From Klebsormidium nitens (Eukaryota; Plantae; Klebsormidiophyceae): a stretch of DNA of 64,000 nt. Below, piece after piece: positions 1-64,000 of this stretch. A program made the position numbers and the translations under genes. Under the pieces are notes generated by a model. It made no database searches. It was not told where the DNA came from and saw only the letters and a list, made by a program, of their open reading frames with translations. Positions within the stretch are counted from its first letter, which is position 1. Every line of letters begins with the position of its first letter. The DNA lies in NCBI GenBank assembly GCA_000708835.1, contig DF237022.1, positions 62,001-126,000 of the forward strand, given 5' to 3'.

Positions 1-314
1 GATATGTAACTCCTGGGGAAATTACAGACTGCACTCTGGTATGGATTCGGTCCCCGGCTCGAAACCCCGGCCCGGCCACAGCTACTACCCCTAGTCGGGT
101 TAGGTGGAAACCACTTTTAACCCGATTAGGGTTTCGCGGTGCCCAGCTCAGCTCAGGCGCCAGCCAGCACAGCAACAAATTTCCCACAGCATGGCGGTCC
201 ATCTTTCCAAATTGAAATTCTTTTCATTTCATTTCTACTTGTTTATTTATTGATTGGGTGCTGCCGCACTTTCCAAAGAGCGCTGAAGCTCTGCTGCTGT
301 TGCTTCCATCCAAC

Positions 315-3300
315 ATGGCTGCCGCATCTGCACAGCTCGTCGGGCATGGCGCCTCCGCTACTTTTCCAACAACGTTGTTTGGCCAGAGGAGCTCTGTCCT
401 GTCGGCCCATGTGATGGTTGTGAAGAATGTTGCTGGATTTGGACGCAGCTCACGACGTGTCAAGCGGGGCTCCATCCTTTGTGAAGCTCAGGTGAAGGCG
501 AAAATAGAAAGTATACAGTTGCTTAGAGCACTTGTGCATGCAAAAGAGTGGATATCATCATTGAAGCGAGCAGCTCTGCCTATTGATTCTTAAGTAATAC
601 ATGATGATTTTTGACCGCAAAATGTCAACCTCAAGCTGCAGACTTGAGGTCTACTTCAGTGCAGCGACAGTCTTCTTGGTCCCTGATGACGGTGGCGAGA
701 AGTCACTTCAAAGATTTTCAATTGAAAATGCTTTCTTGTTGCATGCTTGTCTCAGGTAAGGTCTGGGCACTAAAACACTTCCTGCATTCTGCATTTCTGG
801 ATTACAACCTGTGGGTGGTGCTGCTTCATCAAATGTGACAAGCTATCCAAGATAACTTTTGTGTACTAGAGCAGAAGCTTTATTGTGAACATTCTCATGA
901 ATCGAAGCGCTTCCCTTAAGGCATTACATTCTTGACATCTTGAAGCTTTTTTGGTTTCCAGGATTACGATTGTCAGTTGCTGCTTTGACCTCCATGATGT
1001 ACGCAATTGGCACCACCTGGGGGTGGAGTGCTGTCATCCTGACCTTTGAAGGTGTTCATGAGTTGCCTAGGTAAATTTGGCTAACAGATAGGCTAATACA
1101 TCATCTTACAAACTATACTACTAGTTCCAGTATTTCTCAAAAAAGTAAGATCAGTGCAGGTCACTCTGGACTAAGAGCACAAGGCTCAAATGATGAGTTG
1201 TGTTCTAAAGGTGCTCAACCAGCCACTTCGTTCAAAGGCTGGAGCTTTGAAACTTCCGTGCACCCGAGACACAGGAGTCCCCTCCAGAAGCGCTTCGACA
1301 GGACCTGCCAGAACGCAGACTTGACCCAAGGAGCAAAATGTCAAGCAGTTCCTCTGTAGTGACCAGATGCTTCTTCCACTTTGACAGGGGGCTGACAAGG
1401 CCAAGAAAGAGCTCCAGGACATGGCCGACAAGGTGACTGAGAAAGCAGACGAGATCTCGAAGGGCGTTTCAAAGAGCACTGAAGACCTCAAGCAAGCCTC
1501 GCTATCCACTCCAGAGGTTCCACCTGAGCTCGAGTCAGTGGGTTTGGGACCAGATAAGGTGCCCTCAGGACCATACAGCTTCCGGGAAGTGTTCAGCTTC
1601 AACGGATTGGCGCCAGAGGTAGGTTCTTCTGATTTGATTCTTCGATAAGAAGCTTGTCACACTCGTAATGGAAGTCTTGTCGGTCAGGCGTCGGCCGAGA
1701 GTCTTACTAAACTCAATGCTGTTGGGAGAGAAGGCTGCCTCAGTCTGACCAACTAAAGTCTCACAGCCTTGGAGCTAGTGACAGTCCTCAGAAGTTGAAA
1801 AGTACAGAGAAAAAGCGTGCTATTTGAAGGATTGGGTGAGACTTGCTAAGACCACGTTGTGTCTTCACAAGTTTGGGTGGTTGATACCTAATCATTTCAG
1901 TGCAGATGCTATGTGTGTTGAAGAGGCTGGTGCTTAATGAACTGTCTTTCCTGCCAAAACCTACGCGAGACTCTTATCTCTTGCGGTTTAAAGCTGGCAT
2001 GAAGCATGACTTCAGGAAGCAAACTCTTGCACGGTTTCCTGTCTAAGGAGCTTCTTTGTTCTTGTGCAGATCACAAATGGACGTATTGCCATGCTGGTAA
2101 GTCTTCTCTTTCGGTATTTGCTTTCCAGTGCCTAGTTCTGGCTGTCCTAACAATGTCGCACTTTCAAATGGGAAGAGCTTAAAGATCATTGTGCGAAGTT
2201 GTCTTCTTCGAGCTCACCAAGGAAACAAAAGTGGCTGCTAAACATACGCTGCTCGAATCGTAATCTGGTGCCCAAGGTGATCAACGGAAAGTGTAGGAAA
2301 GGTCTGCGTTCATTCTCTCTTTTCCAATTGGCTCCTCCACTTTCCGAGGGAGAAAGGGCACGCTTAGAAGAAAGATGAATTGCAACGGCTTCTGATGCAA
2401 CAGCAAGCGACATCGGATTTGCCGTCCATCTATTGTCAACCCGAAAGTCATCTGAACGGTTAGGTTGATTCTGGAAAACAGTTCGACTCTGAAAGCTAGC
2501 AATACAAGCAAGTATATGTCCAGCGAAGATGGACGGAAAGGAGTAGACCGAAAATATGTCATTCGGGGCGCATCGACCGAAAAGCTGCAAAAAGCTTTCC
2601 AGATATTTTAACCAATCGGATGGCGGGTCAAAACCACGTGGTAAACCAAGGTACATGCCGAAGAAGCATTATAGCTTGAAAAGTACCGTACCTCTTTCCT
2701 GTCGGTACTGCAAAGGCAACAGTGGAGACCGAGTAGGTTTTCGGTCGACGCGCAACCTTCCTCCCGAATAAATAATCAGTCAGTAGCTACGAGGTAGCTA
2801 CCTGAAAGACATTTCCAGTGCCGTCATCAGACTACGAACGGAGAGGTGAAACGAAGAACTTTCGTCCGTGTTCGGCCAAACAAAAGAGACAGATGGTTTT
2901 ATGGTCTTTCCCGCATCGTTCTTATCAAGAATCACCTCGAAGGCGTCACCCATATCAACTTAGGGACACTTCTTCTGCAAAAGGTTGAACAAACCAAGAC
3001 GATTGTCGTTGCGCCTTCTCCTTCCCAGTCGTATTTGTCTGTAATTACCCTCGAATACATTACCGGCAAGGGCATCGTCGAACAGCTTAGCACCGGAGGC
3101 TGGGTGCCAGCTGTCGCCCTTTCAACGCTCATTGGCATCGGCTCAGTGGTTCCGCTCTTCAGAGGATACACCAACGACGACTGGCCAGGCGAGTCGCGTA
3201 CTTCTTTCCCGTTTTCATTTTTGGCCTCCAAAACCGCTCAAAATCTGAATCTTAGTATATACGCTACAAGGTATGTAGCCCATAAGATCACGGGGATCAG

Positions 3301-4720
3301 GTCACTTCGCACGACGGTTTTGCAGCCTGCTGTCAGCAAAACATGGAAGACAAATCCATTGGCACCTCGCACTGTTTTCCGTCTTCTTCTACCGTTCGGC
3401 ACCGTCTAGCCTGTTTGGAATCGTGAGGTTCTTGATGCACTTCCCGAAGTCCCATAGGCTCCAGTTCATTTCTGTTGGAATCCAGGCTTTTCTCAGCTAG
3501 CAAGGCTGCAGATGCCTTACTGCAGGTCCGTGTACTCTAGAATGCGCTAATCAATTCGTTCTGCGCACTTTTCCCGTGGAGAGGTCCTTTTGAAACATCG
3601 AACTCACGTTTTAGCCTTTGAAACGGCTCTATTCTGCCTGACAAGAGTGTCTGTTTTTGAAAAGGCGTTTCCTTAATAAGATTCTTTGAACCCGAGGAGG
3701 TACTACTGTGGTTACACTATAGGCTTCGTTCATAACTCATTTATTTCTCCTTTTCTCGGCTCCTCACCTTAAAAGCACGGGCCATGCCTACATATTTTGC
3801 ACACAACGAGAAAGTTTTCCAAGCCCTGACGTCATTGCAAGTCATACCTGAGCTCCAATCGCTCTTGTGTCTGACTGTCACGCCTGGCCAATCGCAGGAA
3901 TCGGACCGTTCACAGCTAAGGCAGAGCGGTGGAACTCGCGTGCGGGTGAGAACGCCACGTGCCTTCTCGGCGTCTTTTGATTCTCGTTCCTGTTAACTAT
4001 TCGTTGTGAATCGCGACTTGCTTGTGTATGAGCGTGTTTACAAGCAGCTGTGGCCTGACGTTCTGTCCTCTGCCCTATGTATCTCGTACACCAACTGTTT
4101 GTAGGTGCTAGGGAACTAGATGTATCTTACAGCATCGCAAACTCTTCTCTCGTTAACTTTTGACGTCTCTGGCCGAAATTTGATGGCCAAGCAGACACGG
4201 CTACTTGTAAGACCGGCAGCGACGACTGTGTTTACTCATGTTCTATTCATAGTTAACTGTACGGATCACGTTTCCCGGTCCTCTCGTCCTCGCATCTAGA
4301 GCTGTTTGCGTCAGAATATGCCACCGGGTTCCAACTCCTCCGAGCATGGTTCCTCGAATCAAGTCTTCTGATGCCTTCCTCAGTGCCGATCGACGGGTGA
4401 ATATCAAAAATCATGCTCGGAACATTCGGAAACCGATGGCAGCTTCGACGCGGAAAGCTGTTTCTGCCGTTGCTGTCAACAACATCCTCTTCTTGTCTTT
4501 TCCTATTGTGGAAATGCTCGACGGGTTGATGGACAGTGCACTTCGATAGGATAAGGATTTCTGATGTACAGCTAAACCACCGGTTCATCAACCATTACGC
4601 CGGCCTTAAAAACGGTATTTGTTTCTTTCTGCAGCGATGGTGGCCTTCGCTTTGCTCGTGACCGTCGAGCTCGTGAAAGGTGGACCCGAAATTGTACAGG
4701 GAGGTCCGATAGGCTTTTAG
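315..4720 (+). CDS. ELIP: Early light-induced protein (three-helix LHC-like), about 242 aa, 6 exons
   Basis: Exons 315-491, 1388-1618, 2070-2096, 3029-3188, 3898-3945, 4635-4720 join in frame (729 nt). The protein has an Ala/Ser/Arg-rich transit-peptide-like N-terminus, helix 1 FNGLAPE-ITNGRIAML..LEYITGKG, helix 2 ending GSVVPLFRG, and helix 3 FTAKAERWNSRAAMVAF..VELVKGG. The intron at 3189 needs a GC donor. Confidence 0.92.
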
Positions 4721-5189
4721 GGACGAGCCGAAAGTGAGCCACATGCAGCGTACGCGACTGCACGGTTCATCTCGCTGGGCTTGATTGCAGGTGCAACATA
4801 CAGGCAAGCGCACTGTGTAGATTGTAAGTATCTCTAGGAAGGGCTGGACGTTGCTTTGTACAAACAAGACAGTCTGATCGAGACAGTGTACAAAGAACTT
4901 GAGTTTTGTTTGTGTGTGATTGTTTTGTTTCATAGGTAATGCTAGCAAGCAGCATATCAGCGAAGACTAGCCTAGTAGCGACTAGCAGAGTGAGCCTGAA
5001 AGTTTCAGACTTGTCAAAAGCTTGTCACGTACGATAGAGTTGATTTTGGTTTTCGTCAGGGACAAATCAGCGTTCCAGACTCATAGTTATCAGCAGGCTC
5101 GAAGTAAAGCGCAATTGAGGCGCGGTTCAAGTTGCACTAGATTCTGATCAGGCTTAGTCAAAGTCGAATTTGTCCGTGCACGCTTGAAT

Positions 5190-5950
5190 GATGGGCCTGG
5201 CATGCAGCTCCGCAGGCTGAGCCTGTTGGGGAGCAGCTGATATGCGGTACATCTTCATTTCGTGTATGTGGCTCATACTACGTATTATCCCACGTGGAGG
5301 TATCTTCTCCATCATGGTAATATAATGTATCAGCGCTGTACGTGCGCACACTTTCAATCTATGAGCCGGGACCCACCGTGGCACGCGGCTGATCGGCAAT
5401 TCAGCCCAGATCAGCTAGCGCCGGAACTGCATGCGGCATGTTAGTACGTGGTATAATTGGCACAATTGTACATGCATGTGCAGGCTGTACGATCATTCGG
5501 GCGCGCCGCGGAGCAATCCAAGTTATTTAGCGCCCTGTCGGATCGAATTGATTCAATCTAGCATGATCATTGGGATAGTACGCGTATCATTATAAGGCCA
5601 GTGCAAAATCATGCGCGGGCGCGGCCAGTCGGAAAACAGCATGTGGACGCGCAAACTTATAATTGTATATAGGCATTGTGCCAGCTGATGATGGATCGTA
5701 ATCTGAAAAACTTGATCGACGAGATGATCATGGATCCAACAATTGTGGAGCGCCGCGGGACTCACTGAGCCTAGCAGGCTTGATGGTGACCCTTCAAGTA
5801 CTGCGCCTCATAACGGTCACAAGCTGCCCGGCCATTGACGAGTCATGCTGACAGCGTACCCATGTGCGTATACATCTTGGCATCATGGCATATCTGCACT
5901 AAAGCTTATGCAACAACCTAGATACTATATAGTAGGTCCGGAATGCGGCT
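5190..5950. other. Palindrome/alternating purine-pyrimidine-dense intergenic patch at the convergent ELIP/Sec14 junction
   Basis: Dense CATG/GTAC/TGCA/GATC/GCGC words, e.g. ACATGCATGT (about 5469) and TACTATATAGTA (5923-5934). Density judged by eye; boundaries approximate. Confidence 0.55.
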
Positions 5951-6590
5951 GGCTTAGCGAACTTCAAGTCACTTCGACTCTCGACTGTGTCCCACGAATT
6001 AAGGCAACCCGCTGTCAAAGCTGAGATATAGATACGAAACTAGAGTCGGATCATTGAGGGTCGTTGCATGAAAAGGAAACATACGATACTGTCATTTCAT
6101 AGTTGCGGCGTCCAGGCAAGCTCGACCCGGTTAGTGACACGCTGGTATTCAAAGAGCATTTGCAGCTCAAAACGTAGCCGATCACCTACAAAGATAGTTC
6201 AATGATACTAGCTAACGCCGACTGAGCGCCATCAGAACAGCATCCTACACCCATCCCACCAATGCGGTGTCAGTCACCTTTGTGCTTCCGGTCTGCGCGC
6301 CAAAACCAACTCGTCAAAAACCTTCAATAGGCTATGCACAACGGACTGGCAAAGACCTGGCTACGACCTAAACTGAACCCACTTATGCGGATTGGACGCT
6401 CGCCTACGGGACTAACACGACAGAGTCTCGTAATCACGACGACCTCCTTCCGAGCCCTCGTAAAAACCTTCCTCTTAACCCCCTTTCTTTGGGAGAAATC
6501 ATCGCCCAAAAACAATTTCATCCTGCCAGGTTACCCAGACGCTAACCCAGCCAGCTTACACCAATCCCTGAGCCCCAAACCCACCGTTTG

Positions 6591-9500
6591 CTATTCCACG
6601 ACCTTCATCGCGGCAACGCCGTTCACCAACACGTCCTCGGGCCGTTTCGACTCCACCGCGATTGCGCGACTCGACGACGAGACCGGCTGGTCCCAGTACT
6701 GCGCTATCCGCCGCTCGTCCTCCTCCATCATTTGCGTATACGCGGCGAAATCGAAGGTCGCCTTGCTCTGCCCACCGAACGCCTCCTCTAGGTGCTCCAG
6801 CTCAAACGTTTCTTCCATGAGCGCCTTGCAATCCTTCGACTTGCCTTGCACGAAGCGCACCTTCTTGTGGGTCACGGGGTCAACGAACGGCTGGATCAAC
6901 TGCAGACGCACCGGAGCTGCGGTTAGCGCCCGATCGATTGCTATTAGCCCCAATTCAATGTGGTTAGCGCCCAATTCGCCGCGGTTAGCGCCCGATTCAC
7001 TGCGGTTAGCGCGCAATTACCTGCGGTAAGCGCCAAGAAAAGTGGCGTCTTGGAACTTTTCATGGAGGCATTGTTGCCGGGGGTCTCACGACTGGCTTCG
7101 CCCAGACTAACTTGGATGTTTCCTGTCAAAGCTTGGTTTTTGAAAATCCGCAGCACGCAGCTGGGGCTCTTATATTGGCTTCTTGGCCCCACTCGTTGGA
7201 GATGAACCCGTCTCAAACCCCTTTTAGTTATCACCGCTGCTCGATCCCAGTGACTATTTCAACACTAACTCCGATGTCCTACCACTAGTAAAGGCCAAAT
7301 CAGCACGCCACAGACCGACTTGAAGACCTCATTCGTTCCGCGCTGTAAGCCAGACGGCCTGCACCAAGCTTTTTAGGGATTGCTTGTGCAGGACGTCCAT
7401 TTCTGGGCGACTCATGCGGGAAAGCAACGGCGTAAGGCAGAAAAGGAAAGGGATGAAGCAACACCCGTGCCGCCTTCCCCTGCGTTCCGTCAAAAAATTG
7501 AGAAATTGCAAACGCGGGCCAGCGTGGATCACTTGGTAAATCGTGGTTCTGCAAGACGTCGAGCGTTAAGCGTAACAAAAAGGAACCGTGAAAACAGGAG
7601 AGAGAAAGTAAGAAAGATAAAGAAATGATGAAACAACGAAGAAGCCGCCTGCCACATTCCAAATGCTGCTGACGACTTTGCCGGCTTTACTTTGCGCCGA
7701 ACGCGGTACTGCACAACGCTGACCTTGAGAAGAAAGGAGAAAGCCAGCGGGGATTTGACGAGCGACGACAACAGAAGAAGGCCGACTTACGTTCCAGAAT
7801 GTTCCAAACATCTTGGGCGGGCTGTAGCAGATGATAAGTGCAAGCCAGTCCGGAAAAGTTTGCACGGACGTCGCAAATACGATGAAATAACGAGAGGACC
7901 GGGAGAACTCAATCGGCAGGAGAGAAGAACGCCACACTTCCGTTCACAACGTCCCGAACATCTAGGGCGGACTGTAGCAGACAGCGAGCACGAGGCGCTC
8001 CAATAGTGGTTTTGAAGGATGTCTATCTATGTCTCGAATGCATCCCGAAACAAGGATAAAACCAGGCATTCTTAAGGGAAGTCAAGAAAGAAGGAAACCC
8101 CACGCACGTTCCAGAACATCTCAAAATTGGTGGATTGTAGCAGATCGCGAGCGCGAGGCGTTCGGGGAAGGGATTCTGTGAAATGTCAAACGTCTGAATA
8201 CAGAAAATTGGATCGGGGAAGTAAAGAGAAAAGAAAGAACATTTCAGAAATGGTATTACTTACGTTTCTGTGGCAGATCGCGAGCCCGAGGCGCTCTGGG
8301 AAGTGGTTCTGCAGAATGTCGAGCATCTGTATAAAAACTAGGACCCCGATCCAGTAACGAAGAAAGAAAAGGAAATCAAAAAGGTCCCAACTTACGTTCC
8401 AGAACATCCCAAACATATTGGGCGGGTTGTAGCAAATGGCAAGCGCAAGGCGCTCCGGAAAGTGGTTCAGCAAAAAGTGAATCTGTTGAAACAAAAGGAA
8501 GTGGTGGGGAAAGTAATGAAGAAAGAAGGGGAGATCAGGAAAGTTGCCAACTTACGTTCCAGAACATCCCAAACATCTTGGGCGGGTTGTAGCAGACCGC
8601 GAGCCCGAGGCGCTCCGGAAACTGGTTTTGCAGGATGTCGAGCGTCTGTACAGAAACGAATCTAGTAACGAAGAAAGAAAAGGAGATCAAAAAGGTCCCA
8701 ACTCACGTTCCAGAACATCCCAAACATCTTGGGCGGGTTGTAGCAGACCGCGAGCCCGAGGCGCTCCGGAAAGTGGTTCTGCAGAATGTCCAGCGTCTGG
8801 CGCGACGTCTTCATGGGCGGACTGCTGCGGAGGCTCCACTTGTGGAAGTCGATGAGCCACACGATCTTCTCGCTGCCGGCCATCGTCGCGGCGTCGACCG
8901 CGTTCTCGAGGACGTACACGAGGTGCCGGATCTGCTGGTCGTGGTCCTTCGTGTTCTGCAAGGAGGAGGAACGAGCATAAAAGGAGGCTTTAAGGGTTCC
9001 CGAGTCTAGGCGCTGGGGTGCTGACACCTCTAAAAGTACTGGGCGACAGGACTGGGCAGGGGACAGAAAGGATGGACATAGAGAAGGACGGGTGAGTTGA
9101 CGGATCTGCTGGTCGTGGTCCTTCGTGTTCTGCAAGGAGGAAGAACGGGCGAGAGGAGGAGCTTTAAGGGTTCCCGAATCCGGGTGCTGGGGTGCTAAAA
9201 TCTCTAGAAGTACTGTGCCCCTAGAAATGTGGAATTTGCGCAGCAGTTGCGGCAGGGGGAAGAGCGATAGACATAGAAAGAGCGGGTATGAAGATCACAT
9301 GGATTCAGACCGATGAGTAAGTGTGAGAGCTCAGAGGCGGTCCTCTCGCAACTGAGGAACGCTAAGAACTTGTTTTGTAGGCAGAGCAAAACTGTTTTTG
9401 CACATGCACGACCGGAGATGAAGGCTGGAAAAGGAACCAGGTTCCCGTATTTTTTGCAGACGAGCTTGCTCGTTTCCTACTTTAACGAAAACGTCATGCC

Positions 9501-11212
9501 ACTGTTTCATGGTAGTGCCTTTTGTTCTTAGATACTGGTGGGCTGTTTTCGTTGTTCTGTCTGCTGGCATCCGTGAAACCCCTTTCCTAAGTAATAACAA
9601 GACTTAGAAATTGCCAGGGTTGTAGAGATTGAAAATCTCCAGATGTGTAGAGAGCCGCTTACCTGGGCCGAAGGTCGCATGATCACAACGGGCCGCCCCT
9701 TCTTGTCCAGCCGCGCCAAACGGTACACCTTTCCCGTCTCACCTTCGTGGGCCACTTCAGCCTGCAGAAAGGTTCACGCACAGATGCTTTAATAATCATG
9801 ATCTAGTTTATTTTGTCTGTTTACTTTAATGTTTTTACCAGATAATAATTATGTCTTTACTTGTTTACATCCTTTCCTTCTCCTGCTCCTTTCCGGCTCT
9901 CTTCCGACATAAAGGTCCTGGCTCTAGTGGTTGATGCCTTTCGACTTTCTACATCTACCAAGTCAACCCTTGGAACCCAAACCGGATTCTCCAAGACTTC
10001 TGAGCGGGTGAACAATTGTTCCCCGTCCTTCTCCGGAAACACTCCAAAGCAATATCAAGTCAGGAACAGAAACTGATGCTTTGTGAATAACGCCAAAGAC
10101 GAACTGAACCCCAGACCTCATACTCTATGCCCTCTGCATTCAGAACATATATTTTCAAAATTGCCTCGATACCACCCTGGCCAGCCAATTGCACCAGAGT
10201 AGTTGATTTGCTCGGGCAATTGAGCAAGAACACTTGAACGTCTGGCAATCAGACAAACCCCGCTACAACGGTAACCAAATCGTGCGGCTGGATTGATACA
10301 CAGCTTCATAATCATTGGTAATGCATTGAATTCTACATGACTTGTAGAGTAGCGTAAGCTGAGCTGCCGCCACCACTCGTTACACTCAAGACGCTTGATC
10401 GGGCCTGATTGTTTTCCTAGACCAGTTGTAATAAGCTCAGATTAAGATACTGGGAGGGGACATTGGGCACGGGTGCGGAGAAGGGAATCAGCAGATTCGG
10501 GTTCTAAGTGTTAGCTTCATTCTTACGTCAACTCGAGCATTCTACAGCCTCGAGGCCGCCTGCTCTTCAAACAATCAATGCATGAAGACTGCGGGTATGT
10601 TCAGGGACAGCAAACATCATCTTATCTCTTTGCGATCTTGGACCAAATGCCAGTAGATTCTAAAAAGAGGCAAAGTTGTGCCATTGAAATTCAGCAAAGA
10701 GAGCCGTGCGCCAGGGAGTCGGGTCCCCCTCAAGCGACCAGACTGCCCCACGGTGCTAGCTTGATTGCCACAAGGGAGTCTTAAGATGGGATACGGGGCG
10801 TCGGGTGACTCTTTACCTCAGGAGTCAGGTGCACAAGTGTACCTTGGAATCTGACGGCCTCTTCAAGCGTGCACCTATTGAGCTCTTCATGCGACACTTT
10901 AAATCGATGAACCAGTCTACAACCGGGACTCACCCAACGAATCTCCTCCGGCTTGTACGCCTCCCGCCACTTGATTGTGTTCTTGAGCATCTTCTCCGCA
11001 TTCTTCACATTCCAGTTCCTCGCCTTCAGATAGCGCACCAGGCAGTCATCGGAGCAGAAGATCGCCGTATGCCCCTCCAGAGGTCCGAGTAGCTTTCGGA
11101 GCTCGAGCACTTTTGTGGTGTGTTCATCCTCTAGCTGTTCCCTGGTAGTGACCGGCGCCGGAGTCCCTCTAAAACTATTGCTCAAACTCAGCATCGCTTT
11201 CTTCATCGCCAT
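6591..11212 (-). CDS. Sec14/CRAL-TRIO lipid-transfer protein, about 311 aa, 4 exons
   Basis: Exons 11212-10934, 9761-9663, 8955-8707, 6899-6591, all phase 0 and GT-AG (936 nt). Motifs: FCSDDCLVRYLKARNWNVKNAEKMLKNTIKWR, GETGKVYR..DKKGRPVVIMRP, LDILQNHFPERLG..NPPKMFGMFW, IQPFVDPVTHKKVRFV. Confidence 0.93.
6918..7034 (-). repeat. 21-bp minisatellite (6 units) carrying the branch-point motif CTAAC, directly upstream of the Sec14 exon 4 acceptor
   Basis: Plus-strand GTTAG-type cores at 6922, 6943, 6963, 6984, 7005, 7026 (spacing 20-21). The minus-strand unit is roughly GGCGCTAACCGC plus 9 nt. Confidence 0.85.
7330..8706 (-). repeat. Array of at least 6 decaying copies of the Sec14 exon 3 3' end plus donor (period about 150 bp)
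   Basis: Plus-strand motif ac(t)tac-gttccagaacatccc recurs at about 8551, 8391, 8259, 8101, 7935 and 7786. More decayed pieces extend to about 7330. Confidence 0.92.
9100..9200 (-). repeat. Copy of the Sec14 exon 3 acceptor plus exon start
   Basis: ggatctgctggtcgtggtccttcgtgttctgcaaggagga at about 9102-9141 is identical to 8927-8966; the downstream intron sequence is also similar. Confidence 0.9.
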
Positions 11213-12829
11213 GGCCTATGCCCTTGTTTACTTCTAGTGACACCTTGTGCCCAAGGCTGTGCAACGCCTATGGCCGTATGGTCTCCGCAAGTTGCCTTTT
11301 CCTTGTCAATGTGTGTCAGAGAACGTCTTTGCGGCCTGATATTCTTGGAGCTAGAACGGCCTTTCGCCCTGGTGTTCGACACTTGCATGTGCCTGTTCTT
11401 CTAAGTTACAGGCCACTGCTCTTATGAGCCTGGCATGCATTAACAGAACTGTGTAGAGTAAGTTAAGGTGACCCACTGGAAGCTTTCTAAACGGACCTTT
11501 TTGCAAGCCACCTAAACTCTTGAGCTGTAAGTGTACTTCTCCTGCGATCTGGCGTCTAATTTAACAATCTGCTTCCCTCAAAATGTTGCTGAATCTAGGC
11601 AACTGGGATCCGAAATGGGGCTAGCGGAATTGTCAATCTGCAATAGTAGAGAGAATTGAAATCAAGGTGACACCAAGGCAAGAAGTGCCACACGATCAAA
11701 CCCATGCTTGAATCCACAACGGTAAAATATGCACCAGGGGCTCAAATACTGTTTCAAACCACATATCTGAGCAACAGTACCGCGGAGGCTCACAGGGTGG
11801 CCCTAGCTCCTAAACAAAACCTGCCAGCTTGATTCAACCAAAACAGCAGCCAATAGATTTACAAACACATTGCAGTATCTCAATGGCGCAGGCTTGCGGC
11901 TCAAATCTGCGGATTTCGAACCCTTTCGCTGATGAAGCAAAAGCGATTGCTTACTGCTCAAAGACAACTTTGATTCTTTTGCAAAAGACATATCAGCGGA
12001 GTGTATGCTGGGCGCTGAGCACCACGCATCTCTTCAGACAGACCAAGCTTCTGCAAATTCTGAAACTTCTGATAGAATGTAGACGTTATGATGAGCAGTG
12101 TCAGCAGATATCCAAAGGCAGGATCTACACGCTGATGGATAGCTCACATGCAGATTTACAGCGACCCACGTGTGCACGTGTCGCCCCATCCCAGAGCAAT
12201 TTCTACCAGACTGCTTCTGATGCCCAGCAAATTCTAACTTTCAGACAGCGAGACACGTCCAGGTTGCCTGTCTGATCAGAGATTGCGTGCTCAGAATCTC
12301 CAAAAGCGCCTGACCTAGGCCAATCTCTGATCAATCCACCATTTGAAGAAGCTTCTTCTCTCCTTTTCTCTCTGCCCAAACCACTTTGGAAAGAGCAAGA
12401 GCCTACCGTACTTGCAAGCTCTTCCAAGTTCCCGCTTTCACTTTTCCTCCACTTTTCACGAACTTTGATGTCAACAAAAAGTGACAAAAATTAGCTCGTG
12501 TCGTCCCCCAGGTGGCAAATGCCAGCAAGTCGCCTAATGCTTCGATTCTACAACACTTTTAGCTTTGCTTTCAAGTCACCAGCGCTTTCGAATCGAAGTA
12601 CTGTTTTCCTGGTTTTGGCGCGCAACCCTGGGGGAGCTTCAAGAAGGAAGCTTCTCTCAGAGTCGGGTTTGAGGCCAACCCAACGGATGGTTTGTGGAGA
12701 GCTGTGGGAAAGTTTCAGGGCAAGAAGGACTGGGTTACTGAAAGCACAATTCTAAACTCGATTCAGGAGCTGGTCAGCATCTGCGTCACTGTCTCAGAAA
12801 CTAGGACTGGCGGCAACTACAGAATCTGG

Positions 12830-15800
12830 ATGCCTAGCTTACACAGCTGTCGCATCATGCGCTGTGCAGGCGCTGTGCCCCCTGGGCCCTGGGCCTCATT
12901 CAATGTGAAGCTCGGTGGAGGCCCTGAGGCGTTGTGATCTTTGTAGCAGACTTGATTCTTCAATGTAATCCTGCAATACATGATCACATTGCAGAGCGAA
13001 GTTGGGTTTGAAGCACGATGGTCGCCTTTCGGTGGCGGCCGGCCCGTTGGTTGAGTCCCTTGGTGAGCACCTAGAACTTCTCATTGTCTCGCGGAACTTT
13101 TCCAAATGAGGAACTTATTAAGGAGTGAGAGAAGTCAAAGAGATGGTGGAATAAAAGAAATGGTGCATTAGACGTGCACCACGGGATGCTGTTCCGTTCA
13201 GGGGTCTCACCGGTCCCTTCCGCTCATTCTGTCCAGTCCACCAATTTCAAAGGAAAAGGAAAGGAGAATTAGAATGATCGTCTGTGGGTGGTGGCTACAA
13301 TGGAAAGCAGCGACGCCAGCTCGTGCCCTTTCATTGAAAAGTTGACCTGCTTGACCAGATTGTTGTCAGCCTGACGTGACCTGTCGCTAGCTGAGGATCC
13401 ATGTTTCGGAGGGTACAATGCAAGGATAGAGCCTTTTAATGAAAGAACGTCGTACAGGATATCTGAAGCACTATCAACGAACAACTTTACATGAGAACAC
13501 AGGGGCTACTTCTTCACAAAACATGTGCCACAGAAGTGGTTGGGGATTCCAATAAGCTTGATCTGGAGTTTCGCCCCAATGTGTGTAGAAGTCTAGGAGT
13601 CAAACAAGTCAAAATATGGCCGATGCGGGCAAGTGCCTGGCCGCTGAATGAAGGATGCATCCCAAGCATCGCCAGATGCGGACACATGTGTCTCTTTCGG
13701 GCCAGCTTCAGTGGCATCTCCCTGCAATATGGGGCAACTTGATTCCAGGTGAACAACCATGGGTCCATCTGGTTTCAGCCAGCCACTCGATCTCACCGAC
13801 CACCCCCCCACTCATACTCCCACTGATGAACATCGAGTTGAAATCCCTCAAACCCCCTGCTGCAGTTATTGTTGGCCTCGATATGCACGACCGGAGCTGC
13901 GCAAGACTCCAGTGGGGATGCGGGGCTCGAGGCGGAGAAGTCTTTCTTCTCTCTGTTCAATATGGGGGCAAACGGGAGCTTTTGGGACAGCGACTTGCTT
14001 GTCAGAAGTACGCACTCAACTTTATTCCTCTGCGAGGCCACCTAAACTTTCAAATGAAGTTTGGAAATCCTGCGGTCATCATTGTACATTGGGTGGTCTA
14101 TCGATAGATTCGAGTTCTCTTCAGGAATACGCTCTTCATTCCAGGCGGTCTTCTCCATTCAGGTCTCCTGTGAAAAGCTACAAGTGGTATTGCCTAGATT
14201 CGGAGAAAGGTCGCTCACGGCAGAAGGGGCCGCATCTTGGTTCGGAGATTTTCCGCTTGAACGTTTATTGCTGCTTTTTGCTCCAGATTTGCAATGAGAT
14301 CAAATATTGAAACAGTTTCTTGGTAGCAGTCAGCCGATGTTAAATATCGCCCCTCTTAACCCTCTACTTTCTGTCCATTGCAAAGGGCCATCTGCAAAGT
14401 TGAATGAGAAGTATTTCTGCTTTCTTTGCAGCCCTGGACGAGCTTCAGAGGAATCGGCAAGGATTGGGCTGGGGGCCCGCGGAAGCCGAGGCTTACAAGC
14501 AAGCAGGTGACTGACCTATTGCTCGACCAACTTAGTTTGACTGCTCGCAGTTCATTGGTTTTCCAAAAGCCAATCTTCAGCGGGAACAGAGTTTGCTTCC
14601 TGTTCCATTATCATTCTGATCACTTCTGTAAGGGAGCCAGGTGATCAACTTTCGTTGCAAAAGTTGGGCGCTAGTATCTGCGCTTGTCTTTTTAAACAAG
14701 GGAGGATTTGTTCGTTTCGATTTTCGTGTGATTGAGCACTGTAGCAAGATTCTTGACGCATAGGACATAGAAAAGGATGCGCTTACTGAGGTCCATAAAG
14801 TAAGACTAAGCATACATTTCTTTTTCAGGTAACCTGGCAAACTACCTGGGGTTCGAGGACGTGGATAACCTGGCGCTAACCGTCCCGGTTAACTTCATCT
14901 TCGTTGGTTTTTCTGGGGATGGCAACCTGGGTTTGACGCTGCGGGAGGCGGAGCTTCGGCACTGGTTCCAGCATATCAACCTGGTGGTGCAGGTGGGTTA
15001 TCACGCTGACCGAAACTTAACCCTTCAACTTAACCAAAGACGGTGATGATTGAGATTTGGCTAGAAGTCAGTCAAACTTTGACTTCACGGAGCATGGTGA
15101 TGACGAGACTTAGGTAGAATTTAACTGAACTGGGATGCGTGGCGAGTTGAAAGAACTTTGTCTATGTGGAGCACTGTCTTTGCAGCCACGTGACCGACTC
15201 AAAACAAGCACAAGTTCACTGGGTCATGATAAAAGTCAAGCATGACGTAAGTTCTCTGGCCTCGAAGTAAGCGGAATCATTAAGCGCGGGCTGGGAGGGT
15301 AGGCAGCATCACGTCCAATTGCGCCCTAACGATAACATGAGCATTTGAGTCCGGAACTCGGCAAAACGGTTCATGTGGTAAGTCGCAAACGAGTCGGTGC
15401 ACTGCTTAGAACGAGCCAAAATGCGAACCTAGTGGAGCCGGTCAGCTTCCTGATGAGCCAGTCTGCGAAGCAAGACGAAGTTCTTCAACTGCTGGCGCTG
15501 CCCCATAGGAGTAAACAATGTTGACGGCGAGAAAATGTCCATCTTGTGCCTTTGTCTGTGACAGACAGAAGATTTAATGAGCTGTCACTTCGACAGAAAA
15601 AAGCGAATCAGAGGCCACCATCACCTCTGCAACGCCTGGGCCTCGGGAATTTGAGGAGAAGAAGAATTCAAAGTCGATATTTTTATCGACCTCGCTTTTT
15701 GCAGCACACTCGAGTTCCTCGTAGTGGGCACGGCCCGAAGAACGTCCGGCTCGAGCCGCAACACGAGGGAAAGGATCTTCCGGTATTGAGCTACGTACAC

Positions 15801-18800
15801 TACAAGTGAGCGCGCCTCCTTGTTCTTTCCCGTTGCTGACCTGCGTGTCTTCTCGCGCTCTCCTCCGTTTTCCCTGCCTGGTTTCATCTCGTATTGTTGT
15901 CTCGACCATCTTGTCTCGTGTCGTTGTCCCTTTTTTTGAAATTTCAAATCTACGAGCTTGGATCCAGCTGTGAGTCTTCTGTTCGGCCTTCAACGCCAGT
16001 TTCAATCACACATCTATTCCCGCACCTTGGCAGCCTTGAATCATGGAACATCTAGAAGACGCTGTTACTTGTATCTCTATTTGTCCTGTTTCTCGATCTG
16101 AGGTATATGCTCTTGCACCTGCAAGTCGTTATTTCCGTGGGCTAGGCTAGAGATGCCCGGATTGTGCCGCAACTCATAGAATCTTCAAATTTCCGGAAAA
16201 CTGTTGCGCTCCAACTGGTCGGACGTTTTTCCGTTTGCAGCTTCTCGGCACACGCCATCAACCTGAGCCCTCGCGTGTCTGCCCTCTTCGAAAAAGTGCT
16301 GTACGCGGCCGCTCGCAAGGAGGATCCATCCAGCCAAGAGTGAGTGATGCCGCGTCCTACAGCAGCATTTTGTTTCGGGTTGGTTTTGCTTAACAACTCA
16401 GTCGAGTGTTCTTTGGCCTCGGATCGAAGCCAACATGTTTCGACCGGACCGTAAAGGTTGCGTGCACTGAACAGCTTTTCGATCATTTGAAGACAGCGAA
16501 AAGGGACCCTTTGGTCAAGACTGAAATGGAGAATGTCTTGATTGGGCAGACCCTTATAGATGCAGAATTGTGGTAAAACGACCCCTGAATAGTCGCCAAA
16601 TGGTAGATATGCGAACGCCGTGTCCAACAGCCCCAAGGATGAGCAGGGCCTTCGTCAAATAACCCCGTGAGGCAAACCTGCAATGAAGCAGACCCGTTGT
16701 TCAGCAGTGTTTGTTAAGCAAACCCTTTCCTTCAAACTCTTTCTGTCAAGCAGAACCGTATTGAAGGCAGCCTGTGCGTGAGCGACCCGTAGCCCATGTG
16801 TTAGCCAACCGGGTTCTGATGTAAAGCAAGTCCTTCGTAAACCTGAAGGCCAGTCGCTAATCTTGATCCAGGTCGACATTTTTAAGTATACCCGTCTTTG
16901 AGCATACGCTTCGATGATGCAAAGACGTCCGCAAGGACAAATGCGCTTAACCCTAGTCGTAATCAAGCAGGAAATTGGTTAGCCAGACCTTATCTCTAAT
17001 AACAGGCCCGGCTTCGGCAAATAATAGCAGGTGGAGCTAGATCTAGTTGGAAGCCTTGTAATCGGTGCCAACATACAACACAAAGCCAATAAAACTTGGT
17101 ATCTTATCTAACTAAGCAGACCCGCCCTTCAGCAGACTGGTGGTTTAGCGAAGCATTATTAAGCAAACCCTGCTTCTACTCACAGGCCCGGCACCGATGA
17201 GTGGTACCAGGTTGTCGCCGGTTTCGTTGGCAGCCTCAACAGATCTTGGCAAAGAAAAGCCATTTTTTCGAAACTCCGTGGTTAGGCAAACAGTAACAAA
17301 GCAAAAACCTACTGTTCCTCGCAGGCCCGGCATCAATTGAATGGTACCAGGTAGACTCCGAGTTCCTGAGCAGCTTAAGCAGACTTTTTGTCAAAGCACC
17401 CATTAGCCCAAAAATATGTTTAAGCAAACCTGTGACTAAGCAAAACCTGCTCTAACTCGCAGGCCCGGCACCGACGAGTGGTACCAGGTTGACGCCGACT
17501 TCGTTGGCAGCTTTATTGGCTCGTTTCTGGACCACCTGAAGCTGAGCAAAGCGTACAACATACTGATTCTCAACCCCAAGAAGGCCGCGCTGCCCGGGCG
17601 GTACGGGTATAGAATCGGGCTCTCGCCAGCAGACCTACTCGTGCTGCAGCAGGTGAGACTGTCATTGGTGATCTTGTGCAATTTACTTCTGCTTTTCGTT
17701 TACCGAGCCCTGTCCAGGATAATGTCGATAGTTGGACACGTGTGCGGGCTGCTTAAAAGGAAGCCCAGTGCCCAAACCGGGGTGATCGTTGTGGAAACGG
17801 CTAAGGGAGATTGCACGGGCGAGAGATAGAGACAAACCGGTTTCTAACAATCATTGAGCAACTGATGCATGGTTGAAAAACTGGTTTGGAATGCTGAATC
17901 CTGTCCGAGGCTCTCAGTGACAGGTGGACATGTGTTAAAGCTGAGTAGGAAACCCCGGTTCTCAAACTGGTGATGTTAAAGTGAGTAACGGCTGAAGTTG
18001 AGCGCGCAGGTGGAAATCAAAAGAAGGGAGGCTTTAGCAACGATAACATGATTGGTGCCGCAGGTTAAAGGATGAATGCATATGGGAAGGCGGCGACGTA
18101 CGGCTTCGCTCGAATCGGGTTACTATCAATCATCCAACCTTTCTCCTTTCCGTCGTGCTTTTAGCCTTGGTAAGAACATTGAGCGCCATCCCTGCTGACG
18201 TCGTTTCTGACGGTTGCTGAAGTCATCATTTCTGCTTTCCCCACAGAACGAGGAGCGGACCCGGAAGCTGCTGGCCTTTGCCAACAACGAGGCGCCGTCA
18301 GAAGTTTTCGGTGAGCTGGACCGTTCTTCCGTACACTCGTTTCCCAATGAGAAGCTTGGCCTACTGAAGATATTTTGTTTTCCCTGACAACGCCCTGTTT
18401 TGCAGCTCACGATACAGCCCCCGCCGGTTTCGTGCGCCTCTTACCTAATATCTCTGTCAACCACTCCAAGTCTGCCGTTGCTTCCAACTCTCTCTTAACA
18501 GAGATGGTTGTTTCAGTCTCGGGGAGCCAGCTTACAAACAGAGTGGAGACAACGAACTGACTATGCCAGGCAGGCTCTAAAAACGAACATGTCATGGCAG
18601 GCAAGTTTTAAAGCCCGAAAATTACCAACCCGGGGAACGCTTAGCCGCAGGGTTTACAGTTTCTGCGGCATGCAGCTCGCGCTTTGGCACCCCAAATCAT
18701 CTGAGCACTCTCCTTTTTATCAAAGCACTCTTGTTGAGTGTGAGGCAAAGTCCAATCGAGCAGGTCAGCGAGGAAAAGCGGGTAGGATTCCGACAGAGAC

Positions 18801-21800
18801 GCGGAGTGCTTGCCAGCCCACTGTTGCAACAGAGGTCAAAGGCTTCAATTCTCTGCGTCTGAAGCGCCTCGCCAGACAGATCCGGTGGCCCGCGGTCCGT
18901 GGCGTCTCGAAATCGTGTAGACAGGTTGAAACTTGAAAATAAACTCTATTGCCTTCTAGGAACCATGTGCTTTCGCAGGCAAAATCAAGGGCCTCGATAA
19001 CCTCCGTCCAGAGCGTTCCGCCGGACATTCCCTGTGGCCCGCAATCTGCAATCCGGCGTCTTGGCGTCTCCAAATCATCTAGACGGATTCATAGTTGCAA
19101 GAGATATATCTTCCAAAAATCCGCTTGTTCTTGCAGGCAAAATCAAGGGCCTTGACCACCTGCGTCCGGAGCGCCCCGCCGGACAGTTCCTGTGGCCCGC
19201 GGTCCGAGCGTCCGACGACGAGGCCTGGGTGAAGGCGTTCGAGGACGCGGTTTTCGCCGAAGAAGAGGACCTGCACACGAGCAACGTGCACGGGCTGAGT
19301 GATGTGGATGCGCTTTACAGGCGGCTGGAACATGTGAGCTTTTCGCTCGTCCGTCGGTCGTTGACAATCTTTTGGACTCTCTAAGAGTGTAGACTGTGGT
19401 GTTTGACAATCTTGTGCTTTGGCGAAAATTGACGAGTTGTGGACGGGGAACGTGCACGCGCTGAGTAACGTGGCAGGCGCTTGGAACATGTGCGGTCGAA
19501 GTCGAAATTGCTTCTCACAAGTTTCGGGTTGGTTGTCCAGATCGCTTTCTTGAGATTTGTCTCGTTTGACTTGCGATGTTCGCCGCGATTTGTACACGGG
19601 CAAAAAGCATGGGCTGAGTGATGGGGATGCACTTTTTAGGCGGTTGGAAGATGTGGATTTGTCGGCAAGTCTTTCACAATTTCTTTTTTAGAGATTACTG
19701 AGGGTATGACTCGCGTTGTTTGAAAGTACTTCAGTTAGGCCGGAAGAAGGAGATCTGCACACGGGCAATGTGCACGGGCTGAGTGGCTTGGATGCGCTGC
19801 ATAGGCGGCTGGAACATCTGCACACGGGCAATGTGCACGGGCTGAGTGGCTTGGATGCGCTGCATAGGCGGCTGGAACATGTGAGGACGTGGTTTCGTTT
19901 TCACGTTCCGCTTTCTCTTGGTTGCCACCTCGTCTTTCTTTCGTGTCAAGCCAGTTATTTGTGAACATAGCGATAATCTCAAACACGGGAGGCAAACATT
20001 TCTGATCCCCTGAAGCTTTGTTACGACTGTTAAACTTTGTTCCTCAAATTTAAACCCTTTTCTGCGAAACCCAAGGTCTGCCAACCTTCGAAAAACCACA
20101 CGCCTTATTTCAATGCCCTACAAAACCTAATCTGAAATGACGGACACCTTCACAGACCCTGCGGAAAGGCTCATGGGGCGCGGCGCTGTACCTGCGAAAG
20201 GCCCTTGAGCGGGGGGGAAAGAAGACACAGGCAGACGCTTTGGTAGACGTTTGGATCGGGAACGGACGGTGAGCTTCTTTCTGCTTTGTCAACGCAAAAT
20301 CTCGCATACAACGACCAATAGCGGCAAGCTTTACTCCGCTTGCTAGGTGCGAAGCCCCTGGTACGTTGTACATTTCGTTACCTGCGAGTGACTAGCCCGC
20401 TTCAAGTTGGGTCAGTCTCCCAAAAACTGAACCGTTTGATGGCAGTGCTTCGGAGCCAAAGACATGCTTCCTTGTGAAATTGGGTTTGGTTCAGGCGGCC
20501 AGGTTTGTTGAGATGCGCGAAAGCGACTTTGTGGGCACAATTCATCAACCGGAAAGGATCGCATCCAAGCATCTCTCCGTGAAAACAGATATTGAGGGGA
20601 GAGCACTTTAGGAACGAAGACCGTCCTGCTTGCTTATTCCAAAGCAGAGGGCAGTAAAGACTCGCTTTGCATTGTTCTTCTGGGGGTTTGCCTGAGTAAA
20701 TGACCATGAGCCTCTTCACGTACGGGTCCGTAGTCCGCGGTCTCCGAACTCGAAGAGCTTCAGTTCAGCACATGGCTAGAGAGCAATCTCGTTTTTGACT
20801 TGGGTATGCATTCCGGGTCCTCGTGGTACTTTCGTTTCCTGCAACATGCTTGGAAAAACAAACCTTGCACCACAGGCTTGCGTGGATTGACTCAATCGGG
20901 GGCCCCTTTGCGTTCGGTCTGGTGGTCCACCTCTCCGCATTCTGAGAACTTCAAATCAGTCCTTAGTGAGACATACACCGTTTCTGGTATGTCTTCCGTT
21001 CTTTCTGTGAAGAGATTGATAATATTTTTACTGCAGGTTTGCGTGGATTGACCTTACTGCCGGCCCCTTTTCGTACGGTCCGGTGGTCGGGGGCGAGGGC
21101 CTTCGTACGGACGGCAGCGTTCCGGACGTCGAGGAGATTTTTGGGAACGCCACGGATGCTGGATCACAGCCGGGTGAGCTTCTCTTTGCAAGGAAGCTCA
21201 GAACGAATTCAGGTAGTCAAAGAGTGAATGATTCTGGTTGTCACACGATATTGATTCCAATCCGCATCGATAGCATTGGGCTGTGGCATACCGCACACGG
21301 TTTACCTGCTAAGACCTGAATCAGTTTTGATGGTCCTATTCCACGTGGGCTTAATCAGTCTGGTGACAAGCCGGGAGCGAAGCTGGAGGACTCCACCGGT
21401 GTTTTGCCAACTTAGTACACCAGATACTGTTCAGCTCTTCCTATCAGTTTTACACCCTCGGTAAAGCTTTCTGCTTCGCTCCCTTCGCAGAAGAGTCCGA
21501 CGCGGAATTGTAGAAATGTCATTAGGTACTGCTAAGCCCGAAGCGTCAAGCCCTGAACCCGCTTCTCCAGAAACTCGTAGATGCATCAAACCCTAAAGTC
21601 CTCTTATATCCGTTCGTTCCGCAAGAGACTCCGACGCAGAAGTGGAGAAAGTGTTGTAAGTGCTAAGCCCGAATCTGTCAAGCCTTGTAACCCGGCTCTT
21701 GCCAGATTTTCTAAACCAAACAACCATTCCGCTCTGCTCGTTCTGCAGAGCACAGAACTGCGGACACGTTATAAAAAAATCTTTGACAATAATAAAGCAC

Positions 21801-24800
21801 GGTGTTTCAAGCCGTGAACCCGGCTTCCCCTACAATCGTTTCCGTTCTGCTTGTTCCGCAGACAAGTCCGATGCGGAATTGGAGAAGGAACTAGAGATGA
21901 TCGCATCCCGGCGTTTCGAGGGCCTGGAGGCGCAGGGCGTCCACGAGGCGGATATGCTATTGGCGGAGTTGGACGTATACGAGATGTTCGCCAAGGCGTA
22001 CTGCAGGGGACGGCGGAGAAAGATCGCGCTTTGCGATTCTCTGCAGGCAAGACGTGCTTCTCCCGACGTGATATTTCCGTCAAGCACGTTACTATGTCGT
22101 GCATCTGAGCGTGCAAGTGACTTGTTTACAGGAGCGTTCGAGCGAACTATACACGGAGCTATGAAAGCAGTACTTCAAAGGAGAAGACCCGGATAAGCTC
22201 CAGGAGGCAATCAGGACGTGTAGCTCATTGCTTACGTCCCACTGCTTATGCTTTTTAGAAAAGGCGTTTGAGCACCATTCACGCCGATTTGTGGAAGCAC
22301 TACCCCCGAATGAACGGCTTACAATCGCTAGGAGATTGTCAGGAATCGTGTTCCATACCTATGACTCGCCAGCTTATAGCTTACCACTGCTTGCAGCAGC
22401 GTACGAGCAACATGCACGCGGTGCTATGGAAGCACCACCCCAAGATCGAAGACACCGACCAGCGCCAGCAAAATGTCAAGCTTTACAGGCATCAGTCTCC
22501 ATACCCTATGACCCGCTTGCTTATCGTTGATGGCTTCCTGCAGGAGCGTATGAGCGACATGCACGCGGAGCTATGGAAGCACCACCCCAAGATCGAAGAC
22601 ACCGACAAGCGCCAGGAGATCGTCCAGGCAGCAGCTCGTATCCGACATCGATCGCCGCTTTTTGAGGGGGAGACAGGACACGAGGAGGCGTATGTGCCGG
22701 TAAGCAGCAAAGTACCTCTTCCAGAACCGTCTAAAGTTTGTCGTCGGGGTTCCTGGTTCTCTCAAAGTTGCGGTTTTCGTTTGCTCTTGTCAAGAGGGCC
22801 AGTTCGAAAGGGTCGCCCCTTCCTGGCTCCATATGGGACACCTCGAGCAGATTTGGATTTGGAAGAGGAGCAGACTATGACGCTGTGGAGCAGATATATA
22901 AGATGTGCGAGGTGGACGAATGCTGGGAACGGCGGTTCTTTAAAGCTCGCATGATTGCCATTTTCGATTTCCGGTTCCACGATACGCCTCTCCACTAGCG
23001 CTCTTAGTTGCACTTCGTGACAAAGAGTGGAATCGGAGTTGTATCAAAAACGGTTCGAGACTTTTTCCTCGATTCGAACTTAACAGGACAAGAAAGGTAC
23101 GTGCCTGCCAAACTGTTGGCGGTGCGGTACCGTCCATTCCAGCTGCTTCATGAGTTAAAAGCCAGGTAAAACTGTCTAGTCAACGCCAACATTAAAATCG
23201 TAACATCCTCCTTTTTCGCAGGCGTTGATCTACTAAACTTATCTGAAGTTCTTGAGTGGCTACTTTTTGTCGCAGGGAAGTCCCAGCCCCAACTCCCGCG
23301 CCCGGGACAACTTTCTGGCGCGTTTGGGCGCCCTTCTGTCCCGCACTCTCAGGCACGTGGTCGCCCCTTCGACCGCCCAGGGCTTCCACCCGTTCCACGA
23401 GAAGGTGGCCGTGCAGCTGTACCTGGTAACTCAGGTGGGGAGCACTTTTGACGCTATTTTTTACCCCCCCTCGTGGTGGTGCTCGCAGAAGCCAAGACCT
23501 TGCTTTGAGAGTTGCCATAACCGGCACAGAACGCACTGTCAATTTCCACTACTTAACAATCGATATTTTCAAGTCCTGAAATTTTCATTACACAACTGGA
23601 GAGCGGGTTCCCCGACGCCGTCCCTTTATGGCCCTCCGCAACGAGGCCTTCGACCGGGGCCTCGGAAACCAAGTCTCTCAATGGTACGGAATGACCGCTC
23701 AGATAGTGAACAAGTCACCGCACCTTCGCTCCATTGCACATAGGGCATGCGCGCGGAAGTCAAGACTTCTGTCGAGGGCCGCCAGAACCAGGTAGTATCT
23801 TAGAAAGTCTCACAAAGCACAGAGCGTATTGGATGAAAGTCGCAGTCTCCGATTATTGCAAAGCCCTCAATCCAGAGAATCGAACATACTTCTGCAGAGC
23901 GGATCCGCCGACGACTTCCCCTTCCTGGCCCTCCGCAACGAACTCCTCGACATGCGCCTTCCGAACCAGATCTTCCAGTTCTCCGGAACCACCGTCCAAC
24001 TGGGCGATGATCCCGCACTCGCGATGGCCTTCTCGGAGGCTATTCACACCGCGGTGGTACCTACCTTAAAAGCGAACGGTACCAAAGACGCGAGCAAAAG
24101 GGTGTACCTGGACTCGGCGCAGTTGCAGGCGCAGCTGCAGCACCAGATGCACGACGGCAGGGGGGTCCTCCGAGGTGAGGAACCGACCCCCCGTTGGTCA
24201 ATCGGATGCACGGGCTACTCTGTGTGAAATCTGGCAGCCGATGCTTAAGGGATGGGTATTGTATTTGGGGGTTTGGTTTGCGACGGAGAACTTCCCCCGT
24301 TTTATGTCCTCGCCAACTGACAACAAAACCTTCCTCAGAGGTCACCAAAGAAAGCATTGAAGTTTGAGCCGGATCAGTGGCCGAAAGAGTAAAAAGCAAC
24401 GGAAGACCTTCCTTGCTTGTCTTGAGAGCAAGGTAAACCTACTTCGCTGCGAACGATAAGGCTTGGCTCTTTCAAGTCATGCGGGGTTATTATCCCCTCG
24501 AAGTTCGCTATCGACGAGCTGATTCAAACAGGTGGCGCACTCGTTCGGGCAATGCATGATTTAGACGCGAAATTTCTTGAACCGTTTCTTTCTGTTGGCG
24601 TGCAGCGATAGAAGAGATGTACAAGCTGGAGAACGTGTTCGACACGAGCAACCGGATCGTGGGTAAGTGCCACGTGTTTTTCCTTCAAATGTCCACGTCG
24701 GTCGTCGCTTCTCTCGACCTCTCATTCCCGCGGTGACTCGTTGCAAGCCTGCGCATCTGCTGATTCAGATGAGCTCGACTTGCTGCGGTGGCCGCACAAC

Positions 24801-27800
24801 AAACAGAAACGGCATATTTGTTTGGAAGCAATTCGTGTCCCAGGCTTTCTGTATGGTGTGGACTGTGTCCAATTCCAGAGCGCTTCCACGTTGTTAGGAC
24901 TACCCAACGGGTCCTCGACGAAAGTGTGTCAAACTGCACGCAACTGAGCACTTTGCTACCGAAAAGTGCGTATGGACTTTCTCATCCTGGTTACCATCAG
25001 AAGTTCTAATCCCTAGAATCGCAGTGAGCGATCAGACGCACAAGAATTCCCGGCCTGACCTAAAGGCCTTCGTTTTCATCTTCACAGTGATTCAACCCGT
25101 TGGGTCGAATTTCCGGGTTCCAACGGTCCCTCTTACACGGTCTTCTCAAGTATCTGGTCAACGTCTTGAACTCAAGATTGAACTTAAGGTTCCAGTTTTC
25201 TTGTTGAACAACTTTCCTGTTTCTGTCCTACAGAACAATCACAAAGACGAGCGCAATCGGGCCGTTCGGAAGTTGCCATTTTCATTTTCATACACAGTTT
25301 GTTCGGTCGACATCGCTGGCCGTTCGGAAAGCTAATTTGCACTTTATGTAATAAGAGTCTTTAATTATGAAACCTTTCTGTTTCAAGGAAAATGACCCAC
25401 TACAGAGACAAGCACAGCCGCGCCGTTTCAGCTTTTTCATCTTCTGAACACAAGTTTGTTCGGTCGACATCCACTAAATAGTGGATTAAGAAATTCATAT
25501 CGAACTTTATATTCCGACGCTTTCACTAACCAACCTTCTTCTAACTATTACAGAGAGCCATCATAAAGACAAGCACAGCCGGGCCGTTTTGGAGGTCCCG
25601 GTCTTCATCTTCCAAACAGAGGAGCCCGTGTTTCTCGACCAGCACCACACTGCGCGCGCGTTGCCTGACATGGTGATTGCAACGATGTGCAAAGAGACGG
25701 GCTGGGAGAGTCACATACAGGCCAACGGGCAACCTATCCTTTGGGACCTAAGGTGAGCTTTTTGCTTGATGTCTGCTTATATTCGTTTCGAACGTTGACT
25801 AAGAGCATGTTGACCAAGGACGGTGCTCGGGAGCGAATCCAAAACCTGAATTTGAAACCCAGATCGTTATGCATCTAGCCATGTTGTTGGCCAGAGCGTG
25901 TTGAAGAAAAATGGGCTCGGGGGGCAAGAATGAAGTCAAACCCTTAACCAAGGATTTATATGCTCGGCGCACGTACAAAACCTGCCCCACCGTTCCTCGA
26001 GCACTTTTGTTAGTTATCACGGCCCCTAGTCATCATCATCGCTTCAGAGAAAAGTCTTTGTGGTTCGCAAGATGATTCCTTTGGCTTGTCGAGTTCACTG
26101 ACCACCAAAGAGAAGTGTGTCGGTTCTTCCAACGATCATTGCGAGCTGGAGGGCTGGGTGTAAGCCCTACAAGAAAAAGAACGACGTGGAGCCGGTTCTG
26201 TGATTGAGGATTGCTTGGAAGCTGGAAAATCAGAGTCCGAATGCTGTTCAGAGTTCAGGGTGTCAGAGACCAGAAGCACACCGCGTGGAAACAACCTGCA
26301 AAAAGAGTTGCAATCTGTGCATCGAGCCAAGTTGGACAAGTGCACAAGCAGCCAATGCTTTGCAATCTAGGTAATGAACCTTCCAAAGTTTCTGATTTTT
26401 CCATCATTCTTTTCTCTGGGTTGCTCTTGAGGGACTGAGATCTTTGTTTTTGCATGTGCAGCAACCCTCTGAAATCTCTCGTGGCTGCGATCGCCCAACA
26501 CGTGGCAGGCGTGCTGCCCACCCACGTGGGCTACAGTATTCCGCACGGAGCGGTCGAGAAGGTACGGGGGGCGACCATTTCACGGTTTTTGTCACTTGCT
26601 ATGTCGCCGGAGTCTTGTTTGACATCAATTTGCAAGGGCTGCACTGATCTCTCTGCTTGTGACCCTTGATTTCGAAATCGTGCATTCGGTTGCAGGAAGC
26701 GTTGACGTCACAGTCTCCTAAGAGTGCGTGCTGCGTCCAAATGTCGGGTCTGTTTCAGAAGGATTCAAATCTGCCCTCTTCCACGATGTAGATGATCTCG
26801 AAATTCCTTTTTACAGTCCGTTCATCCCGTATTTACACCTGAGCAGAAGCAACCCAAGGCCGTATTCACACATTCGAGAGCCCTACTCCTTCGAGCCCGT
26901 GTTCACACCCTTCGGGACGCTCTGGAGGTTGCGTATTCACACCACCGAGAACTGCCAGCTCGAGACTCGTAGTCACATCACTTGACGAAACTTCAACGTG
27001 GTAATCAGACGCCCGAAACAACCTCCTCTACCCCGTACTCACACTTGAGCAGACGCTCTTTCCGAGCCGAGTTTTACACCCCCGGAATTGCTTCTGACGA
27101 GCGTATTCCCACCGCTGCAGGACTGGCTCTGGTCCGTCGGTGCGAATCCTTTCTCGGCGACCTCCCACGGTTGGACGCTCTCCAAATTCCACGTGGACAC
27201 CGCTCACAGGAGCCACGTCATCGCCGCTTTGGACGCGTCAGCGGAGCACATCAATCTGGGGATCCATATCTTGAGCAAGGAGAAGAACCGTATCCTTATC
27301 ACATTGCTTTTGCTGCGGCTCCGCCTTCTGCTTTGATGTCTTTTCTTCTTGAGTCGTCTTGCTCATGTCAGTCTGATGAAGTTGTTTCCGATTGCAGTTG
27401 TGTAATAAATGAGCAAGATCGAGCAGCATTTTCTTTCAATGTGAACCCCGTGGAAACTTGGCTGCTTATTATCCAATAAAGCCCCTCGGTACTTCTGTCC
27501 TTAAGCCTCTTCCTGACGTAAGCTTCCATGCGCATTCAACAGGTTCCAGCTTCGTTCCTCACTCCGTTCGTTCCGCTCCAATGTTTGACCTCACTCTGTT
27601 CGTTCCGCTCCCATTGTCCGCCCAGGATTGCTCAGTGCTCCGTGCTGCTCTCCTGAGGATACTCTACATCTTTACGTTCTCTGTTAGCTCGAGCGGAATG
27701 TGGCGCTCGGTATCCAACAAAGCATCGCTAAAGAGCCCTCTGTTGTGTGATTTCCTTGACCGCAATGCGCAACAGATGCGGACACTTTTGGCGCGCTGCG

Positions 27801-29536
27801 AAAGCTGCCCCTCTCGCAGCTCATGACGACATACAGCCACGTCATCACCCTGTGGATGCAGGTAAAACTCCCTGACTTGTAACGCTCCTCAACTAAGGGG
27901 CAACTGAGAATGGCTGATTCGTACTTTGGACGAAAGAATCCTCAGTCGACCGGGCTTTGAACGCGCCTTTTGCTTGAAGCTCCTCCTTGAGTTCTACGTT
28001 GAGAAAGATTCGAGTCAAGGTTGCTGAAGGGGCTGTAAAAATAGGGTTGGCTGCCCTTATTGGGTTGGCTGCCTTTATACTGCTGCCGGCTCCGAACAAC
28101 CCAAACGTACGATTGATCGGCAGGATTAGCAGTCAGCAACTGCCTGTATATCCGTGTAAGCAGGGAACTAGGCCCACTGCAGTTCGCACGGCAAATCACT
28201 TCGAAGACAGGTCTAAGATCAGACTTCACGGTTGGACCTTAGACTGGAAACAGAGAATGAACAATGGTTCAGATTCTGAAGGGCGCTGATCTGAGACTCG
28301 CCTAGACACCACACGTATCAATCCTGTTTCGAAGTAAGCTACATTCAGACTACTGCCTGGAAGAATGGTGCAGTGGGGTAGGTCTGGGGGTTTAGGGTGG
28401 GTATGGGGGCGGAGCACGTTAACCGGAGCACGTTAACATCGGTTTAGTTTCTCAGTTCATGTGGGCCTGCGCAACTGATACCTTCTAATTTTAGGCCTAA
28501 CTTGACGCAAAGTTGGGACTAACTGACAGCGTGCTGTATTCCAGATCGTTGTAGCGGTAGAGGAGTTGGAGTTCGGGTCCGCGACCAGTCACATTGCCCG
28601 CCTAGATCAGCACGCCGAGGCGTAAGTCGCAAACCGTTCGCTTTGTCTTCTGGTTCTGCGCTTTGTGCCTTCATGACTTTCGACGTCGTCGACAATTGTC
28701 CGCCTGTTGAGTGTGCCATTTCCGACGTGCACATTGCGAGACAGGACTGGCGTGCAGTTTTCGTCCAGAGGTTTGCATTCCGTTTCCGCTTGGCTGCTTC
28801 CCAGATTCGAAAATTGGCCGGTACGCGTTGAGGGTACTTTGAATTTGTCGAAGCAGGATCTTTAAGCAATAGCTTCAGGACAGAGCAGGAACGCACCTCT
28901 TCAAACCCGTGCTGATTCCATATCGCTGCCTGGAGCGGTTTTCGCACCAATCCAGCGCGTATATGTAGGGCTTCATTGGAATGCCCACCCGTCGAAAGCA
29001 TGCTTGCATTCCAAATTGGAGGTATTGGAATTCAGCCGTTTGAATGAGGATATCAAGCAGCCGTTTGGATGAGGCGATCAAGCAGCGAGCGCGCCTACGC
29101 TTCCGCCTGCCGCTCGTGCAAACAAGTGGGCGGACTCGACACTGTATCGGACCGCTTAACTCCATTCTTACTGTGTTTGTGCCTTGTATTCTGTTTTTCT
29201 TTCTTGTTTGTTTTTCTGTCTCTTTGTCGTGCGTAGCTTACTGCATCCTGATCTTCGCTAACTTGAACGCATTCGGTCAAAGCAACGGTGTTTCCGCCCA
29301 GACGGCGTAGGAGCCGAGCTCCCAGGTTCGAGACTAATTATTGGTGTACGTATCCTTGCAGGTTCTACGAGCTCGCTCAGAGTATACATAAGCAACTCCA
29401 TCCAGTCAGGTGCACGAAGCGCCGCAGAGTGAACCTAGGTATTGCGCCAATGGCCGGAGGCGTCGCGTCTTTAATGCTTCTGTATGTGCTACTAAGGTGG
29501 TCAAAACCGAAGAAGGTGAAGCCAAAGATCAACTAG
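12830..29536 (+). CDS. Uncharacterised conserved streptophyte secretory-pathway membrane protein (Arabidopsis At5g58100-like), about 1000 aa, at least 21 exons
   Basis: In-frame exons: 13866-14007, 14432-14506, 14829-14992, 15705-15805, 16241-16339, 17463-17652, 18247-18310, 19137-19333, 20156-20268, 21037-21173, 21862-22046, 22544-22699, 23276-23434, 23898-24174, 24606-24662, 25554-25752, 26462-26561, 27121-27289, 27776-27861, 28545-28621, 29362-29536 (2922 nt). Recognised motifs: VPVNFIFVGF, HTRVP, WIDLTAGPFSYGP..GGEG, LLAELDVYE, DDPALAMAFS, DWLWSVGANPFS, and a C-terminal TM plus KPKIN. The first exon (12830/12857-12904) is tentative. Confidence 0.88.
16685..17462 (+). repeat. Acceptor plus exon-start copies upstream of exon 17463
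   Basis: cag|gcccggc recurs with exon-like starts at 17006, 17186 and 17325 (functional start 17463). aagca(a/g)accc intron-end pieces extend back to about 16685. Confidence 0.9.
18820..19136 (+). repeat. Acceptor plus exon-start copies upstream of exon 19137
   Basis: cgcag|gcaaaatcaagggcct at 18979 and a more decayed copy at about 18830-18915. Confidence 0.88.
19440..19886 (+). repeat. Exon-end plus donor copies downstream of exon 19137-19333, including a perfect 63-bp tandem duplication
   Basis: Copies at about 19448-19487 and 19592-19652. Two identical 63-mers at 19755-19817 and 19818-19880 are followed by GTGAGG. Confidence 0.92.
20870..20935 (+). repeat. Acceptor plus exon-start copy upstream of exon 21037
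   Basis: cacag|gcttgcgtggattgac at 20876 versus ctgcag|gtttgcgtggattgac at 21037. Confidence 0.8.
21480..21861 (+). repeat. Acceptor plus exon-start copies upstream of exon 21862
   Basis: cgcag|aagagtccgacgcggaattg at 21491 and a similar copy at about 21620. Both share the tail tgctaagcccgaa..gtcaagcc. A more decayed copy lies at about 21748. Confidence 0.8.
22125..22543 (+). repeat. Three acceptor plus exon-start copies upstream of exon 22544
   Basis: Copies begin at 22132, about 22259-22262 and 22397. The ORF track 22268-22954 shows the MHAxLWKHxP motif three times in one frame. Confidence 0.92.
23595..23660 (+). repeat. Decayed exon-start copy upstream of exon 23898
   Basis: gagcgggttccccgacgccgtccctttatggccctccgcaacga resembles gagcggatccgccgacgacttccccttcctggccctccgcaacga. 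Confidence 0.7.
25030..25553 (+). repeat. Acceptor plus exon-start copies upstream of exon 25554
   Basis: tacag| copies start at 25234 and 25406 with agacaagcacagcc-like exon sequence and a shared tail agtttgttcggtcgacatc. An older copy lies at about 25031-25090. Confidence 0.82.
26828..27120 (+). repeat. Approximately 34-bp degenerate minisatellite (9 units) ending in the functional acceptor of exon 27121
   Basis: cgtattcacac-like cores at 26828, 26861, 26898, 26932, 26968, 27000, 27034, 27068 and 27102. Confidence 0.8.
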
Positions 29537-29809
29537 GGGTGAATATAGTTTCTGATTGTGACATCTCATGCTATGGACTACTGCATTCAATCCAATATTC
29601 AAAGCGCTTTCACACAATTCTTCTGCGGATTGCGAACTCGATGAAAGGAGCCTGAAACCTGAAAGGAGCGGCACGGACTTGCTTTCTCCGTCAGGCGAGC
29701 GACTGAAATGAGCAACGCGAGCTTGTTTCGACTCACGACTTCAGTCAACCAGATCAAGCTCAAACCTCGGTGCTTTAGAAAAGCTGAACCGTCCTAGCTC
29801 CTATAGCTA

Positions 29810-30350
29810 AGCTCTTTGCTGCAGTGCACACTTGTCGGACGTGTGCTCCTGGTTGTACAATTGGATCTCACGCATGGAGGTATGATAGACGCCTTTATGA
29901 CATGCATCAATGGCACGACATGCAAGCTCAATCAACAGCTGAGCTCCATCCGAATGCTCAAATGATTAATGGTGCATGGGCGGCCTCAAATAGGCGCACC
30001 ATGTCATGATGCTATGAAGCTAGCTGAGAAGATGAGCAGCAAGTCGAGCCTTTGTCTAGACATGTCTTCTGTTTCAATGCATGTGCATAGAGCTGGCTCT
30101 CGCTTCGGCAGCCGATTTGATTGAATACTCATAACATCTCAGGTATGCACAAGTGCACGCACGGCCACTACGTACGTCATATGTACAAGATAAATGTTGC
30201 AGATTCATATAGGATGTAGCTACTAGATAAGAATTGTTCAGTCGCATGCCTTTGCTGGCATGTTTCCAGTTGTGAAACAATGAACCGTGCACGTTCTTCA
30301 GGTTTCGATTCGATACTAACTAATTCGTACTAACTCTTGAGCTTTGTAGA
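29810..30350. other. Palindrome-dense intergenic patch at the convergent At5g58100-like/GT junction
   Basis: Dense ATGCAT, GTAC, AGCT and CATG words, e.g. AGACATGTCT (about 30058) and TACGTACGT. Similar composition continues at about 30650-30900. Judged by eye. Confidence 0.55.
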
Positions 30351-30910
30351 TCGGACCTAAAAGACGAGAATCCAGTTGTTGAAGTAAGGAAACCGTACAA
30401 ACTTACGTTCCCTCGCTTCTCATGTCAATGGTACCAAACGGCATGTGCAGTGAATTTGGACAGCTGTACGGTATCTCATGAGAGGAAGAGAAGATTCCGT
30501 TTCTCTTTCTCGAGTCGTACAGGTTCTCTCTTCTCAAGCCGTGCATCAGCAGCCAATTAACTTTTCTGCCCTCAACAAGCCTGGCGACAACAAGGAGGAA
30601 AGTGAGTCAGAGCGCATCCTCATGTATAGATATCATGTCCGAACGCAGTGGCCGAATGATCGGAAATGATCAATATGCAATTCAAGACGCCTGTACATAC
30701 ATAGGATGGCATCTCTCGGAATTGTGGCAGCAAGGAAGCTTTGTGGATGTGTCTGGCCGGTTAGCTTCCGCAATCCGCTGATGCAGTTCTGCAACGTACA
30801 TGCATGCCGTTGGAAACGCCGGGAAGCTGATGTACGAGGGCTTCGTTGAGCTATACCATAGCCGCTTTCTCACTTGTTGCAATAAAGCCGACGTGCGTAC
30901 ACGTACCTAA

Positions 30911-31240
30911 GTGTTGCCAGCGCTGCACTTCAGGAAGCATCATCATGTTGCAACGGTGGAACCCGCGCCGCAAATGAACGGTAATGCCGGCCCCGACGCA
31001 GCGGTCAGCGTTATGCTCCACCTGGAAGTCCACACGACCGCGATCGAGCCGCAGCTGGCGATCGAGGACGTTCCGGGGGGGCCCGATCCGCAGGGATTCT
31101 ACCCCCTGGACTTTGGACAGGTGCCGGTGGGCAAGCCGGTGCTCAAAACGTTCACCGTGCGGCACGTGGGCAGCCGTCCGATGAGCATATGCGCGAACCC
31201 ATTTGAAACCAAGCGTTGGACGGAATCTAGGAACCTTTGA
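30911..31240 (+). pseudogene. Orphan coding fragment resembling an ASH/Ig-like domain of CFAP74/HYDIN-type ciliary proteins
   Basis: GC-rich, coding-like segment translating to LHLEVHTTAIEPQL...LDFGQVPVGKPVLKTFTVRHVGSRPMSI. No ATG start and no neighbouring exons found; it ends in a stop. Family recognised from memory only. Confidence 0.45.
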
Positions 31241-31465
31241 AGTCCGTTCCGGCCACATATTGGAGCTCATTGCAAGCCTCCTCGCAATCAGTCAGTATTA
31301 CGGCATACCAGCTGAACTTCGTCCTTGCACTATCTTAATTTTACACAACGATTGAAGAAGATTGTACCTCAATTAATGTACCTATACTTCGCGCGAAACG
31401 TTCTACCTGATTGACGTCGGTATATTGACGCGTACACTCGACTCGGATCAGAATCGGGCATCGTT

Positions 31466-34400
31466 TTACATCTGGCGCGATTCGAGGAGCTTATTCACAT
31501 CGCCGCCTACCGCCGCAAACTCGGAGACGCACACGTCTCCTTGCGCCTTGATAAATTCATCCGACTCCCGACCCATCCCTTCCCGTGGCAACAAAGCGTA
31601 TAACCGGTCTCCAACTTCGGCGTCCCAATTGCTCCGGGGCTTTGCCAACTGGTCGCCGGGCATCATCCGAGCGTAGTTGTATGGCTCCAGAGAATTCAAA
31701 GAAGGGTCTAGGTCCATGTTCCACATAGACATCTGCGGACCAAGAGAAAGACAAAATTTGTTAGCCCGAATAAAGAGTATCTATACCCAGCGTCGTACTC
31801 TAGATTGTCTAATCAGAGATGGAGTGTCTTGCTTACAGATCTCTCTACGCTTGTTCGAAAAGGTCAGCATTGGAGCTTTCGAGGAAAGCCTCCGATTTGA
31901 CTTAAGGTCCTCCAGTTTGAGATGTGAGATCCAAGATAGCCTGTGACCGGAGAAACTCTTTTCTCGACCATCGGGAGAAGCGGAACCAGCTCATGAGAGG
32001 GGAACGAAATTCGAAGAACAAGGAAACGATATCAGAATCCTTGTGACTCGTTATTACAAAACAGGGGCTGTTAGCCTCCCTCCTCAACCTTTCAAACCAG
32101 GAGCTGTTTACCTCCTCCATAAAATCTTGATCAAGGCGATTACCAAGAGGAAGAACATGATAACAGAATGACAAATCTGTCTCGACGCACCAGAATGGCC
32201 CGCAGTTTCCGGTCGAAAGTCCAGCTCCAAAGCTCGCGCTCCGGGTTGTTGAACGGCCGCATCCAATTGAAGATCCCCTTCTTCTCTTCCTCGTCGGAGA
32301 GAGTACTCCATTTGGCCCGGTACACTGCCCCGACGTTTCCTCCGCTCATTTTGAGTCGTTTTGCATACCTGGTTTAGAGAACGTATCGTTGTAAAGAATC
32401 CGTGCACACTGGTCGAGAAACAGTCTCCTTAACACGAACGGACATACGTGTAATGAACAAAGTATCGCTGTTAGGAACACGTGCATATAGGAAGACGTGC
32501 ATACTTCTTTCAGAATAAGTCTCCTTGGAAAAAGTCTCCTTGTTACGAACAGAGTATCGTTGTCAGGAACACGTGCATACATGAGGCAAGGAAAACTGTC
32601 GTTGTAAGGACGACGAGCAGACGGAAACTGGAACGCTGAAACGCTCCGATGAACCGTCCTCAACTGCAGTTTTGTGGGGACCTGCTACTGAATGCCTTTT
32701 GACACGTTCTGAAAAGGGAACGGACGACGGACCCCTTGGTCGGCAAAACGCCGGGAGGCTTTTCTCCGCAAAAGTGGATGAGGAGAGGGAAGAAAGGACG
32801 GGAAAGGAGACAAAGGAGAGTGCATTTGGATCGCTCCAACGTTCCCAGCGTAACGGGGTAGATGCGGCAGTCTCTTATTGTCGTACGCCCCTTCAAACAG
32901 AGGACTAATCTACGAAAGACGGAAAGGGTAGAAGGATGGGTAACCTAAAACCAGTTGTCGCCTCGAAGTTTGCGTTACTCAAGTTGTAGCTTTTGGCAGT
33001 CGCTGTTCCAGAAAGCTCGACTTCAAGAGTACGGGTAGGGGAAGAAATGGGGGGTTGAGTGAGTCTGATACAACACCAGACCTTTTTTTGATCAGCTCAA
33101 GTGAGATATCTTCGCGTATCTGTATTCGAGCACTGCGTCACTTTACTGGACTAGAAAAAGGGTTCGTCGTCTGAAGAGCGAGTATCTTTCAATCTCAACA
33201 GTGCGGCGAAACCACTTTCGCGCCTCGTCAAACCCCACCAAAGTGATGAAGTACCCACAGAGAGTTGACCAAGCATACTCCCCAATAAAACATTGAAAAA
33301 TTAACGAGAATCTTAAGCACGCTGAAAGGAGACACTATCGGACCAACTTCGCAGTCCGACTGCCTCCAAAAGTTTCAAAAGGACAGCAGAACGCAAAGAA
33401 GAGACTGAAACGAAAAGGCTTTTCAAAGGCTCGCAACTCACAGCTCCGGGTTTGTCCGGAAAGCGCCCGACGTCTTCGGCGCGTCGTCGTCTTCCCAAAT
33501 CTCCGCGCCCCGCCCCCGGCCAATCACCTCGTCGTTTCCGTGCACGTGGTGAATCTCCTCAAAGATCCGGCCGTTGGGCATTTCGGCACCGATCTGCGCC
33601 ATGAGCTGTTTGTCGGGTTGCAAAACCTGCGCGCGCATCACGCGCTTGTGGTACTCCTTGTCTTCGACGGGATGCGGCCAGATGTTTTCGTCGAACACGC
33701 CGATCACGTCCAGCTGCAAAAAGAAAAAGAGATTAATAAGCACAAAAGCAGTGGTTTATCACAAGAGTAGTGAATATTTATAAAAGGAGTGAATCTGCCG
33801 AAAGACTTTCGATTGACGTTTGTAGTGCGATTGCAAAGGAAACGAGTATGCAATTGTGGTCCTCTTTGTCTTCGACGGGATGCGGCCAGATGTTCTCGTC
33901 GAACACGCCAATCACGTCCAACTGGGGCGAAGTAAGATTTTCGTGATCAGAGATTATCGAATTGCCGTCACGCTGACTTGAAACACACGAGATGCCGGTG
34001 AGACAAACTATGAGCGTTTGTGGTACTCTTTTTCCGTTACGGGATGGGGCCAGATGTTCTCGTCGAACAGACCGATCACGTCCAACTGCAAAAAGAAAAA
34101 GAGTTTTCATGATCACAAACACGGTAAAAGATTGCAGAAGCAGTGAATGATTGCAAAAGCAGTGAAATTGCTGTAGAATCTTCGAGAGACGTTGTGGCGC
34201 GATTGCAAAGGAAATCAGTATGCGCTTGTGGTAGTCTTTGTCTTCGACGGGTGAGGCCAGCTGTTGTTTTCAAACGCGCCGATGACGTCTAACTGCAGTG
34301 AAGTACGAGTGTCGTGATCGGGGACTTCAAAAGTGTCGTGTGATCAAAACTGGAAGGATTTGCCGCTAGCTTTTTTGGGCAAAACTTGGAGGTGCGATGC

Positions 34401-37400
34401 AGAAAGAAGTGTTTTGCGCTTTTGGTACTCCTTGTCATCGACGGGGTGCGGCCAAGTATTCTCGTCGAAAACGACCGATGATGTCCAGCTGCGAAAGACG
34501 TAGGTTTTGAACGTCTATGTCCAGCGACAGGTTTGAAAAGAGAGAGAACCAACAAGTTTTCAAGTGCAGGTGTTGCGGACCGAGTTTGACACTCTCGCAC
34601 TCGCTGCATTGCGGCCAGCAAGAACCATTTAATTACCGAATTGAAGTACATCAGAATGCTTTTGTTCTGTAATGTTAGACTTTTGGTTCTAAAACCAAAT
34701 TCCAAGTCAGAAACATTGATTCAAAGCCAGGTGATCATCCCCGAGTCGCACCGCCTCTCGAGTCAGCACCGGCGAGCGCGTTGCCAGTATAAATATATTA
34801 GAGCGTCTTCATCCCCCCGGACTTTCGACTTAAAGAGATGTGTTTTAACCATTAATCGCCAGGAGATGAAACAATTCAAGATGCGAAAGCAAAGAGAAGG
34901 CGAAGTGAACACACTCACCGCTTTGCGCGTCAGCACGAAGAAGCGCATCGCCGAGTAGAAGTAGATCAGAATGTCCTTGTTCTGCGGGTCCTCCACTTCG
35001 TCCGCCACTCTTCCGAGCGCCGCCGGCGCGAATGCCACGTCAGCACTCGCGAGGAAGAACCACGGGGCGTCGAGGTTCTTGGCGAAGATGGTGTTCCAGG
35101 ATCCGGAGACGCCCAGATTGCAACCGGGCTGCTCGACGTGCACGAAACGAGACCCGAGCCTGTAGAACGAATAACAATAACCCGTGTTAGTTGTGGATCG
35201 TAGTTGACTAAGAAAAGCCAGTGTTAATTAAGGATTGTAGATAACTGCGTCCAAAACTATGTACCATAAACTTGTGTTTTAGGATTTGGAGATGCCCGGG
35301 TTGCAGCCGGGCTGTTCGACGTGCACAGAACGCGACCCGAGCCTGTAGAAGAAGGGTCAAAAGGTAACCACCGTTGGTTAGGATCGTGGAATAGCTCCGT
35401 CCTAGATGATATGCCCTCTTCCGCTTCGACTTATCTAGGCATTTCACCGATGGAAACCAGTGTTTTAACCTTGACTTTTTGCCATGCTGAGATCGACCAA
35501 CGTGCATGGACCGGTAGCGCAGCTGTAAGTCCTCTACTTTTAGGATGTCAGGATTTAGTATCGGAGAATCCGGAGTGTCACCAAAGGAATCTTCTTGGAC
35601 CAGATTGCTTGTGGCCTGTCGAAAAAGGCACAAAGCCTCTGACCTGCGGCTGGAGTCTCGATAATGTTTTTTTTCTGAGCTTCAAGATGTAGACGGGCTC
35701 GAATCACCAAAAGTGACTGGGAGTTGCAAAAGGTTAAATTCAGAAAGCTTTTCAAAGTTAGACCGGGCTTGCAGCACTATGCTTGGCTGAAGCCTCCCGC
35801 GGTTGGAAAAAGAACTTACTCAGCATCTCGTACTTTTCAGTGTGCTTAACATTTGTAAGAGTCGACCACTTGGTGATAGTTTCATGGCACGCATTATTCC
35901 TCTCAGAGATTGCTGACTCCTTTCAAAGAATGTGAAGCACACCTACTGCTCGTAACCAGGGAGTTGCAGCTGCGAATTCAAGTGTAATCAGCAATAAAGC
36001 AGAATGATTGCGAAATTGCGTGCCTCGTAAGTATGTGTTGTTCCCTGCAATTAGGATGCCTTGTAAAGTGGCATTCGAATTCGAAGTGCATCTCGGGTAA
36101 GGCTTCCGTGCATTCGGCAGTGGTCACAACCTCAAAAGAGACAGAATTTTGAGAATAGGTAAATGAGAAATTCGTGAACCCTCACCTTGTCACGATATCG
36201 TTGACAGCCTCCTTCATCTTTCGGTTCTCCTCCGACGCGCTGGGCAACTCGTTCACAACCAGCTGAATCTTCTTCACTGGAACGTCGATGCTGTAAATCG
36301 TCCGCCGTAGCCACTCCGCGTTGTTCATCACCGGAATGCCGACCACTGGAATGGGCTTGCGCAAAAGGAACTGCACGGGCACAGATAAGCCTCAAAATTA
36401 CGCTGCTTATTGCCTCCGGAACGGGAAGCTCACTATACTTAATTGCTGATTGCCTCCGGAACGTGAAGCTCACCATACTTTGCTGAGATGCAGCTTTTCA
36501 TTTACGAAGAATAAAGCTGTGTGCTTTGGTCAGGGAGTCTGGAAATGCCTGGGAAGAAAGTGTTCTATGCACATTTGCCTCGGCAGCTGGCGAGATTCAA
36601 ATCACGAGTCACGTCAAGTCGACTGTCCAGCGCAATAACCATTATGCACACCTACGCACAAGCTCGTTGGAAACATTGGGCAACTACTCTGAGAACTTGT
36701 CATTCCTGCGATGGGCTTTCTTGATCGCAATCCGACAGAAGGGACATGTGTTGCGTCCAGCGGCAAAGTGGAAGCCAGCCACCTACCGGAAAATGGGGTG
36801 GTCAAAATTCCGTGTTAGATAGCACAAGGGAGCCCTAGAAACCATCTGAATAGTAGCGGATGCAAGTTTGGGCATGGAGCGTCTAGAGGGGTGGTTCATC
36901 AAGGCATCATGAAGCAATTATGTCGCCATATTGACGGCAAAATCTAAAGACGGGGGCTATCCAGCAGACGCAAGAAACGAACATTCTTGCATCAGCAGGC
37001 AACTGGAGTGGTCGCATCATTTATGGGTTTCGCAAGAGAGGGCAGGCGCGGCTCACGTACAGAAATCAACACAGCTTGAAACAGCACGGAAGGACATCGA
37101 AGCTCAAAGGAGCGTACCCCAAAGACTTGTAACAGAACTTGAAAAGGAACCTGTGAGGAGCTGAGAAAATGATTCCACATTCTGCCACCTAAGAGAAGCT
37201 AATAAAGTTATTCCTCATTTTGCTCAAGTCGGCTCAGTAACAAACCGCTTCATACAAAAAAGAAGCAAAGACAGCTGACCTGATTTCCCTTGAACTTTTG
37301 CCTGATCTTCTGGTAATTCTCTGGCGCAAACAGCGCCGGAATGATCGACTCGGCCAGCTCCTCCAAATGGGGCACCGAAGAGAGCTCCAGTAACCTGTCC

Positions 37401-37558
37401 CTAGATCCCGTCGTTCCGTTGGCCCACTCGACAATGGAAGAGCGTATGCGAACCGAGTTTGGGCGGGAGTTTGAGAAGCCCACACCATAAAGGCAGACAA
37501 AGATGATGCCGATCACTGTCGACAGGACTCCCGCGCTGGCGAAGCGCTTTTGCTTCAT
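31466..37558 (-). CDS. Type II membrane GT-A fold (GT2-like) glycosyltransferase, about 473 aa, 6 exons
   Basis: Exons 37558-37280, 36370-36186, 35159-34919, 33713-33442, 32368-32191, 31732-31466 join in frame (1422 nt). It has an N-terminal TM anchor and the motifs IPVVGIPV..IYSIDVPV..VVN, NLGVSGSWN..APWFFLASADVAF, GVFDENIWPHPVEDKEY and YRAKW..RPFN. Confidence 0.82.
33855..34500 (-). repeat. Four acceptor plus exon-start copies upstream of GT exon 4
   Basis: Exon-like starts at 33921, 34085, 34292 and 34488 (functional 33713), all preceded by CAG. They encode variants of LDVIGVFDENIWPHPVEDK. Confidence 0.92.
35296..35350 (-). repeat. Acceptor plus exon-start copy upstream of GT exon 3
   Basis: ccgggctg(t)tcgacgtgcac...acccgagcctgtagaa at about 35307-35350 versus 35125-35167. 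Confidence 0.85.
36404..36480. repeat. 40-bp intronic tandem duplication near the GT exon 2 acceptor
   Basis: attgcctccggaacg(g/t)gaagctcac(t/c)atactt occurs twice, period 40. Confidence 0.85.
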
Positions 37559-39259
37559 GGCTGCCAAGATTAATAACCCAGTCACTACCCCAGAACAAAA
37601 GCTCCCGCGTGCTATGAATTACGTCTTAGCAGAACGTCCCAGCGTTCTGCACGTGGCTCAAAAGTCGAGGCCGGTCTCCTGTATCTTGACGCTCAGCAGT
37701 TACCGAATCAAAGAGAATGCAGAGGCTGTTGTCTTGATGTGACTTGGCCTGAGAATGCCCCTCCTAGCTTTCTGTTAGCTACCACCTTGAAGCCCGGATG
37801 CGAACGCTTTCAAACAGCGAAGACTCTGCTTTCTGAGCTGCCGGAGTCCTCATCCAGATGAAGCATTGGCAATGGAGAGAACAAGAAGCAGGACTTGGCT
37901 TGCTCGAAGGGCGGCATGTCAAAATCTTCATATCACGCACAGCCTCGATCGCAATGCTAGTAGCAAAAGATTCAGAAGAGGGCCCAAATAGCGAAGGAGG
38001 CGGGTGTCAACTCGCAAAAGGCGCCACAAACTGCAATGCAGAGTGGAGCACTGAGCAGAGCAGAATCCGTTCGGCGCCGCATGCGAACATCCCGGAGGGG
38101 TCTGTTTTCTGGTCAACAATGCCGTATAAGGGGCTGGCCGTTAAAATCTTAAAATCAGTGCGGTATGTAGTATCGAAATGTAACGTCGTTTCGAACTCAC
38201 AAAAGAGGGGAAGAGGTGGCTTCGATGATAAAGATGGTGGTCCTCCAAATCTCAAAATGAGGTATTAAATGGTCGAATATATGGAAATAGCGCCCTTCCA
38301 ATCTGCAGGCCTCTCACCAGCGCCAACCCTAATTTGGTTATCAAAAATAATATTTAGCGAGCGGTACGGACGGAGGATCCGCGTTCCGGAAACCGCGGGT
38401 CGGGTCGTTCGTGTTACCGCACGGCAGTCAGCCGGACGGTAGCTTTGGCGACTTGTGCGGTATGAAAGCCTTGGCTGGTCGCCTTCGAAGGTCGCCAACA
38501 CCGCACCGGTTGTTTCGGTCGGTTAAAATAGCAGCGACTCCGACGACTCGATGACCGCACTAGCTCCGGACAGCACTAGCTTACTAGCTGGTCAAGTTTC
38601 AACTGACTGCAGTACCTACTCGTATGCATGATGTGACACTGCGAGTCACCTCAGATAGCGGCTACTGTGGGTGACTTCTTGGTATGATAGGTACACTATT
38701 CTGAATAGTTGGGACCATGATTTCCCCCCTTCGCGCTTCCTTGTGGTTGTCACTTCATGCGCTTTAACTGACTCTAAGGCTCAGCCAGCACTAAGATCGA
38801 TGCTCAGAGTTAGCTAGAGTAGTGCCATCCCAGCTGAAAATTGCAATGTGAGGATCCGTCTAGCTGTTTACCAGCTGACCAGCTTGACATGTGCTAGTAA
38901 GTACGTCCTGAAGAAGTTTTCCTGGACGTCAGTATGCCTCACGTTTTCCTCGTGTCCAAAGGAACACATCAAACAGCTTGCAGACTGAAAGGCGGTCTGC
39001 GTTGATTTGGCGGCATCTTACGTACCTTCCTCTTCTCTAGAGACGGGTTCCTAGTCAGAGATTGGCAACAAGAAAGCAGGGTCTACCACATCTTGCCTCA
39101 GCATTGCAGCCAATCACGCCCCCCAGCCCCCCTACGCGGCCCATGAGCTTCGAAGTTTCACAGCCCCTTGAGACAGACCATACGTGCTCGCACACCAGGA
39201 AACCCGTTTCAGCTGATCCGTTCCGCAGGGGCAGCACTTCGATTGTGTACAGCTAAGCC

Positions 39260-40612
39260 ATGGGGGCAGTACTAGAGGGAAGTCCGGCGAACCTGGCGAA
39301 AACAATCCTGCTGCTCATTGGCTGTTTGTGCGCTGTTGCGGGGCTCTCGCAGCTGCGGCCCGAGGGGCGGGACTTGACGGGTTCATTCCTCCTGCGAGTG
39401 ACCGGCTCGGCGTCTTTCTTGGGGTGCCGAAACCAGACGGTGTTCGTGACGTTCAGCAACGAGTCGGCGAGCGCGGCTCCAGTTGGGGGGGATGCAGAAT
39501 CGGTTGCGACGCGGGCACAGCTGAGAGAGGGTGTGGCGCCCCTTTCTATTGTGGAGGGTGAGCTGGAGGAGTGTGAGGTGCCCTGCGATATCCTGCAGCT
39601 GGGGAACCTGACGTCGCTGTCAGAGGTTGAGAAGGTTAATTGCAATATCCAGTATTTCAACATGACGCAAATGCTGACGTTGCTGGCGGCGCATAAGGGC
39701 CAGGCCTGGGTTCAGTACAGCGGAGACTCTCTCATCCGCAATCAGTTTATGACGATCGCCGAGGAGATCCTAGGCTTGGAAGCCAATACGATCCCCCACA
39801 CACACGGGATCTGTTGCACTCTGGATGGGCTTGCTAGGAACAGCAGTGACCGCTGCACGACTTGGATTGGCACTGACATCAACCCCCAGGATCCGTCGAC
39901 GTATACCTGGGAGCGGGCGCGCAGGGCGCTCCGCGATAAGACGGCGGATTTCTGCTTCACTTTGTTGGATAATATAATAGTGACTGACGCAATCGGCGCC
40001 GTGCCATTGCTGTTTAAACCAGGGGAGATACACCCGTTGGTTGTGGTTTACGACATGGGTTTGCATTCGATGTTCCACGGGTTTAGCCAGCTGGGTTATC
40101 GGCACCACCTGGAGACTCTTACGGAGAAGCTGAGGGCTGTTAGGCAGCAGCAGCTTGAAGCGGGTAAGGCTCGGAAGTGGGCAAACGAAACTGGGGTGCA
40201 GACAGTGTCGAGCGAGGGGATGATGTTTACGCGCTTTATCTATCATATGCCAACGGCATATACCGAAGACATTTTTAAGTTCGTTGATCCTCTGAGGCGC
40301 AACGAGCGGACGGAGCTCTTTGTGAAGATCCTGGAGCAACATGTGGCGAAGAACGAGGATCTGTATAGCGTCGTCGATACGAACCGGTTGACGAAGTTTA
40401 TTGACAAGAGGCACACTTGGGCGCAGCTTAAAGTGATGGACGGAATCCATCCGTTTTGGCCTTATTACCACATAGTTACCCTGTTGGATTTTAACTATAT
40501 TAGCGGCTTATTTTCCTTTTGCACTAACAGAGACGATCTAGAGTACGTAGAAGGCAAGGAGATGTACGCGGGAGAAGCCAAAATGCGGAAAGTTCATGGC
40601 TGGGGCGCTTGA
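39260..40612 (+). CDS. SGNH/PC-esterase-type (TBL-like) putative glycan O-acyltransferase/esterase 1, 450 aa, no CDS introns
   Basis: Single ORF with an N-terminal hydrophobic anchor, a GDS motif (QYSGDSLIR) and a DxxH motif (MDGIHP). Clear paralogue of 50651-52870. Confidence 0.8.
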   Translation: MGAVLEGSPANLAKTILLLIGCLCAVAGLSQLRPEGRDLTGSFLLRVTGSASFLGCRNQTVFVTFSNESASAAPVGGDAESVATRAQLREGVAPLSIVEGELEECEVPCDILQLGNLTSLSEVEKVNCNIQYFNMTQMLTLLAAHKGQAWVQYSGDSLIRNQFMTIAEEILGLEANTIPHTHGICCTLDGLARNSSDRCTTWIGTDINPQDPSTYTWERARRALRDKTADFCFTLLDNIIVTDAIGAVPLLFKPGEIHPLVVVYDMGLHSMFHGFSQLGYRHHLETLTEKLRAVRQQQLEAGKARKWANETGVQTVSSEGMMFTRFIYHMPTAYTEDIFKFVDPLRRNERTELFVKILEQHVAKNEDLYSVVDTNRLTKFIDKRHTWAQLKVMDGIHPFWPYYHIVTLLDFNYISGLFSFCTNRDDLEYVEGKEMYAGEAKMRKVHGWGA

Positions 40613-40769
40613 GTATTAACGTAGGTAAATTCGCTTCGGGGCGTACTATATTAAACAGCTATCTGAAAAGTATAGATTACTGTAAACAGCTATCATTTGA
40701 TTGAAAGAATTTCAATTCTGACTGAGTATAGAATAAATTTATACTGCTCAAGACTGTTTGATTAGAGAT

Positions 40770-41450
40770 TCGTCGATTATCTGTACTTATACTTATGTGG
40801 ACGGTGCGGCCCGGAAGTGCATACCGGTCTTGTATTTTTACGGAAGCCTTGGACGATCTTGCACCACGAGCTCGCGTATGCTTTGCATGATTGCGTTGTT
40901 AAGCAACAGTAAAACTCTGCGACTTCCTTCCATTTTCTTTGCTGTGATAGAAAAAGACGATCCACCTCTGCATGACCGGTACGCACATGTGCCGTAGATC
41001 GACTGGCAGGCCCTCGGGCGGCGGCGCGCATGTGTTGCATACATGGATTTTCATACTTACTTCGTTCTCGAGCATTCAAGCAGATGCGGCCACGTTAAGT
41101 TTCTGCACCGTCTCGTTCCCGAAACCCTCAAATAAAAGAAGGTTGAGATGAGGGTTCGAGATGAGAGCGCTTGCGAGTAAGGCATGTGTGAGTATCGTAT
41201 ATGAGCACCATTCGCGCACAGCGCAAGGGCGTGACGGTCAAGCATCCACAGCTCCATGCTTAAGCTACTCAAGCCTGGCACGTTCTGCGTACGGTGCTCA
41301 CATGAAATGCAACAGGCCCCGGCGAGATCACAGGCACTGAAAGCATGGTTAATCTTAATTGCCCTAAGGTGCAAACAGAAAATCCAATGAATGTATACCA
41401 CTAGCAATCGATCAGTGTAATCTATTTTGCAACCATCGATTGAAGCAATC
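40770..41450. other. Palindrome-dense intergenic patch at the convergent SGNH1/FUT junction
   Basis: Dense GCATG, ACATGT, GTAC, GCGCGC and GAGCTC words. Judged by eye. Confidence 0.5.
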
Positions 41451-42083
41451 AAATCGGCCCGAAATGAGTCCGCTCGCCAGCCACTAAGACCCTAGTGGTG
41501 GCCCAAGCTTCTGGCGAGCTTGAGTCTGGTCGCCTCGTAGCTAGCTCGAATTCTAAGCGTTTTTTACAGCTCAAACAGCCTGAAGCAAGTCAATTTTAAA
41601 TCCACTGTCATATATAACAGAAAGTCATGATATGCAACGTCCAGAAGCGGCCGGAATTTTAGAACAGATTATGTAGCTATAGCCATGGCAATGGACGTGT
41701 TTTAAGCTTGGATCTCGGGTAAATGATCGACAATTGATCTGGCAGAGCCCCGTTCAGCACCATTGTTGAAACGCTTCCACGATCGCGGCACTTTTCCAAT
41801 CGGCCGCGCCTCATACCATCAGTGCATGCAAATGTGCTGTGGATCCTTCATACAAAGGAAGTCTGAGCTAGAAGCAGAAATGGACATATTTTCTACCAAC
41901 ATCCGCTGCCGAACATAGAACTTAGCTAGTTATTCTGTTGGTGAATCCGAAAGGGCGGCGCCGCAGTACTCTTAGCGTCCGCAAGGACGACAGTCAATAC
42001 TTTAAATTACAAGAGTTAGGCGCCCTCTTTACAACGACCGAAGGACTGCTGAAGTATGCGTGTTACTTTTAATCAGAGGCTTC

Positions 42084-45000
42084 TCACGACGCTTCCGGAA
42101 ATCTCGGCCTGGTGTCCACAAGCGTGACCCCCCCCACGAAATCCGAGCAGCGCTCCAGCTCCGGACTCGCCATGTGAATCGGCCCCCCCACGTGGGGCAT
42201 CTTTGGACACACCAAATACTGCGGGGCGGAGTGCCAGCACGGGTCGCTGTTTTTGGCGCGCTCGCACGAGTAGTAGTTGGGGTAATACGGGTTCTTCCCG
42301 GCGATGCTTGACGAAACGTAACCGAACGTCGACGTTTGCGTCAGGATCTGGTGGTCCGTAAAGCTGAGCAGCCAAACGTCGAGCACGGCCGAGTCGTAAT
42401 GAGAGAGGTCGCTCCACCGCTCCTCCTGTTCGTGCGTCGCGCTCAGCACCTGTGTGAAACGGGTTGCGTTAAATACCCTGAAACTTACAACCCCTACACC
42501 CCCTAAAATCTTTCGGTTCGCGGGAACAGGTGTGCTCGGAACGGGAGGTGAGTTTCTGCGTCAAGCGCCGGGACTCTACTCGGAATCACACCGCTCTCGA
42601 GATTACTTGAAAAGGCTCAAGCTATGCTAGGATAATCTGCCTGGCCGGACGAACGGGGTTAGTAAGGGGGTAAAGGGTGGCAGGGGTGCAGAGCAGATGA
42701 GGCTCAAAACTCAGACTTATCATTTTGCCACGGTCTTACTCAAACTCGAGCATATGACGAATTTTGCAGACCTGAGAAGAAAGATCCGATCCCGACCAAG
42801 AGCTCTGCCTTGAGCATCAGCTCTCCCCCGCGACTTTCAAAAACGACCTGTGAAAAGAAGAATTGACAGATGGGCGTTTGTCTCCCCCTCCTCCGCTGGA
42901 TGGTTGACAGACGGGCGTTTATCTCTCCCTCCTCTGCTTCGTCTCCTTACGAGTTTTCAAAACAAAATGCGGTATTTTAGAAGGGAAAGGCTGAACTCGA
43001 AAAGAAAAGGTCGCTGAAAAGACGATCGTTCTCAAAAACAATCGTTCCCAAGAACGATTGAGACACGAGCGCTTTTCTCCCTGCTCTGCTTTAGTCGTAA
43101 TGGGGTCTGGATACATGGTGAAGTGCCTCATCAAAGAAGAGACGGATTGTGAAAAGGAAAGATCGGAGAAAGGACAACCATTCGCACCTCCACTCTCCGT
43201 CCCTCCACCGTCTTATTCTTGCTGAAGACCTCCTTCAGATACTCCTCGTACTTTGGAATCATGCTCGCGACAAAGATGACGTCGAACGCATCCTTGTCTG
43301 ACTCCTTAGCAACCTGCGCCCCCTCTTGCGTCGGCAACGTGTCAAGCAGCCGCGGGATGAGGTCATGCTCGGCCATACACGTCAGCGCGTTGTCACTGGT
43401 CCGCTGGTTATAGTCCTCTAACGCGTTGCCCTTTTGTCGAATTTGGAGCCCGACAGACTTTGTGGCGCCGGCCATGTATTTGTCGTAGAACGAAGTGACA
43501 CGTGTCCAGATGCGGTCTTGCGGCAGGAACAGGTAGCGCGCCACGCGGTGGAATGCCTGCGCAAGCGAGGTGAAAACAACGTAAGCGAATTGGATATGAC
43601 GTCAGCTACATATGTGTCGCAAAACGACGCGGCACGTGTCCGGATGCGGTTTTGCGGCAGGTAAGGGTGAACGCGCCACACGGTGGAAGGCCTGCATAAG
43701 CTATTTGAAGCGACATCAGCCGTGTAGATGTTTCGAAGAAGGATTACTTGGTGCGGTCTTGTTGGGAAGAGACTTTAGCATCCCACTGGGTGGAACCGGC
43801 GCTGACGTCAGTGTCGGAGATTGACGGCAACCGTTTTCCCGCGAGTGACGTGACCCGTGTCCGATCTCTGCGGCATAGAGGTGTCCCGCCAGGCGGTGCA
43901 GCGCTTGAATAAAGAGTGACGTCAACAAGGCGAAAGGTGAGGTCAGCAAATTATAAAGCGCCAGCGCCGGGTGCACATTCCAGAGAGGGATAGACCATGT
44001 GCGACCAGAAGAGTCGTCAGCGAATCTGATGGAAAAACGTCACACGATGGGCTTGGCTCGAACAGGATTTTTATATCTTCAATTGAGAATATTGACGTGC
44101 CGCCGATTGGACACGTGGCAATGGGATTGTATGGTCCGCTGGGCCTCAATTTTGCTGAGTCTTCCACAGACAAGGCGGGAAGGACAGTAGGAAATAACCT
44201 CTGATTACTGCTGGCGTCATCACGGCCAACGCAACCTCAACTTCTGTAACGCCTTCGGAAAATTACGACTTCAGCGATGACAACAACACGAAAAGATGAT
44301 TGTAATCAAAATGAATCAAGCTATCGATTTTGTCTCGCAAAAGGGTAGTGACTACAGTAGCTGCAATCGACCATTTTCTGAGTGCCCACATATGACGGAT
44401 GTAACAGAACGGGCTTTTAGAAGTGTGAGCTCACCTGATTATCGGGGAAGATCTCTCTAAGCAGTAGCCGCTTTGTGGGATGCACGTAAAGGCCCGGAAG
44501 CCTGCACAATGTGCCCAACATTACCATATCAGAAGAGGTTCTTCATTCAGCTTTCCAATTGGACTTTCTTTCGCTGTTTAACCAATCTCGACCCAAACCT
44601 CGTGAACCAGCTCGTTTCAAGCAGTCCGCTAACCGAGTCCATAACCACAAACGTTTCCTCGCCCGATCAGTAAACAACTCCCTAGGCAAGCTTGACCGTC
44701 CTTTAACCACTCCTTTGAGAAATCGTTTGGATCCTAAGTAGGACTTAACCAGACGTCGCGTCTGTCATAGCATATGCCTGATTTAAAGAGCGTTGCTCCT
44801 GAGATTCCAACGTTAAGGAACGGTGAAGGCCGTTTCGTCGAGGAATGAGGAAGCCTTGTTATGAGTGCTCCCCCTCAAACCAAAATCTTCTCTTGTGCTG
44901 CTGATCAATCAGAGCGTTCTAGAAGTCGTTCGATCCTGAGGAGCTTGACAGACACCACGTCTCTCACGAGAGAGAAAGTCGTTCTGAGAGACGGGTTGAC

Positions 45001-48000
45001 TTCAAAGATTTTCCGGTGGTCAGAAAACATCTATCCTGAACCCTGCAATCGACCCTGGAAAGTCCAGACTGCTACACAAAGACGTGAGCTGGAGTAACTA
45101 GACTGAGCGCTCACCAGTAGTTGTTCCACGTGTCGTGCGGGAAGATGAACCACGTCCGCGTCTCCAGTTCGTTCATCTCCTCTTCGCACGCGGTCAAGCC
45201 AAGGACGTCCTTCATAGGCCACTGCACCGGAAACATGTACCGCTTGGATACTATGCAGGGTTAAGTGGACACAACACTTGACCGTAAAGAAGCGCTATAG
45301 CTGCTCTTGAGTTTACTTGTCGGCAGACACTTCGATGGTCCTTAGAGGAGTGATAACCTAGGTATTCCTAGCTTTCAGGAACCGCAATCTGGAACTAAAG
45401 GAGAGTGGAGCGCAGTAGACTGTCTGATATGATACTTATTTTGTGGATCTTGGTAAGCCTCGCTCACTGCCTCAGAAGCCAACAAATCTACCAGAAGTGG
45501 CCGAACAAGAATGATGCTGGACAGAGTCTACTCTCTTTCGGGACTCGCACTCTACGAGGTGCAAATCGAACTGGCTGATTTCAGAGGCCGCTACTTGGAA
45601 TTGCCAACTCTTGCGCCACTGAACTGACGGTCTTGGGGTGTATTGGCCCCCGCTAAGCAAGTGACATCTAGGTCTGGCGAAGACTTTCGACGGCACTGAA
45701 AGTTGTTGATTGGAACGAGCTTCCATTGCACGTCGAACAACCCAAATATCGAAGCTGACCGGGAAACAACGAAGCAAGCCAGACGAGGCGAAACGGGCAG
45801 AATACCGAACCGACAGGATTCCAGGAGTTGCAGAGAAAGCCAGGATATGAGAAGAGACACAAAAAAACAGGACAGGTTTAAGCAGCAAACGAAGCGGAAG
45901 GGACAACATGGTCTTACGGGCAGGTTGTCGAACATCTTGAGAACTGGGAACTCTGCCGGAAGTAGCCAGCTTGACCCGGGGAACGGCTCACAAAACAATT
46001 GCCCAAGGGCTGCCTTGACACCAGCGTCGACCAAGAGCCTGAACGGAAGAAAGGGACAAAGGACTGGTGTCAAGGATGTTCATGGGCCAGCCGAGAGCCA
46101 CCACGTTCGTCCTCTTTGAAAGTCTGATCTTATGAATCTTGATAAGCTTGACGAGCAATGCAATCAACTGAATGTCCAAAAATTCTTCGATCGGTGTCTC
46201 GCAGTCATTCAAACGTTTTCAAACCGGCAGGTATCAGCACTGGCAAAGCTCCGTCAAAGGAGTCACCAAAGCTTCACAACCCCAACGATTTCAGCCTGGA
46301 AGTTTTTTCACCCTCAGCCAGATTGCAAGAACAAATGTTTATGAGACTCGAACTATTTTCAAAGCGGCTGAGGGATTTTGTGCGGTCACAAGTTTGTTGT
46401 ACGGTCATTTGTGACCTCCTCGAAATGAGAGTGCCATGCGTGCGACTTCTTGAGAAAGCTCGGAGTGACTTCGACTTTCAGAAGTATCTGTGTAAACAGT
46501 GGAGAGCACGGAGAAACGCTGACAGGGGATTGGTGCAGCTTCCAAATGACAAAAATGAAGCATGACGTGTAATCACAGCTACAGTTTGACATCAGTGCCC
46601 CTTGGGAAAGTGTGAGAGAGCATAGTGGTACCGTCCCACAGCAACGCCCTTTTCGATGCCCAGTCACGAAGGCCCAAAGCGATCAAAGTGAAGATCTCAA
46701 CTCCAACTGCTATTATTGGAATAGGTCGACCAATAAGAAAATGAATGATGAAGGACAACGGGCTGAGATTGATGAGGAAAAATGGGGTTTGGAAAAGGGA
46801 CAAAGAAGAGCGACACTCACACTCGCTGAGTCAGCACTGCGTACACAAACGTCGACGCCAGGTTCAGCATCTTGTTCCCCAGGCCCGCATGTCCGGACCA
46901 GACCATAAATCTGCATCCGTCAGGGGCCCCCTCCCCCCGCCACGCTTCCGTGATGTTTTTCATGTTGGAAACACAACCGCGGTGATACGCCGCATACGCG
47001 TCAAAGACCTGCCCGGCGACCTCGTTTGCATCGTCCGCTTCTCTGGGGGGGTACTTTGCTCTCTCGCCGCGGGCCTTGCACGCCCCCCCGGAATGAGCGT
47101 ATGGACCGAGGGAATGTGTTTTTGCCTTGAGCTGTGCTAGAAAGTCTAGGATCAGGGGGCTGGGAGGCGCGACGAGGGTGGGCGTTTCAAGGCCTGCAGA
47201 GTGAAAGGGGGTTTGGTTCTTTCGCCTGCGTCAAATGACTGACTGTTTGAGTTCTTTCAATGACTTGGCATCAATTTGCTGGCGCAGAGGAAAACTGGCT
47301 TAGATTCGTGGTTGACTGGCACTGTTAAAGGTTCCAAGTGTAGGTCTTCTTGTAGTGGACAAAGCAGCGCGCATGCGATTGCGATTCTTTAAAGGACGAG
47401 AGGTATTGATCACGCTTTGCCTTTCAGATTTCGGGCAAGTTTCAATCGTCAAAACCAATTGTTGCATAACCTGGAGCCCCATGCTGATCAGAGACTCCCT
47501 TCTGCCACGTGTAAATTCCGCAGCGTAACGAGACGCACTTCCAAATCAAAAATTGGTCCTTGTCTTCCGCTTCTTCTGCAGATCTAGGTTGATGATCAAT
47601 CAACAAGAGTAAGGGCGGATCGAAGTAGGAAACAGTAGAGTAGCAAAATGTGGCCGCCCACTCAAAGGACCAAGAAAGTGGTGATGAGTGGTTTCATTCG
47701 CCTCCTACGGAAGAGCTACCGCCGCAGTTTGCTTGGCAGTTCCTGTGCAACAAACCACCACGCTTCGCTGCTGAATATCTTCAGAATGAGCACCAGCTGA
47801 GGCCTCTTCATCGTGTGTTTGTGTTTTGGTCATCAAGACACTTCAAAAAGGACAGACTTCCGATCTCATGAAACCTGACAAGAATGACATCGCTTCACCA
47901 AGCAACGAAAAAGCTGGGACTTCCGAACTTAGTAATCGTCTATCCTTGGTTTTCCAACCTCATCGTCGCACCTTTGATTAGGAGTCAAGCTTCTCAAGGA

Positions 48001-48359
48001 GTGAAACTCATTGCAAAGCAGCGGGAAAGCTAGAAATTCTGGACCACCGATCCGGTGTCTTTAGCTTTTTAATTCATAAACAACTATGAACAACTTGTGG
48101 ACCTTTACAAGCTAGTAATAATCAACTCCATACCAAGACAACGAGATTTAAGAACGCAGTCCTTACCTAGTCCTCCGATCGCTTTCATCAGCGGCGGGAT
48201 TGCCGTTCCCCCGGACATAGAAACAACTAGAGCCGACAGCAGAGAAGCCAACAGCACCACACAGGCTACGGGCCCCCTATGTCTGGAAGCATAGCTGTGC
48301 ACGAGCGCCATTGACTTCAGTGTGTTAGTACTAGTATCTGCAAAAGGGTCGTTCTTCAT
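42084..48359 (-). CDS. FUT: GT37 (xyloglucan/AGP alpha-1,2-fucosyltransferase-like) protein, about 520 aa, about 8 exons
   Basis: Exons 48311 (or 48359)-48167, 47136-46821, 46038-45918, 45618-45556 (tentative, weak donor), 45221-45115, 44501-44435, 43556-43188, 42449-42084. Motifs: N-terminal TM, CRFMVWSGHAGLGNKMLNLASTFVYAVLTQRVLLVD, LFCEPFPGSSWLLP, AFHRVARYLFLP, VGLQIR, WLLSFTD..STFGYV, DPCWH. Confidence 0.88.
43595..43910 (-). repeat. Two acceptor plus exon-start copies upstream of FUT exon 43556
   Basis: Copy 1 starts at 43691 after CAG (gccttccaccg..ctgccgcaaaaccgcatccggacacgtg). Copy 2 at about 43845-43905 has lost the AG. Confidence 0.8.
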
Positions 48360-50650
48360 CTATGCTGAACCCGACGTGCCAGTTTAAGATGAATGTTAAG
48401 AAACCAGGAGGGTGAAGGGGCCCAGACGGCTGTATGCAAGAACGTGGCCCGATGTTTCTTCTCTTTGGCGCAATAACTGCAGCCTGTCGACTCCCCTGGA
48501 CGAGCTCCGATCAGCACAGAGTCATCCGAGCACACTGGGATCAGAGCCTTGACAGATTGGCACCGAATCAGCTGGAAGAGGACTGAGCGATGAGATTGTT
48601 GCGTAACTATTCAACAAGCTGGCTTATTTTGAGGGCTGATATTCTTGGCTCCCTTCCCACTTCAAGCTGCTCCCATGCACTGACGCTGATTTGAACACAC
48701 TGAGAATCGTCTCTTCCAATCAGACAAGACTACTGAACGTTTCTGATATCACTACAGAGCTCCAGAATGTGTCACTGGAGAACTCTGGACGAAGCAAATG
48801 TGGCACTGATGAGGAGTCTACGTGTGATTCTCGTGGGCTGGATCAGGAAGCGGCCACCAAGTTTGGAAGGAGGCGGCAATGTTATTTGCCAGCTTGCAAG
48901 CAGAAAGAAAGCAATGCAGAAGCTCCAAGAGTCCAGTCCCTTTTGCACGAGACCCACAGCTAGACATATCCTGATTCCTAGACTCATGCAGAGACTGTTT
49001 TCTTTGGAGTGCTGCATGAGCCTGAGCAGTCTGCACTTTTCGTGGCTCGTTTCCGGATCTTCTCCCCCCGACATTTCCGGAACTTGCGCCCTGTTCGTTA
49101 CCTAGTACCGGTTCGGCCGGGATTTGACTAGGTCAACGACAGGTTCACACTACAGCTTTTCCCAACCAACCTGCCAGTTTCAGTGTCAACTAATCTTGAC
49201 TAACTTCACTCTGCAACGGACTACCTAATAGGTACACTAAGAGTTTCACTACAACTGGCAAGGTGCTCGGGAGAATCTGCACCGGGTAAAAATAGTACCT
49301 TCCTGCAGTCGGACGATACGGCTACTGACGCCGGAATAAGAACCGGGCACTTATACCGGGCATTTTTGGAAGCCGGCGTTGACCAGAACCGCCCAAGTGC
49401 AGAATCTTCGGACTAGTGCCGGAGTCAGAGGGACTCACGCAGAAACCGGTTGTCTGTTCGACCGTCCGATGAGATGGTGGGTACATCGGACGGTCCCCTT
49501 GACACGTGGATCACATGTTCTGACAGAATCCTAGATTGTAGTTCAGCCGGCCCTGCGTCTTTGGGATGTGACCACTGGTTTCCAGATGTCGCAAAGGGGA
49601 AGCGGCAAATCAGGGAACGAAGGAGGGAACGACAGCTCGTTTCGTTCGAGTCTTTAAATTGAATCTTGTTATGAATTCTGAGGTGCTACCGTGTGGCAAC
49701 TTGGGGTGCCACTCACTTCATTCATGAATACAACTGCTTCGTCTCCAGTCACATTAGTTTTAAGATGAGGATAAGTAATGTTGTTTCGAAGGCGACTGAG
49801 TTTACTGTGGCGGCTGATGGCACCTTCCGCACAATGCTAGGAAGTATGCCCAGCCCTTCGTTTGTGAGGATCTTAAAAGTGGACTTTACGAGATAGTCCG
49901 CAGTGTGACAACTGGGCTCGGGCGTTTGGACAAAGAACAAACTTGGCCACAAAAGGCTGCCTTTACTTAGCGGAAGGTTATCGGGTCTGAACGGAGCAGG
50001 CACTCCAGGCAAAATGAGTAAGTGGGTTTTCCTTCATACTGATTGCGGTGGAACAAGTTGGGTATGTTAGCTGAGAGAAGGTAGTTCTGGTGGATCGATA
50101 TGCTTTCTTGATACGGAATAGGGGTGTCTGTGCATCAAAATCATATGCTCTGTGCCTTTATTTTGTGCTCATATGGATGCGAAAGAGTGCTGGAAAAAGC
50201 CCCTTCGAGGCGCTAGGAAAAGTACGAACATTCTTGTTGGGTTTTGTTCGTGTTCTCTTCTTTCATAAGCTAGCCAGTTCTGAGTCATTCAGTGGACAAC
50301 TTTTTCTGAGTAAGCCTTGCCAGCTTGTCTTCAAGCCTACAGAAGTTGAAAAGGATGCTTGTGTTTGAGCACATGAGCTCGGAGGTCAAGTGATTGAAGA
50401 ACGTTGGACAAATAGGTCTTCAAATTCCTCTTCGATTTGACTGATCAATTGGGAGCACCTAAAGCAGTGCCCAGTTGTTCTCAAAACTCTGCCGATGTGA
50501 AAGCAGAACACCACTCTGGGCTTGGGGGACGTGTGGTTGCATAGCCCTGTCTTGTCAGTGGTAGGAATTAAGCTGGAGTCAAGGTCTTCTCTAACCAGGG
50601 TCTGATGTTTTTTCCTCCCTGCAGAGCCTGGAGCCAGCGCCAAGCCCAGG

Positions 50651-52870
50651 ATGTCGACACTGATGTGTTGTTCCGCGGCAGCGGCAGGTATGGCAGAAAC
50701 TTGTTGTCTTTGATTGAAGTATACATCCTACCTTATTCTCTGGCACCAGACTTTATTTAGCGCCCCCCCCTTGTATGGCAGGAACATATCTTACTCTGAC
50801 TCGATTAAACGTCCTCTCTCCTTTCCTGTCAAGACTTCACTGCATCAGCCAATTCACGGCAGGCAGCAGACTGTCAGCACAAGCTTTCATCGTCTGAGCA
50901 ATTTGCGCTTGATCATATTACCCATCTTCTATTTCATAAGGATTTTCTGAACCACCCCCCCTTGGCCAACTCATGGGAGGCACCAGACTGTCAGCAAGAT
51001 TTGAGCAACGCACAATCAACTCTAAGAAATGTTGGAGCTCGTCCTTGTTGAAGTGTGTGTATTTCCTCTCTTCTGCCGTGCCGCAAGCGCGCAGTCACAA
51101 GTTTTCCAGCTTATCCAACTCAGTGCGTTAAGTGGGACAGGGTTCAGTCCTTTTCTGAAGGGAAGACCTGAACAATGTGGGAGAGTTCGGCTGAATAAAA
51201 AACCATTCAAAACAAATCATTACTAGCTCAACTGCGAACGACGTGCAGATTTGTTGGGACCCATTAGGGACACTCGATCTATCATTGCTCTCTTGGTGAC
51301 AACAAACCCTTATGCCCATCTGATCACTTTGCACCTTCTGGAACAGTCTCGTGGCTTGCTCAGGCATTCCGGAATCCTCGTCTTTGAAAGGCTCTCTTTA
51401 AGCGTTCCACCTCCAAAGCAAAGATTGTCTGTCCACCCAAAAAAAACGGTTTGCAAGTACTGGGGTATCGGAGTTCCTGTGCTCAAGTATTATGATAGGG
51501 TCGGAGTTTCTTGCTTACCCTCCCTCCATGATGATGCACTAGATTACTCTCAGCACCAAACTTAGAAATGATTGCATCCTTGTACCTCACCCCATGATTG
51601 ACACTACTGTCTCTGTTTCTGCCCAGTTCTGCTGCTGTTCCTGGTCTGGGTGTCAAGCGACCAGCTCCTACATCTACGGAATCGGCCTCTCCTCCCTCGC
51701 GTCGACTGCAAACCGGAGCCACCAGTCTCGCTTAATCAAAACCAGGTTAGCCTACCCACTCATGACCAGGACACCCAAACCCAGGTTAACCAGAACCGGG
51801 TTACGGAGAACCTGCCCGCGCCGGTGGCCGACTCTTGCCCCGTTCCCTGTGACGTCCTCCAGTTGGCAAACCTGACGACGCTCGCTGACGTCAGCAAAGT
51901 CAACTGCAACGTCGAGTATTTGACGCCGTGGGACGTGGGGCGCTTTCTGGGCGCTCGGAAGAACCAGGCGTGGCTGCATTTCACGGGAGACTCGATGATA
52001 CGCCGGCAATGGCAGAGCATTGCGGCGGATCTGGGGGTCGAGATCGATACGGAGCCTTTGTGGGCTGTCTGTTGCAAAGACGGGAAGGAGTGTAAAACGT
52101 GGGAGTACAAGGATATCAACTGGGAGGCGAAACGGGTCGCGGGGCTCGTGACGGGCGCACTGCGCGACGAGGGGTTCGAGTTCTGCGTGACGTATACCCC
52201 GGTGCAGTTTATCAGTCAGGTCGTGGAGAATTTCGACACGCTGTTCCAAGCGGATATGGTGCAACCGTTTGCAGTCGTAATGAATATGGGCTTGCACCAC
52301 ATATACCACGGGCAGGGGCAGCTGGCATACCGGGCCGATTTGGAGGCGCTCACCGCGCGGTTGCGGAAAGTGCGGGAAGTGCAGAGGGGGTCGGACGGGG
52401 TCACGAAGACGATGTTTATTTACCATACGTTGACCGCTTATAGCGAGGAGTTGTTTGGGTTTATCGACCCGCTTCGCCGAAACGAACGGACGGAGCTTTT
52501 TGTTCGTCAGCAGGAGGAGCACTTCCGGGCGACCGGGGGATCCCTCTACCGAGTGCTCGACTCACACCGGCTGACCAAGTATTTGGATAAGCGCCATTTC
52601 TGGCACCAATTAACGTTCGGGGACGGCATTCACCCCGGGTTGCCTTACTACCAGATTGCTTCGTTATTGGACTACAACTTCGTCGTCAAAGGGGTCATAA
52701 GCTTCTGCACAAACGCGGACGATTTGGAGTATAAGCCGCTAGCCCTGCATGCCAACAGTGGTCGGATGTTAGATAAGGAGGCGGAAGGGGACGAAGTGGA
52801 AAACCTCAAAGCGATGCGGCGTGTTCACGGATGGGGGTCGTTCAGCCCTTTCGAACACATTGACAGGTGA
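50651..52870 (+). CDS. SGNH/PC-esterase-type putative glycan O-acyltransferase/esterase 2, about 426 aa, 2 coding exons
   Basis: Exons 50651-50687 and 51627-52870 join in frame and give the anchor MSTLMCCSAAAAVLLLFLVWV. Motifs HFTGDSMIR and GDGIHP. Shares blocks such as DPLRRNERTELFV and a terminal VHGWG with SGNH1. Confidence 0.8.
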
Positions 52871-53257
52871 GGACTGTTGTTCTTCGCTTTCTTTTGTTTT
52901 TAGGGCCAGATCAACTTCGCGCAGTCAGTTTCGAGGTTCTTCGTGTCTGGGATCAACGGTCAATCAAGCTTTCTGAAATCCGAGAAAGCGGACACAGTGC
53001 GCGTGGGGCTCAAGCCGGCAAGCGCGCTTCGAACGGTCTCGTTCTTCTAGGCCACTCCTTTCACTAGTTCTTCCCTTTTTTTGTCGAACTTTACACGATC
53101 ATTTTCAGTCTCGATTTTGTGACGCGGGTCGACAGTCGCTTATCCAAAATTTCCGTAAGTTGAGAAAGCGAAGACATCGCGCGAGGGGCTTGGGCGGGCA
53201 AACGCTTCGCACGATTGAAGACTGTTTTTCCAGCTTAACTCTCCCTCTTATTGTTCT

Positions 53258-53632
53258 TTATGTTGCATACGATCCGGATCGTTCCGTCTTTGTCCGACGC
53301 CCGACAAGCGCGTTCTGTTCTTCTTCTTGAACGGGTTTGAACTCCGCCAGTGGACAATTGACAACGTTTGTCAACTGTTTCAAGTGCTTCTTACGAGTTT
53401 CCCTTCGCTGGTCTGACAAGAGCCTCTTTCTCCAGTGCGCTGGACCCCAGGCTAAATATGGCAAGTGGGCGGTTAACTCTTTTACCAGTCGTTTGATTCT
53501 GGGAATGTTTTCAAAGAGCCGTAGTGTATGTTCTTGTACCAGAGATTTGTGGATCTTAAAGAGGGCGTAAGTGGGCGCGTACGTGGTTCTGACGACGTTC
53601 AAGAATCCGATCCAGCTTCTTAGTCGCCGCAA
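53258..53632 (-). other. Unassigned 124-codon ORF in intergenic DNA; possible transposon or gene relic
   Basis: The translation looks protein-like, but I recognise no family and found no flanking exons. Confidence 0.25.
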
Positions 53633-53767
53633 AATCCAGAAAACCTGGCTCTGTGCGGCAACCGTCAGAGTCCGATTGGGGTAAAGAAGTCGCCGATACG
53701 AACGCTTCCGCCTACGGCACTTTTAAGAAGGATCCATTGATGGGTCATTGCCTACCCACGTCTCATC

Positions 53768-53862
53768 ATAAGTTGGTCAAGAAACTTAAGTTGGTTGTTT
53801 GTTTAGAGAAACTTAAGATTGGTCAAGAAACTTAAGTTGGTTAAGTTTCCAAACTTAAGTTG
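53768..53862. repeat. Cluster of the palindrome AACTTAAGTT
   Basis: Perfect copies at 53783, 53829 and 53852, a one-mismatch copy at 53810, and partial sites at about 53768 and 53841. Confidence 0.85.
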
Positions 53863-54649
53863 ATTGGTTGTTTCTCTATCCGGAGCCATCACACGAGTCC
53901 ACAATTTTGCTTTATCCGTTTTGCAAGGCTGCTTGGCCTTCAGTGACAGCGCCGATATGCACTTCGCAATTTTGTTTCATGTCGGTAAACAAAGCGTCAG
54001 GCCGTTCGTCGAACTCAGCACAAGTAAATTTCCCCTGAATGATCCTATCTCATCATGTGATGCAGGGAGTAAAAACGTGCCAGGCGAAAATCGCCGGATT
54101 TCGTGTTGTTGCCAACGGGGTCAGCTGTCGACCATGCTGAACTCCAGACCGAGACGACGCCGTTGTCTTGTGGTGCGAAGCGGTTCGGCAGCGTCTAAAC
54201 CCTCATTATATGCCAAAGTACTTACTACCTTATGATCTTCCAGTACTAGTACATATTTCTTACAGCTTTGGTCATGTGTCAGGAAGACGGTTTTGGCGAG
54301 CGGCCAGTGTTCTTAGCCTGACGGATCTATTATTAAGTGTTGAGAATTTTGTTCTGATATTCTAAAAGACTGTGCATGTGAAGTTGCCGCCAAATAGGAA
54401 ACAGTATTCTTTGAGGGATCGACAGATAGGGACAATACAGTTGCTAGACTTTATAGAAATGTCATTGTAAGGGGTGACTTAATTGCAAAAGTGTCCGGTA
54501 TTTATGTAAAAGACACAAGAACACAACGTATATTTGTGTTGTATTTTTCTGCGGATTGCTTCAAAGTCCTCTATCCTAGTTCTATCTGGTACTCGAGCTT
54601 TCAAGTTTATTGCGCGTGACAACGAAAACAAAGTTCGAAGAGCTTGCGG

Positions 54650-55150
54650 GCGCCTGGCCGGCTAAGTTCAGTTGGCCGTTGACGATCACTCGAAGCTAGC
54701 TAGTAGCAATTGCTGTACTGGCGGGATCGAACATGTATATGAGCAAAAATCGAATTAGCATATACACTGATACGGCGTTGGCGGCGGCGCTCTATCTTCC
54801 GATCGACTTAAGTTGGACACGAAACCAGCGCCATGCCATGCATTAGTATAGTATGACGCATGAATATAATTGACGATAATTGCCGCAAAGACATCGACAA
54901 TGAACACAACCCAGCCTGCTCAGCTCTGTATAGTCCCCCGCGCTGCATGCGGATCGAGCGGCCACAATCGCGGACTCAACAGGTCCTACCAATCGATGAT
55001 TGTACTGTACAATGTGCCATGGCTGGCCCGGCTTCGCAACACTATCATACTGCATCGAATGACTTATCAAAATCGTAAGGGCTGCATTGAAAACGTACAT
55101 AAAATGAAGCCGCACTTTGACCTGCCAATCCGTTTGATTGGATTCAGTTG
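54650..55150. other. Palindrome-dense intergenic patch at the convergent SGNH2/SPDS junction
   Basis: Dense AGCTAGCT, ACATGT, ATGCAT, GCATGC, CCATGG and TGTACA words. Judged by eye. Confidence 0.55.
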
Positions 55151-55560
55151 ACGATGCTCAGCTCCTACCGTTATGACCTCGGAGGCTCTTCGACAATCAA
55201 AACCTTCCCAAATCACTTCAATATTACTCAAAAAGATGCAAGACTGAGAACAGGGAACGACTCGTGCGCAGTGCTTGCTTTGACTTCGTTAGAATCAGAC
55301 GTCCGGGCTGCGCTCTGTTTGGCATCTCGCCACGCTCAGCTACTTTCTCATGCATTGTCAACTAACATATGATGGCCGACACAATACTGAACCATGTCCG
55401 CAGCTTCAAAAGCTACTGGACTCTATAGCCCTTTCTGAAATGATCCTCAACTATTAATAGGGGTGCGCCCGCACGCGGTGCAATAATAGTTTCACCAAAC
55501 TTCCTCATCCGATCAATCATAGAATTGCATCATAAGCTAACCAAAAGCATTGACCACCTT

Positions 55561-62469
<6,909 letters not shown>

Positions 62470-62981
62470 GGTGACGAGGTGGTTAACACCTTGCCTGGGA
62501 AGCAAGCGCAATGCGGCAGAGGTGGTGGTCAATCCAAATGATTCTTTCACAGAAGGGACGATGGAATGCAGACGGAGTGCGAGAGACGAAGACGCTGTGG
62601 AGGCTGGTGGACGCGAGCATTTTGTCTGGGTGAGCGAATTTGAAGTTCCCAAATTATCTGACTGGTCGGCATTGGAATATTGTGTTGCATGATGAATCTT
62701 TGAATAAAGATACGGCGGAGCTCCTATTGCTCTGTTAAATTGTCAATTTATATCAGGGCAGAGCCAGGCCCAGAGATTGAATTTGTTTGAATGGAGAATT
62801 GCAGATGATCACTTCAACACTTGGTTCGAAGCAGAGGAAAAGGAGGCGTTGGCGCAACGAGAAGCCATTAGTGGCACTGTTTGCAAAAGCTACGGTGCTC
62901 TGCTGTGTGCTGTTTGATTGCCAGCCATACTGAGGAATTTTGCAGGCAGGGTTTGTTTCAAAATAATCCTTGTGAAAAGCG
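62470..62981. promoter_or_regulatory. Putative bidirectional promoter/5' UTRs shared by SPDS and pinin
   Basis: Divergent ATGs only 512 bp apart. Confidence 0.65.
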
Positions 62982-63814
62982 ATGGAGGGGGAGAAAACTG
63001 AGGAACAGCTGCGGGGCGAATTGGCGCTTTTGGAGGAGCAGCAGAGAGAGGTCAGGACCTTCTTATTTGTACCGGTCGACTCACCACCAATTGCTTCCAC
63101 TAACTAATGCGGAGGATGTGAAGAGCACAGAGCTGTTGATCTGCTTTTTAGAGCACTGCTAAATACTTCAAAGGTCGAAATCACTTCATCGTGCCGTCTG
63201 CTGAGAATAGATTTGCGAGTGTTGGTAATGGTTTCCAGTTCTTTGTTGATCAGAGCAGAACTTTTGAACCGTGACAGTGTTTGATGCTGACCTTCTTTTC
63301 GACGGCTAGCAGAGTACGCATTGCTTTGTGACCATTCCTCCACTCTTACCTTTTCTGAAATCCTAGTGGTGTATTTTGGGAAGCTTAGCAATCGCATCTT
63401 CTTTGTGGATTCTTTCCATTTTGACGCTGGCGAATTTTCGTCATATCTGAATGCAAACTTTTTTTGGTGAAAGGCATCCAAAAAGGGAATGCGATCAGCA
63501 TCACACCTTCATAATTCAGTAAACAAAACGGAAAGGTCATTCGGTGTTTCCCAAGCTCTTCTCTTGCCCCCCAGGTTGATCAACGCCTCCGAGAGCAACG
63601 GAACATTCTCAGCAGGGGGCGTGGTGCACCAGGCGGGGGACCCCCCGGGAGAGGCAGAGGATTCGGCGGAATCTATGCAAGGGGCCGGGGGGGTTTACTG
63701 CCTCCGGGGGGGATGGGCCGCCCCATGAGAGGCCCCCCCTATCAAGCGCGGCCACCTCTTAGAGAACCAGAAGATTCTCTAGCCCGAAAGCGGCTCTCGT
63801 CGGCAATTGTTATT
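62982..63814 (+). CDS. PNN: Pinin/SDK/memA-like protein, first two exons (gene continues beyond the window)
   Basis: Exons 62982-63050 and 63575-63814 encode MEGEKTEEQLRGELALLEEQQRE-VDQRLRE..RGG-rich..ARKRLSSAIV. This matches my recollection of the plant pinin N-terminus (EKT.EELR.EI..L..QQRE...RLR ... KRRLSSAVV). Confidence 0.75.
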
Positions 63815-64000
63815 GTTAGTCCCTCTTCGTCCTGATTTCCCTCGTTCTTTCTGCTCGTTTTGCCACACAGATGCTCTCAAACTGCTCTTCTGGTTGTTCC
63901 GCTGCTAGGCACACTGTTTGTAGGCAGTTTTGTGATCACAAGGAGGGGGGAAGTGGTTCTCCCCAATTGCATAGGTTGTACAACCAGATTGGTTGCATAC

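Follow-up and report, generated by a model that had tools for sequence, protein, structure and literature searches.

Do four consecutive genes for secretory glycan enzymes in the alga Klebsormidium nitens form a biosynthetic cluster, or do they merely lie side by side? The genes occupy the middle of a 64-kb stretch of scaffold DF237022.1 of strain NIES-2285 (positions 62001–126000, hereafter the window; window position = record position − 62000), where the record gives the gene order DUF7906 (+), a 473-aa protein (−), KFL_000730130 (+), a 484-aa XG_FTase (−), KFL_000730150 (+), spermine synthase (−), and Pinin (+). The second to fifth of these, consecutive as the initial annotation had claimed, comprise a GT2-like gene (gene A; CDS 31466–37558, minus strand, 473 aa annotated), a first PC-esterase-like gene (gene B, KFL_000730130; 39260–40612, plus strand), a GT37 gene (gene C; annotated 42084–48218, 484 aa, or 42084–48311 from an upstream ATG, minus strand), and a second PC-esterase-like gene (gene D, KFL_000730150; 50014–52870, annotated 50014–54198, plus strand). 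The outer limits given in the initial annotation are two stop codons (31466 and 52870), and its spacings agree with ours. The ATGs of genes A and B (pair 1; 37558 and 39260) lie 1.70 kb apart, where 1.7 kb had been claimed, and those of genes C and D (pair 2; 48311 and 50652) 2.34 kb apart, where ~2.3 kb had been claimed; the latter figure uses an in-frame ATG upstream of the annotated gene C start (48218) and Met-11 of the annotated gene D protein, while the annotated ATGs of pair 2 are separated by 1.80 kb. The claimed N-terminal anchors are present on all four proteins, each as a 19-residue stretch (Kyte-Doolittle mean 2.1–2.45) within residues 10–33. The locus presents contiguous genes of at least three enzyme classes, as in a biosynthetic gene cluster in the plant sense. 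The other large ORFs of the 64-kb window showed no informative family, and a literature search on the locus tags returned no paper.

Searches with the GT2-like and GT37 genes used single exons as queries. Gene A, with its transcribed part, covers 31466–38088 on the minus strand (ATG 37558, stop 31466; the transcript reaches at least 38060–38088). The coding part of exon 1 (37280–37558, minus strand, 93 aa) carries the signal anchor at residues 10–28 and is spliced to exon 2 at the joint 36370/37280 (GT..AG on the minus strand), which was seen in four runs. Exon 2 (36185–36370, minus strand, 62 aa), both joints of which are present in RNA contigs, encodes the first GT-A strand ('IPVVGIPVMNN...SIDVPV') and aligns to positions 128–188 of the protein P0015 and 75–135 of the paralogue KFL_002810080. 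Exon 3 (34913–35158, minus strand; acceptor joint 35158, 3′ end undefined) encodes 'CNLGVSGSWN...PWFFLASADVAF', corresponding to the nucleotide-sugar/metal region, and here the DD of the paralogues reads AD in both gene A and its orthologue P0007, so that a single Asp, the invariant one, is kept. The start of exon 4 (33618–33734, minus strand) encodes 'IGVFDENIWPHPVEDKEYHKRV', the 'FDE...ED' block of GT2 enzymes, which was placed by tblastn to P0015 and P0025 and contains invariant columns of the family alignment (A4). A later exon (32197–32367, minus strand) supplies the conserved C-terminal 'KW...PFNNP...SWTFD' (tblastn to P0015 332–386 and P0025 281–337). Across four exons, gene A aligns co-linearly to both P0015 and KFL_002810080, and the GT-A motifs IPVVGIPV..N, NLG..SWN, and FDE...ED can all be read in it.

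A search of 1.84 billion proteins with exon 3 yielded 30 matches at E ≤ 1e-3 (E 3.6e-9 to 1e-3), and 7 of the 15 homologues tested pass or approach Pfam Glycos_transf_2 (PF00535; best E 4.6e-8). The initial description of gene A as GT2-like was right in kind, given that its homologues are Pfam GT2 proteins; the gene A exon itself falls below a profile match (E 0.14), and the annotated product has no Pfam match. The profile search of solved structures with A4 gave just a marginal match to chondroitin synthase (E 0.037). The family also includes a second K. nitens copy and members in a related alga and in dinoflagellates. Homologues and motifs point, if only indirectly, to gene A as a divergent GT-A/GT2-like glycosyltransferase.

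For gene C, the claimed identity as a GT37 fucosyltransferase is firm. XG_FTase (PF03254) matches four exon pieces on the minus strand (46820–47230, 45594–46079, 43131–43544, and 42084–42449), with scores of 58.3, 35.6, 32.2, and 30.5 bits (cut-off 23.4), and the pieces are co-linear with profile positions 96–170 and 269–472; the same domain is found on the annotated product. Candidate middle exons (43.7–45.3 kb) gave no Pfam match, leaving profile positions 170–269 unplaced. The annotated start at 48218 has no signal anchor, and the in-frame ATG at 48311 opens a product beginning MALVHSYASRHRGP, followed by a 19-residue segment (Kyte-Doolittle mean 2.45), giving a type II topology. By family, the enzyme would transfer L-fucose from GDP-fucose to a galactose or arabinose residue on a glycan of the wall or surface. 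Charophyte GT37s make up a clade of their own, for which fucosylation of the arabinose-bearing xyloglucan D side chain has been proposed (PMC8211770). In Klebsormidium, neither xyloglucan epitopes nor isoprimeverose were detected (PMC8211770), and xyloglucan is a less likely acceptor in this alga than an arabinogalactan-type or other glycan.

Genes B and D are paralogues, as initially proposed, with 42% identity over 391 residues (E 6e-96). Aligned to P0001, gene B is one uninterrupted 450-aa ORF with GDS at residues 155–157, MGLH at 266–269, and DGIH at 394–397. The annotated gene B intron (about 40379–40522) would remove the DGIH motif; given that the removed stretch is invariant in the family and that an RNA contig (40429–40630) runs unspliced across the annotated acceptor, this intron is probably wrong. 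Based on sequence, splice signals, and alignment of its product (P0003), gene D comprises small 5′ exons (about 50625–50688) that contain ATG 50652, followed by a main exon spanning about 51628 to a stop codon at 52870 (plus strand), a stop that the annotation splices past to reach 54198. Two of the four K. nitens PC-esterase-like genes are mis-annotated, and one annotation loses the catalytic DxxH. Both genes carry the motif set GDS...(N/D)MGLH...DGIH. GDS(L/M)(I/L)RxQ occurs in all five family members whose annotation spans the region, DGIHP is invariant in all six family sequences, and a hydrophobic strand is followed by an invariant MGLH where block III would be expected, making this motif the candidate block III. 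The three motifs stand in the right order and fit the published PC-esterase pattern, including the H at the putative block-III position and the terminal cysteines (PMC2824669).

It could be argued that genes B and D are not glycan acyltransferases or esterases, and instead form a family confined to their lineage, with a different fold or function and with GDS and DxxH motifs that are coincidental. The best Pfam PC-Esterase (PF13839) score was 15.6 bits (gene D, E 0.015) against a gathering score of 27, with one of the six members matching at all; likewise, the family had no match above threshold to the TBL and DUF231 domains, and with the PC-Esterase cut-off missed we do not assign genes B and D as canonical TBLs. 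Profile searches of solved structures (alignments A2 and A3) returned nothing relevant, and AlphaFold gave poor models (pLDDT 43.5 with a 3-row alignment, 48.1 with 6 rows), with Foldseek on the 3-row model returning noise such as RecA/RAD51 and none at E ≤ 0.001. Against such a reading, which we consider very unlikely, stand the invariance and order of the three motifs and the consistency of the neighbour families. In language-model feature space, 17 of the 20 top named neighbours of gene D are PC-Esterase clusters, and the listed structure neighbours of the ESM Atlas model of P0003 (pTM 0.63) are Cas1_AcylT/NXPE4_C, PC-Esterase, or Lipase_GDSL, apart from three clusters without a common Pfam family (TM for the named neighbours 0.36–0.46 by query and 0.39–0.64 by target). 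The SGNH/PC-esterase label of the initial annotation hence draws indirect support from the motif set and the neighbour families, with the Pfam cut-off counting against it. On this assignment, the enzymes encoded by genes B and D would use a Ser-His-Asp triad to form an acyl-enzyme, either O-acylating a glycan within the Golgi lumen or removing its acyl groups.

At the search sensitivity used, 6 sequences of the family were found among 5.8 billion, all from Klebsormidium or a handful of environmental relatives, and scanning metagenomes with the family profile yielded no locus. In the tree, gene D groups with the copies on other scaffolds (support 87/87) and not with gene B, a topology by which a recent tandem duplication of genes B and D was rejected. 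Within their family, the two deepest branches are genes B and D; the linkage between them is accordingly best interpreted as a local duplication of ancient date, kept in place. A duplication of whole modules, in which glycosyltransferase and esterase were copied together, was rejected as well, since the partner glycosyltransferases are unrelated.

The initial annotation had gone further, proposing a true biosynthetic cluster in which shared bidirectional promoters pair a sugar transferase with an acyl-decorating enzyme, so that both contribute to a single wall or mucilage glycan bearing acyl and fucosyl groups. Several observations are in keeping with this: all four consecutive genes encode signal-anchored glycan enzymes of three families, the two deepest paralogues (B and D) are still linked, and GT37 fucosylation and PC-esterase-type O-acetylation meet on one polymer in land plants (PMC11360243, PMC8211770). 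The region without a transcript contig between genes A and B (38089–39083), a candidate shared promoter, is at most about 1.0 kb, which is within bidirectional-promoter range. The transcript contigs, which cover pair 1, are nevertheless very unequal. Spliced gene A contigs were recovered in four of four studies (1.8–2.1 kb in three, 0.97 kb in the fourth), compared to pieces of just 172–329 nt for gene B, in two of the four. The intergenic regions of the two pairs share no extended similarity and no common motif block, nothing beyond short k-mers. The notion of co-expressed shared-promoter modules found no support in any of the tests run. As such contigs give neither true transcript starts nor co-variation across conditions, they leave room for co-regulation at different absolute levels. 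The head-to-head arrangement itself is the local norm, given that strands alternate (+ − + − + − +) through seven consecutive genes, unrelated ones included; spermine synthase and Pinin, an unrelated pair, are only 0.5 kb apart.

Comparisons with other loci also speak against a true cluster, as the pairing was absent from every other locus we examined. No comparable partner stands beside the other copies of either family in K. nitens: the remaining PC-esterase-like paralogues (KFL_000950240 and KFL_000950220) have cofilin, a CHASE histidine kinase, and a photolyase as neighbours, and the GT2-like paralogue KFL_002810080 lies next to an M24 peptidase and a SPARK kinase. The tests of synteny in relatives, which used short contigs and distant relatives, likewise revealed no linkage: three metagenomic relatives (L004, L008, and L009) had no GT37 or GT2-like exon within 10 kb, and two orthologue contigs from one run of a related alga (L002 and L010) did not overlap, where an overlap of ~1 kb would be expected at the K. 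nitens spacing. Linkage is thus neither conserved nor recurrent among these relatives and paralogues. Furthermore, the gene calls at the locus include no RWA/AXY9-type acetyl-donor machinery, and xyloglucan is undetectable in Klebsormidium (PMC8211770). Taken together, we regard a true cluster as quite unlikely. Equally hard to credit, and rather improbable in our view, is a Klebsormidium-specific locus for one fucosylated, O-acylated surface glycan, with a new PC-esterase subfamily recruited twice beside different glycosyltransferases. Such a locus would be the first case of physically clustered wall-glycan genes among streptophyte algae.

A looser functional neighbourhood would be compatible with the unequal transcript abundance. 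Here the four enzymes would share a compartment and at least one pair (most plausibly the GT37 and an adjacent PC-esterase-like enzyme) would act on the same glycan, each gene keeping its own promoter and level and the linkage being maintained by weak selection or shared chromatin. The enrichment of glycan enzymes applies here as it does to a true cluster, and gene C, lying between genes B and D, has been flanked by both for as long as the current order has existed. With the linkage absent from the other loci examined, we consider this reading unlikely.

The locus is probably best explained as four intact Golgi-type glycan-enzyme genes brought together by ancient local duplication and chance adjacency, and not as a co-regulated cluster. 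Four separate genes for type II, signal-anchored glycan-modifying enzymes would happen to sit side by side without functional coupling; an old local duplication would have left genes B and D where they are, a copy made later would have moved to a different scaffold, and the head-to-head placement against two unrelated glycosyltransferases would be an ordinary neighbourhood in a compact genome with alternating strands. Two points run counter to chance adjacency. Under random gene order, a run of four secretory glycan enzymes from three unrelated families is nominally unlikely (two glycosyltransferases in the two non-paralogous slots have a probability of ~1e-3 if ~2–3% of genes are such, a rough guess, before correcting for the many windows scanned), and the linkage of genes B and D has apparently been kept since before the other copies of the family diverged.

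If the cluster were true, it would point to a handful of enzymes behind an unknown algal wall polymer and indicate that the clustering of wall-glycan pathways is older than land plants. Regardless of clustering, the locus yields a divergent PC-esterase-like family (four K. nitens genes) in which the catalytic motif set is clear, a charophyte GT37 whose corrected start includes the anchor, and a GT2-like type II family common to K. nitens and dinoflagellates. Each of them is a candidate when looking for what Klebsormidium, where xyloglucan is undetectable, fucosylates and acylates.

Several known systems resemble this locus in part. Plant and algal biosynthetic gene clusters likewise consist of contiguous genes of at least three enzyme classes plausibly in one pathway; however, they are co-expressed within a common pathway, whereas the available tests at the K. 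nitens locus lean against co-expression, a common pathway, and conservation. In Arabidopsis, xyloglucan is decorated by FUT1 (GT37) and the TBL O-acetyltransferase AXY4/TBL27, which likewise combine a GT37 with a Golgi protein of the GDS/DxxH type, each with a type II anchor, and act on side chains of one polymer. Their genes are not physically clustered, whereas those of K. nitens adjoin. The xyloglucan analogy drawn from this pair in the initial annotation is weak, given that Klebsormidium has no detectable xyloglucan (PMC8211770) and that genes B and D, unlike the TBL/DUF231 member AXY4/TBL27, fall below the Pfam PC-esterase cut-off. With the PC-esterase family (Pmr5/Cas1p; Anantharaman and Aravind 2010, PMC2824669), genes B and D share an N-terminal GDS, a C-terminal DxxH, a secretory N-terminus, and cysteines near both domain ends. 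That family is also defined by W or H where SGNH enzymes have the block-III Asn, with no GxND, and genes B and D would have an H at this putative position; the K. nitens family is, however, too divergent for the Pfam model and matched none of the five described subfamilies in the tests run. A further comparison is within the organism itself, where two TBLs (KnPOAT1/2) are reported in a review to O-acetylate homogalacturonan, a pectin (PMC11360243). The review gives no gene names for KnPOAT1/2, which are bona fide TBLs with shown activity, where genes B and D are 'hypothetical proteins' below the Pfam cut-off; both sets share their organism, superfamily, and predicted Ser-His-Asp chemistry.

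Genes A–D lie consecutively in the order of genes on record, between a plus-strand DUF7906 gene ending at 29536 and, in turn, a spermine synthase gene (minus strand) and a gene for a Pinin-domain protein (plus strand). The initial annotation had read them as two head-to-head glycosyltransferase/SGNH modules of a glycan biosynthetic cluster, and it is the genes rather than the cluster that stood: all four are real, their kinds are largely as described and the proposed gene ends fall on true stop codons, while a functional cluster is unsupported. Pair 1 comprises gene A (31466–37558, minus strand), encoding a 473-aa protein without a Pfam match, and gene B (KFL_000730130; 39260–40612, plus strand), with 1.70 kb between their ATGs (37558 to 39260). 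Pair 2 comprises gene C (42084–48218, minus strand), a 484-aa XG_FTase-type GT37 protein, and gene D (KFL_000730150; 50014–54198, plus strand; 473 aa). The 2.3-kb spacing of this pair runs from an in-frame ATG of gene C at 48311 to the ATG at 50652, which lies in a small 5′ exon of gene D and corresponds to Met-11 of the annotated protein. The annotated start of gene C (48218) omits ATG 48311, the source of its only signal anchor. As proposed, all four N-termini carry an anchor, a 19-residue hydrophobic segment within residues 10–33 (KD mean 2.1–2.45).

At least seven public K. nitens RNA-seq studies contain part of this region. Transcript contigs from four studies placed the first two introns of gene A at 36371–37279 and 35159–36184 (both GT..AG) and gave a 2.1 kb mRNA. 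Exon 3 alone retrieved 30 proteins at E ≤ 1e-3 among 1.84 billion representatives, and Pfam Glycos_transf_2 was matched by 7 of the 15 tested. Co-linear alignment with exons 2, 3, 4 and a later exon of gene A was obtained for two full-length relatives, KFL_002810080 (a K. nitens paralogue) and the Logan-assembly protein P0015; gene A retains the invariant residues of the family but has AD in place of the relatives' DD. The label GT2-like is thus reasonable, by transitive evidence from these homologues. Other members (P0026, P0020 and P0032) come from the dinoflagellates Polarella glacialis and Prorocentrum cordatum, and a type II family common to Klebsormidium and dinoflagellates is an unusual distribution. 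Separately, we noted that gene A introns (33642–34508 and 35091–35350, minus strand) hold decaying tandem copies of exon starts with their acceptor sites, inside the upstream intron; the exon 4 start is copied at 33850, 34014, 34192 and 34416 (66–87% identity) and the exon 3 acceptor region at 35274–35350 (84%).

Genes B and D are paralogous, as the initial annotation held (42% identity, E 6e-96). Word-indexed searches of 5.8 billion proteins returned six family members only: B, D, KFL_000950240 and KFL_000950220 (both on scaffold DF237044), one JGI metagenome cluster, and one Logan-assembly protein sharing 69% identity with gene B. The family conserves GDS(L/M)xRxQ, (N/D)MGLH, DPxRRNER and DGIHP, with cysteines near both domain ends. 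PC-esterases are recognised by GDS, DxxH, terminal cysteines and an H/W where block III would have Asn (PMC2824669), a pattern that the family fits if MGLH is taken as its putative block III. The best match to Pfam PC-Esterase reached only 15.6 bits, below the cut-off, and profile searches of the PDB with the family failed, as did two AlphaFold models. Among ESM Atlas feature neighbours, PC-Esterase clusters made up 17 of the top 20 named. All family-named structural neighbours of the KFL_000730150 model were Cas1_AcylT/NXPE4_C, Pmr5/Cas1p, PC-Esterase or GDSL clusters, the remaining listed ones being without a common family. These neighbours lend independent support to a PC-esterase kinship. 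Given the missed Pfam cut-off, we class B and D as PC-esterase-like and do not file them as TBLs; two K. nitens TBLs are reported to acetylate pectin, their genes being unnamed in the review (PMC11360243). The tree joined gene B to its own orthologue and gene D to the copies on DF237044 (support 87/87); the two are thus old paralogues, and recent local copying was rejected on this placement.

Several gene models in this family appear faulty. The 450-aa ORF at 39260–40612 is identical to KFL_000730130 except for a 48-residue annotated deletion, which arises from an intron (40379–40522) that removes in-frame residues including DGIHP. Because the ORF is open here, the stretch is invariant across the family and a transcript contig (40429–40630) runs unspliced over the annotated acceptor, this intron is probably an annotation error. 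KFL_000950220 (L003, our DF237044.1 stretch, positions 1–498) is annotated as a 311-aa protein without the N-terminal half bearing GDS. A homologue of the missing half can be read in the genomic DNA upstream, which probably makes this a truncated model and not a broken gene. The KFL_000730150 annotation (52868–54198) splices past a stop at 52870, adding ~40 C-terminal residues seen in no other family member, and the shorter ORF end at 52870 looks more likely.

What still speaks for a functional glycan biosynthetic cluster is that four such genes in a row are nominally improbable. No such pairing recurred at the other K. nitens paralogues, where none of six neighbouring slots was glycan-related. 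KFL_000950240 stands head-to-head with cofilin, its other neighbour being a convergent CHASE histidine kinase gene; cofilin and photolyase flank KFL_000950220, and KFL_002810080 has an M24 peptidase gene on one side and a SPARK kinase gene on the other. In the metagenomic relatives, on contigs 19, 32 and 121 kb long, neither a GT37 nor a GT2-like exon lay within 10 kb. In run SRR23617307, contigs extend 1.33 kb upstream of the gene B orthologue and ~1.38 kb upstream of the gene A orthologue and share nothing, where ~1 kb of overlap is expected at K. nitens spacing; these contigs lean against a conserved tight A/B pairing, not decisively. Strand alternation spans seven consecutive genes at the locus. 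Only 0.5 kb separates the spermine synthase and Pinin genes, which are unrelated and yet closer together than the genes of either proposed module. Gene A was fully assembled in all four transcript studies and gene B only as 172–329-nt pieces in two; no co-abundance is visible for pair 1 in these contigs, which cannot show co-variation. Since the contig-free gap of pair 1 is at most ~1 kb, a shared promoter region is possible. Between the two intergenic regions we found no extended similarity, and the locus holds no acetyl-donor component of RWA or AXY9 type. On balance, the full cluster is quite unlikely, and a looser functional link among genes A–D is rather doubtful. Duplication of a two-gene module was also rejected, as the partner glycosyltransferases A and C are unrelated.

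Four minus-strand exon pieces of gene C match Pfam XG_FTase above cut-off and in profile order; one part of the profile is unplaced, as candidate exon pieces at 43.7–45.3 kb gave no match to it. A gene C intron (43600–43774, minus strand) contains a translated echo, 'VHPYLPQNRIRTRAASFCDTYVADV', of the exon starting 'ARYLFLPQDRIWTRVTSFYDKYMAG', just upstream of the copied exon and too diverged for a DNA repeat finder. Klebsormidium shows neither LM15/LM25 xyloglucan signal nor isoprimeverose, and charophyte GT37s form a clade apart from the FUT1 type (PMC8211770). Given the undetected xyloglucan and the separate clade, an arabinogalactan-type or other glycan is the more likely acceptor for gene C, rather than xyloglucan. 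The arabinogalactan-type acceptor is proposed on the basis of Arabidopsis FUT4 and FUT6.
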